64,000 nucleotides of DNA. Origin: an uncultured Pseudomonadota bacterium. Its GTDB lineage: Bacteria; Vulcanimicrobiota; Vulcanimicrobiia; Eremiobacterales; Eremiobacteraceae. The DNA lies in NCBI GenBank assembly GCA_963736005.1, contig CAVTNB010000001.1, positions 1,920,001 through 1,984,000 on the forward strand, in the 5' to 3' direction. A model generated the notes under the pieces. It was given only the letters and a program-made list of their open reading frames with translations. It was not told the DNA's origin and made no database searches. How positions within the stretch are numbered: position 1 is the first letter of the stretch; each line of letters opens with the position of its first letter. This document shows positions 1 to 64,000 of the stretch, in pieces. The position numbers and the translations under genes are program-made.

Positions 1-746
1 TCTTTGTTTTCTGGTCGTTCCGGTGATGAACCTACCGCGCGTTCGCCGCTCGGAGCGACTTTTTGGGGGTCAGGAGCAGCAATGCGCCGCGAGAGAACCG
101 CTCCACCTGCGATATCTTGCACGAAGTGTCCGATCATGCACGGATAGAGAGAGCCGGTCAGCAAAAAGACAGCAGCATACAAGAGACCGCTCACCGTTGC
201 GCCGACGACGCCGGCCTTGCCTTGGTACGCATGCGCGAAGCCAAAGGCAAGCGTTGAAGTGAGAACTCCTATGACGACACTCCCCGTCAGGCTGGCGATC
301 AACACGAGCGCGTACCCGCGATACAAGAACTCCTCGCAAAGGCTCGCGCTGGCCGCCACCACCACAAAGCATGCCCACTGAATCCGATCTGTCGGCACAA
401 CCGCGCGAAGCGCGACCACGTAGTCGGGACGAAGCGAGCGCGGCGCACCCGCGAGCGTGGCCAACAATGGTGCCAGCAGCGAAACAAGACCGAGAGCGAG
501 CTGCGCTGGCTCGTGCGGTGGACGAACGCCGACAGAAGCCGCATCGAGGCCGTGCAAGCGAAGGGCGTACAATGCGAGAGCGGTAACTGACCAGAGGACC
601 ACGACCGTACGGCCATATCGGAACAGTTTTGCTTGCTGCGTGAGCGGCACCGAGCGAATCCGTCGTCCGGTCAGCGCCGAATTGATCGGCAAGGCCGCAA
701 TGAGTATCAGCAACGTGAGGAAGGTGAAGATGACCCGGTGCGGCAT
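1..746 (-). CDS. CPBP family (Abi/CAAX) intramembrane glutamic endopeptidase, 3' end runs off the window
   Basis: Absent from the ORF track because it has no stop in the window. Manual minus-strand translation from ATG at 746 gives MPHRVIFTFLTLLIL...SLCEEFLYRGY...AFGFAHAYQG...CMIGHFVQD, which carries the EExxxR, FxxxH and HxxxD CPBP motifs. Confidence 0.88.
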   Translation of the reverse strand, partial: MPHRVIFTFLTLLILIAALPINSALTGRRIRSVPLTQQAKLFRYGRTVVVLWSVTALALYALRLHGLDAASVGVRPPHEPAQLALGLVSLLAPLLATLAGAPRSLRPDYVVALRAVVPTDRIQWACFVVVAASASLCEEFLYRGYALVLIASLTGSVVIGVLTSTLAFGFAHAYQGKAGVVGATVSGLLYAAVFLLTGSLYPCMIGHFVQDIAGGAVLSRRIAAPDPQKVAPSGERAVGSSPERPENK

Positions 747-803
747 CACCCCGCCGGTTTTGGCCACGAGCCCGCAAGCCCTGGTGGGAATGAAGGCGCG
801 GTT

Positions 804-1994
804 ATGAATCGCAAGGTGTTGGGGATCTTGTCGCTGGGCCACCTCACCGTTGACATCGGCGCAGGTGGACTGCCCGCAATATTGCCGTTCCTGAAAGCGG
901 AATTCGATTTCTCTTACTTTTGGCTCGCGGCACTCGTGATGATCTCGGGCATCACGTCTTCCATCATGCAGCCCATCTTTGGCATCGCAAGCGATAACCT
1001 TCGGACGCGCTTTTTGTTGCCGCTCGGCGTTTTTCTGGCCCTTGGGGGCTTCGCGGGTATCGGGGCCGCTCCGAGCTATGCTACCGTGATCGCGTTCGTG
1101 TGCGTCGCGGGCATCGGTTCTGCAATGTATCATCCCGAGGCGGCCAAATCCGCGCGGACCGTATCGGGTCGCCTGCCGGCCACGGCGAATTCAGTTTTTG
1201 CCGTAGGAGGCAATATCGGCGTGGCCCTTGGTCCTCTGCTGGTGATCGCGCTCATCGCATGGCGTGGCTTGCACGGAACGGCGCTCTTAGCTGTGCCGGC
1301 CACCATTGTGGCGCTCATCGTCGCGGCTATCGTACCCACGGTCAGCCGGGCGCATGACGCTCACGAGGCGCGTCTCGGCGTGTTGCCGCGCGGCCCTTGG
1401 CCCAAACCTATCAATCTGCTCGTCGCGGTAACCGCCTTGCGCTCAGCCGTCTACGGTGGCGTGCTGACCTTCGTGCCTCTATATGCCGTGAATGTGTTAC
1501 ACCAACCGGCCACCCACAATGGCTACTTGCTGTTTATCTTTTTGGCGACAGGAGCCGTCGCGAACTTGCTTGCTGGACCAATGACTGACCGTTACGGCAC
1601 GAAGCAGATGATCAGCATCAGCTTGGGCCTCGCGCCATTGGCGCTGGCCGCGTACCTGTGGTCGTCCGGCATCATTGCGTTCATCGCCCTTGGGCTGACC
1701 GGCGCTCTGATCATCGGCACGTTATCGACGACCGTTGTCATGGGCATGGAGTACATGCCCAATCGTGTTGGGCTCGCCTCGGCGCTCCTCATCGGCCTCT
1801 CGACCGGCCTTGGCGGTCTTGGCGTTGGCGCCTTGGGGAAAGTTGCCGACACTTTTGGCCTAACGCTGACGCTTTGGCTGCTCGTCGGCGTCGCCATCGT
1901 GGCCTACGCGCTGACCTTCACCTTGCCCGTCCACGCACCCGCGCCTCGTGCTTTCGTGGAAGAAACGCTGCCCGCAGACCTGCGGGCACGCTAA
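804..1994 (+). CDS. MFS transporter (Fsr/fosmidomycin-resistance-like)
   Basis: About 12 hydrophobic segments; LGHLTVD, QPIFGIASD, YHPEAAK and GGNIG motifs. ATG at 804 chosen over the longer ORF. Confidence 0.85.
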   Translation: MNRKVLGILSLGHLTVDIGAGGLPAILPFLKAEFDFSYFWLAALVMISGITSSIMQPIFGIASDNLRTRFLLPLGVFLALGGFAGIGAAPSYATVIAFVCVAGIGSAMYHPEAAKSARTVSGRLPATANSVFAVGGNIGVALGPLLVIALIAWRGLHGTALLAVPATIVALIVAAIVPTVSRAHDAHEARLGVLPRGPWPKPINLLVAVTALRSAVYGGVLTFVPLYAVNVLHQPATHNGYLLFIFLATGAVANLLAGPMTDRYGTKQMISISLGLAPLALAAYLWSSGIIAFIALGLTGALIIGTLSTTVVMGMEYMPNRVGLASALLIGLSTGLGGLGVGALGKVADTFGLTLTLWLLVGVAIVAYALTFTLPVHAPAPRAFVEETLPADLRAR

Positions 1995-2003
1995 GGCTTG
2001 CAC

Positions 2004-4718
2004 ATGACCCAGCAAGACAAAGTCATGCTCATCGACGTTTATTCGCTCGTGTATCGCGCATTTTTTGCGCTGCCGCCGCTTTCCACTTCCAGCGGCCGGC
2101 CGGTGAACGCGGCCTACGGCTTCCAACGAATGCTGCGGCGCATCCTCCGAGAAGAGAAGCCCTCGCACGTCGTCGCGTGCTTCGACGCAGGAATCCCGGC
2201 GGAGCGGCTCGCCGCAGTGCCCGAGTACAAAGCGCAACGCCCGGAGACGCCATCGGAGCTTCGTCCCCAATTTGATATCGTTCGCAGGATTTGCGAGGGA
2301 TATTCGATCCCCATCGTCGAGATCGAAGGCGAGGAAGCTGATGACTGCATTGCGACGATTGTGACCCTTGCCATGGAACGCCAATTGGAGACGATGGTTG
2401 TCTCAGGGGACTTGGACCTGTTACAGCTCGTCAGCCGCCATTGTACGGTCGTGGTCACAAAGCGCGGCATTAGCGATCTTGCGCGCTATGATGAAGCTGC
2501 CGTGCGCGAGCGATACGGCCTTGCGCCTGAGCAATTGCCCGATTTTCGTGGCCTCAAAGGAGACCCGTCCGACAATCTTCCGGGCGTCCCCGGGATCGGC
2601 GAGAAAACCGCGACCAAACTGATTGCACAATTTGGATCGCTCGATACCTTGCTGGCCAACGTTGACTCGGTGACTCCGAAACGCATTGGGGATCTGCTGC
2701 GCGTGCATGCCGATAAGGCGCGCGCGTGCCGAGCCGTCTCGACGGCAAAGCGCGATTTACCGATCGCTGCGGACTGGGAAGCTTGGCGCTATCGAGAGCC
2801 AAGCCCCGAGCACTTAGCCCAGCTCTTTTCTGAGTTGGAGTTTCGATCGCTCTTGTCACAGGTTGCAACGCCCGCCTTCGCAGCCATGGCCGGCTCTTCA
2901 GATGCTCTCGAGCCAAGCGAAGCGCCGGCCTTCGAGCTCGGGTCCTATCGCGTGCTGGATCACGCTGATGCGATCGGCGATGCGCTCGCTACCGCGCTCA
3001 AATCCGAACGCGTCGCGATGGCCGTCGTGCCTGCGCTTGCGAGCTGGAGGACGCAGGTGCCAGTCGCGCTCGCGCTTTCGTGGCGGCCAAACGAGGCGGT
3101 CGTCATGCCCGCGCAATTCTTGGTCGAACATCCAAAACTTCGGACGTTGTTCGAGCAATTGGTGAGACTCCCAAAGCCGGCCAAGGTTGTGTACGATGCA
3201 AAAAATCTTAGCGGATGGCTTGCCCGCTTTGATGTGGAGATCGGCGGGCTCGCCCTGGACGCTATGTTGGCCGCTGGGATCATGGATCCAGCGCGCGGCG
3301 AGCCCACGCTCGAGCAATCATTGGTTGGGACTCCGGGGGAAGGAGCGCCGCAACCAGATGTCAAGGCAAGCTCCGCAACGCTCTTTGCGGCAGGCGCTCC
3401 TGTGCTTCCCGAGTGGGCCGCTTCCGCCGACGCCTTGTTCCGTGCCTCTGGGGCTCGGCTCGATGCCGTGCGTCAGATAGGTTTGGAGAAAGTCTTGCTC
3501 GACATCGAGCAACCGCTCGCGCCCGTGCTAGCAAAGATGGAAGCAGTAGGTTTTCGATTGGATCGCGAGGAGCTCGATCGCATCCGTGTCTCTCTCGAGC
3601 GCCAAATCGACCACACCACGCGCGATATCTATCGTCTGGCCGGTGAAGAGTTCAACATCAACTCTCCGAAGGTCCTCGGTACGATTCTGTTCGAGCGACT
3701 CGGCTTGCCCGTTGGAACGAAGAAGAAAAGCGGCTATGGAACGGGCGCTGAGGTGCTTGCGCCCTTAGCTGCCGAGTATGAGATCGCGGCCAAGCTGCTG
3801 CAGTACCGGGAAGTAACAAAACTCAAGTCGACCTACGTCGACGCATTGCCGTCGCTCGTTGACCCAGCGACCGGTCTCCTGCACACAACGTTCCATCAAT
3901 TGGGGGCGGCGACTGGGCGACTCTCAAGCTCGAACCCTAACTTACAAAACATTCCCGTTCGATCGACGGTCGGTCGTGAGATCCGTCGCGCCTTCTTGCC
4001 GGCGACCCACGGCAACGTGCTCTTGGCGGCGGACTACTCGCAGATCGAGTTGCGCATTCTCGCGCACCTGTCGCAAGATGAAAACTTCATCGAAGCATTT
4101 CAACGCGGTGATGACATCCACGCCTTTACGGCGCGAGCTGTGTTCGGCATTGCGCCGAGCGAGCCCATTTCTGCCGAACTGCGACGACGCGCCAAAGCGG
4201 TGAATTTTGGCATCTTGTACGGCATCAGCGATTTTGGCCTGGCGCAAAGCGCCGGCATGAGTCGAGCTCAAGCCAAGCAATTCATCGCCGAATATTTGGC
4301 GCGCTTTCCCAAAATTAAAGGCTACATTGACGACACGCTGCGGCACGTACGCGAGACCGGCTTTGTCACGACACTCTTTGGCCGCCGGCGCTACTTGCCA
4401 GATGTGCGCTCGCGAGTGTATCCGCTCCGGGCGGCTGCCGAGCGCATGGCCATCAATGCTCCGGCCCAGGGCAGCGCTGCCGACCTCATCAAGCTTGCCA
4501 TGGTCGATGTCGACCGCGAATTGACCAAGCACAAGGCAGATGCCCGGCTCGTGCTGCAGGTTCACGACGAGTTGATTTTCGACGTGGCTCCTTCGCAGGT
4601 GCCGTCCGTGCGGGAAATAGTCCGCGACGCTATGGAACACGCCATGCAGCTTGCGGTGCCGATCGTCGTCGATTTCAAAGTCGGACCAAACTGGGAGCAA
4701 GTGGAAATAGTCGAGTAG
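2004..4718 (+). CDS. polA: DNA polymerase I
   Basis: 5'-3' exonuclease motifs (LID..YRAFFA, EADD, GDPSDNLPGVPGIGEKTA) and polymerase motifs (TGRLSSSNPNLQNIP, DYSQIELR, KAVNFGILYG, QVHDEL). Confidence 0.98.
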   Translation: MTQQDKVMLIDVYSLVYRAFFALPPLSTSSGRPVNAAYGFQRMLRRILREEKPSHVVACFDAGIPAERLAAVPEYKAQRPETPSELRPQFDIVRRICEGYSIPIVEIEGEEADDCIATIVTLAMERQLETMVVSGDLDLLQLVSRHCTVVVTKRGISDLARYDEAAVRERYGLAPEQLPDFRGLKGDPSDNLPGVPGIGEKTATKLIAQFGSLDTLLANVDSVTPKRIGDLLRVHADKARACRAVSTAKRDLPIAADWEAWRYREPSPEHLAQLFSELEFRSLLSQVATPAFAAMAGSSDALEPSEAPAFELGSYRVLDHADAIGDALATALKSERVAMAVVPALASWRTQVPVALALSWRPNEAVVMPAQFLVEHPKLRTLFEQLVRLPKPAKVVYDAKNLSGWLARFDVEIGGLALDAMLAAGIMDPARGEPTLEQSLVGTPGEGAPQPDVKASSATLFAAGAPVLPEWAASADALFRASGARLDAVRQIGLEKVLLDIEQPLAPVLAKMEAVGFRLDREELDRIRVSLERQIDHTTRDIYRLAGEEFNINSPKVLGTILFERLGLPVGTKKKSGYGTGAEVLAPLAAEYEIAAKLLQYREVTKLKSTYVDALPSLVDPATGLLHTTFHQLGAATGRLSSSNPNLQNIPVRSTVGREIRRAFLPATHGNVLLAADYSQIELRILAHLSQDENFIEAFQRGDDIHAFTARAVFGIAPSEPISAELRRRAKAVNFGILYGISDFGLAQSAGMSRAQAKQFIAEYLARFPKIKGYIDDTLRHVRETGFVTTLFGRRRYLPDVRSRVYPLRAAAERMAINAPAQGSAADLIKLAMVDVDRELTKHKADARLVLQVHDELIFDVAPSQVPSVREIVRDAMEHAMQLAVPIVVDFKVGPNWEQVEIVE

Positions 4719-4720
4719 CA

Positions 4721-5527
4721 ATGCCCGAACTTCCCGAAGTTGAAACGATCGCTCGCGATCTTGCGCCACAGATCACCGGCCGCACGATCGTGCGAACGCG
4801 TCACGCCCGCACACCGCCCGTGTTCGACAAACACAGCTTGCCTGCGGCGCTGCTCGTGGGCCGGAGCATCGAGCATGTTGGGCGGGCTGGCAAATTTCTG
4901 GTCATCACGCTCGATGACGATCTTCGTCTTGCCGTGCATCTACGGATGACTGGCAACCTGCTTTTTTCCAAGGACGGTCAACCGGTCGATCGCACGCGCG
5001 CGGTCATCGAGTTCGATAATGCAACGCGCTTGGTTTTTGCGGATGTCCGCAAGTTTGGCCGGATGCGCGTCTTCCGCGGGGAGGCACGCAGCGCGCTCGG
5101 TATCGGCGTGGATCCTCTGGCGTCCGAACTCGACGACGCCATGCTTCGCGACCTCACGAGGGGCCGCACGACGCCAGTGAAAGTTTGGCTCCTCGATCAA
5201 AAGCGTCTCGCTGGGGTGGGTAACATTTATGCGTGTGAATCGCTGTACGGTGCTGGGATTCGTCCCAAAAAGCCCGTTGGAAAACTCTCAAAGGTACAGC
5301 GCCACCGGTTGTTGGCCAGCCTACGCCGAGTATTGCGCAAAGCCATACAGCATCGAGGTTCCAGTGTTGACGACTACGTGGACGCGGGAGGAAAGGAAGG
5401 CGAGTTTCAGAAGCACTTGAAAGTTTATGGTCGAGCCGGCTTACCATGCCGGCGCTGCGGCGCGCCAATCCGGCGCATCGTGCTGGGGCAACGGGGCACC
5501 TTTTATTGCCCGGTCTGCCAGCGTTAG
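4721..5527 (+). CDS. mutM: Formamidopyrimidine-DNA glycosylase
   Basis: N-terminal MPELPEVE, HLRMTG, GVGNIYACESL and C-terminal zinc finger CRRC...CPVCQ. Confidence 0.97.
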   Translation: MPELPEVETIARDLAPQITGRTIVRTRHARTPPVFDKHSLPAALLVGRSIEHVGRAGKFLVITLDDDLRLAVHLRMTGNLLFSKDGQPVDRTRAVIEFDNATRLVFADVRKFGRMRVFRGEARSALGIGVDPLASELDDAMLRDLTRGRTTPVKVWLLDQKRLAGVGNIYACESLYGAGIRPKKPVGKLSKVQRHRLLASLRRVLRKAIQHRGSSVDDYVDAGGKEGEFQKHLKVYGRAGLPCRRCGAPIRRIVLGQRGTFYCPVCQR

Positions 5528-5587
5528 CACAAACACCCGCATCAAACGCTCCATATTCAAATCGCAAGTAAAGGTGATCCTCTTTTC

Positions 5588-6727
5588 ATGTCCGATACTC
5601 ACGTCCTCGAACCGCAGGGAGCCGTCGACGATCAATTTGGCCTCATCCAAAAGCTCTATGAGGAAAGTCTTAAAACTCTCGACGAAGGCCAAGTGCTTAC
5701 CGGTAAGATCGTTGCCAAGGCGAACGACGAACTGCTCGTCGACATCGGCGGAAAGTCCGAGGGCGTTGTCACGGCGCGCGAACTTTCACCCGGCATTTAT
5801 ATCTCCGATCTGAAGGTCGGCGATACCCTTGAAGTGCTCGTCTATCGCATTGACAGCGATGGCGACGGCACGATGTATCTCTCCGAAAAACGCGCGCGCG
5901 CCCTCAAGACCTGGGAAAAGGTGCTCGAGGCGCACGATCGCAACGAAGCGATCAACGCAACCGTGACCCAGGTGGTCAAGGGCGGAGTGCTCGTTGACCT
6001 GGGCATGCGGGGTTTCGTGCCCGCGTCGCAGATCCGCCGCCAACCAGTGGGTAACCTCGAGGAAATGGTTGGCAAACAGTTGCGTCTCAAGGTGATCGAT
6101 CTCGATCATAAGCGGCGCAGAGTGGTTCTTTCGCAACGCGTGGTGCTCGACGAAGAGCTCAATCAAAAGAAACAAGAATTGCTGTCAACGCTGCAGCCCG
6201 GTCAAATCCGCGAAGGTACGGTCGTGCGTCTCGCAGATTTTGGGGCGTTTGTGGATTTGGGCGGCATTGACGGTCTCATTCACAACACCGAGCTCTCGTT
6301 CGGGCGCATCAAGCATCCGAGCGAAGTCGTCAAGGTTGGGGACACCGTCCAAGTTGAGATCATGAAGTTTGACTCCGAAGCCAAAAAGGTGAGCCTTTCG
6401 CTCAAACACTCCCTTGACGATCCATGGAAGGCTGTTCCCGAAGCCCTGCACGAAGGCGACGTCGTACCGGCTTCGCTCAGCAAGGCGACGGCGAACTACT
6501 TGCTCGTCGAACTGCTGCCTGGGGTGACCGGCATGGTGCCAAAATCGGAATTCGATCCAGCATCGCCGCCGGAGCCAGGGGCCGCCTTGCAGGTCAAGAT
6601 ACTCTCTGTGAACGCCGGCTCTCGGCGCATTACGGCGAGCATCAACGCCCTCAACCCCCAAGCACCTGACGCGCAACCCGAGGGCGAGGTCAACGAGACC
6701 GAGCCTGTAGCTGCAGACCTCACGTAG
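5588..6727 (+). CDS. rpsA: 30S ribosomal protein S1, short form (about 4 S1 domains)
   Basis: Repeated S1 domains (VDIGGKSEG, GFVPASQI, FGAFVDLGGIDGLIH, KVSLSLK). Confidence 0.85.
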   Translation: MSDTHVLEPQGAVDDQFGLIQKLYEESLKTLDEGQVLTGKIVAKANDELLVDIGGKSEGVVTARELSPGIYISDLKVGDTLEVLVYRIDSDGDGTMYLSEKRARALKTWEKVLEAHDRNEAINATVTQVVKGGVLVDLGMRGFVPASQIRRQPVGNLEEMVGKQLRLKVIDLDHKRRRVVLSQRVVLDEELNQKKQELLSTLQPGQIREGTVVRLADFGAFVDLGGIDGLIHNTELSFGRIKHPSEVVKVGDTVQVEIMKFDSEAKKVSLSLKHSLDDPWKAVPEALHEGDVVPASLSKATANYLLVELLPGVTGMVPKSEFDPASPPEPGAALQVKILSVNAGSRRITASINALNPQAPDAQPEGEVNETEPVAADLT

Positions 6728-6791
6728 CGGGAGATTGGAAGCTCTCCTCACGCGCGAATTTCCACACGCGCGAATACATTCGCGCGACTAC
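6724..6791. repeat. REP mosaic: degenerate family D copy plus inverted family C copy; its GTAG supplies the rpsA stop
   Basis: GTAG-CG-GGAGATT-GGAA-GCTCTCC ... CGCGCGAAT-AC-ATTCGCGCG-ACTAC. Confidence 0.75.
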
Positions 6792-6805
6792 ACTATAGGT
6801 CGATT

Positions 6806-7429
6806 ATGATCGTTGGTCTGACCGGTGGTATCGGCTCCGGTAAGACGACCGTCGCGGCGCTCTTCGCACAGAAGGGCGCGTTTGTCATTGACACCGACGT
6901 CATCGCGCGTGAGGTCGTTGCGCCGCCGAGCCCACTCGTTGCGGCCATCCGCCGCGAATTCGGCGACGCCGTGATTGGCTCCGATGATCAAATCGATCGG
7001 CCCGCTCTTGCGCGCATCATTTTCGCCGACGAGCAAAAGCGCCTTCGGTTGAACCAACTGATGCATCCAGAAATTCTCAAGCGAGTGCTCGGTGCCATCG
7101 GCACGCAATCATCAAGCACGGTCATCGTCGTGGTCGTGCCGCTGCTCTTCGAATCAGAATTTGAATCCAATTGCGACCGAGTGGTTGCGGTGATCGCGCC
7201 ACCCGACCTACGGCGTCAGCGCATCGCAGAGCGCGATGGGCTCACAGGGAGCGAAATCGAGGCGCGCATGCGCGCTCAACTCCCTGAAACTGAATACGAG
7301 CGGCGCGCGAACATTCTTGTTCGCAACGATGGAAACTTGACCGCGCTGGGACGCGAAGTGGATAAGGCTTGGGAAAAAATTAACGATCGGACGAGTCAGG
7401 CGCATCATCCAGCAGCTGGGAAACCGTAA
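6806..7429 (+). CDS. coaE: Dephospho-CoA kinase
   Basis: MIVGLTGGIGSGKTTV, DTDVIAREVV, LNQLMHP, VPLLFE. Confidence 0.96.
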   Translation: MIVGLTGGIGSGKTTVAALFAQKGAFVIDTDVIAREVVAPPSPLVAAIRREFGDAVIGSDDQIDRPALARIIFADEQKRLRLNQLMHPEILKRVLGAIGTQSSSTVIVVVVPLLFESEFESNCDRVVAVIAPPDLRRQRIAERDGLTGSEIEARMRAQLPETEYERRANILVRNDGNLTALGREVDKAWEKINDRTSQAHHPAAGKP

Positions 7430-8138
7430 CGAATCGGTAGCCTCGGCCGCGAAGCCGATCGATGATGACAGGCAGCGCCTCGATGGTTCGGTATTGCCCG
7501 CTGTGCAGCAAGATGATGCCCCCTGGTCCCGCGTCGCTGACAACCCGTCGTACAATCAGCGCGGGCGGGATATCCTTGACGTCGTTTGGGGAATCGCTCC
7601 AAAAGATCGTGTGGTAACCAAGCTCGTGGGCGATGGTCATCACATGAAGGTTGAAGCGCCCGTGGGGTGGTCGAAAGAGCGAGATTGGCTGGTTCGTGAA
7701 CTGTTGCAAGAACGTTCCGTCGGCCAAAATTTGATATTGAATCTGCGCGTCCGGTAACTTCGTGAGGGCGACATGATTGAAGGTGTGATTTCCAAGCTCG
7801 TCACCCGAAGCGACAATGCGCGAAACAAGTTCGGGAAACTCCTGCGCCGAGCGGCCAACGAGGAAAAAGGTGGCATGTACCTGCGAGCGCCCCAACACGT
7901 GGAGCAGCAGCGGCGTGTAAAACGGATACGGGCCATCGTCAAAAGTGAGCGCGATATCCTTGCGCTGCGTGTGGACGCGCCAGACCTCGTCGTACTGCCC
8001 GTAGGCGGCGGCACCGTCGTTCTCGATGGCGGGTACTTCGAGTGGCAGGCTCGTGATCGAGCGTGGTGGCGCGTGGGCCGGCAAGAAAGCTGCGGCATTG
8101 AGAGCAAGCGTGAGCGCAACCACCGCAAGCAGCTTCAT
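7380..8138 (-). CDS. Secreted polysaccharide deacetylase (NodB/CE4)
   Basis: Signal peptide, ALTFDDGP, NHTFNH, FRPPHG, GGIILLH. Its 3' end overlaps coaE by 50 bp. Confidence 0.93.
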   Translation of the reverse strand: MKLLAVVALTLALNAAAFLPAHAPPRSITSLPLEVPAIENDGAAAYGQYDEVWRVHTQRKDIALTFDDGPYPFYTPLLLHVLGRSQVHATFFLVGRSAQEFPELVSRIVASGDELGNHTFNHVALTKLPDAQIQYQILADGTFLQQFTNQPISLFRPPHGRFNLHVMTIAHELGYHTIFWSDSPNDVKDIPPALIVRRVVSDAGPGGIILLHSGQYRTIEALPVIIDRLRGRGYRFVTVSQLLDDAPDSSDR

Positions 8139-8680
8139 TGTGGCAACTCGGGTGCCGTCCAGACCTGACCGAAAGCTGCCAGAAAGTCTTCGTCGGTCAG
8201 CGCGGCATTATCTCGAAGGGTCTCGTATGTCTTGCGGTCTGCCGACACGGAAAAGACCGTGCTTTCAACTGCCGTGGCCTGCGCTTTTGCGACTGGTATG
8301 GTGGCCCAAACGTCGAGTGCCTGGATTTGCGGAAATTGATCGAACGTTGTTCGAATGAGCGCTACGGCTTCGCGGTCGAGCTCGGGCTCCGGCAGATCTT
8401 GTGGTTCGTGCGGCACGCGCGCCGAGAAGCGGATGCCTGCCGACTGGTAGCCGGCCGCATCGAAGACATAGACCTTCAATACGTTATGGGTCGGCAAAAC
8501 TTTGTACGTTGCGTCAAACAGGCGATCTTCTAGCGAGGGCGTGACGCCTTCGATCCATGGAGCGGCTTCGGCGTGGTGACCCACGAGGCGCGAGGATGCT
8601 CCATGAAGCGCGCCGAGCGAGGGCGTGGCCGCAACCAAAAAAAGGGCAGCTCCGTAGGCTGCGATTCCGATGACCTTCAT
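8135..8680 (-). CDS. Hypothetical exported protein
   Basis: ORF with signal-like N-terminus (MKVIGIAAYGAALFLVAA); 4-bp overlap with the deacetylase gene; start uncertain. Confidence 0.65.
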   Translation of the reverse strand: MKVIGIAAYGAALFLVAATPSLGALHGASSRLVGHHAEAAPWIEGVTPSLEDRLFDATYKVLPTHNVLKVYVFDAAGYQSAGIRFSARVPHEPQDLPEPELDREAVALIRTTFDQFPQIQALDVWATIPVAKAQATAVESTVFSVSADRKTYETLRDNAALTDEDFLAAFGQVWTAPELPQ

Positions 8681-8785
8681 GGCAGTTGAGAAACGACAAA
8701 AAGCGACGTTTCGTTTCACGCTCCTGGACAGCATTATACCGCGTGCGCGACCTCGGTCAAGGCCTCCCGAGTGCGAACGAGTGGG

Positions 8786-10375
8786 TTAGAGGTCCCTTCC
8801 CCGGCGCAAAACGCGGCCGGAACGAATGCCGGTGACAGCTGCATTGCGCACCACCGCTTTACCGTTGACGAAGACGTGCACGATCCCGTCGGCATAGCGG
8901 TGGGGCTCCTCATAGGTGGCTGCGTCGGCGATCTGCTCGGCGTCGAAGACCACAAGGTCCGCAAAGTTCTCGGGCTCGAGGATGCCTCGCCCTCGCAGGC
9001 CGAGCCGGCGCGCAGCTAGGGAGGTTGCCCGGCGCACGGCTTCCGTCAATGAAAGCAGCGCCGTGTCGCGCACGTACCGTTTGAAAATTCGCGGGAACGT
9101 CCCATACGCGCGCGGGTGTGGCTTGCCCGCCGACGTGATTCCCTCGATCGCCCGGACTGAAGCGTCGCTTCCGATGGTCGTGTGTTGGTACGAGAGCACC
9201 GTGCGCACGTCATCCTCGCACATGGTAAAGTAGATGGCCGAGACGTCGAGCTTTTCGTCCACTAAGAGGCGCAAGGCAGCGGCCACGGGCGTGCGCCCCG
9301 TGGCCTGCGCGATATCCGCCACGCTCATGCCTTCGTAGTGACGGTTCGTTAGCGATCCAACCGAGGAGACGAACACTTCGTGCCAGCGCCCGCCGTAGTC
9401 GAGTTCGACCCGGGCGGCGACGAGCGTCGCATAGCGGGGATCGGAGAGCCGCGACGCAATCTGGTCGGCCGAGCCAACGCGAACGTCATCGGGAAGGATG
9501 ACGTCCAAGCCGGTCGACGAGGCCTTGTACGGATACTGATCCAAAACGACGTCTAATCCCAAATTGCGCGCGCGTTCAACGTTCGAGAGCGTGTCATGGA
9601 CTTTTCCCCAGTTCCGGCTTCGTGATGCTTTGTGGTGCGAAAGCTGCACTGCACATTGCGCTCTGCGTCCCACCTCGATCGCTTCATCCACGGCTTCAAT
9701 CAGACGGTCGCCTTCGCTGCGAATGTGCGATGCATACAGCGGGCTGCCAGCGGCCGCCGCCGCCTGTGCGAGGGCAACGAGTTCGTCCTCGTCAGCAAAG
9801 CTGCCAGGTGGATAGATAAGACCAGAAGAGACGCCAATCGCGCCCTGTTCGCAAGCCTCGCGCACGAGAAGCTGCGCCCGCAGTTGGGTCTCACGATCCA
9901 ACGGCTCAGGGGTGACGGCGTCCACAGCGCTGCGAATCGTTCCCAAACCGGCAAGGCAACAAAAGTTGATTGCGGGCGCAGCTTGTTCCAGCACGTGAAA
10001 GAATCCATCGACGTCGGTCCAGCTTGGTTCAAAGTCGTAGTGCCGGCGCAACTCTTCGCGGCGCTCGGCAAGGGCAAGGCCAGCAAGGGGAGCTGGAGAT
10101 GCGCCACAGTTGCCCCCGACCTCGGTCGTGATGCCTTGGAGGATCTTACTGTTAGCGCTGGGGAGGACCAGCAATATTTCATCTGAGTGACCATGCATGT
10201 CAATGAAACCAGGCGCGACAATAAGGCCACGACAGTTCACGCGAGTCGCCGCTTCTGTCTCGCTGCAGTCGCCGATGCGTGCGATTCTCTCCTCTTTGAT
10301 CGCGACATCAGTGGTAAACGGCTGGCGGCCGGTGCCGTCACAAATGCAACCACCTTCAAGAACGACGTCGAGCAT
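8786..10375 (-). CDS. D-aminoacylase / N-acyl-D-amino-acid deacylase (amidohydrolase)
   Basis: APGFIDMHGHSD, GITTEVGGNCG, SHIRSEG, HPRAYGTFPR, ADLVVFD. Confidence 0.93.
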   Translation of the reverse strand: MLDVVLEGGCICDGTGRQPFTTDVAIKEERIARIGDCSETEAATRVNCRGLIVAPGFIDMHGHSDEILLVLPSANSKILQGITTEVGGNCGASPAPLAGLALAERREELRRHYDFEPSWTDVDGFFHVLEQAAPAINFCCLAGLGTIRSAVDAVTPEPLDRETQLRAQLLVREACEQGAIGVSSGLIYPPGSFADEDELVALAQAAAAAGSPLYASHIRSEGDRLIEAVDEAIEVGRRAQCAVQLSHHKASRSRNWGKVHDTLSNVERARNLGLDVVLDQYPYKASSTGLDVILPDDVRVGSADQIASRLSDPRYATLVAARVELDYGGRWHEVFVSSVGSLTNRHYEGMSVADIAQATGRTPVAAALRLLVDEKLDVSAIYFTMCEDDVRTVLSYQHTTIGSDASVRAIEGITSAGKPHPRAYGTFPRIFKRYVRDTALLSLTEAVRRATSLAARRLGLRGRGILEPENFADLVVFDAEQIADAATYEEPHRYADGIVHVFVNGKAVVRNAAVTGIRSGRVLRRGRDL

Positions 10376-10431
10376 CGCGGTAACATTTCGTCGTAGCCTC
10401 TCGTGCACGCCTGTATTGGAACGTTCTCGTG

Positions 10432-10456
10432 GTTTGCGAACAAGGCAAACGGGTAA
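10432..10456 (+). promoter_or_regulatory. Putative SigB/SigF-type general-stress promoter
   Basis: GTTT-N15-GGGTAA about 55 bp upstream of the KGG stress genes; GGAGG RBS follows. Confidence 0.6.
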
Positions 10457-10511
10457 GAGCACCTCAGGTTAGAGCACACTCCGTACTCTCTTTTGGAGGA
10501 CCTCGATCGCA

Positions 10512-10727
10512 ATGAACCATGATGGAACAGGGATGACCGTCCGAGAAGCCGGGAAAAAAGGCGGGGATATCGTGAAGACCAAATACGGCCCGCAATTTTA
10601 TTCCGAGATTGGTCGCAAGGGCGGGGAAAGTACGAAGCGCCGCCACGGAACTCGCTTTTACGAAGCAATTGGCCACCGAGGTGGGCAACGCTCGAAAGCC
10701 CTCGGCAACGAAAGTCCAAGCGCATGA
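10512..10727 (+). CDS. KGG-repeat general stress protein (GsiB/YciG/Em-like)
   Basis: MTVREAGKKGG, FYSEIGRKGG and FYEAIGHRGG repeats; RBS GGAGG. Confidence 0.88.
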   Translation: MNHDGTGMTVREAGKKGGDIVKTKYGPQFYSEIGRKGGESTKRRHGTRFYEAIGHRGGQRSKALGNESPSA

Positions 10728-11020
10728 CGCGGGAAGGGTCCCGCAAGATGGGCGGCGACATGAGCGTCCGCGAGGCTGGCAAACGTGGCGGAGATGCCGT
10801 GCGCGCGAAATACGGTCCGACGTTTTATGAAGAGATCGGGCGTAAAGGCGGAACGTCCACAAAACAACGCCACGGGCCGGAGTTTTTCGAAAGCATAGGA
10901 CAAAAAGGCGGCAACGCAGTCAAGGACAAGTACGGTCAGACGTTTTACGAAGAAATTGGTCACAAAGGTGGTCAAAAAGTAAAGCGACTGATCGAAGAGG
11001 CAAAGCGCGCGGCGCGCTAG
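10724..11020 (+). CDS. KGG-repeat general stress protein
   Basis: MSVREAGKRGG, FYEEIGRKGG, FFESIGQKGG, FYEEIGHKGG; ATGA overlap with the upstream paralog. Confidence 0.9.
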   Translation: MTREGSRKMGGDMSVREAGKRGGDAVRAKYGPTFYEEIGRKGGTSTKQRHGPEFFESIGQKGGNAVKDKYGQTFYEEIGHKGGQKVKRLIEEAKRAAR

Positions 11021-11076
11021 GGCGCAGGTGGCCGGCCAATCGTGACCGCGACAAGGTAGGCGGCGACCGTTAACAA

Positions 11077-12165
11077 ATGCCTACGCTATTCATGGGTAAC
11101 CTCGACGCATCATCATTTCGCTCGATCGACCCCGAGGATATGCTTGGGGCCATTTTGGGCTTGCCCGAACAAGTGGACGACGCCAAACGTCTTGCGCTCG
11201 GCGTTTCGTTTGACGCGCTCGCCGGGCGAACGTTTTCTTCGCTCGTCATTGCTGGTATGGGGGGCTCGGCCATCGGCGGTGATTTTCTCCGAGCGGGCTA
11301 TGAAGCGACCCTGCGCTTGCCGGTAACGGTCGTCCGTGACTATCATCTGCCAGGGTATGTGGATTCGGAAACGCTCGTTTTTGCGGCGAGCAATTCGGGC
11401 AAGACGGAAGAAACGCTGTCGTGCTACGACCTGGCCAAAAAAGCAAAGGCGGGTATCGTTGCCTTTACGACCGGCGGCCGGTTGGCGGAGCTGGCCTTGG
11501 CGGACGGGGTCACGCTCGTGTCGTTTCCAGGCGGGTTGCAGCCGCGGGCCGCGCTGGGGTATTCGTTCGTGCCGCTGATCGTCGCGTCTGCGCGTCTTGG
11601 GTTGCTACCCGAGGTGCTGCTCGACGACATCGACGAGGCGAGCGCCGTGCTGCGGGCCGTGCGCAACGAGTGCAATCCCGAAGTGGCGTCGGCGAATAAT
11701 CCTGCAAAGGCGCTGGCCCAGAGCTACCTTGGAAAGATCCCGGTTATCTACGGCTCGCAGGGTGAGCGCGGCGTCGTCGCCTATCGTTGGAAAACCCAGA
11801 TTAATGAGAACGCCAAGGCGTATGCGGTTGCAAACGTGTTCCCCGAGCTCAACCACAACGAGACCGTCGGATGGAGCGGTTCGCACGGCCAAGGTGATCC
11901 CGAACGCGCTCTCGTTGTCACCATGTTGCGCGACGACCGCGAGCCGTCGCAGATCCGCAAGCGCGTCGAGCTGACGAAGCAGATTATCAGCCGTCGCAAC
12001 ATCACCATGAGCGACGTGTGGGCGCGCGGCGAAAGCGTGCTCTCGCGAATGCTCTCGCTCGTCTATGTCGGAGATTTCGCATCATATTATCTCGCGATAG
12101 CGTACGGTGAGGATCCAACGCCCGTGCGCGTCATTGACTGGCTCAAGTCCGAACTCGCAAAATAA
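11077..12165 (+). CDS. Bifunctional phosphoglucose/phosphomannose isomerase
   Basis: GMGGSAIGG, SNSGKTEET, RWKTQINENAK, PELNHNE, DPTPV. The start may be 11092. Confidence 0.93.
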   Translation: MPTLFMGNLDASSFRSIDPEDMLGAILGLPEQVDDAKRLALGVSFDALAGRTFSSLVIAGMGGSAIGGDFLRAGYEATLRLPVTVVRDYHLPGYVDSETLVFAASNSGKTEETLSCYDLAKKAKAGIVAFTTGGRLAELALADGVTLVSFPGGLQPRAALGYSFVPLIVASARLGLLPEVLLDDIDEASAVLRAVRNECNPEVASANNPAKALAQSYLGKIPVIYGSQGERGVVAYRWKTQINENAKAYAVANVFPELNHNETVGWSGSHGQGDPERALVVTMLRDDREPSQIRKRVELTKQIISRRNITMSDVWARGESVLSRMLSLVYVGDFASYYLAIAYGEDPTPVRVIDWLKSELAK

Positions 12166-12171
12166 GGTAAT

Positions 12172-12243
12172 GTAGTCGCGCGAATTTATTCGCGCTGGGG
12201 CGATTTTCCAATCGCCCAAGCGGACCTAAAGGTCCGCTGCTAC
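12172..12243. repeat. REP mosaic of three different hairpins (C, D and inverted B) between convergent genes
   Basis: GTAG-TCGCGCGAAT-TT-ATTCGCGC / GGGCGATT-TTCC-AATCGCCC / AGCGGACC-TAAA-GGTCCGCT-GCTAC. The last CTAC contains the lptC-like stop. Confidence 0.9.
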
Positions 12244-12812
12244 ATGCCGCTGCCGTGGATTGATGTTGTGCCAAGCGACGACGTGCCGTTGACGAAATTG
12301 GCTTGCAGATGCGATGTCGCGAAATCGTAACCTTTGTAGCGCACGCGCACTTCGCTCGGGCAGGTGAGCATCTGCAGCGGATTGTTCCAGAGAACATTTT
12401 CGGTCCTAAGATCCGAGAGATCGCGCGGTCGAACGCTCCAGATGTGCACCGCCCCGCTTGCGGTATAGTTTTGCGAGCGCATGTCGAGCGTCACCTGAGC
12501 CGCGGTGAGCACGTACGCCGGCTTGCCGCCGAGGTAGTAGGTTCCGCGACGAACGTTGTGATAGGTGGTCATTTGCCCATCGGTGCTGAGTTCAGAACTA
12601 TCCGCAGCAAACTTCCAACCGAGTTGGGTGCCTCGCTCGCCTTGACCGACGATCTGGTGCATCTGGATTTGCGGCTGGCCGACCGTCGTGGGCTGGTCGG
12701 GAGTCAAGAGGGCGCTCACCAAGAAGTAGGCGGCCGTGCCAAAGAGCGCCAGGGCGATGATTGCAACCCACAGACCAGGTCGCTGCGAAAAAGATTGAGC
12801 GAGGTATTTCAC
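12240..12812 (-). CDS. LptC-like LPS export periplasmic protein
   Basis: Single N-terminal TM, then a beta-rich region (WKFAADS, LTAAQVTLD, LRTENVLWN). GTGA overlap with lnt; Lpt context. Confidence 0.7.
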   Translation of the reverse strand: MKYLAQSFSQRPGLWVAIIALALFGTAAYFLVSALLTPDQPTTVGQPQIQMHQIVGQGERGTQLGWKFAADSSELSTDGQMTTYHNVRRGTYYLGGKPAYVLTAAQVTLDMRSQNYTASGAVHIWSVRPRDLSDLRTENVLWNNPLQMLTCPSEVRVRYKGYDFATSHLQANFVNGTSSLGTTSIHGSGM

Positions 12813-14374
12813 GCTCCGCCCCGCTTGGAACGCCATCCCACGGCGCCCGTTCGCGTCCTGATGAACCCCGCAATCAAAACCAGCAGCGCGAGGCTAAGCA
12901 ACCAGGCGATCCCAAAGCGATCATAGGGCGTCACGACTCCGCGCCCGATGTCCGCGACAATCGCACCCTGTCGATCGATGGGAAGGAGCGCGACGATGTT
13001 GCCCTTCGGATCGACGATCATCGAAATTCCGGTATCGGCGCCTCGAACGATCCAGCGACCTGTTGAAACCGCGTCAACGATCGCTACGTCTGCATGCTGA
13101 TCCGGGCCTGTCGTTCCGCCGAACCATGCGTCGTCAGTCGCGACAATGATGGCGTCCGAGCCCGCGTTGGCAGTCGCACGGGCGTATGGAGCGAACGCCG
13201 ATTCGTAACAAATGAGCACACCCCATTGGAACCCGGCTGCCGGGAGCAGATGAGGTCCGGGTCCGGAAAGAAAGCGCGACACGTTGTCCATGATTGGGAT
13301 CCGCGCCAGTACACCTTCCCATGGAAGATACTCAGCAAAAGGAACAAGCCAGCGCTTGTGATAGACGCCGCCCACCCTGCGCTTTGGGCTCAAATCAAGC
13401 ATCGAGTTGTAATAGGTGTCGGCGTTTGGTTTGTCGATCGCGCCCGTTATCAGCCAAACATTCGACCGTTGCGCAATTGACTCAAGCGCACTCAGGAGGA
13501 GCGGATCCTGCAGAGGCCAGGACGTCACTGCCGTCTCGGGCCAGACGACGAGCTTCGCGCCGCGCGCCGACGCTTTTTGCGTCAGCGCAGCATAGGTCGC
13601 GATGGTCTGGGCAAAGATGGCGGGCGACCACTTTTCGATTTGCGAGATATTTCCCTGAGCGATGCCCACGCGCAGGGAAGGAGGGGGCATCGTCATGTGG
13701 CTGCGCCGCGTGTCGCAAAAGACGATAAGCACCACGAGCACGACAAGCACGATGCCGCCAACGCGGCGCGCTTGAGGCGTGCCCGCAATGATCCCGGCGA
13801 TTGCTCCGTTGGCGAGCGCGATCACGCAAGTAAGGAGATAGACGCCGCCATAGGCGGCGAGCGGAAGCAACCAAGGCAGATGGACCGCCGCAAGACCAAG
13901 CTCTCCGAACGGCACGCCAAGCGATCCACGCGTGCGCCACGTTTCACCGAGCAGCCATGCAGCAGGCGCGGCAAAAATTGCGATGGTTCGAAATTCTCCG
14001 CGACAGACAAGCGACGTTGCGAGAGCGATGAACGCAATGTTGAGTCCCTGCCACAGACAGATGAGCACGAGTCCCAAAACCCACCAGCCGCCGATGAACG
14101 TGCTGAGCGAATGCGTAGTCCAATTCAGCAGCAAACCAAAGAGGATGACGCCCGCAAGCAAGCCCCAGGCGAATGCTTCTTTCCAGGACGATTTTGACCA
14201 GAGCAAGAAGAGCGGGACCAGCGCGATGAACGCAAAGATGCCCCAGTCAAGTTTCGGAAACGCAAGACTCAACAAGAGCGGTCCAAGCACGGATGCCCCC
14301 AGCGCCTGTGGCCAACGAATGGCAGGCTGGCTTGCGATGACATATCGAACTGCCGGGGCGGATACAGCGCTCAT
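12809..14374 (-). CDS. lnt: Apolipoprotein N-acyltransferase
   Basis: TM region plus nitrilase-fold triad motifs VWPETA, YHKRWLVPFAEY and LICYES; QGNI. Confidence 0.95.
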   Translation of the reverse strand: MSAVSAPAVRYVIASQPAIRWPQALGASVLGPLLLSLAFPKLDWGIFAFIALVPLFLLWSKSSWKEAFAWGLLAGVILFGLLLNWTTHSLSTFIGGWWVLGLVLICLWQGLNIAFIALATSLVCRGEFRTIAIFAAPAAWLLGETWRTRGSLGVPFGELGLAAVHLPWLLPLAAYGGVYLLTCVIALANGAIAGIIAGTPQARRVGGIVLVVLVVLIVFCDTRRSHMTMPPPSLRVGIAQGNISQIEKWSPAIFAQTIATYAALTQKASARGAKLVVWPETAVTSWPLQDPLLLSALESIAQRSNVWLITGAIDKPNADTYYNSMLDLSPKRRVGGVYHKRWLVPFAEYLPWEGVLARIPIMDNVSRFLSGPGPHLLPAAGFQWGVLICYESAFAPYARATANAGSDAIIVATDDAWFGGTTGPDQHADVAIVDAVSTGRWIVRGADTGISMIVDPKGNIVALLPIDRQGAIVADIGRGVVTPYDRFGIAWLLSLALLVLIAGFIRTRTGAVGWRSKRGGA

Positions 14375-15155
14375 GTGCATACGAACGATTCGGCGTCCAG
14401 CGGCGTTAGGCTTGGTGGCCATAGTGGCTGCGTTTGCGGTTTCGGGGTGCGGCCGTGGCCCCGTTGAGCCTCCACCGCTCATCACTACCCTTCCGTCAAT
14501 CCAATTCCAGCTCTACGTGCAAGGTCAAATCACCCCGAGTCAGGGGAACTACATCATCGCAATCAACGCCAACCTCAATTCAACGACGAATGTCAACGCA
14601 GTCGCAGGAGAGACGCCCGGCGAACCGACCGCCCAAGAAGCCCAGGGCACGCCCGCCCTGTATACCCACTGGGATCAGTCGCTCGTGTATGGGTCGTCAA
14701 CCATGGCACAACCCAACGGCTTTCTCTACAACTACAAAGTGTTAACGGGCGGAGCGGGGACCGCAACTGCGAGTTTTTTCCCGATCGTTCTAACGAGCAA
14801 CCAGTTCCAACTGATTCCCAACGGCAGCGTGGGCACCGGCAGCGGTAACGTCTTGAGCATCACCATACCCTTGTCTCAAATTTCGGTTCGAGGCAATCCC
14901 AACGGTTCCAACCCACCCACAATCTCAAAGCCAGCCGTGACGCAAATATATGTGAACTATATTACGACGGATACAACTGGCGCGCCGCAAGACCAACTTG
15001 GAGCGAATGGCCTCGGTACGTCTGGTTTCACGCTTACCGTGGATGCCAACCCATCCTCACCGACGACCGTTCAGATCCCAAACCTTTGCAACTCAACGTG
15101 TCCAAGCAATCCAAACCTGTTCATCACCGGCGGTCAAATCCTCGTGACGCCTTAA
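14373..15155 (+). CDS. Hypothetical lipoprotein (N/T/Q/P-rich, beta-rich)
   Basis: Signal peptide with lipobox VSG-C; lies antisense inside the lpt/lnt cluster. Confidence 0.72.
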   Translation: MCIRTIRRPAALGLVAIVAAFAVSGCGRGPVEPPPLITTLPSIQFQLYVQGQITPSQGNYIIAINANLNSTTNVNAVAGETPGEPTAQEAQGTPALYTHWDQSLVYGSSTMAQPNGFLYNYKVLTGGAGTATASFFPIVLTSNQFQLIPNGSVGTGSGNVLSITIPLSQISVRGNPNGSNPPTISKPAVTQIYVNYITTDTTGAPQDQLGANGLGTSGFTLTVDANPSSPTTVQIPNLCNSTCPSNPNLFITGGQILVTP

Positions 15156-15163
15156 CGCTCACC

Positions 15164-17569
15164 TCAGCCTCCAAAGCCCTGCGCGATAATTGGACCATTG
15201 TTGTTGATGCCGAACGTCGCGCTTTGCGTTGGGAAGGCTAGCAGTCCGAGCGAGATGTCGACCTCTTTCAGAGGCTGGTGATAGGCGACGCGCACGACGT
15301 AACAGTTTCCAACCGTATGCGAGATAAACCAGTTCTGGCCTTGCAGCGAATGCTGGGTAAAGTCATAGTCGCCGCTAAACTCCAGGTAATCGGCTCGTGA
15401 CAACGGGGTCGCCAGCTGGATCACGACCGGCGAATAACCTCCGCCTGGGTTGTACGACGTTCCCAAACTAGCGTATGCATACGGAGTCGGGCTCAGGTTG
15501 AGTTGATAGTTGACAGTGCTGAGAAGTTTGGCTTGGAAATTATAGCTGGTTGACGCCGTGAAGCGGTACCAGCTGCCATTGTAGACATTCAGGACTTCGC
15601 CAATCTGGTCGGAGCCGGTGAGTTTGTCGAGTGAGGGCATCGGGGTGTATCCCCGCACGCTTTGCGCGGTGTAGAGGAGCGTGTTGTCCGCGTGGTGGTC
15701 GAAGTAATACTGGAGGGTGGCTTGGTAGCTGATGCTCCCCTGAAGGTCACCCGTTCCATACGCGTCTTGCCGGAAGGTGGCCGAGGCGTTGAAGAGCGCA
15801 TTGTTACCAACCCGGAAGATGCCCGGTCCAACTTGGGCATTGAACTCCAGCCGTGACGTTTCGATATTGTCGTAGCCATCATCGTAGTTGCCGTCGATGA
15901 GCGTGGCGCTGATGGGCAGTCGCAGCGAAGAGATCTGGAAGGGGTGCGCGCGAAGCGTCAGCTCCGGTATGCGCTGGATGCCGACCACTGGGGTCGTTGT
16001 TTGGGTCGTTCCTACCGTACTCGTGTCGAGTCCATGATTGGTTGACACGACCAGATCTGCATCGAAGGCTCGAGCGCTCACGTGCGTGTCGGTGTTCAGC
16101 CCAATTGCCCGAGAGAAAGACCCGGGGTTCGTATTGTCCTGCAAGTTCAACCCGATGCTCTGGCTAAAAAAAGGCGAGAAGGCGATAGTGTGTTGGAAGA
16201 TGCCGCCAAACGACTTTGACGGACCGGTTGCGGTATTCGTGACGATATAACTCGTTGTGCTGCGCGCCCCGGTGTGGGTGATCGAGATGTTGGTCGACGT
16301 GGTTGTCGGCAGCGCGGTAAAAATAGCCGACTGGCCTGAATAATTGAACGCCAGCGAGCCGGACAGATGATCGCTAAACATGCGTTGCATGTTGAGCGTT
16401 GCTTGCGTGGTGTTGCGCGTGCCCGTTAGTTGCTGCTGGGTGGCATTGTTATTGAGGTTGTAGACAGAGAGCTCGCCGTTGCCGCGGCCGTCTGCACGAT
16501 TGAAATAAAGATCTGCGCCGAGACCGATGCCAACTTTTTGATAAAAGTCGACGTGGTAGGTTCCATACCAATTTGGACCGCGATAGAAATTGATGAAGTC
16601 GCGGATGAAGAATCCGTAGGCGGAATTGTACCCCACGCGCGGAGCGAACTCGTTCGAGCGCCGCGCCGCCTCCTCGGTAAGCGGCAACGCAAGCACGCCA
16701 AGAGCGGCGACGAGCACACTCCCAAGGTACAGGGCGGAGCTGTGCGCGATGAGCCGATCGTGCGGCCTGATCTCGATTTCCTTGCCGCTGATGTGGTAGG
16801 CGGGGTGGCTCGGATCGCAGGTCGTGACCCAGCCATTCTTGATGATCGTGTGGCCGTTGGGCTCGAGGATTGCTTCTTTGCCCTTGTAGTATAGGCGCCC
16901 CTGAATTTGCTCGCCTTGGAAATAAATCGCCCCTGTGGAACCGGCCACGTCAAAGAGCTCAACCTGATCGGTGTCGGAGTGGTACTCGAGCGCTGACGCG
17001 GTTGCGGTATCGCCATCGGATTGGGTCATGACGACATGGCCCGTGGCACGCAAGATCTTGGTCGTGGCATCGTACACCGCTTGATCCGCGGTGACGGTTG
17101 CATCGGCGTAGTCGAGCTCCACATGTCCGTAGGCCGTGAATCCACCGGTTGGGGAGTTGTTGCCATAGAGCTGGTCTGCGGTGACTCTGGCGATGCCTGA
17201 GGGAAGTGGCACGGGCGTGGCGGTGGCACCCGCGCTGGTTTGCGGAGCGGGAGTTTCAGTGCTGACTGGGGCGACGCCGCTGTTGGCGCGCGGAAAATCA
17301 GCAGCTGCTGGCGTGGGTGTGATGAAAACGGGTTGCGGTGTTGCCGCGGTGCTTGGCAGCGAGGCAGAACTCGAAGGCGTGGGAGATGCTGATTGGATCG
17401 GGGCGACAGAGGCGGAGGCGGTCGGGGAGGTCGACGGAGACGCTGATGGCTCCGCTGCTGCCGCGCTGTGCGCGAGCGGTCGTGCAGCGAAGGCGGCAAT
17501 CAGGAAAAGGACAGCGCCCGCCGTCCCAAAGGTTAGTAAACCTTTGACCTCAGATGCGCGAGAGACCAC
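15164..17569 (-). CDS. LptD-like LPS-assembly outer membrane protein
   Basis: Signal peptide, P/S/T/A linker, OstA-like region (VTADQAVYD, ATGHVVM), TTC..PAYHISGKEIEI and PRVGYNS..G motifs, then a long beta-strand-rich C-terminus. Confidence 0.8.
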   Translation of the reverse strand: MVSRASEVKGLLTFGTAGAVLFLIAAFAARPLAHSAAAAEPSASPSTSPTASASVAPIQSASPTPSSSASLPSTAATPQPVFITPTPAAADFPRANSGVAPVSTETPAPQTSAGATATPVPLPSGIARVTADQLYGNNSPTGGFTAYGHVELDYADATVTADQAVYDATTKILRATGHVVMTQSDGDTATASALEYHSDTDQVELFDVAGSTGAIYFQGEQIQGRLYYKGKEAILEPNGHTIIKNGWVTTCDPSHPAYHISGKEIEIRPHDRLIAHSSALYLGSVLVAALGVLALPLTEEAARRSNEFAPRVGYNSAYGFFIRDFINFYRGPNWYGTYHVDFYQKVGIGLGADLYFNRADGRGNGELSVYNLNNNATQQQLTGTRNTTQATLNMQRMFSDHLSGSLAFNYSGQSAIFTALPTTTSTNISITHTGARSTTSYIVTNTATGPSKSFGGIFQHTIAFSPFFSQSIGLNLQDNTNPGSFSRAIGLNTDTHVSARAFDADLVVSTNHGLDTSTVGTTQTTTPVVGIQRIPELTLRAHPFQISSLRLPISATLIDGNYDDGYDNIETSRLEFNAQVGPGIFRVGNNALFNASATFRQDAYGTGDLQGSISYQATLQYYFDHHADNTLLYTAQSVRGYTPMPSLDKLTGSDQIGEVLNVYNGSWYRFTASTSYNFQAKLLSTVNYQLNLSPTPYAYASLGTSYNPGGGYSPVVIQLATPLSRADYLEFSGDYDFTQHSLQGQNWFISHTVGNCYVVRVAYHQPLKEVDISLGLLAFPTQSATFGINNNGPIIAQGFGG

Positions 17570-17586
17570 GAGTCTTGCTCATTGAC

Positions 17587-18822
17587 TCAACGTCCCTCTT
17601 TCCAAAGCAAAGCGATGCCCGTCGTCCCCATGAAGAGATTAGGTAGCCAGGCGGCAACAGGCGCCGGTATCGCACCATTTTTGCCGAGCGCGTTGGTCGC
17701 CGCCATAATCAACCAGTACATCAGAAGCACGATCAAGGAAAGCATTGCCGCAACGCCGCGGCCGCGCTTGCCATAACGCACGCCCAACGGGAGCGCAATC
17801 ATGATGCTAACGAGACAAGCGACCGGCATGGCAAACTTCTGTTGCAGCGTCATTTCGAATTGCCGGGTGTCCTCGCCGCTCCCCTTGAGCGCCTTGATTT
17901 CGCGAGCCAGTTCGGTGGAACTCATTTCGAATGGCCCTCTGGGTCCCTCGAACAGCAACGACGCATCGGCGAGCGGAAACTCAAGCGTGGCGAAGTGCTG
18001 TTGTTTGGTTACAAGGCCATTGACGCCGTAGGTCGTGTGAACGCCGTCGTAGAGCACGAGCTGTCCATTGATCTGCCGCGCGGACGCCGCGGTGAGCGTT
18101 TCAGGGAAGTAGCCCGAGCCGAGCGAGTAAATCTGAACGTTGTGCATGAGCCCGCTCTGCGGATCCATCGAGCCCACGAAGATGCTATGCTGTCCGTCCT
18201 CTGTTCGTACGAACTGGTCGGGAGCGATGATCGGCTGGCTTGAGTGGTAAGCGATCTCGCGAAAAATCGTTTGCGATTTATGCTGCGACTCGGGTGCGAT
18301 AAAATCGTTAATCAAAAAAGCGACGATGGTCAGCGCGATGCCAAGGGCAAAGACCGGTCGCGCGATGCGCTCGAGCGCGATGCCGCTCGTGCGCATGGCG
18401 GTCATCTCGTTATCGCCTGCAAGTCGGCCGAAGCCTTGTAGAACGCCGAACATCGTTCCAAACGGGAAAATGAGGTAGACAAATGACGGGATTTGGAGGA
18501 CGATGTAGCGCGCCACGAGCCCAAATGGCACGCTCTTATTGATGACATAGTCGGCGGCTAAGAAAAAGCTGTTAATGAGAAGGAAGATGGTGAATGCGGC
18601 TGCGCCAAAGGCGAACGGCGCACTCACTTCGCTCATGATGTAGCGATCGAGGATCGCAATGGGGTGGGCTTTCTTTTCGCGCGTCTTGACCGCGTCTGGT
18701 CCGCCAGCACCTAAGAGCCAATCCAAACGCCTGGCGTGCACGCCAACCGGCGCGCTCGGCGTTTCGGTCAGCTCGCTCGCCGCTTGCGTCTTGGGCGTCG
18801 ATGCTTCGCTTGAAGTCGACAT
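17587..18822 (-). CDS. LptF/LptG family LPS export permease
   Basis: ILDRYIMSE, GRLAGDNEMTAMRTSGI, KFAMPVAC, AAWLPN. Confidence 0.92.
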   Translation of the reverse strand: MSTSSEASTPKTQAASELTETPSAPVGVHARRLDWLLGAGGPDAVKTREKKAHPIAILDRYIMSEVSAPFAFGAAAFTIFLLINSFFLAADYVINKSVPFGLVARYIVLQIPSFVYLIFPFGTMFGVLQGFGRLAGDNEMTAMRTSGIALERIARPVFALGIALTIVAFLINDFIAPESQHKSQTIFREIAYHSSQPIIAPDQFVRTEDGQHSIFVGSMDPQSGLMHNVQIYSLGSGYFPETLTAASARQINGQLVLYDGVHTTYGVNGLVTKQQHFATLEFPLADASLLFEGPRGPFEMSSTELAREIKALKGSGEDTRQFEMTLQQKFAMPVACLVSIMIALPLGVRYGKRGRGVAAMLSLIVLLMYWLIMAATNALGKNGAIPAPVAAWLPNLFMGTTGIALLWKEGR

Positions 18823-18875
18823 GCGTCGCCACTTCCTTCGCTTTCCGCGGCTATCCTGGAAACGCGTGAGAAGAA

Positions 18876-18938
18876 TGTAGCGGGCGACTGTCAAGTCGCC
18901 CATAAGAAATCTGTAGCGGGCGACTGTCAAGTCGCCCA
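18876..18938 (+). repeat. Two identical 27-bp family A REP copies in direct orientation
   Basis: TGTAGCGGGCGACT-GTCA-AGTCGCCCA at 18876-18902 and 18912-18938. Confidence 0.92.
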
Positions 18939-18948
18939 AGTTTCATAT

Positions 18949-19485
18949 TCAGTGCTTGACTTGCGCCGCGTGGTAAAGGGCGGTGACGCTTTGGACATAG
19001 CCGCGCGTTTCAGCGTACGGTGGAATGCCGCCGTACTTTGAGACCGCTCCGCTGCCCGCGTTGTAGGCTGCGAGTGCGAGGGAAACGTTGCCGTGATACC
19101 GTCGCAGCAAGTCATGCAAATAGGAAACACCGCCCGCAATATTTTCGTTCGGATCAAACGGATTGCTGACGCCGTATGTCGATGCGGTACCCGGCATCAA
19201 CTGCATGAGGCCCATGGCGCCGGCGGTAGAAATTGCGGAGGGATCGCCTCCGGATTCTTGCGTGATGACGGCGTGAACGAGCGTGGGTGGAACGTTGTAT
19301 GCCCGCGACTGCACTTGCACGATGGAGTTGAGACGCGTTGCATCCATCGAATGTGGTCCGTCGCCAAAAAGCAAGCCACCGCCGCTGCAACCAGCGACTG
19401 CGGCGCACACGATGACGAAAAGGACGTGTAGTCGCGCGACGTTCTTTGCGCGTGCGCTAATTTTCAATCTGAGCGCTACCACCAT
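18949..19485 (-). CDS. Lytic transglycosylase (SLT domain), probable lipoprotein
   Basis: AVITQESGG, GAMGLMQLMP, ALAAYNAG, ETRGYV; lipobox VAG-C. Confidence 0.93.
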   Translation of the reverse strand: MVVALRLKISARAKNVARLHVLFVIVCAAVAGCSGGGLLFGDGPHSMDATRLNSIVQVQSRAYNVPPTLVHAVITQESGGDPSAISTAGAMGLMQLMPGTASTYGVSNPFDPNENIAGGVSYLHDLLRRYHGNVSLALAAYNAGSGAVSKYGGIPPYAETRGYVQSVTALYHAAQVKH

Positions 19486-19514
19486 CTGCTGCTCGCGGAG
19501 GTTCGCGAGTCTAC
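19428..19514. repeat. Degenerate REP cluster overlapping the SLT 5' end
   Basis: GTAGTCGCGCGAC-GT-TCTTTGCGCG (19428-19452), GCGCTAATTTTCAATCTGAGCGCTAC and CTCGCGGA-GG-TTCGCGAGTCTAC. Confidence 0.55.
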
Positions 19515-19589
19515 ATTATGTATCGGCCGGTGGGTGGTTCGTCGCGACGAGGCTTAATACATAGCCTCAAGATGAACGCGGGGTGAAAC

Positions 19590-19886
19590 TTAGCGCCCCC
19601 GGCGGCCTGCAACCGATCGATAGCAATCTTGGCAGTACACCGGCTTATCTGGCCTGGGAGAAAAAGGTACCTGTGTGGCGGCCCCGCATTGCGAACACAC
19701 TGTGTCGAACATCATGCGCTCGCCGCTTCCTGCGCTTCGATCTCGTTTGCGAGCGCGCCGGCACTGAGGACACCTGGTCGGCTCGTGCTCGAAGCCTTTT
19801 TGAGCATAGAACTCCTGTTCGCCCGCGGTAAAGGCGAATTCAGCGCCGCAGTCACGGCAGGTGATGGTCCTGTCTTGAAACGCCAC
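19590..19886 (-). CDS. Zinc-ribbon / CxxC-x17-CxxC domain protein
   Basis: DRTITCRDCGAEFAFTAGEQEFYAQKGF..P.RCPQCR and CSQCG...VPFSP....PVYCQDC. Confidence 0.92.
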   Translation of the reverse strand: MAFQDRTITCRDCGAEFAFTAGEQEFYAQKGFEHEPTRCPQCRRARKRDRSAGSGERMMFDTVCSQCGAATQVPFSPRPDKPVYCQDCYRSVAGRRGR

Positions 19887-19962
19887 AATAGCCCCCAGTT
19901 TTCACGATTTGGAAACAACAAGAGCCTGCGTCAAAGTAGACTTTGCGCAGGAACTCACCAAA

Positions 19963-19991
19963 AATCTAGCACGTTCAATTTCAAAAAGCAA
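19963..19991 (-). promoter_or_regulatory. Putative sigma70 promoter of the zinc-ribbon gene
   Basis: Minus strand TTGCTT-N17-TAGATT with an extended -10 TG. Confidence 0.5.
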
Positions 19992-20036
19992 CCTCGCTGG
20001 GCGGTTGAAGCCTCGCACGAAGCGAAACGCCCGGAC

Positions 20037-21729
20037 ATGAACGTTCGACAGTCTATCTTTTGCTTCTCAACGGCGCGCTGGCTAACCGCCGCCGGCTTGG
20101 CTCTTTTCGCCCTCATGGCAGGGCGACAGCCGGCGTCGGCTTCGGGGCCTGCAGCAGGAAGCCAGGCGCCCATCTTCGCCCTTCGTTCGCTGGCCGGCTC
20201 GCCCTGGACGCTTTCGGATCTTCGGGGTCATGTCGTCGTCGTCAATTTTTTTGCGACGTGGTGCCCGCCGTGCAGAGCCGAAACGCCAGACCTCGTCGCC
20301 ATCGAGCGGCGTTATGCAAGCAAGGGTGTCATCTTCGTCGGCGTTGACGACCGGGAGGACGCCGCTCTCGTTTCCGTCTTTGCAAAAAATAAGGGCATCC
20401 GCTTTCCGATCGTCCTCGATAGTAATGGGGCCGTTGCCCAGACCTACGACGTGCGGGCGATTCCCACCACGTACGTGTTGGATCCTCATCGGAGTGATTC
20501 GTTACGAGCAAGTAGACGAACTCAGCGCCGCGGTCCTCGCGGGCGCCCTCGACGCGGTGATTGCAGGCGCACCGGTGCCCGAGAGCGTCGCCTCGCAGAA
20601 ATTCCATCAGACTGCTAAGGACGCGACGTCCTCCATTCAAAGCGATCTACAAACCGCCAACGCGTCTCCCCCCAATCCGCAAGCACTGACGTCAGCAATC
20701 AACACTGGGGTCGCCGCAAATAAGAAATTGGATGACATGCTCTCGGCGCCGGACAGCAATTCGATTGTCTATTTTGATGCAGCCGCGACGCGCGACGCAC
20801 TGAACTCTGTTCTCGCCAACGCTTATACGGCGCGGGCCGGTATCGCCAATTCATCCACTACGGTTTCAGACGAGGTCGAGGCGGCGTTGCTTCGCGGGCA
20901 AGTGCAAAGCGACCAAGAGCACTTCGCAGAAGCGCTCGCCCAATACGAGACCGCCGTACAGCTCGCTCCTAAGGACACGCGCGGCTACGACGGCGCTTAT
21001 TTGGCTGCCTACGAGCAAAAGCTCTATACCAAAGCAGCGCAGATTGCCGACGCGGAAGCGCTGCTCGTGCCGGACGATCCCGAAAGTTGGCTCACCGTCG
21101 CTTCGGCGCAGAACTCGCTGAAGAACTATCCAAAAGCGCTTGAAGCAGAACGCAAGGCACTGGCCTTGGCATCGCAGGCTTACGCGAAGAGTCCCGTATC
21201 GAAGCCAGCCGCGTACGAGCTTGGTCGCGTGTGGCTTAAAACAGCGAGAACGCAGTTGCTTGCCGGCAATCGAGCGGCAGCGCGCCCGCTCCTCATCCAG
21301 GCGCAGGCAGCTGCTCCGGCAACGATCGTGGAGCAGCAGGCGAGCGAGCAGTTCGCGGCACTGGCGCCGGCGCAAATTGCAATTGAAAAGACTGAAGCGA
21401 TGACCGCTCTTGGCGCCAATGCGGCGCCCGCAAAGGTGTATGTCCTCGTTCGCAACCCCTCTTCGCAGTCGCAGACGGTCAATCTCAAAGCGACCGGCTT
21501 GCCCCCGAAGTGGCTCGTTTCGTTCTGTTACAGCACTGTCTGCAATCCGTATAAAGTATCTTTCGGATTACCGGCAGGCGGCTCAAAGCGAATCGAACTC
21601 CTCGTGGCACCCCTTGGCGAAACCAACGGGCCCTGGCGAATGAGCGTCAGTGCATCGGGCGCTGCCACAGCGCAGGTTCACCTGGACGCAAGTACCGCGA
21701 AAGCGGCCATAACGATCAGCGCGACCTAG
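20037..21729 (+). CDS. TlpA-family thiol-disulfide oxidoreductase fused to TPR repeats and a C-terminal beta domain; frameshift near 20490
   Basis: Signal peptide, NFFATWCPPCRAE and IPTTYVLDP in one frame; GVIRYEQV... plus TPR-like helices in the next frame. One extra base at GATCCTCATCGGAGTG. Confidence 0.8.
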
Positions 21730-21730
21730 G

Positions 21731-21817
21731 GTAGCAGCGGACCCTTCGGGCCCGCGTGTGGGGCGATTTACCAATCGCTCCCTACGCAGGCATGGCGACT
21801 TGACAGTCGCCCACTCC
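21731..21817. repeat. REP mosaic (B, inverted D, inverted A)
   Basis: GTAGCAGCGGACCC-TTCG-GGCCCGC; GGGCGATT-TACC-AATCGCTCCCTAC; GGCGACT-TGAC-AGTCGCC. Confidence 0.8.
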
Positions 21818-21884
21818 AGCCTCTCCGGCAGCGTGGAGCCCAGAATCCATTAGGGGTCGAGCGTATGTTCGACCTCAATTTCCC

Positions 21885-21945
21885 TTGCAAATAAACCGAT
21901 GGTTCGGTATAGTGGGGCAAAGTGGTTCTTAGTGGGGCTCAGTGG
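21885..21945 (+). promoter_or_regulatory. dcw promoter with MraZ-binding direct repeats
   Basis: TTGCAA-N17-TATAGT; AGTGG repeats at 21911, 21921, 21931 and 21941 (10-bp period). Confidence 0.85.
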
Positions 21946-21952
21946 CTAACTG

Positions 21953-22393
21953 ATGTCGGCATTTCCCAAGTTCACGGGACAATTCGAACATTCCCTAGAC
22001 GAGAAGGGCCGGTTAACCATTCCTGCCCGCATGCGGGCGCGCCTGGGCGACCATTTCGTGCTGACCATCGCGCCTCCTGAACCCTGCCTTGCCATGTATC
22101 CGGAACTAACCTGGTCGGAGTTCTGCAGCAAACTTGAAAGTGCGCCGCGCAAGGACGCTGCGTATCGTGCGTTCGTGCGGCATCTGTTCGCTCATACCGA
22201 GGAAATCTCACTCGACAGCCAAGGGCGCTTGCTGCTTCCTAGCACCTTGCGCGAGATGGCTGCGATCAAGAGAGACGCGGTCCTGGTTGGCACCCTAACG
22301 CGGGTTGAAATCTGGGCGGCGGAGACATGGCGCTCCATGGCAGCACCACCGGAGAACATGGCGGACCTTATGACCGAGCTTGGGCTCTACTAG
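21953..22393 (+). CDS. mraZ: Division/cell wall cluster repressor MraZ
   Basis: FTGQFEHSLDEKGRLTIPA, LDSQGRLLLP, RVEIW. Confidence 0.97.
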   Translation: MSAFPKFTGQFEHSLDEKGRLTIPARMRARLGDHFVLTIAPPEPCLAMYPELTWSEFCSKLESAPRKDAAYRAFVRHLFAHTEEISLDSQGRLLLPSTLREMAAIKRDAVLVGTLTRVEIWAAETWRSMAAPPENMADLMTELGLY

Positions 22394-23315
22394 CCATGAG
22401 CCGGTCATGCTCGAGGAGTGCTTGACCGTGTTAACATCCGCGGGCGAAGGCGCGCAGCAAAAAGTTTTTGTCGACGCGACGTTTGGCGCCGGAGGTCACG
22501 CAAGCGCATTGCTCGATGCCGTTGCGAAGAGCGTGGTGGTCGCAATCGATGCGGATCCCAAAGCAGTCGATCGAGCGAAACGTCTTGCCCGCAGGTATCC
22601 CGGACGGGTCATTGCGCAACACGCCAATTTCGGCGAACTCGATGCCGCACTCGATGCCGCAGGCGTGCGCAAGGTTGACGGCATTCTCTACGATCTGGGG
22701 CTCTCGTCGTTGCAGTTAGCGCAGCCAGAGCGCGGCTTTTCCTTTAGCGGCGACGAGCCATTGGACATGCGTCTCGATCCCTCATCAGATGTGCCCACCG
22801 CTGCGGATCTTCTCGAGCGCTTACCGCAAAGCGAATTAGAGTTGATCCTGCGGGAATACGGAGACGAACGTTTCGCGCGCTCGATAGCCCGCTCCATCGT
22901 GCGGCGTCGTCCACGCACGAAGATATGGCGTACGAGCGATCTCGTGGCCGCCGTTGTGCGGGCACTCCCTGCCAAGCGAGCGCACCAGCGCATCCATCCT
23001 GCCACTCGGACTTTTCAAGCGCTGCGCATTGCAGTGAATCAAGAATATCGCAATCTCGAGCGCAGTTTGGAGAGCGCAGTCCGTCGGCTAGGTCCGAACG
23101 GACGTGTCGTCGTCATCAGCTTTCATTCCGGCGAGGATCGCATCGTCAAACGGCGCTTCAAAGCGTTCCAAGAGTTGGGTCTCGCGCGCGTCTTGACCCG
23201 CAAGCCGCTACGCCCAAGCGCCGCAGAAATCGCGGCAAATCCGCGCAGCCGCAGCGCGAAACTGCGCGCGATCGCAACAGAAGACACCACAACAGCGAGG
23301 AGCATCACCGCATGA
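22380..23315 (+). CDS. rsmH: 16S rRNA m4C1402 methyltransferase
   Basis: HEPVML, VDATFGAGGHA, DLGLSSLQL, PLDMR, FQALRIAVN, SFHSGEDR, NPRSRSAKLR. Confidence 0.97.
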   Translation: MGSTSHEPVMLEECLTVLTSAGEGAQQKVFVDATFGAGGHASALLDAVAKSVVVAIDADPKAVDRAKRLARRYPGRVIAQHANFGELDAALDAAGVRKVDGILYDLGLSSLQLAQPERGFSFSGDEPLDMRLDPSSDVPTAADLLERLPQSELELILREYGDERFARSIARSIVRRRPRTKIWRTSDLVAAVVRALPAKRAHQRIHPATRTFQALRIAVNQEYRNLERSLESAVRRLGPNGRVVVISFHSGEDRIVKRRFKAFQELGLARVLTRKPLRPSAAEIAANPRSRSAKLRAIATEDTTTARSITA

Positions 23316-23746
23316 GTGCCCCAGCATACGCCTACAAGCCGCAGCTCGAACCAACGATCGATCCGCGAGATTCGGATTCGCGTCGGCGCCGGCGGCGCAT
23401 TGTGAAGGCCGCAGATTTTGCCCGCACGCTGACCTGGTGCATTATTCCGCTCGTGCTCGTTCTTCTCTACGTTGGCTTGATGGCAAGTCTCACGTCGCAG
23501 ACCTATCGCCTGTCCCTCGATCAGCGATTGCATGCATCCTTGGTCGAACGCAACAACGCACTCCACAGTCGCGAAGCACAGCTCGAGTCAGTCGAAAGCC
23601 TGCAGGCCGCCGCACGCAAGCTGCACATGAGCGAGCCCAAAAAAATCGCCTTCATTTATTCACCGGCAGCAGCTCAACCAACCCCGCGGCGACTCGCCCT
23701 CTTCGTTCAAATCCTTGGCGTCACGCGCTGGCTTGGCGTCCGGTAG
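23312..23746 (+). CDS. ftsL: FtsL-like cell division protein
   Basis: Basic N-terminus, single TM, coiled coil and AARKLHM; lies between rsmH and the PBP gene. Confidence 0.7.
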   Translation: MSAPAYAYKPQLEPTIDPRDSDSRRRRRRIVKAADFARTLTWCIIPLVLVLLYVGLMASLTSQTYRLSLDQRLHASLVERNNALHSREAQLESVESLQAAARKLHMSEPKKIAFIYSPAAAQPTPRRLALFVQILGVTRWLGVR

Positions 23747-25580
23747 GCGCCGCACTGCTGCGCGTGGCACCAAGCGCAGCGCGAGGTTAAAAGACCAAGA
23801 GCGCTCTCGCTTGGGGATTCGCTCTTTCGTTGTCTTCTGGGTCTTTTTTGCGTTGAGCGCACTGCTCGTCACGCGCCTTTATATCGTGCAGATACGAGAG
23901 GGCGCGGGTTTGGCGGCGAATGCCAGCGAGGAACAGGAGGTCACCTTCCCGGTCAACCCGCACCGCGGGGACATCGTGGACCGCTTTGGCATCGTCTTCG
24001 CGACAACGCTTCCTTCCTATTATGTGTCTGCCCGGCCCAACGCATTGTCACACCCGGATAGCGAGGCTGCCGAACTGGCACCCATTCTCAGCATCAGTCC
24101 CCTCCAGATCGAACGAGCGATGCGCAGCAAGCAACCGTTTGTCTATCTGGCACGCAACGTGCCAAAAGCAGTCGCCAGTAGAGTAGGAACGCTCAATCTT
24201 GCGGGCGTTGGTGTCGACGAAGAACCGATGGGTCGCCGCGTCGCCCCGCAAGCCGAAGTTGGTTCGACCGTCATTGGTTTCACAGGGGTCGACGATCAGG
24301 GTCTGGCCGGCGTTGAGTATGAATTCAACGGCGAGCTTGCGGGGCGTGAGGGAAGCGTTACCGAGGAGACCGATGCCGCGGGCCGCCCCATTCCGTTTGG
24401 GAAGCGCATCGTGCACCAGGCAGCGTCCGGTGACACGGTTGTCTTGACGATCGATCGAACGCTGCAGTTTGACGCCGACCAGATCTTGCACGCCACGGTG
24501 CAGCGGTATCACGCGCAAGGCGGATCGATCGTGGTCATGCGCGCCCGAACCGGCGAAATTTTGGCGCTTGCGAACGCACCTGATTTCGATCCCAACCACT
24601 ACGACCGCTCCCCCGCAGCTGCGTGGCGAAATCAAGCCGTCACGGATCCGTACGAACCGGGTTCAACGTTCAAGCTCATTACGGCAACCGCAGCGCTGGA
24701 TTCAGGAAAAGTTTCGCTTCAAGACACCTTTCCAGCGCTCAACGAACTACGCATTGGCGGGCGCGTGATCCACAATGCCGACGACGGGCTGATGGCATCC
24801 GGCCATAGTTCGGAAACCGTCGACGACATCGTGACATTTTCGCACAATGTTGGCGCGGCGCAAATTGCTCTACGCATCGGCAAGCAAACGATGTACGATT
24901 ACATTCGGCGCTTCGGCTTTGACGACGCGACAGACATCAACTTGCCCGGTGAGAGCACGGGCATCGTCGGAACTCCCGATGACTGGTGGGGTTCGCGCCT
25001 CGCGACGATAGGTTTCGGACAGGGTGTCTCCGTAACGCCGCTGGCGCTAGCGCGCGCGTATGCGGTTATCGCGAACGGCGGCGAGCTCATGCGTCCACTG
25101 CTGGTGCGATACGTGGTTTCGACCGATGGTCACATTGTTAAAGCGTTCGATCCGATCGTTGTGCGTCGCGTCATGTCGCCGCAAACCGCCGCGAGCTTGC
25201 TGACCATCCTGCGCGATGTCGTGCGGCGCGGCACCGGCAGAGGTTTGTCGCTGCCCGGGTACGCGATCGCGGGCAAGACCGGCACTGCACAAATGGTGAT
25301 CGACGGCAACTACGTCATGGGCGCGTACACCGCTTCCTTTATAGGCATCGTGCCGGCCGACAAACCCCAATATGTCATCCTCGTGAAGATCGATCGTCCG
25401 CAAGGCGCGTACTATGGCAGCATTGTCGCTGGCCCAGCCTTCCGCGCTCTCGCGAGCAAGGTCTTATGGCGAGAAGGCGTGTTGCCACGGCACGCGGCGG
25501 CAGCTCTCGACACATTGCCGAGTCGAGCCGCGGGTTCGGCGGCGGGAGACGCAGCAGGCGAGACGAGAAATCAACTCTGA
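23715..25580 (+). CDS. ftsI: Class B penicillin-binding protein (FtsI/PBP2 family)
   Basis: RGDIVDR, EPGSTFK (SxxK), SHN (SxN), GKTGTAQ. Confidence 0.92.
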   Translation: MASRAGLASGRRRTAARGTKRSARLKDQERSRLGIRSFVVFWVFFALSALLVTRLYIVQIREGAGLAANASEEQEVTFPVNPHRGDIVDRFGIVFATTLPSYYVSARPNALSHPDSEAAELAPILSISPLQIERAMRSKQPFVYLARNVPKAVASRVGTLNLAGVGVDEEPMGRRVAPQAEVGSTVIGFTGVDDQGLAGVEYEFNGELAGREGSVTEETDAAGRPIPFGKRIVHQAASGDTVVLTIDRTLQFDADQILHATVQRYHAQGGSIVVMRARTGEILALANAPDFDPNHYDRSPAAAWRNQAVTDPYEPGSTFKLITATAALDSGKVSLQDTFPALNELRIGGRVIHNADDGLMASGHSSETVDDIVTFSHNVGAAQIALRIGKQTMYDYIRRFGFDDATDINLPGESTGIVGTPDDWWGSRLATIGFGQGVSVTPLALARAYAVIANGGELMRPLLVRYVVSTDGHIVKAFDPIVVRRVMSPQTAASLLTILRDVVRRGTGRGLSLPGYAIAGKTGTAQMVIDGNYVMGAYTASFIGIVPADKPQYVILVKIDRPQGAYYGSIVAGPAFRALASKVLWREGVLPRHAAAALDTLPSRAAGSAAGDAAGETRNQL

Positions 25581-27082
25581 TGCAGCCTGTCATAGCGCAA
25601 CCCCTCGAACGCCTCTTCGAGGGGATGCCGGTAACGATCAAGGGAGATGCGAGGCTGACGATCACCTCGCTTGCGACTGATTCGCGCCAGGTGCGGCCTG
25701 GCGCGCTGTTTTTCTGCTTGCGCGGCGAGCGCGCCGACGGCCACGCGTTTGCGCAGGCTGCGCTCGACGCTGGCGCTCTCGGCATCGTCGCCGACCACGA
25801 TCTTTGCGCAGCGAGCGCGACGCGCGTCATCGTGACAGACCCACTCGCCGCGCTCTCCAAAGTTGCAGCGCGGTTTTATCGCGATCCAAGTTCCAGCTTG
25901 ACCATGGTTGGCGTCACGGGAACGAATGGGAAGACCACGACAACGTATTTTATTGAAGCGATCGCGCGCGCAGCAGGCGAGAGCTTTGGGGTCATTGGAA
26001 CGCTCGGCGCGCGGCTGGGTCAGACGCCGGTTGAGGACCTTGCCAACACGACCCCGTTCGCGCATGATGTCCAGCGGCTGTTGGCAGGTTTCCGAGATGC
26101 CGGCGCGCGGGGTGCGGTTCTTGAAGTCTCAAGTCATGCTTTGGATTTGCACCGAGTCGACGACGTCAAGTTCGACGTTGCCGTTCTGACGAATCTGACC
26201 CAGGATCACCTGGACTTTCATCGCAGCTTCGATGATTATCGCACAGCCAAGCGTAAGCTCTTCGCCGCCTCGATGGGTAAAGGCGGCGCTCGTCCAGTCG
26301 CCGTTCTCAACCTCGATGACGCCGAGGGGCGCGCACTCGCCCGCAGTTTGCAATCCGAGCGCCAGGGGCGCTGCCTGACCTACGGCGTCAACAACCGCGA
26401 TGCATTGATCGATGCGACCGATGTAACGATGGGCCCATCTAGTTCGCGCTTTTGGGTGCGCGGTCTGCGACCGGCTCCCTTTACTATCCGCCTGCCAGGC
26501 GCATTCAACGTTGCAAATGCGGTCTGCGCGCTTGCAACCGCGACGGCTCTCGATATCGACGTCGAAGCAATCGCCGAAGGACTCGAGTCGCTTGAAGAGG
26601 TGCCCGGCCGGATGATTGCGATTCCGGCGGGCGAGGTCGCCGTCTACATTGACTACGCACACACGCCCGACGGCATGGAGCAGATCCTGCGCGCCGCTCG
26701 CACGCTCACGAAGGGAAGGATTGTGTGCGTTTTCGGCTGCGGAGGAAATCGGGATGCGTCCAAGCGGCCTGCCATGGGCCGCATCGCGCAAGAGCTTGCG
26801 GATTATGTCATACTGACCACCGATAATCCGCGTCACGAAGAGCCTAGAGCAATCATCGACGACATCCTGGCTGGGATGGACGCTGGTGCAGGCCGTCACG
26901 AGGTGGTCGTCGATCGCACCGCCGCGATCGCGCGCGCGGTTGAGCTTGCTCGTGCCAGTGATTCTGTGGTCATCGCGGGCAAGGGTCACGAGAACTATCA
27001 AATCTTTGGTGACGAACGTCGACCATTTTCGGATGCCATCGCAGCGCGCGCTGCGATCGCGAAGAAGGAAGCAGTGCGATGA
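25580..27082 (+). CDS. murE: UDP-MurNAc-tripeptide synthetase, meso-DAP type
   Basis: GVTGTNGKTT, EVSSH, DYAHTPD, DNPR (DAP-specific motif), AGKGHENYQ. Confidence 0.97.
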   Translation: MQPVIAQPLERLFEGMPVTIKGDARLTITSLATDSRQVRPGALFFCLRGERADGHAFAQAALDAGALGIVADHDLCAASATRVIVTDPLAALSKVAARFYRDPSSSLTMVGVTGTNGKTTTTYFIEAIARAAGESFGVIGTLGARLGQTPVEDLANTTPFAHDVQRLLAGFRDAGARGAVLEVSSHALDLHRVDDVKFDVAVLTNLTQDHLDFHRSFDDYRTAKRKLFAASMGKGGARPVAVLNLDDAEGRALARSLQSERQGRCLTYGVNNRDALIDATDVTMGPSSSRFWVRGLRPAPFTIRLPGAFNVANAVCALATATALDIDVEAIAEGLESLEEVPGRMIAIPAGEVAVYIDYAHTPDGMEQILRAARTLTKGRIVCVFGCGGNRDASKRPAMGRIAQELADYVILTTDNPRHEEPRAIIDDILAGMDAGAGRHEVVVDRTAAIARAVELARASDSVVIAGKGHENYQIFGDERRPFSDAIAARAAIAKKEAVR

Positions 27083-28473
27083 GTCTTTCCTTCGCACGCT
27101 TTCTGGAAAAAAGCGGCGGGCGAGTACTCGCAGATGCCGCCTCGCTGCCGGCTCAGTTTCGACCAAGCACCGACTCGCGCACGCTCGCGTCCGGGGAAAC
27201 CTTCGTGTGCCTGCGCGGTCCCAATTTCGACGGCCACGACTACATCGCGCAAGCGATCTCCCGCGGAGCAGCCGCGATCCTTATCGACGACGACAGCAAG
27301 GTATCCCGCCCCGAGCGCGTCCCCGTCGTGCGCGTCGGCGACGTGAAGGAAGCCTATCTCATTGGTGCGACGACTGCGCGCCGTGCGTTTGCCGGTCAGG
27401 TCATCGCGATCACGGGGAGCAACGGCAAGACGACGACCAAGGAATTTGCCGCCCAGATCATCGGCGCGCAGCGGCGCGTCCTCGCGACGCCGCAAAATGA
27501 AAACAACGAGCTGGGCGTCGCCAAATTGTGCTACCAGCTCAACTCCGAGGCAGAGGTTGCGGTGGTTGAATTTGGCGCTCGCCATCCCGGCGAAATTGCG
27601 CAACTCGTCGACATAGCCGCGCCCGACATTGGCGTCCTCACAAACATTGCCGAAGCGCATCTTGAGTTTTTTAGCGATCAAGCAGAGCTCGCGCGAACGA
27701 AATTTGCTATTTTTTCCAAAGGAGCTCGCGCCGTTTGCAATGCTGCCGACGTGTGGTCGCGGATGCTGGCGGCGGAAGCAGGAGTGGATGGCAAGGCGTT
27801 GTGGGTCAGGCTGGTCGGCGATCCAGTCATGTCAGGCATCATGCTCGAGGCGGGCTTGCCCAAGGACGGCCAACTGGCCGTGACCTTTGGTGCATCACAC
27901 GCCTTTGCGGGGTGGCGTCTCGTTGGCGAGCATCACCTACGCGATGCTTTGCAAGCCGCCGGCGCAGCGATTCTCGCGGGCGTCGCATTTGAAGATGCGC
28001 TTGCGCAACTGCAGGGCTTGCGTTTGCCGCCCGGTCGCTTCGAGCTCCACCACGCGCCATCGGGGGCGACGATCGTCTACGATGCTTACAATGCAAGCCC
28101 GAGCTCGATGATGCACGCGTTACGGTCCTTCGCCGAGTTGCCGGCGACGCGGCGTATCGCAGTGCTTGGGAGCATGGCCGAACTCGGCGCACAGGCGGAG
28201 CGGCATCACGAGGCGGTCGGTGCGGCAGCGGTGGACGCGGGCATTGGCATCCTCTATGTCGGCGGACCATTCGCCGCCGCGCTGGCGGGCGGTGCGAAGC
28301 GCGCAGGCATGTCTGCCGAGAACGTGATCGCTTTTGCAAGCAATGACGAAATCGCTGACCGCTTGCGCCGCACGCTTGCCCCAGGCGATTGCGTGTTGCT
28401 CAAAGGGTCGCGCGTGCAAAAGATGGAGGAGATCTTGGCTCGCGTGCTCGGATCGGGAGTCCTCGCCTCGTGA
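27079..28473 (+). CDS. murF: UDP-MurNAc-tripeptide--D-Ala-D-Ala ligase
   Basis: TDSR, ITGSNGKTTTKE, DAYNASP.SM, LGSMAELG, LLKGSR. Confidence 0.97.
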   Translation: MSLSFARFLEKSGGRVLADAASLPAQFRPSTDSRTLASGETFVCLRGPNFDGHDYIAQAISRGAAAILIDDDSKVSRPERVPVVRVGDVKEAYLIGATTARRAFAGQVIAITGSNGKTTTKEFAAQIIGAQRRVLATPQNENNELGVAKLCYQLNSEAEVAVVEFGARHPGEIAQLVDIAAPDIGVLTNIAEAHLEFFSDQAELARTKFAIFSKGARAVCNAADVWSRMLAAEAGVDGKALWVRLVGDPVMSGIMLEAGLPKDGQLAVTFGASHAFAGWRLVGEHHLRDALQAAGAAILAGVAFEDALAQLQGLRLPPGRFELHHAPSGATIVYDAYNASPSSMMHALRSFAELPATRRIAVLGSMAELGAQAERHHEAVGAAAVDAGIGILYVGGPFAAALAGGAKRAGMSAENVIAFASNDEIADRLRRTLAPGDCVLLKGSRVQKMEEILARVLGSGVLAS

Positions 28474-29186
28474 GCCCCACTTCGTTTGTGCTCGACATCG
28501 CGCTCTTGCCGCCGCGCATCGTCGCGCTGCCGGTGCGCACGCCGCTCGTCAAACCTGGAGATGATCTGCCGGCCATGCTGTGCGAGTGCCTGCGTGGCCT
28601 GCTTCGAGGCGACGACATCATCTGCGTTTCCGAAACAGCGGTGGCGATCTCGCAGGGTCGATCGATTCCGGCCGAGGCGATCCGGCCCTCGCGACTCGCG
28701 CGGCTCCTCGCTAGGCGCGCCGGTTCGTACGCGACAGTCAGCCAGCCCGAGTCGATGCAACTTGTTTTGGAGAGTGCGGGGACGCTGCGGGTGTTGGCGG
28801 CGGCAGCCGCAGGCGCTGCCGGGCGGCTCGTTGGGCGACGAGGCGATTTCTACCGCCTCTTGGGATCGGCCGTGGCGGAGATCGATGGTTACACAGGTAC
28901 CATGCCGCCCTACGAACGTCACATCGTGCTGGGTCCCCGCAATCCGCACATCGTTGCCCAAACCATCGCACAAGTCTGCGCCGCTCATGCCTGCATCGTC
29001 GACGCAAACGATTTGGGCAAGGCGGAAGTGCTCGGCGCAAGCGCAGGAGTCCGAACTGAAATCGTGCGCCGCTGTCTGTTGTTGAATCCAGCGGGCAACG
29101 CGGATGAGCAGACACCCGTGGTCGTTTTGAAATATCGACCAGAGCCTGGGTCGCCTGCTCGCTCTCCTTTGCTCGAAACAGCGTGA
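28470..29186 (+). CDS. CofE / F420-0:gamma-glutamyl ligase-like protein of unknown function
   Basis: PVRTPLVKPGDDL, DDIICVSETAVAISQGR, IDGYTG, IVDAND, NPAGNADEQTPVVVL; GTGA overlaps with both murF and mraY. Confidence 0.82.
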   Translation: MSPTSFVLDIALLPPRIVALPVRTPLVKPGDDLPAMLCECLRGLLRGDDIICVSETAVAISQGRSIPAEAIRPSRLARLLARRAGSYATVSQPESMQLVLESAGTLRVLAAAAAGAAGRLVGRRGDFYRLLGSAVAEIDGYTGTMPPYERHIVLGPRNPHIVAQTIAQVCAAHACIVDANDLGKAEVLGASAGVRTEIVRRCLLLNPAGNADEQTPVVVLKYRPEPGSPARSPLLETA

Positions 29187-30181
29187 TCTTGGCCTCGCTG
29201 CTGGACGGATTGTTCGCCTTCGTACCCGTGCGTGCACTCGCAGTGATCTCGGGTTTGATCGTCGCGATCGCTGTTATTCCGTGGCTCATCAGCGCTCAGA
29301 AACGCCTGCATCTCGGACAGCAAGTCTACGATGATGCTCCGAAGACGCACGCGACAAAACAAGGAACCCCAACCATGGGTGGGGTTGCGTTCGTCTTGGC
29401 GGCGTTGGTTGGATGGATGCTGGGAGGTTTTCACAACTCGCTGCCGCTCATCGCGCTCGTGGTCGCTGCCGGGGCCATAGGGTTCATCGATGACCTGCTC
29501 ATCGTGCGCGGCCGACGCGCCCTTGGTTTGCGTGCGCGCGAAAAGTTTTCCCTGATCGCGGTTGCGGCGATCGCCTACGTCTTTTGGGTGTACAACACAG
29601 GCTTGGGTGGGCCCGAGCAGACGTGGTTTGGCGGCACCGCTTCGCTGCCACTGTGGCTGTGGAGTGGTCTGGCAGTGCTTGCCATCGTGGGTTCCGCGAA
29701 TGCGGTGAATCTTACCGACGGCCTTGATGGCTTGGCAGCTGGAGCGACCATTCCAACGCTGATTGGGCTCCAGCTCACCGCACAATATCTGGGCTTGCCG
29801 GGCGGGTCGACCACAGCAGATGCCGTGATTGGCGCGTTGCTTGGGTTCCTTTGGTTCAACCGACACCCCGCTCGCATTTTTATGGGCGATACCGGCTCGC
29901 TCGCCTTGGGAGCGCTTATCGCCGGCGTCGCGATCGAGTCCCATGCCCTGCTGCTGCTCCCTCTCTTTGGCATCGTCTTCGTTCTCGAAGCGCTCTCAGT
30001 CATTGCACAAGTCACAAGCTACAAGACAACAAGCCGTCGCATTTTCAAGATGAGTCCCTTGCATCACCACTTTGAACTCTCTGGTTGGCGCGAAACGGCA
30101 GTGACCTCAACGTTCGTCGCGTTTGCGGTGGTCGCCGCCGCTGCGACTTGGCTCACGTGGTGGTCGAGTAACAAGCTGTAG
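29183..30181 (+). CDS. mraY: Phospho-N-acetylmuramoyl-pentapeptide transferase
   Basis: KQGTPTMGG, GFIDD, NAVNLTDGLDGL, FMGDTGS, SPLHHHFEL. Confidence 0.98.
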   Translation: MILASLLDGLFAFVPVRALAVISGLIVAIAVIPWLISAQKRLHLGQQVYDDAPKTHATKQGTPTMGGVAFVLAALVGWMLGGFHNSLPLIALVVAAGAIGFIDDLLIVRGRRALGLRAREKFSLIAVAAIAYVFWVYNTGLGGPEQTWFGGTASLPLWLWSGLAVLAIVGSANAVNLTDGLDGLAAGATIPTLIGLQLTAQYLGLPGGSTTADAVIGALLGFLWFNRHPARIFMGDTGSLALGALIAGVAIESHALLLLPLFGIVFVLEALSVIAQVTSYKTTSRRIFKMSPLHHHFELSGWRETAVTSTFVAFAVVAAAATWLTWWSSNKL

Positions 30182-30201
30182 CAGCGGACCTTTTGGTTCG
30201 C
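30178..30201 (+). repeat. Family B REP whose GTAG supplies the mraY stop
   Basis: GTAG-CAGCGGACC-TTTT-GGTTCGC. Confidence 0.75.
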
Positions 30202-30227
30202 CCGCGAATCACATGTCGAAAAGAAGA

Positions 30228-31610
30228 ATGTACAACAAGAACGATTCGATCATCATTATCGGCCTCGGGCGTAGCGGACTTGCGACCGCGCGCGTGCTTC
30301 GCAAACGCGGCGTGTCGGTCGTAGCCTATGACGATAAACCACCTCACTTGCTCGGTTCGGAAAACGCCGCGCTCCTCAAAATCGGCGTTCCGCTCATCGG
30401 AGCCGGCGAGCTCGACGCGGCGGCGAAAACAGCAACCTGTGCCGTGATCTCGCCCGGCGTACCCCAGACCAACCGTGCGGTGCGGCAGTTGCAAGATGCA
30501 GGGGTGACGGTCATTTCAGAAATCGAGCTTGCCTATCAGCTGGCGTCTAGCCCGATCATCGCGGTCACCGGGAGCAAGGGGAAGTCCACGACCACCGCAC
30601 TCATCGGTCACATCCTCACGACGGGCGGGATCGCCAATCGCGTGGGCGGCAACATCGGCAATCCGCTCGTGCTCGAGACCGTTTCGGCTCCGGCGGACGC
30701 TTGGGTCGTGGCAGAGGTATCGAGTTTCCAGCTTGAGGGCATTCGCACGTTTGCGCCGCGCATCAGCGTTCTCCTGAACATTTCTCCAGATCACCTCGAT
30801 CGCTATCCTTCGATGGAAGAATACGCGGAAGCGAAGTTTCGCATCTTCGCAAATCAAAAAACGAAAGATTTCTTCATCGGCAACGCCGATGACGAGTATT
30901 GTGCGTGGCTGCGCAGCGGAGCGGGCAGAAGCATTCCGGCTCGCGCACTCTGGTTTGGCATGGAACCAACCGACCGTGGCCTCTCGATGACGATGTTAGG
31001 CGACGCGATCGTGCTTCGCGACAAGCGCCGCGAGGTACCCGTCGTTCACGCGCACGATCTGAAGATTCGCGGGAAACACAATGTCGCCAACGCCATGGCG
31101 GCAGCCCTGGCTGCTTTGAGCGCGGGGGTCAAGCTGGAATTCGTGCGCCAAGCCTTATCGACGTTCGAGCCACTGCCGCACAGGCTCACGCCCGTGCATC
31201 GCGCTTTTGGGGTCACGTGGATTGACGATAGCAAGGCAACCAACCCAGCGTCTGCGACGGCGGCTCTCGAGGCCATGGAAGCGCCAGTCATCCTCATCGC
31301 AGGGGGCAAGAGCAAGAAGACCGATTTCACAAATTTTGCCGCGGCGGCATCTCGCATCGCCAAACGGGTCATCCTCATCGGTGAAGCCGCTCAAGAAATT
31401 GGCGAGCTCGTCGAAGGACCGCCGGTCTGCTACGCTCGTGATTTGCAAACTGCGGTGATCGATGCCGCGGCTGCTGCACGCAAAGGCGATGTCGTCCTCC
31501 TGTCGCCCGCGTGTTCATCCTTCGATATGTTTGAAAGCGCCGAGCAACGCGGCGAACACTTCGCCAAGCTCGCTCGCGAATACGGCAATCATAACGTGGC
31601 CGCGTCGTGA
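30228..31610 (+). CDS. murD: UDP-MurNAc-L-Ala--D-glutamate ligase
   Basis: GLGRSG, SPGVP, TGSKGKSTT, GGNIG, EVSSFQL, DDSKATN, LSPACSSFD. The start may be 30213. Confidence 0.97.
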   Translation: MYNKNDSIIIIGLGRSGLATARVLRKRGVSVVAYDDKPPHLLGSENAALLKIGVPLIGAGELDAAAKTATCAVISPGVPQTNRAVRQLQDAGVTVISEIELAYQLASSPIIAVTGSKGKSTTTALIGHILTTGGIANRVGGNIGNPLVLETVSAPADAWVVAEVSSFQLEGIRTFAPRISVLLNISPDHLDRYPSMEEYAEAKFRIFANQKTKDFFIGNADDEYCAWLRSGAGRSIPARALWFGMEPTDRGLSMTMLGDAIVLRDKRREVPVVHAHDLKIRGKHNVANAMAAALAALSAGVKLEFVRQALSTFEPLPHRLTPVHRAFGVTWIDDSKATNPASATAALEAMEAPVILIAGGKSKKTDFTNFAAAASRIAKRVILIGEAAQEIGELVEGPPVCYARDLQTAVIDAAAAARKGDVVLLSPACSSFDMFESAEQRGEHFAKLAREYGNHNVAAS

Positions 31611-32743
31611 TCGATCGCCGGGCTCCCGATGCCTTGGTGCTGATCGTGACTGGGCTGCTGACTGCCATGGGCATCGTCATGGTCTTTTCTGCATCGTCTG
31701 CAGTGGCGTACATGCAATTTCACGACGCGGCCTACTATCTCAAGCGAGAGCTGCTGTGGGCTGCCGTCGGCGTTCTGGCGCTCGTCGTGGGCCTGCGCTT
31801 TGACTACGCAAAGCTGCGGCCGGCAGCCCCCTGGATTTTTGCGATCGCAATCGTGCTGCTTGTCGCAGTCTTGATTCCCAAGTTCGGCTTTATCGAGGGC
31901 GGCGCGCGGCGCTGGCTCTCGCTCGGCCCGTTCACGTTTGAACCCTCGGAGTTTGCCAAGCTCGCCCTCGTGCTTTTCTTGGCTGGCTTGTTTTCTGCTC
32001 GATCCGATGGCGCTGCGTCATTCGGGCGCGCAGGGTTTCCCGCGCTCTTTGCCGTCGGCTTGTGCTTTGCACTCGTCATGCGCGAGCCCGACCTCGGGAC
32101 TGCCTCGCTCTATCTCATGACGACCTTCGTCATGCTCTTCGTCGCCGGAGCGCCCCTCATGCAACTCGCGCTCGAAGGTGCAATCGCCGTGCCGGCGTTG
32201 CTGGCCTTCATCTATTCCAGCGCTTATCGCCGAACGCGTTTTCTCGCCTTCCTGCATCCCTGGAAAGATCCGCAGGGGACGGGTTATCACATCATCCAGT
32301 CGCTCTATGCGCTGGGTTCCGGCGGGCTCTTTGGGTTGGGTCTCGGACAGAGCCGTCAGAAGTTTGGATACTTGCCCGCTCAATATACTGATTTCATTTT
32401 CTCGATCATTGGCGAAGAGCTCGGATTCGTTGGGGCTGTCGCCGTCCTATTGCTCTTCTTGCTTTTTGCGTATCGAGGCGTGCGCATCGCCATGAGAGCC
32501 GAGGATCGTTTTGGATTCTACCTTGCAATCGGCCTGACTGCCTCGATCACGCTCCAGGCGCTCGTCAACATCGGCGTGGTGACCGCCTCGTGGCCAGTCA
32601 CGGGGGTGCCCCTTCCCTTCATTAGTTATGGCGGAACGTCGCTTGTGATCACCCTCTTTTCCGTCGGCCTGCTCGCGAGCGTTTCGCGGGGACGACGCAG
32701 AGCCGCGGCTTCACTGCCGACATCGCGGGCAAAGGTGTCGTAG
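31607..32743 (+). CDS. ftsW: SEDS peptidoglycan polymerase FtsW
   Basis: GARRW, EPSEFAK, EPDLGT, TDFIFSIIGEELG, GVPLPFISYGG. Confidence 0.96.
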   Translation: MIDRRAPDALVLIVTGLLTAMGIVMVFSASSAVAYMQFHDAAYYLKRELLWAAVGVLALVVGLRFDYAKLRPAAPWIFAIAIVLLVAVLIPKFGFIEGGARRWLSLGPFTFEPSEFAKLALVLFLAGLFSARSDGAASFGRAGFPALFAVGLCFALVMREPDLGTASLYLMTTFVMLFVAGAPLMQLALEGAIAVPALLAFIYSSAYRRTRFLAFLHPWKDPQGTGYHIIQSLYALGSGGLFGLGLGQSRQKFGYLPAQYTDFIFSIIGEELGFVGAVAVLLLFLLFAYRGVRIAMRAEDRFGFYLAIGLTASITLQALVNIGVVTASWPVTGVPLPFISYGGTSLVITLFSVGLLASVSRGRRRAAASLPTSRAKVS

Positions 32744-32745
32744 CG

Positions 32746-33933
32746 ATGCGCGTCCTTTTTTCGGGCGGTGGTACCGGAGGCCACCTGTATCCTACGCTCT
32801 CGCTCGCGCAAGCGCTCTTGCGTGGGCGCGAAGGGGTTTGCAAGCCCACGCAAAGCGAGGGAGCGCCGGTTGGCAACGGCAGCGCTTCGCTGCACGCGGT
32901 CCTCTTTGTCGGCGCACAGGGGAATATCGACGAACACCTGCTGACGCGCGACGATGTTCCTTACAAAACGGTGAGCAGCAAGCCGCTCTCTGGGCTGTCG
33001 AACGTGCGGGCAGCGCTGAATCTCGCAGGCAATGCGGCGGCGCTGGTGCAGGCAGTTCCGATCGTTTCGCATTTTCGCCCAGACGTCATCGTCGGTAGTG
33101 GCGGTTATGCATGCGCCCCCGCGATTCTCGCCGGCGCGATGTTACAGTCAAGTGGTGCTTTGCCGAATCTGCGTGTCATGCTGATGGAGCCCAACGTCAC
33201 GCCGGGTTTGGCCAACCGGCGACTGGCTCGCTATGCCAACCAAGTGTGGGGCGCTTATCCAGACTCGGACACGTCCAAGCACTTTGGGGAGAAGTTTGTG
33301 CTCACCGGGATTCCGGTGCGAGCCGATCTCTACACGCCCATGTCCAAAGCGCAAGCGCGCCAGAGCCTCGGCTTGGACCCCAACCGTTTTACCGTACTGA
33401 TCTTCGGCGGCAGCCAGGGCGCGCGCAGCATCAACGTTGCGACGAGCGGCATGGTGGCACGGCGGCGGCTGCCGGGGGATTGGCAGATCTTACACCTCAC
33501 CGGGGAGCGAGATTACGAATGGATGCTCGCGGAGCGAAAAACCGAGCCGAACGAAAACCGGTATATGGCAAAGGCGTATTTGGATAACATGGCGCTCGCG
33601 TACTGGGCGGCCGATCTCGCTGTCAGTCGTTCCGGAGCATCAACGTTGGCCGAAATCTGCACAGTCGGGCTGCCGGCGATTCTTATACCGTACCCGCACT
33701 CGAGCGAGAACCATCAACGCGCGAATGCGAAGTACTTTGTCGATCGAGGAGCTGCTCACACCATGCAAGATGGGGCGCTGACCCCCGATTCGCTGTACTG
33801 GATGCTCGTCGACGTCGCCGATCCTGAGAAGCTTTCCGCGATGACCGAGAAACTGCGACGGCTGGCACACCCGCAGGCGGTGGAAACCATGCTCAATCGC
33901 CTCCTCGACAACCATGTAGCGGCGGATCGATAA
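32746..33933 (+). CDS. murG: Lipid II GlcNAc transferase MurG, with an N-terminal insertion
   Basis: GGGTGGHLYP, GSGGY, GGSQGA, SRSGASTLAE, HQRANA. Confidence 0.96.
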   Translation: MRVLFSGGGTGGHLYPTLSLAQALLRGREGVCKPTQSEGAPVGNGSASLHAVLFVGAQGNIDEHLLTRDDVPYKTVSSKPLSGLSNVRAALNLAGNAAALVQAVPIVSHFRPDVIVGSGGYACAPAILAGAMLQSSGALPNLRVMLMEPNVTPGLANRRLARYANQVWGAYPDSDTSKHFGEKFVLTGIPVRADLYTPMSKAQARQSLGLDPNRFTVLIFGGSQGARSINVATSGMVARRRLPGDWQILHLTGERDYEWMLAERKTEPNENRYMAKAYLDNMALAYWAADLAVSRSGASTLAEICTVGLPAILIPYPHSSENHQRANAKYFVDRGAAHTMQDGALTPDSLYWMLVDVADPEKLSAMTEKLRRLAHPQAVETMLNRLLDNHVAADR

Positions 33934-33938
33934 TGCAT

Positions 33939-33963
33939 GTAGAGGGCGACTGTAAAGTCGCCC
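33939..33963 (+). repeat. Family A REP between murG and murC
   Basis: GTAG-A-GGGCGACT-GTAA-AGTCGCCC. Confidence 0.85.
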
Positions 33964-34011
33964 ACCTTCGGAAAGGGCTCGTCAACACTTGAGCCAAAAG
34001 CGGATATCGAC

Positions 34012-35433
34012 ATGATGCGTTCGCACCGGCACGTTCATTTTGTTGGCATCGGCGGCATTGGCATGAGCGCGATCGCGCGCGTCCTGCTGGCGCTGGGTGT
34101 GGGCGTGTCCGGCTCCGATCTCAAGATGAACGGAACGCTCGAGAAACTGCGCGGCTTGGGTGCAACGGTGACGTTCGGCCACGCTTCCGAAAACATCAAG
34201 GGCGCGGACGCCGTCGTGATTTCATCGGCCATTCCCAGCGACAATCCCGAAGTCATCGCCGCTCAAAAAGCCGGCATCCCAGTCATGCAGCGCGCCGAGA
34301 TGCTGGCGGAAATCATGGCAGACAAAAAGGGCATCGCGGTCTCAGGCACGCACGGCAAGACGACAACGACCTCGATGATCGCTTCGGTGCTCGATGCCGG
34401 GGGCATGGCGCCGACGGTGCTCATCGGCGGGGAAGTCAACGATCTCGGTGCCAACGCGCGTTTGGGGTCCGGCGACATCGTCGTGGCAGAGGCGGACGAA
34501 AGCGATGCCTCGTTTCTGCGGCTGCGCCCCACCTGCGCCGTCGTCACGAATATCGAGAACGATCATCTCGGCTACTATCGCGATCTCGAGCATCTCATCG
34601 AGACGTTCACGGCCTTCATCGAGCGGGTGCCGCCGGATGGCTGCATCGTTGCCTCCGCCGACTGCGCGGCTGTGGCAGAGCTATTGCGCAGATTCCGTCA
34701 AGCACCGAGTTTACTTGGCGATCCCACGATAGTCACCACAGGTTTTGATGCTGCCGCGGACATACGGGCTGTCGACCCCGAGCTTGCGGATTTTGGTTCG
34801 TCTTTTAGCGTTGTTACCGGAAACAAAACGCTGGGGGAGATCGTGCTGCGGGTGCCTGGCCTTATCAACGTGTCGAACGCGCTGTGCGCGGTGGCTGTAG
34901 GACTGCGCTGCGGTGTCAGCTTCGACGTGATCGCGCGGGCGCTTGCGCGTTTTCGCGGCGTGGCGCGGCGCTTCCAAGTTCTGTACGAAAGCGGATCGCT
35001 GATGATCGTCGACGATTACGCGCATCACCCCACCGCCGTCCAAGAGACGATTGCGGCGGCGCGGGCGTACTGGCCGGGTCGATTGGTTGTCGCTTTTCAA
35101 CCCCACCGCTACAGCCGCACGGCGTACCTCGTGCGTGATTTCGCCCGCGCCTTGTTGCGCGCGGACGAGATCGTGGTCGCTGATATTTACCCAGCGGGCG
35201 AACTTCCGCTGCCGGGCGTACGCGCCGAATCTATCGTCGATTTCATCGCCGACCTCGATCAACAAAAAAGCGCAATTCATCTTCCCAAACCCGCTGATGT
35301 CCTGGCCTACCTGCAACGAACGATCAAGTCAGGCGACCTCGTGCTGACGCTCGGAGCAGGCGACATTGGCGGCGTTGCGCACGAACTTGCGGCGGGTCTG
35401 TCTGCCGCCGATGCCGGCGTCGCAAATCTCTAG
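34012..35433 (+). CDS. murC: UDP-MurNAc--L-alanine ligase
   Basis: HFVGIGGIGMS, GTHGKTTT, EADESD, DDYAHHPT, FQPHRYSRT, LGAGDI. Confidence 0.98.
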   Translation: MMRSHRHVHFVGIGGIGMSAIARVLLALGVGVSGSDLKMNGTLEKLRGLGATVTFGHASENIKGADAVVISSAIPSDNPEVIAAQKAGIPVMQRAEMLAEIMADKKGIAVSGTHGKTTTTSMIASVLDAGGMAPTVLIGGEVNDLGANARLGSGDIVVAEADESDASFLRLRPTCAVVTNIENDHLGYYRDLEHLIETFTAFIERVPPDGCIVASADCAAVAELLRRFRQAPSLLGDPTIVTTGFDAAADIRAVDPELADFGSSFSVVTGNKTLGEIVLRVPGLINVSNALCAVAVGLRCGVSFDVIARALARFRGVARRFQVLYESGSLMIVDDYAHHPTAVQETIAAARAYWPGRLVVAFQPHRYSRTAYLVRDFARALLRADEIVVADIYPAGELPLPGVRAESIVDFIADLDQQKSAIHLPKPADVLAYLQRTIKSGDLVLTLGAGDIGGVAHELAAGLSAADAGVANL

Positions 35434-35445
35434 CGCGGCTGTCGA

Positions 35446-36366
35446 ATGAGCACCGCATCCTCGATTCCAGGTCTGGCGGTACGCGCATCTGACCGCGATC
35501 GGTTGCGAACCATGCTTGGTGATTCGGTAAGCTTCGACGAACCGATGGCTCCCAAGACCTCCATGCGAGTGGGCGGCAACGCGGCGGCATATGCCGGCGT
35601 TTCGAATACCAAAGACCTCGTGGCCTTGCTGCAGCTGTGCAGCGCGGAGCGAATTGCCTGGACCGTTCTTGGTCTTGGCAGCAACGTTGTGGTGCGCGAT
35701 GAGGGCTTTGCCGGCGTCATTATCCGTCTCGTCGGCGACTTCACGCGCATTGCCGTCGATGGAAACCTCGTTCGAGCCGGTGGTGCGGCTCCGATCGTTT
35801 CGCTGTGTCGAGAAGCAGCGAAGGCAGGGCTCGAAGGCGCCGAAGCGCTCGTGGGAATACCGGGGACCGTCGGTGGAGCAATTCGCATGAACGCGGGAAC
35901 CAAGGTCGAAATCGGTGCTCTCGTGCGCAGCGTCGAGGTTGTTGTGGCCGGTGAAAACGTGCAAACCTTGACCCTTCCAGAATTTGCCTACCGCAGCTCG
36001 ACGCTCGACCGCACGGCCGTCGTGTGTTTCGCGGAATTGGAACTTCAAGCAGGCGATAAGGCGGCCGTGCAGGCACGTCTGCGCGAATACATTGACCGCC
36101 GAAACGCGACTCAGCCTCTCGAGTTGCCAAACTCGGGCAGCATCTTTCGGAATCCACCGGGCGACTTTGCGGCCCGGCTTATCGAGACTGCCGGATGCAA
36201 AGGCATGCGCATCGGGGGCGCAGAGGTTTCAAGCAAGCACGCGAACTTTATCGTCAATCGGGGCGGCGCGACCAGCGCGGACGTCGTTGCTCTCATGGCG
36301 CGCGTTCGCGAAGCGGTCAAGAACAAGCACAGCGTGGACTTGGAACCCGAAGTTCAAATTCTCTAG
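35446..36366 (+). CDS. murB: UDP-N-acetylenolpyruvoylglucosamine reductase
   Basis: GLGSN, GIPGTVGGAIRMNAG, YRSS, SGSIFRNP, KHANFIVN, LEPEV. Confidence 0.97.
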   Translation: MSTASSIPGLAVRASDRDRLRTMLGDSVSFDEPMAPKTSMRVGGNAAAYAGVSNTKDLVALLQLCSAERIAWTVLGLGSNVVVRDEGFAGVIIRLVGDFTRIAVDGNLVRAGGAAPIVSLCREAAKAGLEGAEALVGIPGTVGGAIRMNAGTKVEIGALVRSVEVVVAGENVQTLTLPEFAYRSSTLDRTAVVCFAELELQAGDKAAVQARLREYIDRRNATQPLELPNSGSIFRNPPGDFAARLIETAGCKGMRIGGAEVSSKHANFIVNRGGATSADVVALMARVREAVKNKHSVDLEPEVQIL

Positions 36367-36372
36367 CCTTCC

Positions 36373-37308
36373 ATGACCAAACCAACGATCGCTGTGCTCA
36401 TGGGCGGCAACTCCGCGGAACGCGAGATTAGTTTGCAAACGGGTGCCGGGGTGAGCGAGGCCCTTGCGTCGCTTGGTTACCCTGCAAAACACTTTGACTA
36501 TGACGGCGGCCTTGTGGAGGCATTGCAGCGCGCCAAGCCAGCGGCGGTTTTCAACGCGCTTCACGGAGGAGCCGGCGAAGACGGCACGGTGCAAGCACTG
36601 CTCGATTGGCTAGGCATCGGTTATCAAGGATCGGGTGTGCGCGCGTGCGCCGTCGCGATGGATAAGTGGCAGACGAAAGCCCTCTTGGTTGCAGAGGGCC
36701 TGCCCTGCCCGCGCGGGATACGATTGCGCGCTGCCGATGCTGCATCGTTTCCCGTCCTGGAGAAATTCGGTTTGCCGTGCGTTGTCAAACCAAGCGCGCA
36801 AGGTTCGGCAGTTGGGGTGGGCCTAGTGCGCGCGCCGAGCGACTGGCCCGCAGCGGTCGCAAACGCTTCAATCGGCGCCGCTGACATTCTCGTTGAGGAG
36901 TATATTGAAGGGCGAGAATTTACGGTTGCGATTTTGGGCGACGAAGCGCTGCCCCTCGTCGAGATCACGCCGCACGACACATTTTACACCTATCGCGCCA
37001 AGTATACTGTGGGTGGTAGTACGCACACCGTGCCTGCCGCGCTCGAGCCTGCTTTGGCAACATCCATGCAACGCGATGCGCTCGCGCTCCACCGCGCGCT
37101 CGGAGCAAGAGATTATTCTCGCGTCGACATTATGTTGAGGACATCCGGCCACTATGCGATATTGGAATGCAATACGCTCCCGGGTCTCACGCCCTTAAGT
37201 CTCTTCCCGGATGCCGCTCGCGCTGCGGGAATCCCGTATGACACTTTGATCGAACGATTGCTCTTGTGCGCGTTGTCACGCTCATCGGGTCGCTTCAGCG
37301 TTCTTTGA
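36373..37308 (+). CDS. ddl: D-alanine--D-alanine ligase
   Basis: GGNSAEREISL, LHGGAGEDG, GSAVG, EEYIEGRE, YTYRAKY, ECNTLPG. Confidence 0.97.
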   Translation: MTKPTIAVLMGGNSAEREISLQTGAGVSEALASLGYPAKHFDYDGGLVEALQRAKPAAVFNALHGGAGEDGTVQALLDWLGIGYQGSGVRACAVAMDKWQTKALLVAEGLPCPRGIRLRAADAASFPVLEKFGLPCVVKPSAQGSAVGVGLVRAPSDWPAAVANASIGAADILVEEYIEGREFTVAILGDEALPLVEITPHDTFYTYRAKYTVGGSTHTVPAALEPALATSMQRDALALHRALGARDYSRVDIMLRTSGHYAILECNTLPGLTPLSLFPDAARAAGIPYDTLIERLLLCALSRSSGRFSVL

Positions 37309-37335
37309 CACCCCCGCCTCCTGCCGAAGTATAGT

Positions 37336-37361
37336 GTAGGGGGCGATTGGAAAATCGCCTC
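37336..37361 (+). repeat. Family D REP
   Basis: GTAG-GGGGCGATT-GGAA-AATCGCCTC. Confidence 0.82.
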
Positions 37362-37382
37362 ACGCTCGAGGTGTAACAACAG

Positions 37383-38117
37383 ATGCTGGGCGAGTTTTGG
37401 TCGGAACTTTTCAAAAGCGTCGGCGGCGTCCTAGGTGGCAGCCAGCGCGAGTTTGTCTTTACCGATCAAGGGGATCTCTCGCCTGAAGCGTTCGCCGAAC
37501 AAGCGGCGAGTCAAACGGGTACGCTCGCGGCGCCTCCGATGTGGGTCCAGGCCAAGACGCAAATCGAGGCGCTGCAAAAAGCTGATCCGAACTTCATCGA
37601 ATCAGACTTTTTAGTGCAGGCGTCAAAAACATTTGGCGCAGCGCTTGCGGCTGAGGGGGCCATGGATGCCTCGCCAATCACGGCGCTCGTCACGCCAACA
37701 TTCTTGCAATCTTTCCAACAGCGCATCGATCATTGGCGTAGCGGTGGGTTCACAAGAACCGTTGGTGACGTCAAGCTCGATCCGCCAGCGACCCTCAAGG
37801 TAACAGTTGGCGGCGAACAGGAAGCGATCACCGTTCGATTCACCGGCAGCGCGAAGCGGTTTACGAAAGAAGACATGACCAATCTTCTGACCGAGGGAAG
37901 CGCCCAGTCCGATTCATTTACCGAATTTGCAACCTTTGTGCGGCCGGCCGGTTCGACGACGCCGCAGAGCACGGCGGTTGGGGCTCCGAGCCACTGCCCC
38001 TCCTGTGGCGCGCCAGTCGACAGTGGCGCAATGAAGTGCGCGTTTTGTGGCGCACCGCTGACCGGCACGGGTGGCACGTGGTTGCTCGATAAGCTGAGCG
38101 CCTCCGCATACACGTAA
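37383..38117 (+). CDS. Tim44-like domain protein with C-terminal zinc ribbon
   Basis: LQKADPNF..SDFL, ITVRF, FTEFATFVR, CPSCGAP...KCAFCG, WLLDKL. Confidence 0.75.
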   Translation: MLGEFWSELFKSVGGVLGGSQREFVFTDQGDLSPEAFAEQAASQTGTLAAPPMWVQAKTQIEALQKADPNFIESDFLVQASKTFGAALAAEGAMDASPITALVTPTFLQSFQQRIDHWRSGGFTRTVGDVKLDPPATLKVTVGGEQEAITVRFTGSAKRFTKEDMTNLLTEGSAQSDSFTEFATFVRPAGSTTPQSTAVGAPSHCPSCGAPVDSGAMKCAFCGAPLTGTGGTWLLDKLSASAYT

Positions 38118-38162
38118 AGCCCAGGTATTCGCGCGTAAGCCCAAAAAGACCGAAGCTTCCCA

Positions 38163-39290
38163 ATGCGCATTGGTAAAATCTTCGGCATTGACATCGTCAT
38201 CAACCTCAGTTGGCTGTTCATTTTTGCATTCGTCGCTTGGGCGCTCGCAGACGTCGGACCATTCCGTGGCATCAGCCTGGCGCCATTCCAACGCGTTACC
38301 CTCGGCATCATCACGGCGCTGTTCTTTTTTGCCAGTGTCCTCGTGCATGAGCTTGCGCACTCGTTGGTCGCGCGGAAGCGGGGCATACCGATAAAGCAGA
38401 TCACGCTCTTCATGTTTGGCGGCGTCTCGAGCTTGGAAGGCGAACCGAGCACCGCACCCGTCGAAGCATGGATTGCCTTTGTCGGACCGTTGACGAGCAT
38501 CATCATCGGCGTGGTTTTCTTCGCGTTGAGCCTCCTTATGGGGCCAGCGTCGCCGCTTGGTCTGGCAACCGAATATCTCGCCTTCGCAAACTTCGTCCTG
38601 GGCGTTTTCAACTTGCTCCCCGCGTTTCCGCTGGATGGCGGACGCGTGCTCCACGCGCTAGTTTGGCGATGGACAAAAAGCCGTTATCGTGCAACCCAGA
38701 TCGCTGCCACCACTGGACGAATTGTTGCTTGGCTCTTCGTCATCTACGGTGCATTTGTCGTACTCTACTACGGCATGAATTCTGCTTTCTCTGGGCTATG
38801 GCTCATCTTCATTGGATGGTTTTTGCTGCAAGCCGGCGGCGCAGAGCGAATGCACGCCGAACTCGTGCACGCTCTCGCTGACCTGACGGCCAAAGATATC
38901 GCTGAGGCGCCTCCGCAGGCGCTTGCGGCCGATGCAAGAGCTGACGCCGCGCTTCAGTTGATGATGAAGACAGGCCATCGGGCGTTTCCCGTCATGCTCG
39001 GGGACCAGCTCCTCGGCATTCTGAGCATGAGCGATTTTGCGAAGCTCGGCGACCGCGGGCCGGCTGAAGCCTATGTCACCTCGTTGATGACCCGCGTCGA
39101 AGATCTCAAGACAGCGTCGCCGACAACCAAAGCCACCGAGGTCTTGAAAATGCTCTCACAAACGGGTCTCGGTCAGATTCCCGTGATGGATGAATCAGGC
39201 GTCCTGCTCGGCTTCGTCACAAGAGAGAATATTCTGCGGCGGCTTCCGTTGCGCCGCGAACTCGATCGCGTGCAACCAGCCCAAATGTAG
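38163..39290 (+). CDS. Site-2 protease (M50) with CBS domains
   Basis: HELAH, FNLLPAFPLDGGR, C-terminal CBS pair. Confidence 0.95.
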   Translation: MRIGKIFGIDIVINLSWLFIFAFVAWALADVGPFRGISLAPFQRVTLGIITALFFFASVLVHELAHSLVARKRGIPIKQITLFMFGGVSSLEGEPSTAPVEAWIAFVGPLTSIIIGVVFFALSLLMGPASPLGLATEYLAFANFVLGVFNLLPAFPLDGGRVLHALVWRWTKSRYRATQIAATTGRIVAWLFVIYGAFVVLYYGMNSAFSGLWLIFIGWFLLQAGGAERMHAELVHALADLTAKDIAEAPPQALAADARADAALQLMMKTGHRAFPVMLGDQLLGILSMSDFAKLGDRGPAEAYVTSLMTRVEDLKTASPTTKATEVLKMLSQTGLGQIPVMDESGVLLGFVTRENILRRLPLRRELDRVQPAQM

Positions 39291-39345
39291 CAGCGGACCT
39301 TTAGGTCCGCTTTTTGGACAAGCGCATCTAAAGATGCGCTGCTAC
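39287..39345. repeat. Inverted pair of family B REPs, one with compensatory stem changes; GTAG supplies the S2P stop
   Basis: GTAG-CAGCGGACC-TTTA-GGTCCGCT ... AGCGCATC-TAAA-GATGCGCT-GCTAC. Confidence 0.9.
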
Positions 39346-39384
39346 ACAAGATCGCGAGCTGTTACACGAGAGCTAGATATGATT

Positions 39385-40956
39385 CTAGTGTGGCTTGACC
39401 ACCGCAGGCGGCATCACTGGGCGTGACGGACTAAGAACCTGCCACTGCGAGAACGGAATCGCCGGTGCGATCACCTGCACCGGACGGATGACGGGTGCAG
39501 GACGAAAGACCGGTGCCGGACGCGTGACTCCTGGCAGGTGCGTCAGTACCGGAAAATGCGGGCTCATCGGCGTGTGCGGAAGAATCGGCAGATGGCTGCC
39601 TTCGACCAAACCGGCGCGAATCGAGGTCGTGCCCAGAGATGTCGGCGCAGGCATGCGCGAGTCTTGGAACGAGCGCGGCTCGGTGCGCGCGAACACAACC
39701 AAATGCTCGGGTGATGACGGGCGGTTGACCAATCGCGGCAAAACAGCATAGCGGAGCGAGGATGGCAATGATGTGCGCTGTCCTTCGATCTCCACCGGAG
39801 CCGTCGCGCGAACAAGCACTTGGCGCCCGTCGGCCATCGTAAAGTGGGCAGCAATCATGGCGTTGTGCGCCGTCATACCAAACGGCACTTGCATGAAGCC
39901 CCAAAAGAATCCGGGGTTACCGACCCACGGCGTCAGAGCAAATTGCCCCGGGCAGCCGGTAATGGTAAAGAATCCATTGCCGAACGGGAAAAAACGGCTC
40001 ACGAAAATGACTTCTATGACACCGCCCGACACGAAGAAGAGCGGTCCAGGCGTGAAGACGGAAAACCCCGGTGGGGAAAAATGGAACCGAGGAAACCAAG
40101 GCCAGCCAAAGCCCAAATCAGATGATCCGAACCCAGCTCCCCCATACGAGCCAAAAGTGTAGTCCGAACTCGAGCCTGCGTCGACCCGAAACAACCAACT
40201 CTGCGTGAACGGCGTCCCATCCTCGGCTTGGCCCGTGACATACACGTTGTGCAGCCCCGACTGCAACGCCGTGAGCGGCGTGTATGAAATGTATGCGGTG
40301 GAAATCGTGGCCTGGTCCGTGACATCGATGCCGTCAACTTGCATCTGCACCGTCGAGGGATTGACAGCCGTCGTGCCTCCATTGAAACGGGCGTAGATCG
40401 ATGGATACTGCGAGCCAATGATTTCGCCCGATGCGGGCCGCATATTCTCAACAGAAGGCGCAACTCGCGAGGCAACCGTGTACACGGGACCGCCAGCATA
40501 TGCAGCGAAGCTTCCTTGCTTAAAGCCGCTGACAATGACCACGGTATTGCTTTGCAAGTCATAGTCGACGGAAACGCCGAGCGCTTGGGCGACAAAGCGT
40601 AGCGGAATCATGACGCGGCCCGCGACTTCGCGCGCGGCCACGTCCATCGTTTTGGGTTCGCCGTTTATCCGCGCATTGCGAGAACCGACCGCAACCGCGA
40701 CCGTCGTTCCATTGAGCGACGCGGTTGCCCATCCCGACGCTTCATCGAAAGAAACCAGCGCCCCGAACTGCTCGAAGACCCCTCGCAGCGGAACCAACAC
40801 GTGGTCCCCGCTGACAAGCGCGGGCACGTCTGAGGGCAGCCTGGCCCCGTCAATGACGATCGAGGGAGAACTGTCCGGAGAGGCCGCGACACACAGCGGC
40901 CGAGCAAAGAGCAAAGCAAGAAAAAGGCAAACGGCGAGGGCATTTTTGGGACGCAT
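39385..40956 (-). CDS. Exported protein with copper amine oxidase N-terminal (stalk) domain
   Basis: Signal peptide, VLVPLRGVFEQFGA, GRVMIPLRFVAQALG, a following beta/Ig-like region and a Pro-rich tail. Confidence 0.85.
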   Translation of the reverse strand: MRPKNALAVCLFLALLFARPLCVAASPDSSPSIVIDGARLPSDVPALVSGDHVLVPLRGVFEQFGALVSFDEASGWATASLNGTTVAVAVGSRNARINGEPKTMDVAAREVAGRVMIPLRFVAQALGVSVDYDLQSNTVVIVSGFKQGSFAAYAGGPVYTVASRVAPSVENMRPASGEIIGSQYPSIYARFNGGTTAVNPSTVQMQVDGIDVTDQATISTAYISYTPLTALQSGLHNVYVTGQAEDGTPFTQSWLFRVDAGSSSDYTFGSYGGAGFGSSDLGFGWPWFPRFHFSPPGFSVFTPGPLFFVSGGVIEVIFVSRFFPFGNGFFTITGCPGQFALTPWVGNPGFFWGFMQVPFGMTAHNAMIAAHFTMADGRQVLVRATAPVEIEGQRTSLPSSLRYAVLPRLVNRPSSPEHLVVFARTEPRSFQDSRMPAPTSLGTTSIRAGLVEGSHLPILPHTPMSPHFPVLTHLPGVTRPAPVFRPAPVIRPVQVIAPAIPFSQWQVLSPSRPVMPPAVVKPH

Positions 40957-41078
40957 GGCTGCCACCACTCACCCTGAGGACGTCGCCCGGTTGGCGACAA
41001 AAGGTACGCCCAGCCGGGTTTGATTCCTCGGTCGCCCTAGTGCTACCCGCCTCAAGTCGCCAAGGTCGCAGGAACGCC

Positions 41079-41138
41079 TTGTCAGACCCTCGTAACCCCG
41101 CTATAATGCAATTAGCACTCAAGTGCTAAGACTGCTAA
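41079..41138 (+). promoter_or_regulatory. groESL sigma70 promoter and CIRCE (HrcA operator)
   Basis: TTGTCA-N17-TATAAT (41079-41107); TTAGCACTC-N9-GACTGCTAA (41112-41138), one mismatch from the CIRCE consensus. Confidence 0.9.
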
Positions 41139-41279
41139 GTCCCAGAAACTAGCCCGTTTCAGGCGTATTTTCGAGCCACAAAGACCGTTAGCGCGCTCCC
41201 CGAGCAGCCGCGTGGCACCGGGTACGCTGCTGGCACGGCTCCGCACACCTGAGACAATTCCCAAGGAGGATCAAGATCC

Positions 41280-43268
<1,989 letters not shown>

Positions 43269-43269
43269 T

Positions 43270-43294
43270 GTCGTCTCGCGAATGTATTCGCGAG
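43270..43294 (+). repeat. Family C REP variant (GTCG tag) directly after groEL
   Basis: GTCG-T-CTCGCGAAT-GT-ATTCGCGAG. Confidence 0.7.
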
Positions 43295-43303
43295 CTGCGA
43301 TAC

Positions 43304-43334
43304 GGGGGCGCGATTCACTCGCGCCCTTTTCTTT
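43304..43334 (+). terminator. Rho-independent terminator of groESL
   Basis: GGGCGCGA-TTCAC-TCGCGCCC followed by TTTTCTTT. Confidence 0.8.
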
Positions 43335-43345
43335 ATGACAAGGAC

Positions 43346-43836
43346 TTACTTGGGTCGCGGCAACTCGAACAACGCCCTGACGGCAAGTCGAAATCTCGGG
43401 GGAGCTGAGTGGGTGATGACCTTCTTGTCGCCGAGTTTGGATCGACCCCTCGAATCGCACACCGTGACGGATCGGGTTTTGGGATCCACAAGAAAAACAA
43501 CCTGAGTGCCGGCTGCGAGATACACGCGCAACTTTTCTTCGATATCTGCTCGCCGATCGACCGGCGACTTCACTTCGACCTCGACGTCGGGCGCCACTAA
43601 GGGTTCCTCAGTGGTCTCCATCAGGAGGACGACGTGCTTCACCTGGCGGGCGCACCCGAAAGCACCACTCCGTGGCTACGACGCCCGCCCGCTCTGATTG
43701 CGCCCAGCGGTCGAGCGCTGCGAAGAATCTGCCCTGGGCGAGCCCGTGCTTTTGCTTTGGACTCACCTTTTGCAGGACGCGTCCATTGACCCCATTCGAA
43801 CGCGGGCTTACCCTCTGGAACCTTGATCTCAAACAT
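43346..43836 (-). pseudogene. Uma2 (DUF820) family endonuclease, frameshifted and probably internally deleted (pseudogene or assembly error)
   Basis: Pieces in three frames: EIKVPEGKPAFEW / VNGRVLQKVSPKQKHGLAQ...TEWCFRVRPPGE / APDVEVEVKSPVDRRADIEEKLRVYLAAGTQVVFLVDP. Confidence 0.75.
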
Positions 43837-43908
43837 ATTACGCTCACGAGGATTCTATCACGGGTGGCCGCGTGCCGGTCAAGGGGGCGCGACGGGAGTC
43901 GCCAATGA

Positions 43909-44484
43909 ATGCACGACATGCACTGGTCATTTGAAGTTTTCAACGCGGCAGCCGCTATCGGCACGTTCTTTGTTATTTTGGCAACGGCAATTGCAGCCGT
44001 GTACGAATTGCGCCACATTCAGGCCAAGACGCAACTGCAAGCGCTCGTCGCCATCCTCCAGGATTTTCGCAGCGAAGAGCTTCAGGAAGCCTTGCGCTAT
44101 GTGCAATCCTATTTAGATCAGAAGATGCACGACCAGCGATATCGCGAGGAGCTTGCGGCGATAGGTTTCGTTGATGCTCGGGTCCATCCGGAAATGACGG
44201 TGTGTAACTGGTTCAACGAAATGGGCACGCTCGTGAAGAATGAGATCGTGGCCTCCGATGTCTTTTTGGATCAGTTTGCCAGACTCATCAATCAATATTG
44301 GAAGATCCTCGCTCCGACCATCGCCATATTGCGCCGCCATCGCGGTGATCTGCAGTATCAGAATTTTGAGTACCTTGCGGCCCTCTCGATGCGATGGGTC
44401 ACGCGACATCCTCAGGGAATCTATCCACAACGCGTCCCTCATATGCAGATCCAAGACATCTGGCTCGAGGCTGACAAAAACTGA
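43909..44484 (+). CDS. DUF4760-like membrane-anchored protein
   Basis: N-terminal TM (GTFFVILATAIAAVYELRH), CNWFNEMGTLVKN, YQNFEYLA. Family name from recall only. Confidence 0.65.
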   Translation: MHDMHWSFEVFNAAAAIGTFFVILATAIAAVYELRHIQAKTQLQALVAILQDFRSEELQEALRYVQSYLDQKMHDQRYREELAAIGFVDARVHPEMTVCNWFNEMGTLVKNEIVASDVFLDQFARLINQYWKILAPTIAILRRHRGDLQYQNFEYLAALSMRWVTRHPQGIYPQRVPHMQIQDIWLEADKN

Positions 44485-44530
44485 GCCTACGGGAAGCTAG
44501 GCCACACTTCGTGAACTAAAACAGGACACC

Positions 44531-44647
44531 ATGGATACCGTAGGCCAGGCGCCCAAAGCGCTACCAACCGGTACTGTAGCCTTTTTGTTCACCGACATCG
44601 AGGGGTCGACCGAGAACCTTGCGATCGAGGAGGTCGCGCGTGTCTGA
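44531..44647 (+). pseudogene. 38-aa internally deleted remnant of a cyclase-STAND-TPR gene
   Basis: MDTVGQAPKALPTGTVAFLFTDIEGSTE/NLAIEEVARV*: the family N-terminus joined to the family C-terminus; AGGA RBS. Confidence 0.85.
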
Positions 44648-47400
44648 AGCTATAGCCGAGCGCAAGCCGCTCCCGAGCGGCACCGTCACCTTCCTTTTTA
44701 CGGACATCGAAGGCTCGACCGAGCGCTGGGAGCGTTATCGCGAGCCGATGAAGGCTGCCGTTCGCGAGCACGAAGAGCTCATCCGCTCAGCCGTTCGCGC
44801 ACACAACGGTTACGTCTTCAAGACTATGGGTGACGCTTTGTGCGCTGCCTTCTACAACGTCGCCGATGCGATCGCTGCGGCGCTCAAGGCCCAACTCGCT
44901 TTAGTTAAAGAAGACTGGGCGAACGTTGGTGGTCTGAAAGTTCGCATGGCTATTCATACTGGCCACACAGACGAGCGACAGGGCGACTACTTTGGCCCGG
45001 CCGTCAATCGCGTTGCGCGCTTGCTTGCAATCGGTCACGGAGGTCAAATACTCGTTTCAGGCGCGAGCGCCGATCTTTCTCAAGGAGAACTTCCCCCGCA
45101 GGCAGCGCTCCGTGACTTGGGGGCTCACAGGTTAAAAGATTCTCACCCATCCGGAGCAAGTCTATCAACTTGTTTCTCCCGATCTTGCGCCCGAATTTCC
45201 GCCGCTCCGATCCCTCGAAGCGCTCCCCAACAATTTGCCGCTCCAGATCACAAGCTTCGTCGGAAGGGAGCTTGAGCTTCTGACCGTATCGGAAGCGCTC
45301 GCGAAGCATCGGCTGGTCACGCTGGTTGGTGCGGGTGGCGTGGGAAAAACGCGGCTCGCGTTGCAGGCGGGTGCGGATTTCCTTGATCGTTACGAAGATG
45401 GTGTCTGGCTCGTCGAGCTCGCGCCAATCTCGGACCCGGCGCTCGTTCCGAGCGCCGTCGCATCGATCTTTCACGTTCGCGAGGGCGAAAATCGCACCGT
45501 CACAGAGGCTCTTCTCCACGCTCTCAAGCCGCGTCGGGCGCTGATTATCTTCGACAACTGCGAACACGTTGTCGAAGCAGCGGCGCGCCTGATCGATGCT
45601 ATTCTTCGAAACTGCCCACATGTTCGCATCATTGCCACAAGCCGGCAAGGCCTGAGCATCGCCGGTGAAGCCGTGCATCGGGTGGCGTCCCTTGCCGTTC
45701 CGGAGGCACAAAAGGAGCTCACTGCCGAGCAAGCGATGCAGCATGGCGCGGTCGCTCTCTTCGTCGAGCGAGCGATTGCGGCGACCGAGTCATTCCGCTT
45801 GACTGACCAAAATGCATCGATTGTCGCCCGCTTATGCCAGCGCTTGGACGGGATTGCCCTCGCCATCGAACTGGCTGCTCCGCGCCTCAAGGCCCTCAGC
45901 GTCGAGCAGCTGGAGAACAAACTCAACGAGCGGTTTCGCATTCTTACAGGCGGCAGTCGCACGGCTTTACCCCGCCAGCAAACGATGCGCGCGCTCGTGG
46001 ATTGGAGCTACGAGTTACTCACCGAAGATGAAAAGACTCTCTTCCGTAGAGTAGCCGTGTTTGGCGGCAGCTGGACCCTTGATGCCGCGGGCGCGATCTG
46101 TGCTGATGACAAGCTCGAAGAGTGGGCTGTCCTCGACCTCCTGCAATCCTTGGTCGACAAGTCCATGGTGGTCGCAAAGCTGTCAGGTTCGGAGCAGCGC
46201 TACCGGCTGCTCGAATCAACGCGACAATATGCGCACGAGTTGTTGGAAAAAAGCGGCGAACTCGAACCGATGCAAATCCGTCACGCTGCCTTGTACCTTG
46301 ACCTAGCAACACGTGCGGAGTCACTGTACTGGTCGACGCCGACTCGCGCATGGGTAGCTCTGCTCGAGCCAGACAATGACAATCTTCGCGCCGCACTTGA
46401 TTGGGCACTTGGGGAAAAGCGCGACATCGAGCTAGGAAGTGCCCTAGCGGCCAAGCTAGCGAGATATTGGCACATCACAGTATACGAGGCTGAAGGCAGA
46501 GCGCGCATTGAATCTGCGCTTGCCTTAAGTGATGATATCAGCTCAAAAGAAACGATTGCTACCCTATGGTTAGGGCTCAGGCTTCTTGTCAGCAATGCAG
46601 GGAGTGCCTGGGACGCCCTCGGGGAGATCTCGCAACGAGCATTTGAATTAAATCGAGAGCTCGGCAATGAGGAGGGCATGACGGTAGCGCTCACGGGTAT
46701 CGCTGAGAGACATATTCGGCAATTTAGACACGATGAAGCAAAAAAGCTATTGGACGAAGCCCTCGCGCTTGCTCAGAAAATCGAAAATCGTCGTCTGATC
46801 GGAACTATAAAATCAGCGATGGCACGAAATCTTCACTTTGGTGGTAGAACTGATGAAGCACGCAGCTATTATGCGGAGGCGCTCGGCATTGCGCGCGCTC
46901 AGGGGGACGACCGGCTCCGAAGCACGATTGTCGGCAACCTCGGCGAGGTGGAGTTTCAGCAAGGCGACGCTCTTCGAGCGCTGGAGCTAGGCCGCGAAAG
47001 CGCTGAGTCGATCGGAGCCAACCAGTATATTCCTTTCAACAATATCGCCGCGTACTTGCTGTTTCTTGGCCGATTCGATGAAGCACGCACCGCAGCGCGC
47101 CAGGCGCTGCGGCTGGCCCGGGATTCCCAGGTGAGTGGTCACGTCGCCATCTCCACGCAAAATCTTGCACACGTCGCTACGGCGAAAGGCGATCCTAGGC
47201 TTGCTGCGCGCCTTCTGGGTTATGCAAACAAAGCTCTCGTCCGGCATAACTTTGCCGTTGAATATACCGAGCAGACTACGAATACGAAACTGACCGAGCT
47301 TCTGAAGGAGGCACTTGGTGGAGATGGGCTTGCGCAATTGCTCAAGGAGGGCGAGGGGTTGACTGAAGATCAAGCTGTCGAAGAAGCCCTCAAAATCTAG
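44640..47400 (+). CDS. Class III adenylate cyclase - STAND ATPase - TPR protein, copy 1 (extra T near 45141)
   Basis: FTDIEGST, FKTMGDA, DYFGPAVNRVAR; GAGGVGKT, DNCEH, LDGIALAIELAA; TPR-like C-terminus. Removing one T near 45141 joins ORFs 44619..45275 and 45235..47400. Confidence 0.9.
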
Positions 47401-47433
47401 CATGCTAGTGCTCATCGCGCAATTGGGTCGCGC

Positions 47434-47527
47434 GTCGCGAATAAATTCGCGACAACTACATTGATCTTGGAAGTAGTCGCGCAAATTTATTTGCGCAAGA
47501 ATGTCGTCGCGCAAATTTATTTGCGCG
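47434..47527. repeat. Three family C REPs between cyclase copies 1 and 2
   Basis: GTCGCGAAT-AA-ATTCGCGAC-AACTAC; GTAG-TCGCGCAAAT-TT-ATTTGCGC; GTCG-TCGCGCAAAT-TT-ATTTGCGCG. Confidence 0.88.
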
Positions 47528-47543
47528 GCATGCGAGGGATCTG

Positions 47544-50309
47544 TTGTCTGAAGCCATAGCCGAACGCAAACCGCTGCCAAGCGGCACCGTCACCTTCCTT
47601 TTCACCGATATCGAAGGATCGACCGAACGCTGGGAGCGTCATCGCGACAAGATGCAAGTGGCTGTGCGCCGCCATGAAGAGATCTTGCAGTTAGCCATTG
47701 CGGCGCACGATGGCTACGTCTTCAAGACCGTGGGAGATGCGTTTTGCGCTACCTTTCGAACCGCGCCGGACGCAATCGGGGCGGCGCTCGACGCTCAGCG
47801 CGCGCTGGCGAAGGAAAATTTCTCGACAGTTGACGGGCTGAGCGTACGGATGGCCGTCCACACCGGTCTCTCATACGAGCGCAGCGGTGACTACTTCGGT
47901 CCAACCGTCAACCGCGTTGCGCGTCTGCTTTCTATCGGCCATGGCGGCCAGGTGCTTGTCTCAGGCACCGCGAGCGATTTAGCGCAAGGCGAATTGCCGC
48001 CGCGAATCACTTTCCGCGATCTCGGCGCACAGCGGCTCAAAGATCTCGCGCAACCCGAGCAAGTATATCAGCTCGTCGCTCCCGACCTGCCACAAGAGTT
48101 TCCGCCGCTGCGCTCCCTGGACGCGCTGCCGAACAATCTACCATTGCAAATCACGAGCTTTGTCGGTCGCGACGAAGAAATCAAAACGATTGAGAAACGT
48201 CTCCAACAGGCGAGACTCTTGACGCTCGTGGGTTCAGGTGGTGTCGGAAAAACAAGGCTGGCTTTGCAAGTAGGTGCGGACCTACTCGATCAATACGAGG
48301 ACGGCGTATGGCTCGTGGAATTCGCGCCGCTCACAGACCCAGATCTCGTCCCAAGCGTGGTTGCGGGCGTTCTCGGCGTTGCTGAAGTCGCGAATCGGTC
48401 GCTCGTCGATTCGATCGTGTACTGGCTCAAACCAAAGCATGCGTTGCTGATCCTCGACAACTGCGAACATGTTGTCGAGGCGGCAGCCAAAATCGTCGAT
48501 GCAATCTTACGCGGCTGTCCTCAGGTACGCCTCATGGTCGCAAGCCGCCAAGGCTTAGGCATGGATGGAGAAACGGTTCACCGCGTTGCGTCCCTCAGCG
48601 TCCCCGAAGGCCAGGATGGGCTGAACGCTCGCGACGCGTTGCAATACGGTGCCGTTGCGCTCTTCCTTGAACGCGCCGCTGCTGCTGTGGAAAACTTCTC
48701 CCTAACCGACGACAACGCAGAGACGGTCGCTCAGATCTGCCGGCGGCTTGACGGCATTGCGCTGGCGATCGAACTCGCCGCGCCTCGCCTCAAGGCGCTG
48801 ACCCTCGATCAACTTTCGCAACGGCTCAACGAGCGCTTTCGCCTGCTGACCGGGGGAAAACGAACCGCTCTTCAGCGACAGCAGACGATGCGAGCCCTCA
48901 TCGACTGGAGCTACGATCTCTTAGCTGACGCAGAGAAAAGGCTTTTGTGGCGTGTCGCCATTTTTGCTGGAGGTTGGACGCTCGACGCCGCCGCGGACGT
49001 TTGCTCGGATGAAAATATCGAAACATGGGATGTCATCGATCTTTTGACCTCACTTGTCGACAAGTCGCTCGTTGCCGCAGAGCTTCACGGTACGTCGCCG
49101 CGCTATAGACTTGGTGAATCGACCCGCGAATATGCTTTGGAGAAGCTTGATGCAAGCGGCGAGCGCCAAAAAATTGCGCGCAAGCACGCAGAATATTTCG
49201 CCAAAGTTGCAGAGAAGGCTGATGCCACGTTCAACACCATGCCACTAGGTACGTGGATCCCGCCGCTGCTTGTCGAGGTAGACAACTTCCGCGCCGCTCT
49301 CGACTGGACGTTAAGCGAAAACCACGACCGTGCTCTCGGTGGAGGTCTGGCCGGCGCGCTTGAAGGCCTCTGGGTCGAGGGAGGCATGGAAGCCGAGGGA
49401 GCCCGCTGGGTGGGAGAGGCGCTTTCGGCAGACAACAGCGAGCTATCCAAAGACATAGTGGCCCGCCTATGGCGAACGCTCTCAGCAATACGCGGCTATG
49501 AGGGGGAGCCGGCGTGCGCCGCAGCCGAGCGCGCATGCGCTCTTTACAAGAGTCTAGGCAACCAGCGTGGGCTTGCACAGTCGCAACTAGCCTTGGCAAA
49601 CGGTCTGTTCCGCATGGGGCGCAACGAAGAGATGAAACAACCCTTACGCGAAGCGACTGCAACCTTCCGCGAACTGGGCGACACGTGGTGGCTCGCCCGA
49701 ACCTTGGACCGCGGGGCTACCCTCGCGCTCATCGAGGGCGACATCGAAGCCGGTCGTAAGGGTTTCAAAGATTCTCTCGCCTTCTATAAGGCACACGGAG
49801 ACGATGCGGGTTGGGATCGCACCCTCGCCAACCTTGCCGAAGTAGAGTTTCAAGCCGGCAACATCGAGCAAGCCATTGCCTACGCAACGGAGGCCAAAGA
49901 GATAGACGAACGCCTCAAACGGAAGTTGCCTCTCGGAGTTACCCTGTGCAATCTTGCCGCGTATCGAATCGCGCTCGACCAAATAGACGAAGCGCGCGCC
50001 GACGCGCGTGCCGCGCTGCGGGCGGGACGCGAAGCGCAATCGACCCAGCATATCTATATAGCCGCGCAGCACCTAGGTCTCATTAGCGCGCTGCGAGGTG
50101 ACCCGCGCGTGGCCGTCCGTCTTGCCGGGTTCGCAAACAAAGGATACAAGGGCTACGGGAATCAGCGCGAGCCAACGGAGCAAATTGCCTACGATAGGCT
50201 TATTTCAACGGTGAGCGAGCACCTAAGCGAAGAAGAGCTGACGGCGCTACTGGCTGAGGGAGCTGCCCTATCAGAAGATCAGGCAGTCGAAGAGGCGCTG
50301 CGTGTCTGA
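47544..50309 (+). CDS. Class III adenylate cyclase - STAND ATPase - TPR protein, copy 2
   Basis: Same motifs (FKTVGDA, DYFGPTVNRVAR, GSGGVGKT, DNCEH); TTG start. Confidence 0.93.
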   Translation: MSEAIAERKPLPSGTVTFLFTDIEGSTERWERHRDKMQVAVRRHEEILQLAIAAHDGYVFKTVGDAFCATFRTAPDAIGAALDAQRALAKENFSTVDGLSVRMAVHTGLSYERSGDYFGPTVNRVARLLSIGHGGQVLVSGTASDLAQGELPPRITFRDLGAQRLKDLAQPEQVYQLVAPDLPQEFPPLRSLDALPNNLPLQITSFVGRDEEIKTIEKRLQQARLLTLVGSGGVGKTRLALQVGADLLDQYEDGVWLVEFAPLTDPDLVPSVVAGVLGVAEVANRSLVDSIVYWLKPKHALLILDNCEHVVEAAAKIVDAILRGCPQVRLMVASRQGLGMDGETVHRVASLSVPEGQDGLNARDALQYGAVALFLERAAAAVENFSLTDDNAETVAQICRRLDGIALAIELAAPRLKALTLDQLSQRLNERFRLLTGGKRTALQRQQTMRALIDWSYDLLADAEKRLLWRVAIFAGGWTLDAAADVCSDENIETWDVIDLLTSLVDKSLVAAELHGTSPRYRLGESTREYALEKLDASGERQKIARKHAEYFAKVAEKADATFNTMPLGTWIPPLLVEVDNFRAALDWTLSENHDRALGGGLAGALEGLWVEGGMEAEGARWVGEALSADNSELSKDIVARLWRTLSAIRGYEGEPACAAAERACALYKSLGNQRGLAQSQLALANGLFRMGRNEEMKQPLREATATFRELGDTWWLARTLDRGATLALIEGDIEAGRKGFKDSLAFYKAHGDDAGWDRTLANLAEVEFQAGNIEQAIAYATEAKEIDERLKRKLPLGVTLCNLAAYRIALDQIDEARADARAALRAGREAQSTQHIYIAAQHLGLISALRGDPRVAVRLAGFANKGYKGYGNQREPTEQIAYDRLISTVSEHLSEEELTALLAEGAALSEDQAVEEALRV

Positions 50310-53067
50310 AGCAGTGGCCGAACGCGCGCCGCTCCCCACTGGAACCGTTACCTTTCTCTTCAGCGACATCGAAGGTTCAACCGAGCGATGGGAACGCCAC
50401 CGCGAAGATATGAAAGCAGCCGTCGCATGGCACGATACGATCATGCGAAAAGTTCTTGAGGCACACGGCGGTCATATCTTCAAAACCATGGGTGATGCAT
50501 TCTGCGTTGCCTTCAAGACGGCCCCTCAGGCGGTTGCCGCCGCGACCGAAGCGCAACGCGCCATAGAAAATGAAGATTGGTCGAAGGTCGGCGGCATCAG
50601 TGTTAGGATGGCAATCCACACTGGTCTCGCTGACGAGCGCGACGGAGATTACTTCGGTCCAACCGTCAATCGTGTCTCCCGGTTGCTGTCTATCGGTCAT
50701 GGTGGTCAAGTACTCGTCTCCGGTGTGAGCACGGAACTCTCGCAGGGCATGATGCCATCTCAAGCAACGCTGCGCGACCTCGGAGCCCATCGTCTGCGCG
50801 ACTTGATCCAGCCCGAGCAAGTGTATCAACTTCTCGCACCTGGACTGCCCGCAGATTTTCCAGCCCTGCGCTCCCTCGAATCGCTGCCCAACAACCTGCC
50901 GCTCCAGCTGACGCAGCTCGTCGGTCGCGAAAATGATTTGGCTGAGATCGAAGGCCTGCTCGCAAAACACCGGCTCGTCACGCTTGTCGGCGCCGGCGGC
51001 GTCGGGAAGACCAGGCTCTCCTTGCAAGTGGGCGCCGAGGTGCTCGACCGTTTCGAGGACGGCGTTTGGTTTGTCGATCTGGCGCCCCTAAACGATCCGG
51101 CCTTCATCCCGAGCAGACTCGCAGGCGTGTTCAACCTCGGCGATGCGGGTGGGCGGCCGCTGGAAGAAGTCGTGGCCCGTGCGCTCCAGTCTCGCCATCT
51201 GCTCATCATCCTCGACAACTGCGAACACCTCGTCTCCGCTGCAGCTCGCATGGCCGAGCTGCTCTTGCGCGGCTGCCCACACGTTCGCATTCTCGCCAGT
51301 TCCCGAGAGGGGCTCGGTATCGAAGGTGAGATCGTCTTGCGCGTGCCATCGCTCGCGGTGCCGGCCGCGGAGCGCGACATGACGGCGACCGAGGCCGCTC
51401 GTTTCGGTGCCATCGCGCTCTTCGTCGAACGCGCCAACGCCGCTGACCGGCGGTTCGCACTCAACGATAAGAATGCGCCGATCATCGCGCGGATTTGCGA
51501 GCAGCTCGACGGCATTCCGCTAGCCATCGAGATGGCTGCCGCGCGCGTCAAGGTGCTCAGCGTTGAGCAGCTCGCTGGTCGCTTGGAAGATCGTTTTCGC
51601 ATTCTCACCGCCAGCAATCGCACCGCCTTGCCACGCCAGCAGACGATGCGGGCACTGATCGACTGGAGCTACGATCTTCTTTCCGACAACGAGAAGACTG
51701 TCTTTCGACGTTTGAGCGTCTTCGCTGGCGGGTGTGCACTCGATGCCGCGTCGAGCGTGTGCAGCGACGCGTCGCTCGACCCGCTTGACGTGCTCGATCT
51801 GCTGACGGGGCTCGTTGATAAGTCGCTCGTCGTCACGGAGCTCGTGGGCTCCGAGCAACGCTACCGCTTGCTCGCCTCGACGCGCCAATACGCGACCGAG
51901 CTGCTCGAGAAAAGCGGCGAAGCCGACCTCGTGCGGGCGCGTCACGCTGAGTTCTTCAATGATCTCGCGCAAAGGGCCGAGGATGATTGGAGCACGACGC
52001 CGTCGCGAGTCTGGATGGAGCGTCTGTTGCCGGATATCGATAATTTTCGGGCGGCACTCGATTGGGCGGTTACCGCGCGCCACGACGTCGAGCTTGGCGC
52101 TCGCCTGGCTGCATCCCTCAAACTCTTCTGGGTGGGCGGCCCTCAGCCAGAAGAGGGCCGCCGCCGACTCATCGCTGCGGTGCAGGCGATTCCGGGTGCA
52201 ATCCAGCCGGAGTTGGAGGCAAAACTTCGGCACGCCGCAGCCCATCTCGAGATACGCGCGTGGCGCTACGACCCTGCGCGTGAGGCTGGCAACCGCGCGC
52301 TGGAACTCTATACCCAACTCGGAGATCAGAAGGGCGTCGCTTGGGTTTCAAGCATTCTCGGCGAGGCGCTCCTGCGATTGCGCCGACACGATGAGGCGGA
52401 GCGATTGCTTGACCACGCGTTGGATATATTTCAGCGATTGGGTGAATCGCGGATGATCGGCCTCGTTCTTACTCAGAAGGGGCGTAATCTGCATTTCCAG
52501 CAGCGCCACGAAGAGGGATTGGAATTCTATAATCGAGGCTTGGCCTACGCGAAGGACGCAGGCGACGCTGGACTTGTCGACTCCATCGGGAACAACATCG
52601 CCGAGGTCGAGTTCCGCCGAGGTAACGTCGAGAAGGCGCTCGACATCGCCCGCGGCATTCTGCCGAACTATCCGGCTTGGGAGCGCATCGCTCTTGCCCT
52701 TACCCGAGCAAATGTCGCCGCCTACCTCATTTATCTTGGGCGCTTTGATGAAGCGCGGGAAGTCGCACGAGCAGCGATCAAAGACGCGCGGCCCGCCGGG
52801 CCGGTAACCTTCGCCGAGTCAGTGCAACATTTCGCCGCGATCGCCGCGGGTCAACAGCACTGGGAGCAGGCCGCGCGACTACTAGGCTATTGCGATCGCG
52901 CCTATGCCGACCTTGGGACGCTCATCGACTACACGGAGCAGCAAGAACACGATAAACTCGTCGCGGCTCTCAAGAAGAACCTCAAGCCAGAAGTCCTCAC
53001 GACGTTGCTCGCCGAGGGCGCAAATTGGGGCGACGATCGGGTCTACGATGAGGCCTTGAAGGTGTAA
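50302..53067 (+). CDS. Class III adenylate cyclase - STAND ATPase - TPR protein, copy 3
   Basis: FSDIEGST, FKTMGDA, DYFGPTVNRVSR, GAGGVGKT; 8-bp overlap with copy 2. Confidence 0.93.
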   Translation: MSEAVAERAPLPTGTVTFLFSDIEGSTERWERHREDMKAAVAWHDTIMRKVLEAHGGHIFKTMGDAFCVAFKTAPQAVAAATEAQRAIENEDWSKVGGISVRMAIHTGLADERDGDYFGPTVNRVSRLLSIGHGGQVLVSGVSTELSQGMMPSQATLRDLGAHRLRDLIQPEQVYQLLAPGLPADFPALRSLESLPNNLPLQLTQLVGRENDLAEIEGLLAKHRLVTLVGAGGVGKTRLSLQVGAEVLDRFEDGVWFVDLAPLNDPAFIPSRLAGVFNLGDAGGRPLEEVVARALQSRHLLIILDNCEHLVSAAARMAELLLRGCPHVRILASSREGLGIEGEIVLRVPSLAVPAAERDMTATEAARFGAIALFVERANAADRRFALNDKNAPIIARICEQLDGIPLAIEMAAARVKVLSVEQLAGRLEDRFRILTASNRTALPRQQTMRALIDWSYDLLSDNEKTVFRRLSVFAGGCALDAASSVCSDASLDPLDVLDLLTGLVDKSLVVTELVGSEQRYRLLASTRQYATELLEKSGEADLVRARHAEFFNDLAQRAEDDWSTTPSRVWMERLLPDIDNFRAALDWAVTARHDVELGARLAASLKLFWVGGPQPEEGRRRLIAAVQAIPGAIQPELEAKLRHAAAHLEIRAWRYDPAREAGNRALELYTQLGDQKGVAWVSSILGEALLRLRRHDEAERLLDHALDIFQRLGESRMIGLVLTQKGRNLHFQQRHEEGLEFYNRGLAYAKDAGDAGLVDSIGNNIAEVEFRRGNVEKALDIARGILPNYPAWERIALALTRANVAAYLIYLGRFDEAREVARAAIKDARPAGPVTFAESVQHFAAIAAGQQHWEQAARLLGYCDRAYADLGTLIDYTEQQEHDKLVAALKKNLKPEVLTTLLAEGANWGDDRVYDEALKV

Positions 53068-53119
53068 GTATGGAGCGCGCGGGGTTCGCGCCCGGAACCG
53101 TGGAACACTCAGGTAAACC

Positions 53120-55903
53120 ATGGACCACGCAGCTGAGAGCCGTCTAGCCTCCCAGGCATCGTCCCTTATACCTTCGGGGACGGTCACGTTTCTTTTTACC
53201 GACATTGAAGGTTCGACGGAGCGTTGGGAACACCACCGCGAAGCCATGAAGGCTGCGCTCAATCGGCACGACGATCTTCTTGGAAGCGCTATAACCACCA
53301 ACGGTGGGTACATCTTTAAGAAGATGGGCGACGCGTACTGCGCTGCATTTCGCACCGCGCCAGACGCCGTCAGGGCCGCGATCGCCGCTCAGCAAGCGCT
53401 GAGCAAGGAAGACTTTTCCGCGGTCAACGGTCTGCGCGTTCGCATGGCCCTGCACACGGGTTATGCGGAAGAACGAGACCACGATTACTTCGGGCCGAGC
53501 GTCAATCGAGCCTCGCGCTTGCTTTCCATTGGGCATGGCGGCCAAATGCTCGTGTCAGCCGCGGCAAGCGACCTCGTGCAAGGCGAGCTACCCGCTCAGG
53601 CGATTCTACGCGATCTTGGTGCGCATCGGCTCAAAGACTTGGCCCACCCCGAACAAGTTTTCCAGTTGGTCGCCGCGGGCTTGCCCACAGATTTTCCACC
53701 GTTGCGTTCGCTCGACTCGCTCCCCAACAATCTTCCTCTGCAAGTAACCAGCTTCATCGGCCGCGACGAAGACGTTGCGGAAGTCAAGAAGCTCCTTGAA
53801 AAAACGCGACTGCTGACCTTAACTGGGAGCGGTGGCGTCGGCAAGACACGCTTAGCTTTGCAAGTGAGCGCCGAGTTACTCGAACGGCACCCCGACGGAG
53901 TCTGGCTCGTCGACTTGGCCGGGTTGCAAGACTCCGACTTGGTCGCCAGTGAAGTCGCGTCGGTCCTCGGCGTTCGCGTGGGCGCCGACCGCTCGCTCGC
54001 CGACTCCATTATTTATGCATTGAAACCAAAACAATCACTCATCATCTTGGACAATTGCGAACATCTCGTGACGGCTGCGGCCCACATCGCTGGTGCGATC
54101 ATCAAAGGAGCGCCCAACGTTCGTTTGATGGCTACGAGCCGCGAGGGCCTCGGCATCGCGGGCGAAACGATATATCGCGTCAATTCACTTGCAATTCCGA
54201 AAACAAACACCGAGGTTACATCGGCAAACGCCTCCGGTTATGGCTCGATCGCGCTCTTTATCGACAGGGCAACGGCTGCAAACACCCGGTTCATGCTCAG
54301 CGATGCCGACGCAAAAATCGTGGCCGACATCTGCCGCAGTCTCGACGGTATTCCATTCGCCATCGAGCTCGCCGCTGCGCGAGTCAAACTGATGTCTGTG
54401 GCGCATCTTGCGGAGCGTCTGAAGGAGCGCTTCCGCATTCTCACCGGAGGGGATCGAACCGCGCTGCCAAGGCAACAGACCATGCGTGCTCTCGTGGACT
54501 GGAGCTACAACTTGCTGAACGAGCGGGAGAGGACAATCCTCAACCGCAGCGCAGTTTTTGCAGGCGGGTGGACGCTCGAGGCGGCAAGCGAAATTTGTTC
54601 AGACGATGAGATCGAAGCGTGGGAAGTCTTGGACTTGCTCTCCTCGCTCGTTGACAAGTCGCTCGTCGTCGTTGAAGTCGGCGGTACAAGCGAACGATAC
54701 CGATTGCTCGAGTCCACATGGCAGTACGCGCGCGAAAAGCTTGCCGAAGCCAAAGAGAACGAGCAGCTCAATCGCAAGCACGCAGAATATTTTCTGCGCG
54801 TTGCTCAGGCTGCCGATGCGGCTTACGAATCGACGCCAAGCGACACATGGATTGCCGGACTCGAACCTGAGTTGGACAATTACCGTGCTGCCATGGGTTG
54901 GGCGTTGCTCAACAAGCATGACGTTGCTTTAGGAGCAGCGCTCGCCGCCGCTTTGCGAGATTTGTGGATCAGCGTCGGATCGCGAGTGGAGGGTTTGCGG
55001 TGGATCAACCTGGCACTCGACGCGCTGGGAGGCATGGAACCGAATCCAACGACCGCTACCCTATGGCAAGGCCTTGCCGTGACCAGCGAAGGTTTTGGAG
55101 AAGCAGCATTTGAGGCAAGCGAACGCGCGCTCAAGCAGGCCCAGGGACTGGGAGACGAGTCGCTTATCGCCTTGGCTCAGTCGGGCTACGGTTTTGCTCT
55201 CGACAGGCGCGGACGCTTCGATGAGGCGCAAGAAGTCTATACGAAGTCTGTCCCCCAGCTGCGCAAGACAGGTCGCACGAAGCAGCTAGCTCGAGTGCTT
55301 TCCTGGTGGTCCATCATCCATTTCATTCGTGGCGCGTCGGATGAGGCGCGCAAGGGGTTCAGTGAAGCGCTTGCGGTGGCGAGAACCCTGGCGGACGAAC
55401 AGCTCATGGCCACTGTCTTGGGCAATCTCGCCGAACTTTCGTTTGCGGAGGGCGATGTCGACAAGGCGATAGTGAGCGGCGAAGAGTCGCTCGCTCTACG
55501 GGTCAAAGCGAAAAATGCAACCGGCACCGCGAACGGATATACCAACCTCGCCGCCTACCATCTTGCTCGAGGGGAGGTGGAAAGAGCGAAGGCGCTCGCT
55601 CGCGAAGCCATCCGTTGGGCACGCGAAGGCCAGAGCCAGCTCATGTTAGTGTGGATCATCCAACATTTGACGGTTATCAGGGCGCGGGAAGGCGATCCAA
55701 AAGCCGCGGCACGCCTTCTGGGATACGTCAACAAGATGTTTCTCGAGTCAGGCTTTACGCGAGAACCAACGGAACAATGGAGCTACGAGCAGCTCATGGT
55801 AGCCCTTCACGAGCATCTTACAGACGACGAGATCGGCATGCTTGGGGCGGAGGGCGCGGCCTGGACCGAAGATCAAGCGGTCGAAGAAGCCCTTAAAACC
55901 TAA
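53120..55903 (+). CDS. Class III adenylate cyclase - STAND ATPase - TPR protein, copy 4
   Basis: FTDIEGST, FKKMGDA, DYFGPSVNRASR, GSGGVGKT. Confidence 0.93.
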   Translation: MDHAAESRLASQASSLIPSGTVTFLFTDIEGSTERWEHHREAMKAALNRHDDLLGSAITTNGGYIFKKMGDAYCAAFRTAPDAVRAAIAAQQALSKEDFSAVNGLRVRMALHTGYAEERDHDYFGPSVNRASRLLSIGHGGQMLVSAAASDLVQGELPAQAILRDLGAHRLKDLAHPEQVFQLVAAGLPTDFPPLRSLDSLPNNLPLQVTSFIGRDEDVAEVKKLLEKTRLLTLTGSGGVGKTRLALQVSAELLERHPDGVWLVDLAGLQDSDLVASEVASVLGVRVGADRSLADSIIYALKPKQSLIILDNCEHLVTAAAHIAGAIIKGAPNVRLMATSREGLGIAGETIYRVNSLAIPKTNTEVTSANASGYGSIALFIDRATAANTRFMLSDADAKIVADICRSLDGIPFAIELAAARVKLMSVAHLAERLKERFRILTGGDRTALPRQQTMRALVDWSYNLLNERERTILNRSAVFAGGWTLEAASEICSDDEIEAWEVLDLLSSLVDKSLVVVEVGGTSERYRLLESTWQYAREKLAEAKENEQLNRKHAEYFLRVAQAADAAYESTPSDTWIAGLEPELDNYRAAMGWALLNKHDVALGAALAAALRDLWISVGSRVEGLRWINLALDALGGMEPNPTTATLWQGLAVTSEGFGEAAFEASERALKQAQGLGDESLIALAQSGYGFALDRRGRFDEAQEVYTKSVPQLRKTGRTKQLARVLSWWSIIHFIRGASDEARKGFSEALAVARTLADEQLMATVLGNLAELSFAEGDVDKAIVSGEESLALRVKAKNATGTANGYTNLAAYHLARGEVERAKALAREAIRWAREGQSQLMLVWIIQHLTVIRAREGDPKAAARLLGYVNKMFLESGFTREPTEQWSYEQLMVALHEHLTDDEIGMLGAEGAAWTEDQAVEEALKT

Positions 55904-55905
55904 AG

Positions 55906-55961
55906 GTAGCGTCGCGAATTTCCTCGGGGATACCGAAGCGGACCTAAAGGTCCGCTGCTAC
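55906..55961. repeat. Degenerate family C REP plus inverted family B REP
   Basis: GTAGCGTCGCGAATTTCCTCGGGGA ... AGCGGACC-TAAA-GGTCCGCT-GCTAC. Confidence 0.8.
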
Positions 55962-56039
55962 ATTACGGCGCGCGCAACAAAAGAAATGTCCTGCCGATGA
56001 CAAATGGTAGGGCTTTAAACGCAATGAGACGACCGGTTC

Positions 56040-59000
56040 ATGCTCACTAAGCTTTTTGTTTCACGGCCCACGCTTGCGGCCGTGCTCATCGCGGCGCTGA
56101 CTATCGGCGGCCTGCTCGCCATTTGGACCTTACGCGAGCAGGAGCTCCCAAATGTCGGCCTGCCCGTCGTCAACATCATCATTTTTTACCCGGGTGCTTC
56201 GCCCGCTGAGATGCGCGACAGCATCGTGCGGCCAATCGAAGATGAGCTGGCCGGCGCGCCCTACTTGGACCACACCCAATCGCAAATCCAGCAAGGCTTC
56301 GCGACCATCAACACGCAGTTCAGCCTCAATTCCTCGCGCACCGAGGACCTTGTGGAAGTGCAACGGCGCATGCAAGCGGCCCAATCGCAGCTCCCGGGCG
56401 ATCTGCCAACGCCGCGCATCGAAACCTTCGATCCAGGCGAATCCGCCGTCGTGAGCCTTGCCGTCAATTCGCGCACGTTGAACGCGGGCGATCTCTCAGC
56501 CATCATCCAGAACCGCCTGATACCGGCGCTCGAGCAAGTGGCCGGCGTCGGTTACGTCCAGGCAAATGGTATCGTGACTCCCTCAGTGCAAGTTGAGGCC
56601 GACCCGAAGAAACTCAAAGCAAACAATCTCACGATCAACGATATCATTGACGCGATCGCCATCAACAACATTCGGCTGCCTGGCGGCATTCTCTATGGCA
56701 GCGAGCGCGAGACCGGCATTAACATCCGTGGCGACATTAGCGGCCCAGATTCCATCGGGGCTCTCCAGATTCCGCAAAAAAATGGTGTGCGCATCAGTGA
56801 CGTTGCCCGAGTGCTCGACAGTTATGCACCCGAGCGCATTTACTCGTATGTCGATGGCGAGCCGAACTTCTTCCTGACCGTTCAAAAGTCGATTGGTGCC
56901 AACGAAGTCGATACGGCCAGAGCGGTGATCAGCGCACTGCCGGATCTCGAGCAGCGCTTCCCCGGCATTGAATTGTCCACCATCGACGACCAATCAGCTC
57001 GCACTGCAGCGCTACTCAGTGGCGTGCTGCGAACGCTCATCGAAGGCATCGTGCTCGTCGCGATTGTGATGATTTTCTTCTTGCGCTCGTGGCGTAACGC
57101 CGCGGCGGTCCTCATCGCGATCCCGACATCGCTCTTCTCAACCCTCATTATCATGCGCGTGCTCGACTTTACGCTCGACACGGTGTCGCTGCTGGCCATG
57201 ACCCTCATCACCGGCATTCTTGTCGACGATTCCATTGTTGTCTTGGAGAACAGCGAGCGTCATCGAGAAGCCGGAGAGTCAGCTCTTCGCGCCGCCATCA
57301 ATGGCCGGCTTGAGATCGGCCTTGCAGCCATCGTCATCACGCTGGTTGACGTCGTCGTCTTTTTGCCGATCGCCTTTCTCCCAGGCATGGTTGGCAAGTT
57401 CCTGGGGGAGTTCGCGCTCGTCGTCGTCGTTGCGACGCTGTCATCGCTGCTGGTTTCTTTTACCATTACCCCGGCGCTAGCAGGCAACTGGTCGCTCCTC
57501 TCGAGCAAGCGCACCTTACGCATTGTTGAAGAGTTTTCAAAAGGGTTCGAACGGTTCCGCGACTGGTACGCCGAGCGAGTCCTTCCGTGGGGTTTGGCGC
57601 ACGCATGGACCGTCGTCGGCATCGCAGCGGGGACGCTGGTTGCCGCCATCGCTTTGATCTGGCCGCTTGGGATCATTGGATTCGAATTTGATCCGGCGCA
57701 GGATGAAGGCGAGATCTTTATTCAGCTCGATTATCCGAGCGGTACGCCACTCGCCGTCACACGCCAGGCCGTGCAAGCAATCGAGCGCGAGGTTAATCTC
57801 ATTCCTGATTTGCGCACCGAGACGTCGCTCGTGGGCGCGGCGCAATCGCCAGTGGGTGGGTACATCATCGACGGCGGCGTGGGTCAGATCGACATCCGCT
57901 TGCGCAGCGATCGACGGAATTCGACCGACTATTGGGTCGAGTACGTTCGCACGCTGGCCGAGCGTCTCGCGCCCGCCGCAAACCCAGTGGTGATTCCAGC
58001 AACGAATACGTATGGCGGCAACTGGCAGCCCATTGACTATTTGGTGAGCAATACGTTGGGCGATCCAACGCAGTACGCCAAGCAAGTGTACTTGGCGCTG
58101 CAGCAAACACCGGGCGCGGAAAATGTGCTCAGTTCAGCGAGCAGTCTGGCGCCACAGCTGAACGTCTCCTTTAATAAGGATGAAGCACGCAAGCGCAACG
58201 TTGACATCGGAACAATGGCCACAGCCATTCGCGCAGCCTTCGGTGGGGTGCGTGCGACCCAGTTCGTCACGCAGGATGGCTTAAAGGACGTGCAAGTGAC
58301 GTTCCCGTTCGCTTATCAACACACGGTCAACCAACTCCAGGATATCAGAGTGCGTTCGAACACTGGGGAGATCGTCCGCATTGGGGATCTTGCGCGCATA
58401 ACGTTTGAGAACAGCACGCGCTCGATCGATCGGGTCGACCGTCAAACTGTCGTGCACGTCAGCGCCAACGTTGCGCCCGGCGCGACGCTCTCCGGCGTGG
58501 AGAAGGCGTTTGCCGCCAAGCTCAACGACCTCGGCCTGCCAGTGAGCGTGACGGTGGCTGCGAGCAGCACCGGCACGCAGCAAAACCTCAGCGATACGGT
58601 TCGGGGTATGGCCGTGGCGCTCGGCATGGGGATGGTGCTGGTCTTCTTGCTCATGGTAGCGCTCTACAATAGCTACCGGTCGCCGTTTATCATTATGTTC
58701 TCGGTCCCTGTGGCAGTCGTCGGAGCCTTAAGCGCGCTCGCGCTCACCGGCGAATCGCTCAATGCCTTCTCGCTCATCGGCACGGTGTTGCTCATCGGCC
58801 TCGTCACGAAGAACGGAATCTTGCTTGTCGACTACGCGAATCAGCTGCGCGAACGCGGCATGGAACGACTCGCTGCGATCAAAGAAAGCGCTCGCGTCCG
58901 TTTCCGACCCATCGTGATGACGACCGCGGCCATGGTTTTCGGCATGCTGCCACTCGCGCTCGGACTCGATCACGCGGTGCAATCGCGCAAGTCGCTGGGC

Positions 59001-59159
59001 ATTGTGGTCATCGGCGGCTTGATCAGTTCGCTGATGCTCACGCTCATTCTCATCCCCGTCGTGTACGTGCGCTTGAGTCCGCAGCGGTTGCGCCAAAAAC
59101 CGCGTTGGGTGACGAGCGATCTCTATCCCGTGGTCGAAGAAGAAGCCCGCGGCAGATAA
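56040..59159 (+). CDS. RND efflux transporter permease (AcrB/HAE1-like)
   Basis: 1039 aa; FVSRP, YPGASPAEM, GILVDDSIVVLEN, KNGILLVD, RFRPIVMT. Confidence 0.95.
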   Translation: MLTKLFVSRPTLAAVLIAALTIGGLLAIWTLREQELPNVGLPVVNIIIFYPGASPAEMRDSIVRPIEDELAGAPYLDHTQSQIQQGFATINTQFSLNSSRTEDLVEVQRRMQAAQSQLPGDLPTPRIETFDPGESAVVSLAVNSRTLNAGDLSAIIQNRLIPALEQVAGVGYVQANGIVTPSVQVEADPKKLKANNLTINDIIDAIAINNIRLPGGILYGSERETGINIRGDISGPDSIGALQIPQKNGVRISDVARVLDSYAPERIYSYVDGEPNFFLTVQKSIGANEVDTARAVISALPDLEQRFPGIELSTIDDQSARTAALLSGVLRTLIEGIVLVAIVMIFFLRSWRNAAAVLIAIPTSLFSTLIIMRVLDFTLDTVSLLAMTLITGILVDDSIVVLENSERHREAGESALRAAINGRLEIGLAAIVITLVDVVVFLPIAFLPGMVGKFLGEFALVVVVATLSSLLVSFTITPALAGNWSLLSSKRTLRIVEEFSKGFERFRDWYAERVLPWGLAHAWTVVGIAAGTLVAAIALIWPLGIIGFEFDPAQDEGEIFIQLDYPSGTPLAVTRQAVQAIEREVNLIPDLRTETSLVGAAQSPVGGYIIDGGVGQIDIRLRSDRRNSTDYWVEYVRTLAERLAPAANPVVIPATNTYGGNWQPIDYLVSNTLGDPTQYAKQVYLALQQTPGAENVLSSASSLAPQLNVSFNKDEARKRNVDIGTMATAIRAAFGGVRATQFVTQDGLKDVQVTFPFAYQHTVNQLQDIRVRSNTGEIVRIGDLARITFENSTRSIDRVDRQTVVHVSANVAPGATLSGVEKAFAAKLNDLGLPVSVTVAASSTGTQQNLSDTVRGMAVALGMGMVLVFLLMVALYNSYRSPFIIMFSVPVAVVGALSALALTGESLNAFSLIGTVLLIGLVTKNGILLVDYANQLRERGMERLAAIKESARVRFRPIVMTTAAMVFGMLPLALGLDHAVQSRKSLGIVVIGGLISSLMLTLILIPVVYVRLSPQRLRQKPRWVTSDLYPVVEEEARGR

Positions 59160-59175
59160 ATTCACTCGTTCATAC

Positions 59176-61509
59176 GTGATTAGCCGCAGCATCAAGCAAC
59201 AGTCGCTCCTCAACGCCTATTGGATTCCGATCAACTTTCAAAACTCCGCAATTCTTACTATTGCGGTGCCGGCTGCGCTTCTCCACCTGGCGGGCACACA
59301 TCACACCGCAGTTCTCGCCATCCTTATTAGTGTTGCTGGTGTGCTTTCAATGCTCGTGCCGCCGGTGGCGGGCGCGATGTCCGATCACTTGCGGCGCAAA
59401 GGCGGTCTGCGACGACCCTTCATCTTGGCTGGCGCGGTCGTTAATGTGATCGGATTGTTCTGGTTGAGTCGAACGACTTCGATCGAACACTTTGCCATTG
59501 CTTTGCTGGTTGCGGTGCTCGGCCAAAGCATCAGTTTAGCCGCCTATCAGCCACTCATCCCCGAAGCAGTGGATCGTTCAGAATGGGGATTGGCATCCGG
59601 CTACCAGGGGATCGCTACACTTGTTGGGACCGTCCTTGGCCTCGCCTTCGCTGGACTTTTCGATCCCGATACCGTTTTTATGTGGGCCGCGATCATCGTG
59701 CTGGCCGGCGCGTTCGCGGCCGCATTGACTCCGGAACGTTCGTTTGTCGACCAGGGCGAGCACGCGCATATCGGTTCTTGGTCCGACTTCATGATTGCGT
59801 TTGTGTCTCGAATGTTTATCAACTTTGGGTTGATGCTGCTGATGACATTCGTGCTTTATTTTTTTAACGACGTCCTCAAAGATCCGAATCCCTCGTCAAC
59901 GACGAGCATTTTTGGCGCGCTTTCTCTTGTGGGCGCGGTGCTGACCAGTTTTTGGATGGGGCAACTCTCGGATCGCGTGCCACGCAAACTGATGGTTGCC
60001 CTCGCGGGGGCCCCCATGGCCCTGGCGATCTTTATTTTTGCGACAGCGCCTGGCATGCACAACCTCGTGCTCATTGCGCTGCTCTTCGGCTTGGGATACG
60101 GAGCATTTGCGTCAACGGGATGGGCGCTCGCCATGGATTCCGTACCGCAGCTGCGAGACGTCGCGCGCGATCTCGGCATCTGGGGACTCGCCAGTGGCTT
60201 GCCCGGCATCATTGCGCCCGCCTTTGGCGGATGGCTGCTCGCTCAGTATGCGAGCCCGCTTGCGGGATATAAGACCCTTTTTTTTGTGGCGGCCTGGTGC
60301 TTCGTGATCGGATCGTGTGTCGTTCTCCTGGTCGGCTACGGTAAAGGACGCTTCGGTATCTCCTTTCAAACCGTTGCTCTCGGGACGATCTATCCATATT
60401 ACTGGAGCGTGCACCGCATTCGTAGGTGGGGCAGGTTGCCATGGCGCCGTGGCACGACGATCGTGTATTGCAATCATCAAAATGATCTCGACACTATCGC
60501 GGGCCCCGTTCAGTTGCAACTTGATGGCCCATGGAACCGACCAATTTACGCGAGCGGCTCCCGTCGTATGTTCGAACCCGGCTTCATGGCAGTGCGCTTG
60601 CCCTGGGCTCGCTCGCTGTTGCGAAACATGACGGCGACCAGGCTCTTTAGTGCCATTGGCATCATTCCGATCGAGAACGAACTGCGCACTCGCACGCTCA
60701 TGAGCCTTGCTTGGAATGTCTACACTCGCCATGGCAACCTAACGCTGGGCGCTATTTTCGGTCACGATACCCTCGCCACGTTTGACGTTCCAGAGAGCTT
60801 GACGATCGAAGCGCTGTTCACAAAGCGCTGGTTTGGGGCATCCCAGGAGATGCTCGTTCCCATCAAGACCATGCTCGAACCATATCGCGGCGAAATCTTT
60901 GCCCAGACGCGCGCAAATCTCGAACGAGACCTCCAACAATTTGACCGAATTGCCCTGGCCGGAAACACGTTTTTCTTGACCCCCGAAGGCCGCCATACTC
61001 GAAACGGCCGACTCTCTCCCTTGCTCGCGATTTTGAAACGTCTCGAGCCATTTGCCGAAACCGTTTGGGCGGCGGCGATGTCCTACGACGTCTTCGTCGG
61101 TAAGCGCCTTTCGTTGCTCGTGCGCTACGTTGAGCTCACCGATCGGAGCAACCTTGCAAGTTCGCTCAAAGCCGCGCGTCCGGTCGTGGTCAGCCAACTG
61201 TTGGCTACGTGGATCATCGAGGGCGGACGCAAGGAGTTTGACGCCGCGAGTGCGCAGACCGCGGTCGTCGCGCAGCTTCAGTCACTGCCAAAGAACGCGT
61301 TTGTGGATCCGGAATTGTTGCGCAATCCGCAAGCCATAACCGATCGAGCACTGGCCGGGATGCGCCAGCTCCACATGCTGGCGTACGAGGGCAGCGTGTT
61401 CAAACTCATGGAGCAGCGAAAGCATCCGCAATTCCCCTTAGTCGATGATATGCTCGCATATCAGACGAATTTTTTTAACGAAACAGTCGAAGCATTGCGT
61501 CAAGTGTAG
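59176..61509 (+). CDS. MFS transporter fused to a PlsC/LPLAT-type acyltransferase domain
   Basis: 12-TM MFS (GAMSDHLRRKGGLRRPF, GQLSDRVPRK), then NHQNDLD (HxxxxD) and FLTPEG acyltransferase motifs. Confidence 0.8.
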   Translation: MISRSIKQQSLLNAYWIPINFQNSAILTIAVPAALLHLAGTHHTAVLAILISVAGVLSMLVPPVAGAMSDHLRRKGGLRRPFILAGAVVNVIGLFWLSRTTSIEHFAIALLVAVLGQSISLAAYQPLIPEAVDRSEWGLASGYQGIATLVGTVLGLAFAGLFDPDTVFMWAAIIVLAGAFAAALTPERSFVDQGEHAHIGSWSDFMIAFVSRMFINFGLMLLMTFVLYFFNDVLKDPNPSSTTSIFGALSLVGAVLTSFWMGQLSDRVPRKLMVALAGAPMALAIFIFATAPGMHNLVLIALLFGLGYGAFASTGWALAMDSVPQLRDVARDLGIWGLASGLPGIIAPAFGGWLLAQYASPLAGYKTLFFVAAWCFVIGSCVVLLVGYGKGRFGISFQTVALGTIYPYYWSVHRIRRWGRLPWRRGTTIVYCNHQNDLDTIAGPVQLQLDGPWNRPIYASGSRRMFEPGFMAVRLPWARSLLRNMTATRLFSAIGIIPIENELRTRTLMSLAWNVYTRHGNLTLGAIFGHDTLATFDVPESLTIEALFTKRWFGASQEMLVPIKTMLEPYRGEIFAQTRANLERDLQQFDRIALAGNTFFLTPEGRHTRNGRLSPLLAILKRLEPFAETVWAAAMSYDVFVGKRLSLLVRYVELTDRSNLASSLKAARPVVVSQLLATWIIEGGRKEFDAASAQTAVVAQLQSLPKNAFVDPELLRNPQAITDRALAGMRQLHMLAYEGSVFKLMEQRKHPQFPLVDDMLAYQTNFFNETVEALRQV

Positions 61510-61563
61510 TCGCGCAAATTTATTTGCGCGTGATCGAGCGCGTCGCGCGAATTTATTCGCGCG
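61506..61563 (+). repeat. Two family C REPs; the first GTAG supplies the stop codon
   Basis: GTAG-TCGCGCAAAT-TT-ATTTGCGCG ... CGCGCGAAT-TT-ATTCGCGCG. Confidence 0.88.
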
Positions 61564-61659
61564 GGTCCATGCAATCGGTCTAAAAGTCAATCTAGACCGC
61601 TCGGCAGGTACCTTGGCGACACGTCGCGCAACTGTCCCCGTCGGGAGGAGCATGAGATC

Positions 61660-64000
61660 ATGACACATTCGTCATGTCGTTTTCTTTTTGTCTTGTTGCT
61701 TGGCTTCATTCTTGCCATTGCAATGACGTCAACGACGCTCGCTGGCACGACAGGGACCCTCGGTGGCTATGTGTTCGCCAAAACCGGCGGCCCGCTGCAA
61801 GATGCGAAGGTTTCCGCTGCATCACCATCCCAGTCGGCACAAACGCAGACAGATGCCACGGGGCATTTTCTCTTTGCTTCCCTGATCCCAGATACGTATA
61901 CCGTCACTGCCTCCAAAGACGGCTATGAAACGTTGTCGCAGCCGGGTATTACGATCCTTGCCGACAACACGCAGAACCTCGAGCTCGTGCTTCAACAGCA
62001 GGTGACGACGCTGTCAAAGGTCATCGTGTCGGCATCGGTGCTCGGTCTGTTGAGCCCAGGGACGACACAAAGCGTCTACAGCATCTCGCCCAACACCGCG
62101 AACAAACTCTCTGCGCTTGGCGGCGGCTTCAACCTCAACCAAGCGTACTCAGCCATCTCCGCAGTCCCTGGCGCATTTGTGCCGCCGTGGCAATCCGGTT
62201 TCAACCAACCAATCTTCTTGCGCGGCGGCGACTTCAACGAGATCGGCTACGAGCTCGACGGCATTCCGCTCAACCGCGCCTTCGACAACGTCCCAACCAC
62301 CAATCTCTCCACGTTCGGCCAACAGCAGTTGCAGGTCTATACAGGCGGAGCGCCTGCCGACGCGGAGTCGCACGGCTTGGCCGGCTACATCAATCAGGTC
62401 ATCAAGACGGGTACCGTACCAGGGTTTGCGAACGCGAGTATGGGTGTGGGCAGTCCCGCGCTCTACAACAAGTTCTCTTTGGAGGGTGGCGGCGCCACTA
62501 CCGATCGCCGACTCACGTACTACTTTAACGTGGGAGGGTTCAATCAGGCTTTTCGCTATGGCGATCAGTTCAATGGCGCTGCGCTCTCGCAGCACTTTGG
62601 CCAAGCCTTCGATCTCGGTAACGCGGCGTTCGGCCCCTTAAGCCCACTGCCCATTGCAGGCCCGGGCTGTCCAGCCATTCCAAACGGCTCAAACTATGCC
62701 GGTTGCTATTCGAATCATGCGTTCTTTGGTCAACTCCCGGCCGGACCGGGTGGGTACATCTTGGGTCCTTATCAGTTGGGACAGAATTCGTCGGAAGCCG
62801 ACCGCGAGAACATTGTCAATCTCCACTACTCGATTCCGCACGAGCGAGCCGGCATCAGCGATGACGTCCAGCTCCTGTACGATGTCTCGCAGATTTATAC
62901 GTATGTCTATGGTTCGTATAGCGACTGGGGTGGCCAAAGTTTATGGACGACCGCGGAGTCGCAGACTCCGGGATTGCACGCTCCCGGATCAGTTCCGGTG
63001 TTCGTGTCCGGATTTCAGTACACGGGTGCGCTCGGGCAACCGGTTGCGGGTGCGCCGTTTGGTCCCATCACCGGCATGGAACCGTATCTCTTTCCGAGCC
63101 AAGACTCGTACGGCGTGAATGGACAGATCCCCATCGATCAACGCGATGCGAGCTCGAATGGCCAAGCGCTCGTCAAGGTGCAGTATCAACACGACTTCGG
63201 CGCCGACGAGTACGTGCGTGTGTACGGCTACAGCGCGTACTCAAGTTCTTTTTTCCACGACCCGAACTTCACCAATCAGATTTTTCCGACAGCCCGCGTT
63301 GCTAATAGCGATCAGGAATTGTGGACGCACACGTATGGCGTTTCGGGCGAATACGCGGCGCAGATCAACCCGGCTCATCTCTTGAGCGTGTCAGCATCGT
63401 ACTTGACATCCAATAACGTTAGCTTCAACAATGAACAGATGACCAACTCAACCCCGGGCGTGCCATTTTTTCCGCCATCGCAATCAGTTTTTGCGGCCCT
63501 CGTGAGCTCAGCCAACCCGAAGAACGGCACGTGCTACTACTACGACCCAGTAACATTCTCAGCGCCAACGCCAACCTCGTGCGAACCAACGACACCCGTG
63601 CCGACCGGAGGGCCGCTGCCGCTCTTCAACACGAAGTTTCTGACGTTCGGCGGCCCGTACTATCCAGCGCCTCCAGGCTTCGAGTGGCTGGCGGTCGAGA
63701 GCGGCCCAAATGGCGTGACCAACTCTGTGACCCCGAAGTTTCTCGCGTTTTCCATCCAAGATCAATGGCGCCCAATCAATCGCGTGCATATCAACGTTGG
63801 CGTTCGCGTTGACCGCTTTCAATACAACCTGCCATCGACAAGTGGCGGTCCAATGACTCCATTTTGGTTCAATGAGTGGAACACGGTCATGTGCGCCAAC
63901 GCGGGCGTCAATGGGGGTGTGCCCGTCGACGAGACAACGCCGACCAGTTTTGGTGGTCCCGGGCTTCCGCCGGGCACGCCGTGCTCGCTCTTAGGAGCGG
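61660..64000 (+). CDS. TonB-dependent receptor with N-terminal carboxypeptidase-regulatory-like domain, partial
   Basis: Absent from the ORF track (no stop in the window). RBS GGAGG; MTHSSCRFLFVLLLG signal, GTTGTLGG, TDATGHFLFASLIPDTYTVTASKDGY, plug-like LRGG..NEIGYELDGIP, GYINQVIKTG, INVGVRVDRF. Confidence 0.88.
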   Translation, partial: MTHSSCRFLFVLLLGFILAIAMTSTTLAGTTGTLGGYVFAKTGGPLQDAKVSAASPSQSAQTQTDATGHFLFASLIPDTYTVTASKDGYETLSQPGITILADNTQNLELVLQQQVTTLSKVIVSASVLGLLSPGTTQSVYSISPNTANKLSALGGGFNLNQAYSAISAVPGAFVPPWQSGFNQPIFLRGGDFNEIGYELDGIPLNRAFDNVPTTNLSTFGQQQLQVYTGGAPADAESHGLAGYINQVIKTGTVPGFANASMGVGSPALYNKFSLEGGGATTDRRLTYYFNVGGFNQAFRYGDQFNGAALSQHFGQAFDLGNAAFGPLSPLPIAGPGCPAIPNGSNYAGCYSNHAFFGQLPAGPGGYILGPYQLGQNSSEADRENIVNLHYSIPHERAGISDDVQLLYDVSQIYTYVYGSYSDWGGQSLWTTAESQTPGLHAPGSVPVFVSGFQYTGALGQPVAGAPFGPITGMEPYLFPSQDSYGVNGQIPIDQRDASSNGQALVKVQYQHDFGADEYVRVYGYSAYSSSFFHDPNFTNQIFPTARVANSDQELWTHTYGVSGEYAAQINPAHLLSVSASYLTSNNVSFNNEQMTNSTPGVPFFPPSQSVFAALVSSANPKNGTCYYYDPVTFSAPTPTSCEPTTPVPTGGPLPLFNTKFLTFGGPYYPAPPGFEWLAVESGPNGVTNSVTPKFLAFSIQDQWRPINRVHINVGVRVDRFQYNLPSTSGGPMTPFWFNEWNTVMCANAGVNGGVPVDETTPTSFGGPGLPPGTPCSLLGA

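Follow-up and report, generated by a model that had tools for sequence, protein, structure and literature searches.

The window analysed here, a 64,000-nucleotide stretch of DNA, carries between murF and mraY a gene (28470..29186, + strand), which we call X, for a 238-residue protein with the CofE fold, whose PF01996 subfamily is distinct and uncharacterised. X is neither CofE nor FolC2, and its placement and translational coupling are conserved. Its probable role is a step, as yet undescribed, by which cell-wall building blocks are made or modified; we consider a wall role probable because X sits between wall genes, is conserved, and lies in a genome (84% complete) in which no F420 pathway was found. 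Our preferred reading, which we hold tentatively and at a little under even chances, is that X would act as a cytoplasmic NTP-dependent amide ligase on a MurNAc-peptide precursor, its fold having been recruited from F420 to peptidoglycan synthesis.

The reading frame of X starts with GTG and is uninterrupted over 28470–29186 on the + strand, as given by the open reading frames of the window and their translation. At its start, the GTG at 28470–28472 shares bases with the murF stop TGA at 28471–28473, giving a GTGA overlap at 28470..28473 (+; sequence CTCGCCTCGTGAGCC); at its end, the stop TGA at 29184–29186 shares bases with the mraY start GTG at 29183–29185, giving a second GTGA at 29183..29186 (+; sequence ACAGCGTGATCTTG). 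Both overlaps were read directly from the sequence. The flanking genes encode a 464-residue UDP-MurNAc-tripeptide--D-Ala-D-Ala ligase (murF, 27079..28473, +; 335.4 bits with TIGR01143, cut-off 288.6) and a 332-residue phospho-MurNAc-pentapeptide transferase (mraY, 29183..30181, +; 267.8 bits with TIGR00445, cut-off 192.05). Coordinates, reading frame, overlaps and flanking-gene scores all agree with the first-pass annotation, which had described a CofE-like gene between murF and mraY with a GTGA overlap at both ends. An NCBIfam scan showed that these genes belong to a dcw cluster (22380..37308, +) of rsmH, a PBP (FtsI/SpoVD-like), murE (mDAP type), murF, X, mraY, murD, ftsW, murG, murC, murB and ddl, with the full set of canonical Mur ligases around X. 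Complex prediction for MurF and X, run with own alignments, returned a score of 0.00, which is evidence neither way.

The dcw position to which the first-pass annotation had drawn attention is conserved in relatives, and the lack of conservation that would have told against its proposal did not appear: each of the 29 loci compared in other genomes of the class had the order murF-X-mraY-murD, and in four of these 29, all from one genus, MurF and X were fused in frame. A further MurF-X fusion is the 736-residue protein P0122. Among the 26 unfused loci, that of the window included, the X start overlapped the murF stop in a usable NTGA in 22, and the X stop overlapped the mraY start in frame in 19; because related loci are kin, these counts, like those for gene order, overstate independence. 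Across the phylum an X homolog occurred in 149 of 151 sampled genomes. None of the 82 class genomes (X's own counted) yielded a true CofE; of the 69 genomes from other classes 39 did, and these also keep a separate X paralog. The homolog of the other classes is about 400 residues long and membrane-anchored; by tblastn none of 20 such loci had a mur gene within 5 kb, and the nine loci scanned with Pfam had unrelated neighbours, observations that weigh against our preferred reading. The N-terminal domain of these membrane-anchored paralogs is a generic Ig-like sandwich (GAE/MSP/ApaG-like matches) that gives no functional clue.

X is a CofE-family homolog, as had been proposed: it scored 56.9 bits with PF01996 (gathering score 25), the sole Pfam family matched, over profile positions 2–82 of 218 alone. 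The segment that Pfam aligned, residues 22–104 (28533..28781, +), was the same stretch found in the genome search, and phmmer matched residues 16–92 to 7ULD/2PHN. By Pfam and profile alignment the sequence likeness to CofE ends after about 160 residues, and forced global hhalign against CofE yielded no trustworthy alignment for the C-terminal 60 residues. An AF2 model of X (mean pLDDT 77.4) matched CofE 2PHN_B with a VIA Z of 13.0 (rmsd 4.6 Å, 185 residues aligned, runner-up Z 2.9) in an alignment spanning residues 15–237 of the model and 1–226 of the 2PHN chain; Foldseek from the model to CofE gave an E of 1e-8. As modelled, X shares the CofE fold, and CofE is its only whole-length fold match.

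Within this fold X stands apart from CofE itself. It scored far below both CofE equivalog cut-offs, with 37.7 against 180.65 bits for TIGR01916 and 43.8 against 274 bits for NF009809. In a tree built by a quick method, with all CofE rows taken from X's own phylum, 66 X-family rows separated from four true CofE rows with 100% SH-aLRT and branch lengths of 2.6 + 2.6, and the Eremiobacteria X clade nested with an Amidase_3-linked Bacillota clade (98% SH-aLRT). The TIGR01916 search and the phylogeny, which the first-pass annotation had named as checks on CofE identity, both place X outside true CofE, and the grouping with bona fide CofE that would have told against its proposal did not appear. A profile built from 20 X orthologs recovered 163 cluster representatives, full-length and at E<1e-30, and X carries the (near-)invariant signature of this subfamily, G-x-F-Y-R, I-D, D-x-N-D and N-P-x-G-[NQ]-x-x-x-x-T-P. 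Databases name its relatives 'coenzyme F420-0:L-glutamate ligase' or, at JGI, 'F420-0:gamma-glutamyl ligase-like protein', and family members are still auto-annotated as F420 enzymes, even in Patescibacteria.

The genome of X belongs to Eremiobacterota and is 84% complete, which bounds every absence reported for it. The first-pass annotation had seen no other F420 biosynthesis gene in the window, and our profile scan likewise found none there. Neither did any cofC, cofD or fbiC-type (CofG/H) gene reach its cut-off in the 84% complete genome: the best scores were 22.8 bits for CofD (cut-off 257.45) and 24.4 bits for CofC (cut-off 105), and two CofH-like matches of 295.7 and 287.6 bits (cut-off 374.1) scored best as MqnC and MqnE.

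Conservation within the family points to an active site. Among 20 X orthologs 98 columns were invariant, and at 30–40% identity across phyla the family still keeps many Asp, Asn, Glu, Arg and Thr residues unchanged. We take the acidic residues of the AfCofE metal site to be D109, D150/T151 and E208. With hhalign, the segment containing Asp139 (28884..28886, +; invariant motif EIDGYTGTMPPYERH) aligned to within about three positions with the CofE GxD metal-site motif, and Asp139 may be the equivalent of D109. In the stretch Asp178-Ala-Asn180-Asp181 (VDANDLG; 29001..29012, +), in which D and N are invariant, hhalign aligned Asp178 with the Asp of the CofE SDSFGR/TDTNGRC motif, the D150 equivalent (probability 97.6). 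The C-terminal family signature, Asn206-Pro-x-Gly-Asn-x-Asp-x-Gln-Thr-Pro216 (29085..29117, +), is (near-)invariant; by a manual reading unsupported by hhalign, its N-P-x-G-N...T-P would correspond to CofE MGE..GIP, and around E208 X was unalignable by hhalign. The AfCofE segment G153-C155 (in D-T-N-G-R-C), which faces the F420 isoalloxazine ring according to PMC10861534, is not conserved in X, where the aligned letters are D-A-N-D-L-G. As the CofE likeness ends at about 160 residues and the two most conserved loops of X, 139–148 and 210–214, were modelled at pLDDT <50, this reading of the active site is based on alignment, not structure. X is nevertheless likely to be still an enzyme, since invariant polar residues persist and Asp178 aligns with a CofE metal-site Asp.

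Outside the class, the family is recurrently linked to wall enzymes in several phyla, and further lineages are without such context. In 79 outside loci, located with an Amidase_3-X alignment, Bacillota showed 18 Amidase_3-X fusions, 43 adjacent Amidase_3/X pairs and six other nearby arrangements; X also lay directly upstream of murB in five Clostridia loci, beside murJ in two loci, and in the order mreC-X-mreD-PBP2 in two Cloacimonadota loci. For the WOR-3/Patescibacteria-type subgroup, a tighter family alignment located 38 metagenome loci, only seven of which had an evident wall or division gene at most two ORFs away (three class A PBP, two M23 peptidase, one Amidase_3 and one FtsA). Other fusion partners in the family are an AsnB-like amidotransferase (six cases), polysaccharide deacetylase, M20 peptidase, GNAT and adenylate kinase. 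TPR, and a membrane anchor with an Ig-like domain, also occur as partners, and SpoVB-like flippases or arginine decarboxylases stand at some loci. The family extends over Eremiobacterota, Bacillota, Cloacimonadota, Phycisphaerae, WOR-3 and Patescibacteria, being common in the last two, and has cultured carriers in Pelotomaculum propionicicum, P. terephthalicicum and Caloramator. It is absent from the control model organisms (E. coli, B. subtilis, Caulobacter and others), which may explain why it was overlooked; in the literature, supplementary files aside, we found no description of it in cell-wall synthesis.

If X is an amide ligase of this kind, a nucleoside triphosphate and a divalent metal would, by analogy with CofE, turn a free carboxylate into an acyl phosphate, and X would join the activated carboxylate to an amine. 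In Eremiobacteria X would act on a MurNAc-peptide precursor as this passes from MurF to MraY, in the simplest case UDP-MurNAc-pentapeptide, and would yield a stem peptide capped by an amine-bearing group such as ammonia, an amino acid, agmatine or another polyamine. We infer that X is catalytically active, that a nucleotide is used, and that a carboxylate and an amine are joined. The version we favour places an amine or polyamine on a stem-peptide carboxylate; the main rival is a re-ligation like that of Mpl.

The only hint of an amine substrate comes from Bacillota, where two kinds of decarboxylase accompany the Amidase_3/X pairs: decarboxylases lay within 1 kb of 35 of 68 Amidase_3-linked loci, 25 of them OKR_DC_1 and 10 pyruvoyl-dependent arginine decarboxylases, two mutually unrelated types. 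The polyamine version is disfavoured by the window's own class, at whose loci no decarboxylase was found near X, and by the genome of X, whose one OKR_DC_1 homolog lies next to tmk and holB at a distance of about 235 kb. Also encoded in this genome are a CsaB-like pyruvyl transferase and just one SLH protein, which suggests that an outer-membrane tether may use a pyruvylated polymer, not polyaminated peptidoglycan; the argument for polyaminated peptidoglycan from such a tether was dropped as unsupported. A bolder version makes the X family the so far missing enzymes that attach agmatine, putrescine, cadaverine or an amino acid to a carboxylate of the stem peptide in cytoplasmic peptidoglycan precursors; it seems to us doubtful at present.

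Re-ligation in the manner of Mpl, the main rival, is unlikely. X would in that case link the D-lactyl carboxylate of UDP-MurNAc with the L-Ala amine of a recovered stem peptide, its product feeding MurF or MraY; a MurF-X fusion would also fit a product that is the substrate of MurF. Amidase_3 cleaves the MurNAc-L-Ala bond and MurB makes UDP-MurNAc. The nearest kin of X have, fused or adjacent to them, an Amidase_3 without obvious export signal (three sequences read by eye) whose zinc and catalytic residues are invariant, and the Clostridia X genes stand directly before murB, behind a solute-binding protein. AnmK is present in the genome of X (334.5 bits), and thus some wall recycling takes place, and no Mpl was found in this 84% complete genome, the best match (181.4 against 388.7 bits) being MurC itself. 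Such a reaction would mirror the first reaction of CofE, in which glutamate is added to F420-0 at a carboxylate that PMC1971073 and PMC10861534 give as that of a lactyl group. Against it, LdcA (Peptidase_S66) was not found in the 84% complete genome, and the decarboxylase, AsnB-like, GNAT and M20 partners would be left unexplained.

About equally improbable, in our judgement, is that X has kept the CofE fold and is not an amide ligase, serving instead as a precursor-binding or hand-over factor, as a regulator of MurF or MraY, or in other chemistry such as phosphorylation or hydrolysis. Only the N-terminal third of X aligns to CofE by sequence; X has other residues in place of the CofE GRxxR segment and, from Asp178 to the C-terminal signature, falls about 26 residues short of CofE, in what is probably the CofE hairpin region; and the family partners are very different from one another, TPR and the membrane anchor with Ig-like domain among them. 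The polar residues held invariant across phyla, as in a catalytic site, and the alignment of Asp178 with the metal-site Asp argue for catalysis, and the adenylate kinase fusion suggests nucleotide use.

A role like that of FolC2 (chlamydial CT611), in which X would glutamylate dihydropteroate, folate or some other cofactor, was not among the proposals of the first-pass annotation and is very improbable. The fold can serve substrates other than F420; according to PMC1971073, the Chlamydia COG1478 homolog of CofE complements an E. coli folC mutant. However, a canonical FolC (356.2 bits, cut-off 162.65) stands beside FolP (283.4 bits) in the genome of X, of the 81 class genomes 78 have a FolC above cut-off, and X is surrounded by mur genes and not by genes for folate; with FolC present we excluded this identity, on genome content and gene context. 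That X is a bona fide CofE glutamylating F420-0, as its PF01996 match and the database names of its relatives would have it, can hardly be entertained, being contradicted by the equivalog scores, the fully supported split in the tree, the CofC, CofD and CofG/H genes missing from the 84% complete genome, the separate true CofE gene beside an X paralog elsewhere in the phylum, the loss of the ring-facing segment, and the frequency of the family in Patescibacteria and WOR-3.

To our knowledge, no cytoplasmic step of peptidoglycan synthesis is regarded as missing from the catalogue, and the precursor ligases known to us are all of the Mur, ATP-grasp or AsnB type. A second, unrelated ligase fold for precursors, if X proves to be one, would extend a textbook pathway by a step and add a new kind of wall chemistry; the fold in question is built into the dcw operon throughout a bacterial class, and it is fused with MurF in a single genus and with a MurNAc-L-Ala amidase in many Bacillota. 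Were the family to be the amine-adding class, amine-capped peptidoglycan would, given the spread of the family, be far commoner than thought. The cultured carriers make the function of X directly testable.

Among known systems, X is closest to CofE and FbiB's N-terminal domain (PF01996, TIGR01916; PDB 2PHN, 2G9I, 7ULD), with which it shares a whole-length fold (Z 13.0), an alignable N-terminal stretch of about 80 residues and one Asp aligned with a metal-site Asp, and it probably uses the same acyl-phosphate chemistry. It differs in lacking the GRxxR segment, in its shortening by about 26 residues at the CofE hairpin, in its separate clade, and in a context of cell-wall genes, not cof/fbi genes. 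MurT/GatD (D-iGlu amidation), Mpl (tripeptide re-ligation) and AsnB1/LtsA (mDAP amidation) may be functionally alike, in that X would also activate a carboxylate of a peptidoglycan precursor in the cytoplasm at the expense of an NTP. According to PMC10861534, the mechanism of CofE closely resembles that of MurD. FolC2 (CT611, COG1478) resembles X as a CofE-family member in an organism without F420, and uses a non-F420 carboxylate according to PMC1971073; unlike X, whose genome has FolC and which sits between murF and mraY, it is found in genomes that lack folC, clustered with folate genes. By Pfam, X is without the catalytic, middle and C-terminal domains of the Mur ligases (MurC-F, Mpl, MurT), an unrelated fold, and without the asparagine-synthase domain of AsnB1/LtsA, although some of its relatives are fused to AsnB-like amidotransferases.

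Amine addition to the peptidoglycan of Negativicutes has been known biochemically for decades. Cadaverine or putrescine is attached to the D-Glu alpha-carboxyl, a modification documented in PMC10628300, PMC12826042 and PMC5020339, whose passages on it name no gene for the diamine addition; our literature search found no gene assigned to it. X differs in the CsaB and one SLH protein of its genome; the reaction in Negativicutes, the joining of an amine to a stem-peptide carboxylate, is of the same kind as that proposed for X.

The gene for X, a 238-residue protein with the fold of coenzyme F420-0:L-glutamate ligase (CofE), is an open reading frame at 28470-29186 (+) that shares a GTGA overlap with each neighbor: its GTG start overlaps the murF TGA stop at 28470-28473 (+), and the mraY GTG start overlaps its TGA stop at 29183-29186 (+). 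The upstream neighbor matched murF at 335.4 bits (TIGR01143) and the downstream neighbor matched mraY at 267.8 bits (TIGR00445), within a complete dcw cluster ordered rsmH, PBP, murE (mDAP type), murF, X, mraY, murD, ftsW, murG, murC, murB, and ddl. As this cluster contains the full canonical Mur set, X is not a substitute for any canonical Mur ligase. By the names of its close homologs, the organism belongs to Candidatus Eremiobacterota, synonymous with Vulcanimicrobiota. Genes ftsQ, ftsA, and ftsZ are absent after ddl, where the cluster stops; a domain scan placed a Tim44-like/zinc-ribbon protein and then an M50 peptidase with CBS domains next (37383-39290, +). The same scan found a polysaccharide deacetylase (PgdA/CDA1 family; 7380-8138, -) about 20 kb upstream of the cluster, a domain that is also the fusion partner of X in protein P0224. 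Farther downstream are an ORF with a match to only the C-terminal half of Cpn60/GroEL (profile positions 251-490; 42303-43268, +), which may be a truncated or frameshifted chaperonin gene or have been assigned the wrong start, and four consecutive paralogs, each with an adenylate/guanylate cyclase domain, an AAA/NB-ARC-type NTPase, and TPR repeats (44619-55903, +), the first of which may be split (44619-45275 and 45235-47400).

The position of X is conserved in its class. By tblastn, MurF, X, MraY, and MurD occurred in the same order at all 29 loci retrieved from other Eremiobacteria genomes (28 of 28 without locus L016, from the unpublished genome G128). One genus accounts for all four loci among these 29 in which a single open frame encodes both MurF and X, and the 736-residue protein P0122 likewise has a MurF-X architecture. 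Among the 26 unfused loci, own locus counted, a usable NTGA overlap joins the murF stop to the X start in 22, the remaining 4 overlapping by 8-17 bases, and the same kind of overlap joins X to mraY in 19.

A profile of X orthologs searched against 1.84 billion cluster representatives retrieved 935 proteins at E<=1e-3, 163 of them at E<1e-30. Pfam scans of 38 of them revealed fusions of the X domain to Amidase_3, the MurNAc-L-Ala amidase family (six), to AsnB-like glutamine amidotransferase/asparagine synthase (six), to TPR repeats (three), and, once each, to MurF, polysaccharide deacetylase, M20 peptidase, GNAT, and adenylate kinase. The six AsnB-like fusions (P0190, P0220, P0237, P0241, P0249, and P0267; 800-940 residues) carry a complete AsnB-like enzyme with a C-terminal X domain and, together with two unfused proteins, form their own clade (96% support) in a quick maximum-likelihood tree of 70 rows. 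In that tree the Eremiobacteria X clade (100%) falls apart from the paralogs of its own phylum, inside an 18-row clade (98%) with amidase-linked Bacillota and one Limnochordales protein.

Species-representative genomes were scanned with an Amidase_3-X alignment, and the resulting 79 loci, which like our other X-locus counts include close kin and are not independent, were sorted by tblastn and reading-frame checks. There were 18 Amidase_3-X fusions, 43 adjacent same-strand gene pairs, 6 loci with Amidase_3 nearby in other arrangements, 1 at a contig end, and 11 free of amidase. Ten of these 11 had a wall gene no more than about 110 bases away: one between murF and mraY in another Vulcanimicrobiota genome; two adjoining murJ, one of which, in Phycisphaerae, overlaps it; two in Cloacimonadota with the order mreC-X-mreD-PBP2 (rodA follows in L139; L138 ends inside PBP2); and five in Clostridia with X directly upstream of murB and a solute-binding protein upstream. 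Pfam agreed with these assignments in the loci scanned. The Clostridia loci have RapZ downstream in four of five and YvcK as well in three (L136, L143, and L145), where X, murB, a PHP protein, RapZ, and YvcK form one cluster. As YvcK is a CofD-family member, CofD-like and CofE-like homologs, whose namesakes act in succession in F420 biosynthesis, together adjoin murB in these F420-less Clostridia. The RapZ-YvcK genes of the own genome (G000:C1:440260-442390) are far from X.

Decarboxylases are frequent neighbors. Within 1 kb, an OKR_DC_1 decarboxylase occurred at 25 of the 68 amidase-linked loci and a pyruvoyl-dependent arginine decarboxylase (134 bits, cut-off 106.95) at another 10; none occurred at the 18 fused loci, 14 of which have a SpoVB-like flippase gene. 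The His, Glu, His, and Glu positions of the amidase parts, presumably the zinc and catalytic residues, are all invariant, and no export signal was obvious in the three sequences inspected.

Other observations weaken the link to the wall. Homologs from the phylum's other classes (34-43% identity) are about 400 residues long and begin with a membrane helix, followed by a conserved G-D-C motif, then an Ig-like sandwich and finally the X domain (P0131, P0133, P0136, and P0146; model pLDDT 87.7). None of 20 loci of this membrane-anchored form (L037-L056) had MurE/F/D or MraY within 5 kb, and the neighbors at nine loci scanned with Pfam were unrelated and not conserved. WOR-3 and Patescibacteria commonly carry the family too, but among 38 metagenome loci of that subgroup just 7 had a gene of clear wall or division function no more than two ORFs away: a class A PBP in three, an M23 peptidase in two, Amidase_3 with PG_binding_1 in one, and FtsA in one. 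Looser envelope links were seen at four others and S-adenosylmethionine decarboxylase at two; the remainder were unrelated. That decarboxylase, of spermidine synthesis, lies directly beside X on the opposite strand (L166:6708-7085 and L183:3821-4198), a third sort of polyamine-pathway neighbor.

X has retained the CofE fold and a set of invariant acidic and amide residues while losing the F420-specific parts, and in Eremiobacteria it is made along with MurF, or fused to it, immediately ahead of MraY. We therefore propose that X is most likely an amide ligase of the cytoplasm that depends on NTP and has a MurNAc-peptide precursor as its substrate. The decarboxylases of two unrelated kinds, the AsnB-like amidotransferase, GNAT, and M20 found as partners of relatives suggest that an amine is attached to a carboxylate of the stem peptide. 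Nothing in the own genome favored polyamines in particular; its OKR_DC_1 gene is away from X, beside tmk and holB. It also encodes a CsaB-like polysaccharide pyruvyl transferase (G000:C1:1480917-1481759) and a single SLH-domain protein (G000:C1:1887150-1887281) in a 582-residue open frame, possibly an OmpM-type tether; both lie outside the window. A literature search found no paper tying the X family to cell-wall synthesis; the portions available of papers on polyaminated peptidoglycan name no modifying-enzyme gene (PMC10628300, PMC12826042, PMC5020339), and the description of Vulcanimicrobium alpinus, whose peptidoglycan is reported as thin and accompanied by an outer membrane, gives no wall chemistry in the portions available and nowhere uses "diaminopimelic" or "murein" (PMC9758169).

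The main rival, which we regard as improbable, is that X rejoins recovered stem peptide to UDP-MurNAc in the fashion of Mpl. The apparently active, cytoplasmic MurNAc-L-Ala amidase partner would fit it equally well, as would the murB neighbor and CofE's use of a lactyl group in its first reaction. AnmK is present in the own genome, and neither Mpl nor LdcA was found at its 84% completeness.

A role as true CofE was ruled out by equivalog scores, by missing F420 genes, and by the tree. X, the one PF01996 gene in this 2.84-Mb, 84% complete genome, scored 37.7 and 43.8 bits with the CofE equivalog models (cut-offs 180.65 and 274). CofD (best 22.8 versus 257 bits, the match being YvcK) and CofC (24.4 versus 105 bits) were not found there, and its only CofH-like genes are two adjacent radical-SAM genes outside the window (G000:C1:1354388-1357540) that score best, slightly below cut-off, as MqnC (425.7 versus 428.1 bits) and MqnE (414.8 versus 434.55 bits), a sign that menaquinone is made by the futalosine route. 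In 151 genomes sampled across the phylum, X homologs occurred in 149 (the two genomes without a hit have completeness of 75% and 67%), and true CofE passed its cut-off in 39, all in other classes, and in none of 82 from the window's class; genomes with true CofE, such as G058, retain an X paralog alongside it. The tree set 4 CofE rows apart from 66 X-family rows by a very long branch (100% SH-aLRT). Substitution for FolC, as described for the Chlamydia homolog CT611 (FolC2) in the part of PMC1971073 available, was ruled out by a canonical FolC (356.2 bits) adjoining FolP in the own genome; across the class, 78 of 81 genomes have a FolC that scores above cut-off. The counts 149/151, 39/151, 29 loci, 4/29, 26 loci, and 78/81 take in G128, and the last also the unpublished G159; our conclusions are independent of both.

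The PF01996 match of X (56.9 bits, Pfam) is confined to profile positions 2-82 of 218, and phmmer and a profile of 20 orthologs reached solved CofE structures only through residues ~16-92. For the AlphaFold2 model (pLDDT 77.4), CofE was the sole match along the entire length (Foldseek E 1e-8; VIA-align Z 13.0, rmsd 4.6 A, 185 aligned residues, model 15-237 on chain 1-226); the next unrelated VIA-align match had Z 2.9. Among 20 orthologs of 63-77% identity, 98 columns are invariant. When a profile of 25 diverse family members was compared with one of 6 true CofE proteins, the probability was 97.6% over 136 columns. In that comparison the invariant Asp178 of X (V-D-A-N-D-L-G) pairs with the Asp in CofE's S-D-S-F-G-R motif, an Asp that by alignment of a true CofE to AfCofE is D150 of the latter; D109, D150, T151, and E208 we take to be metal ligands. 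Just after D150, residues G153-C155 face the F420 isoalloxazine ring in AfCofE, according to the portion of PMC10861534 available; this stretch is not kept in X, which also appears to be ~26 residues shorter between Asp178 and the C-terminal signature, at the CofE hairpin region. In the same portion of that paper, CofE uses GTP and two metal ions to activate a carboxylate, which is then joined to an amine, and its authors remark on the close mechanistic likeness between CofE and MurD (PMC10861534).
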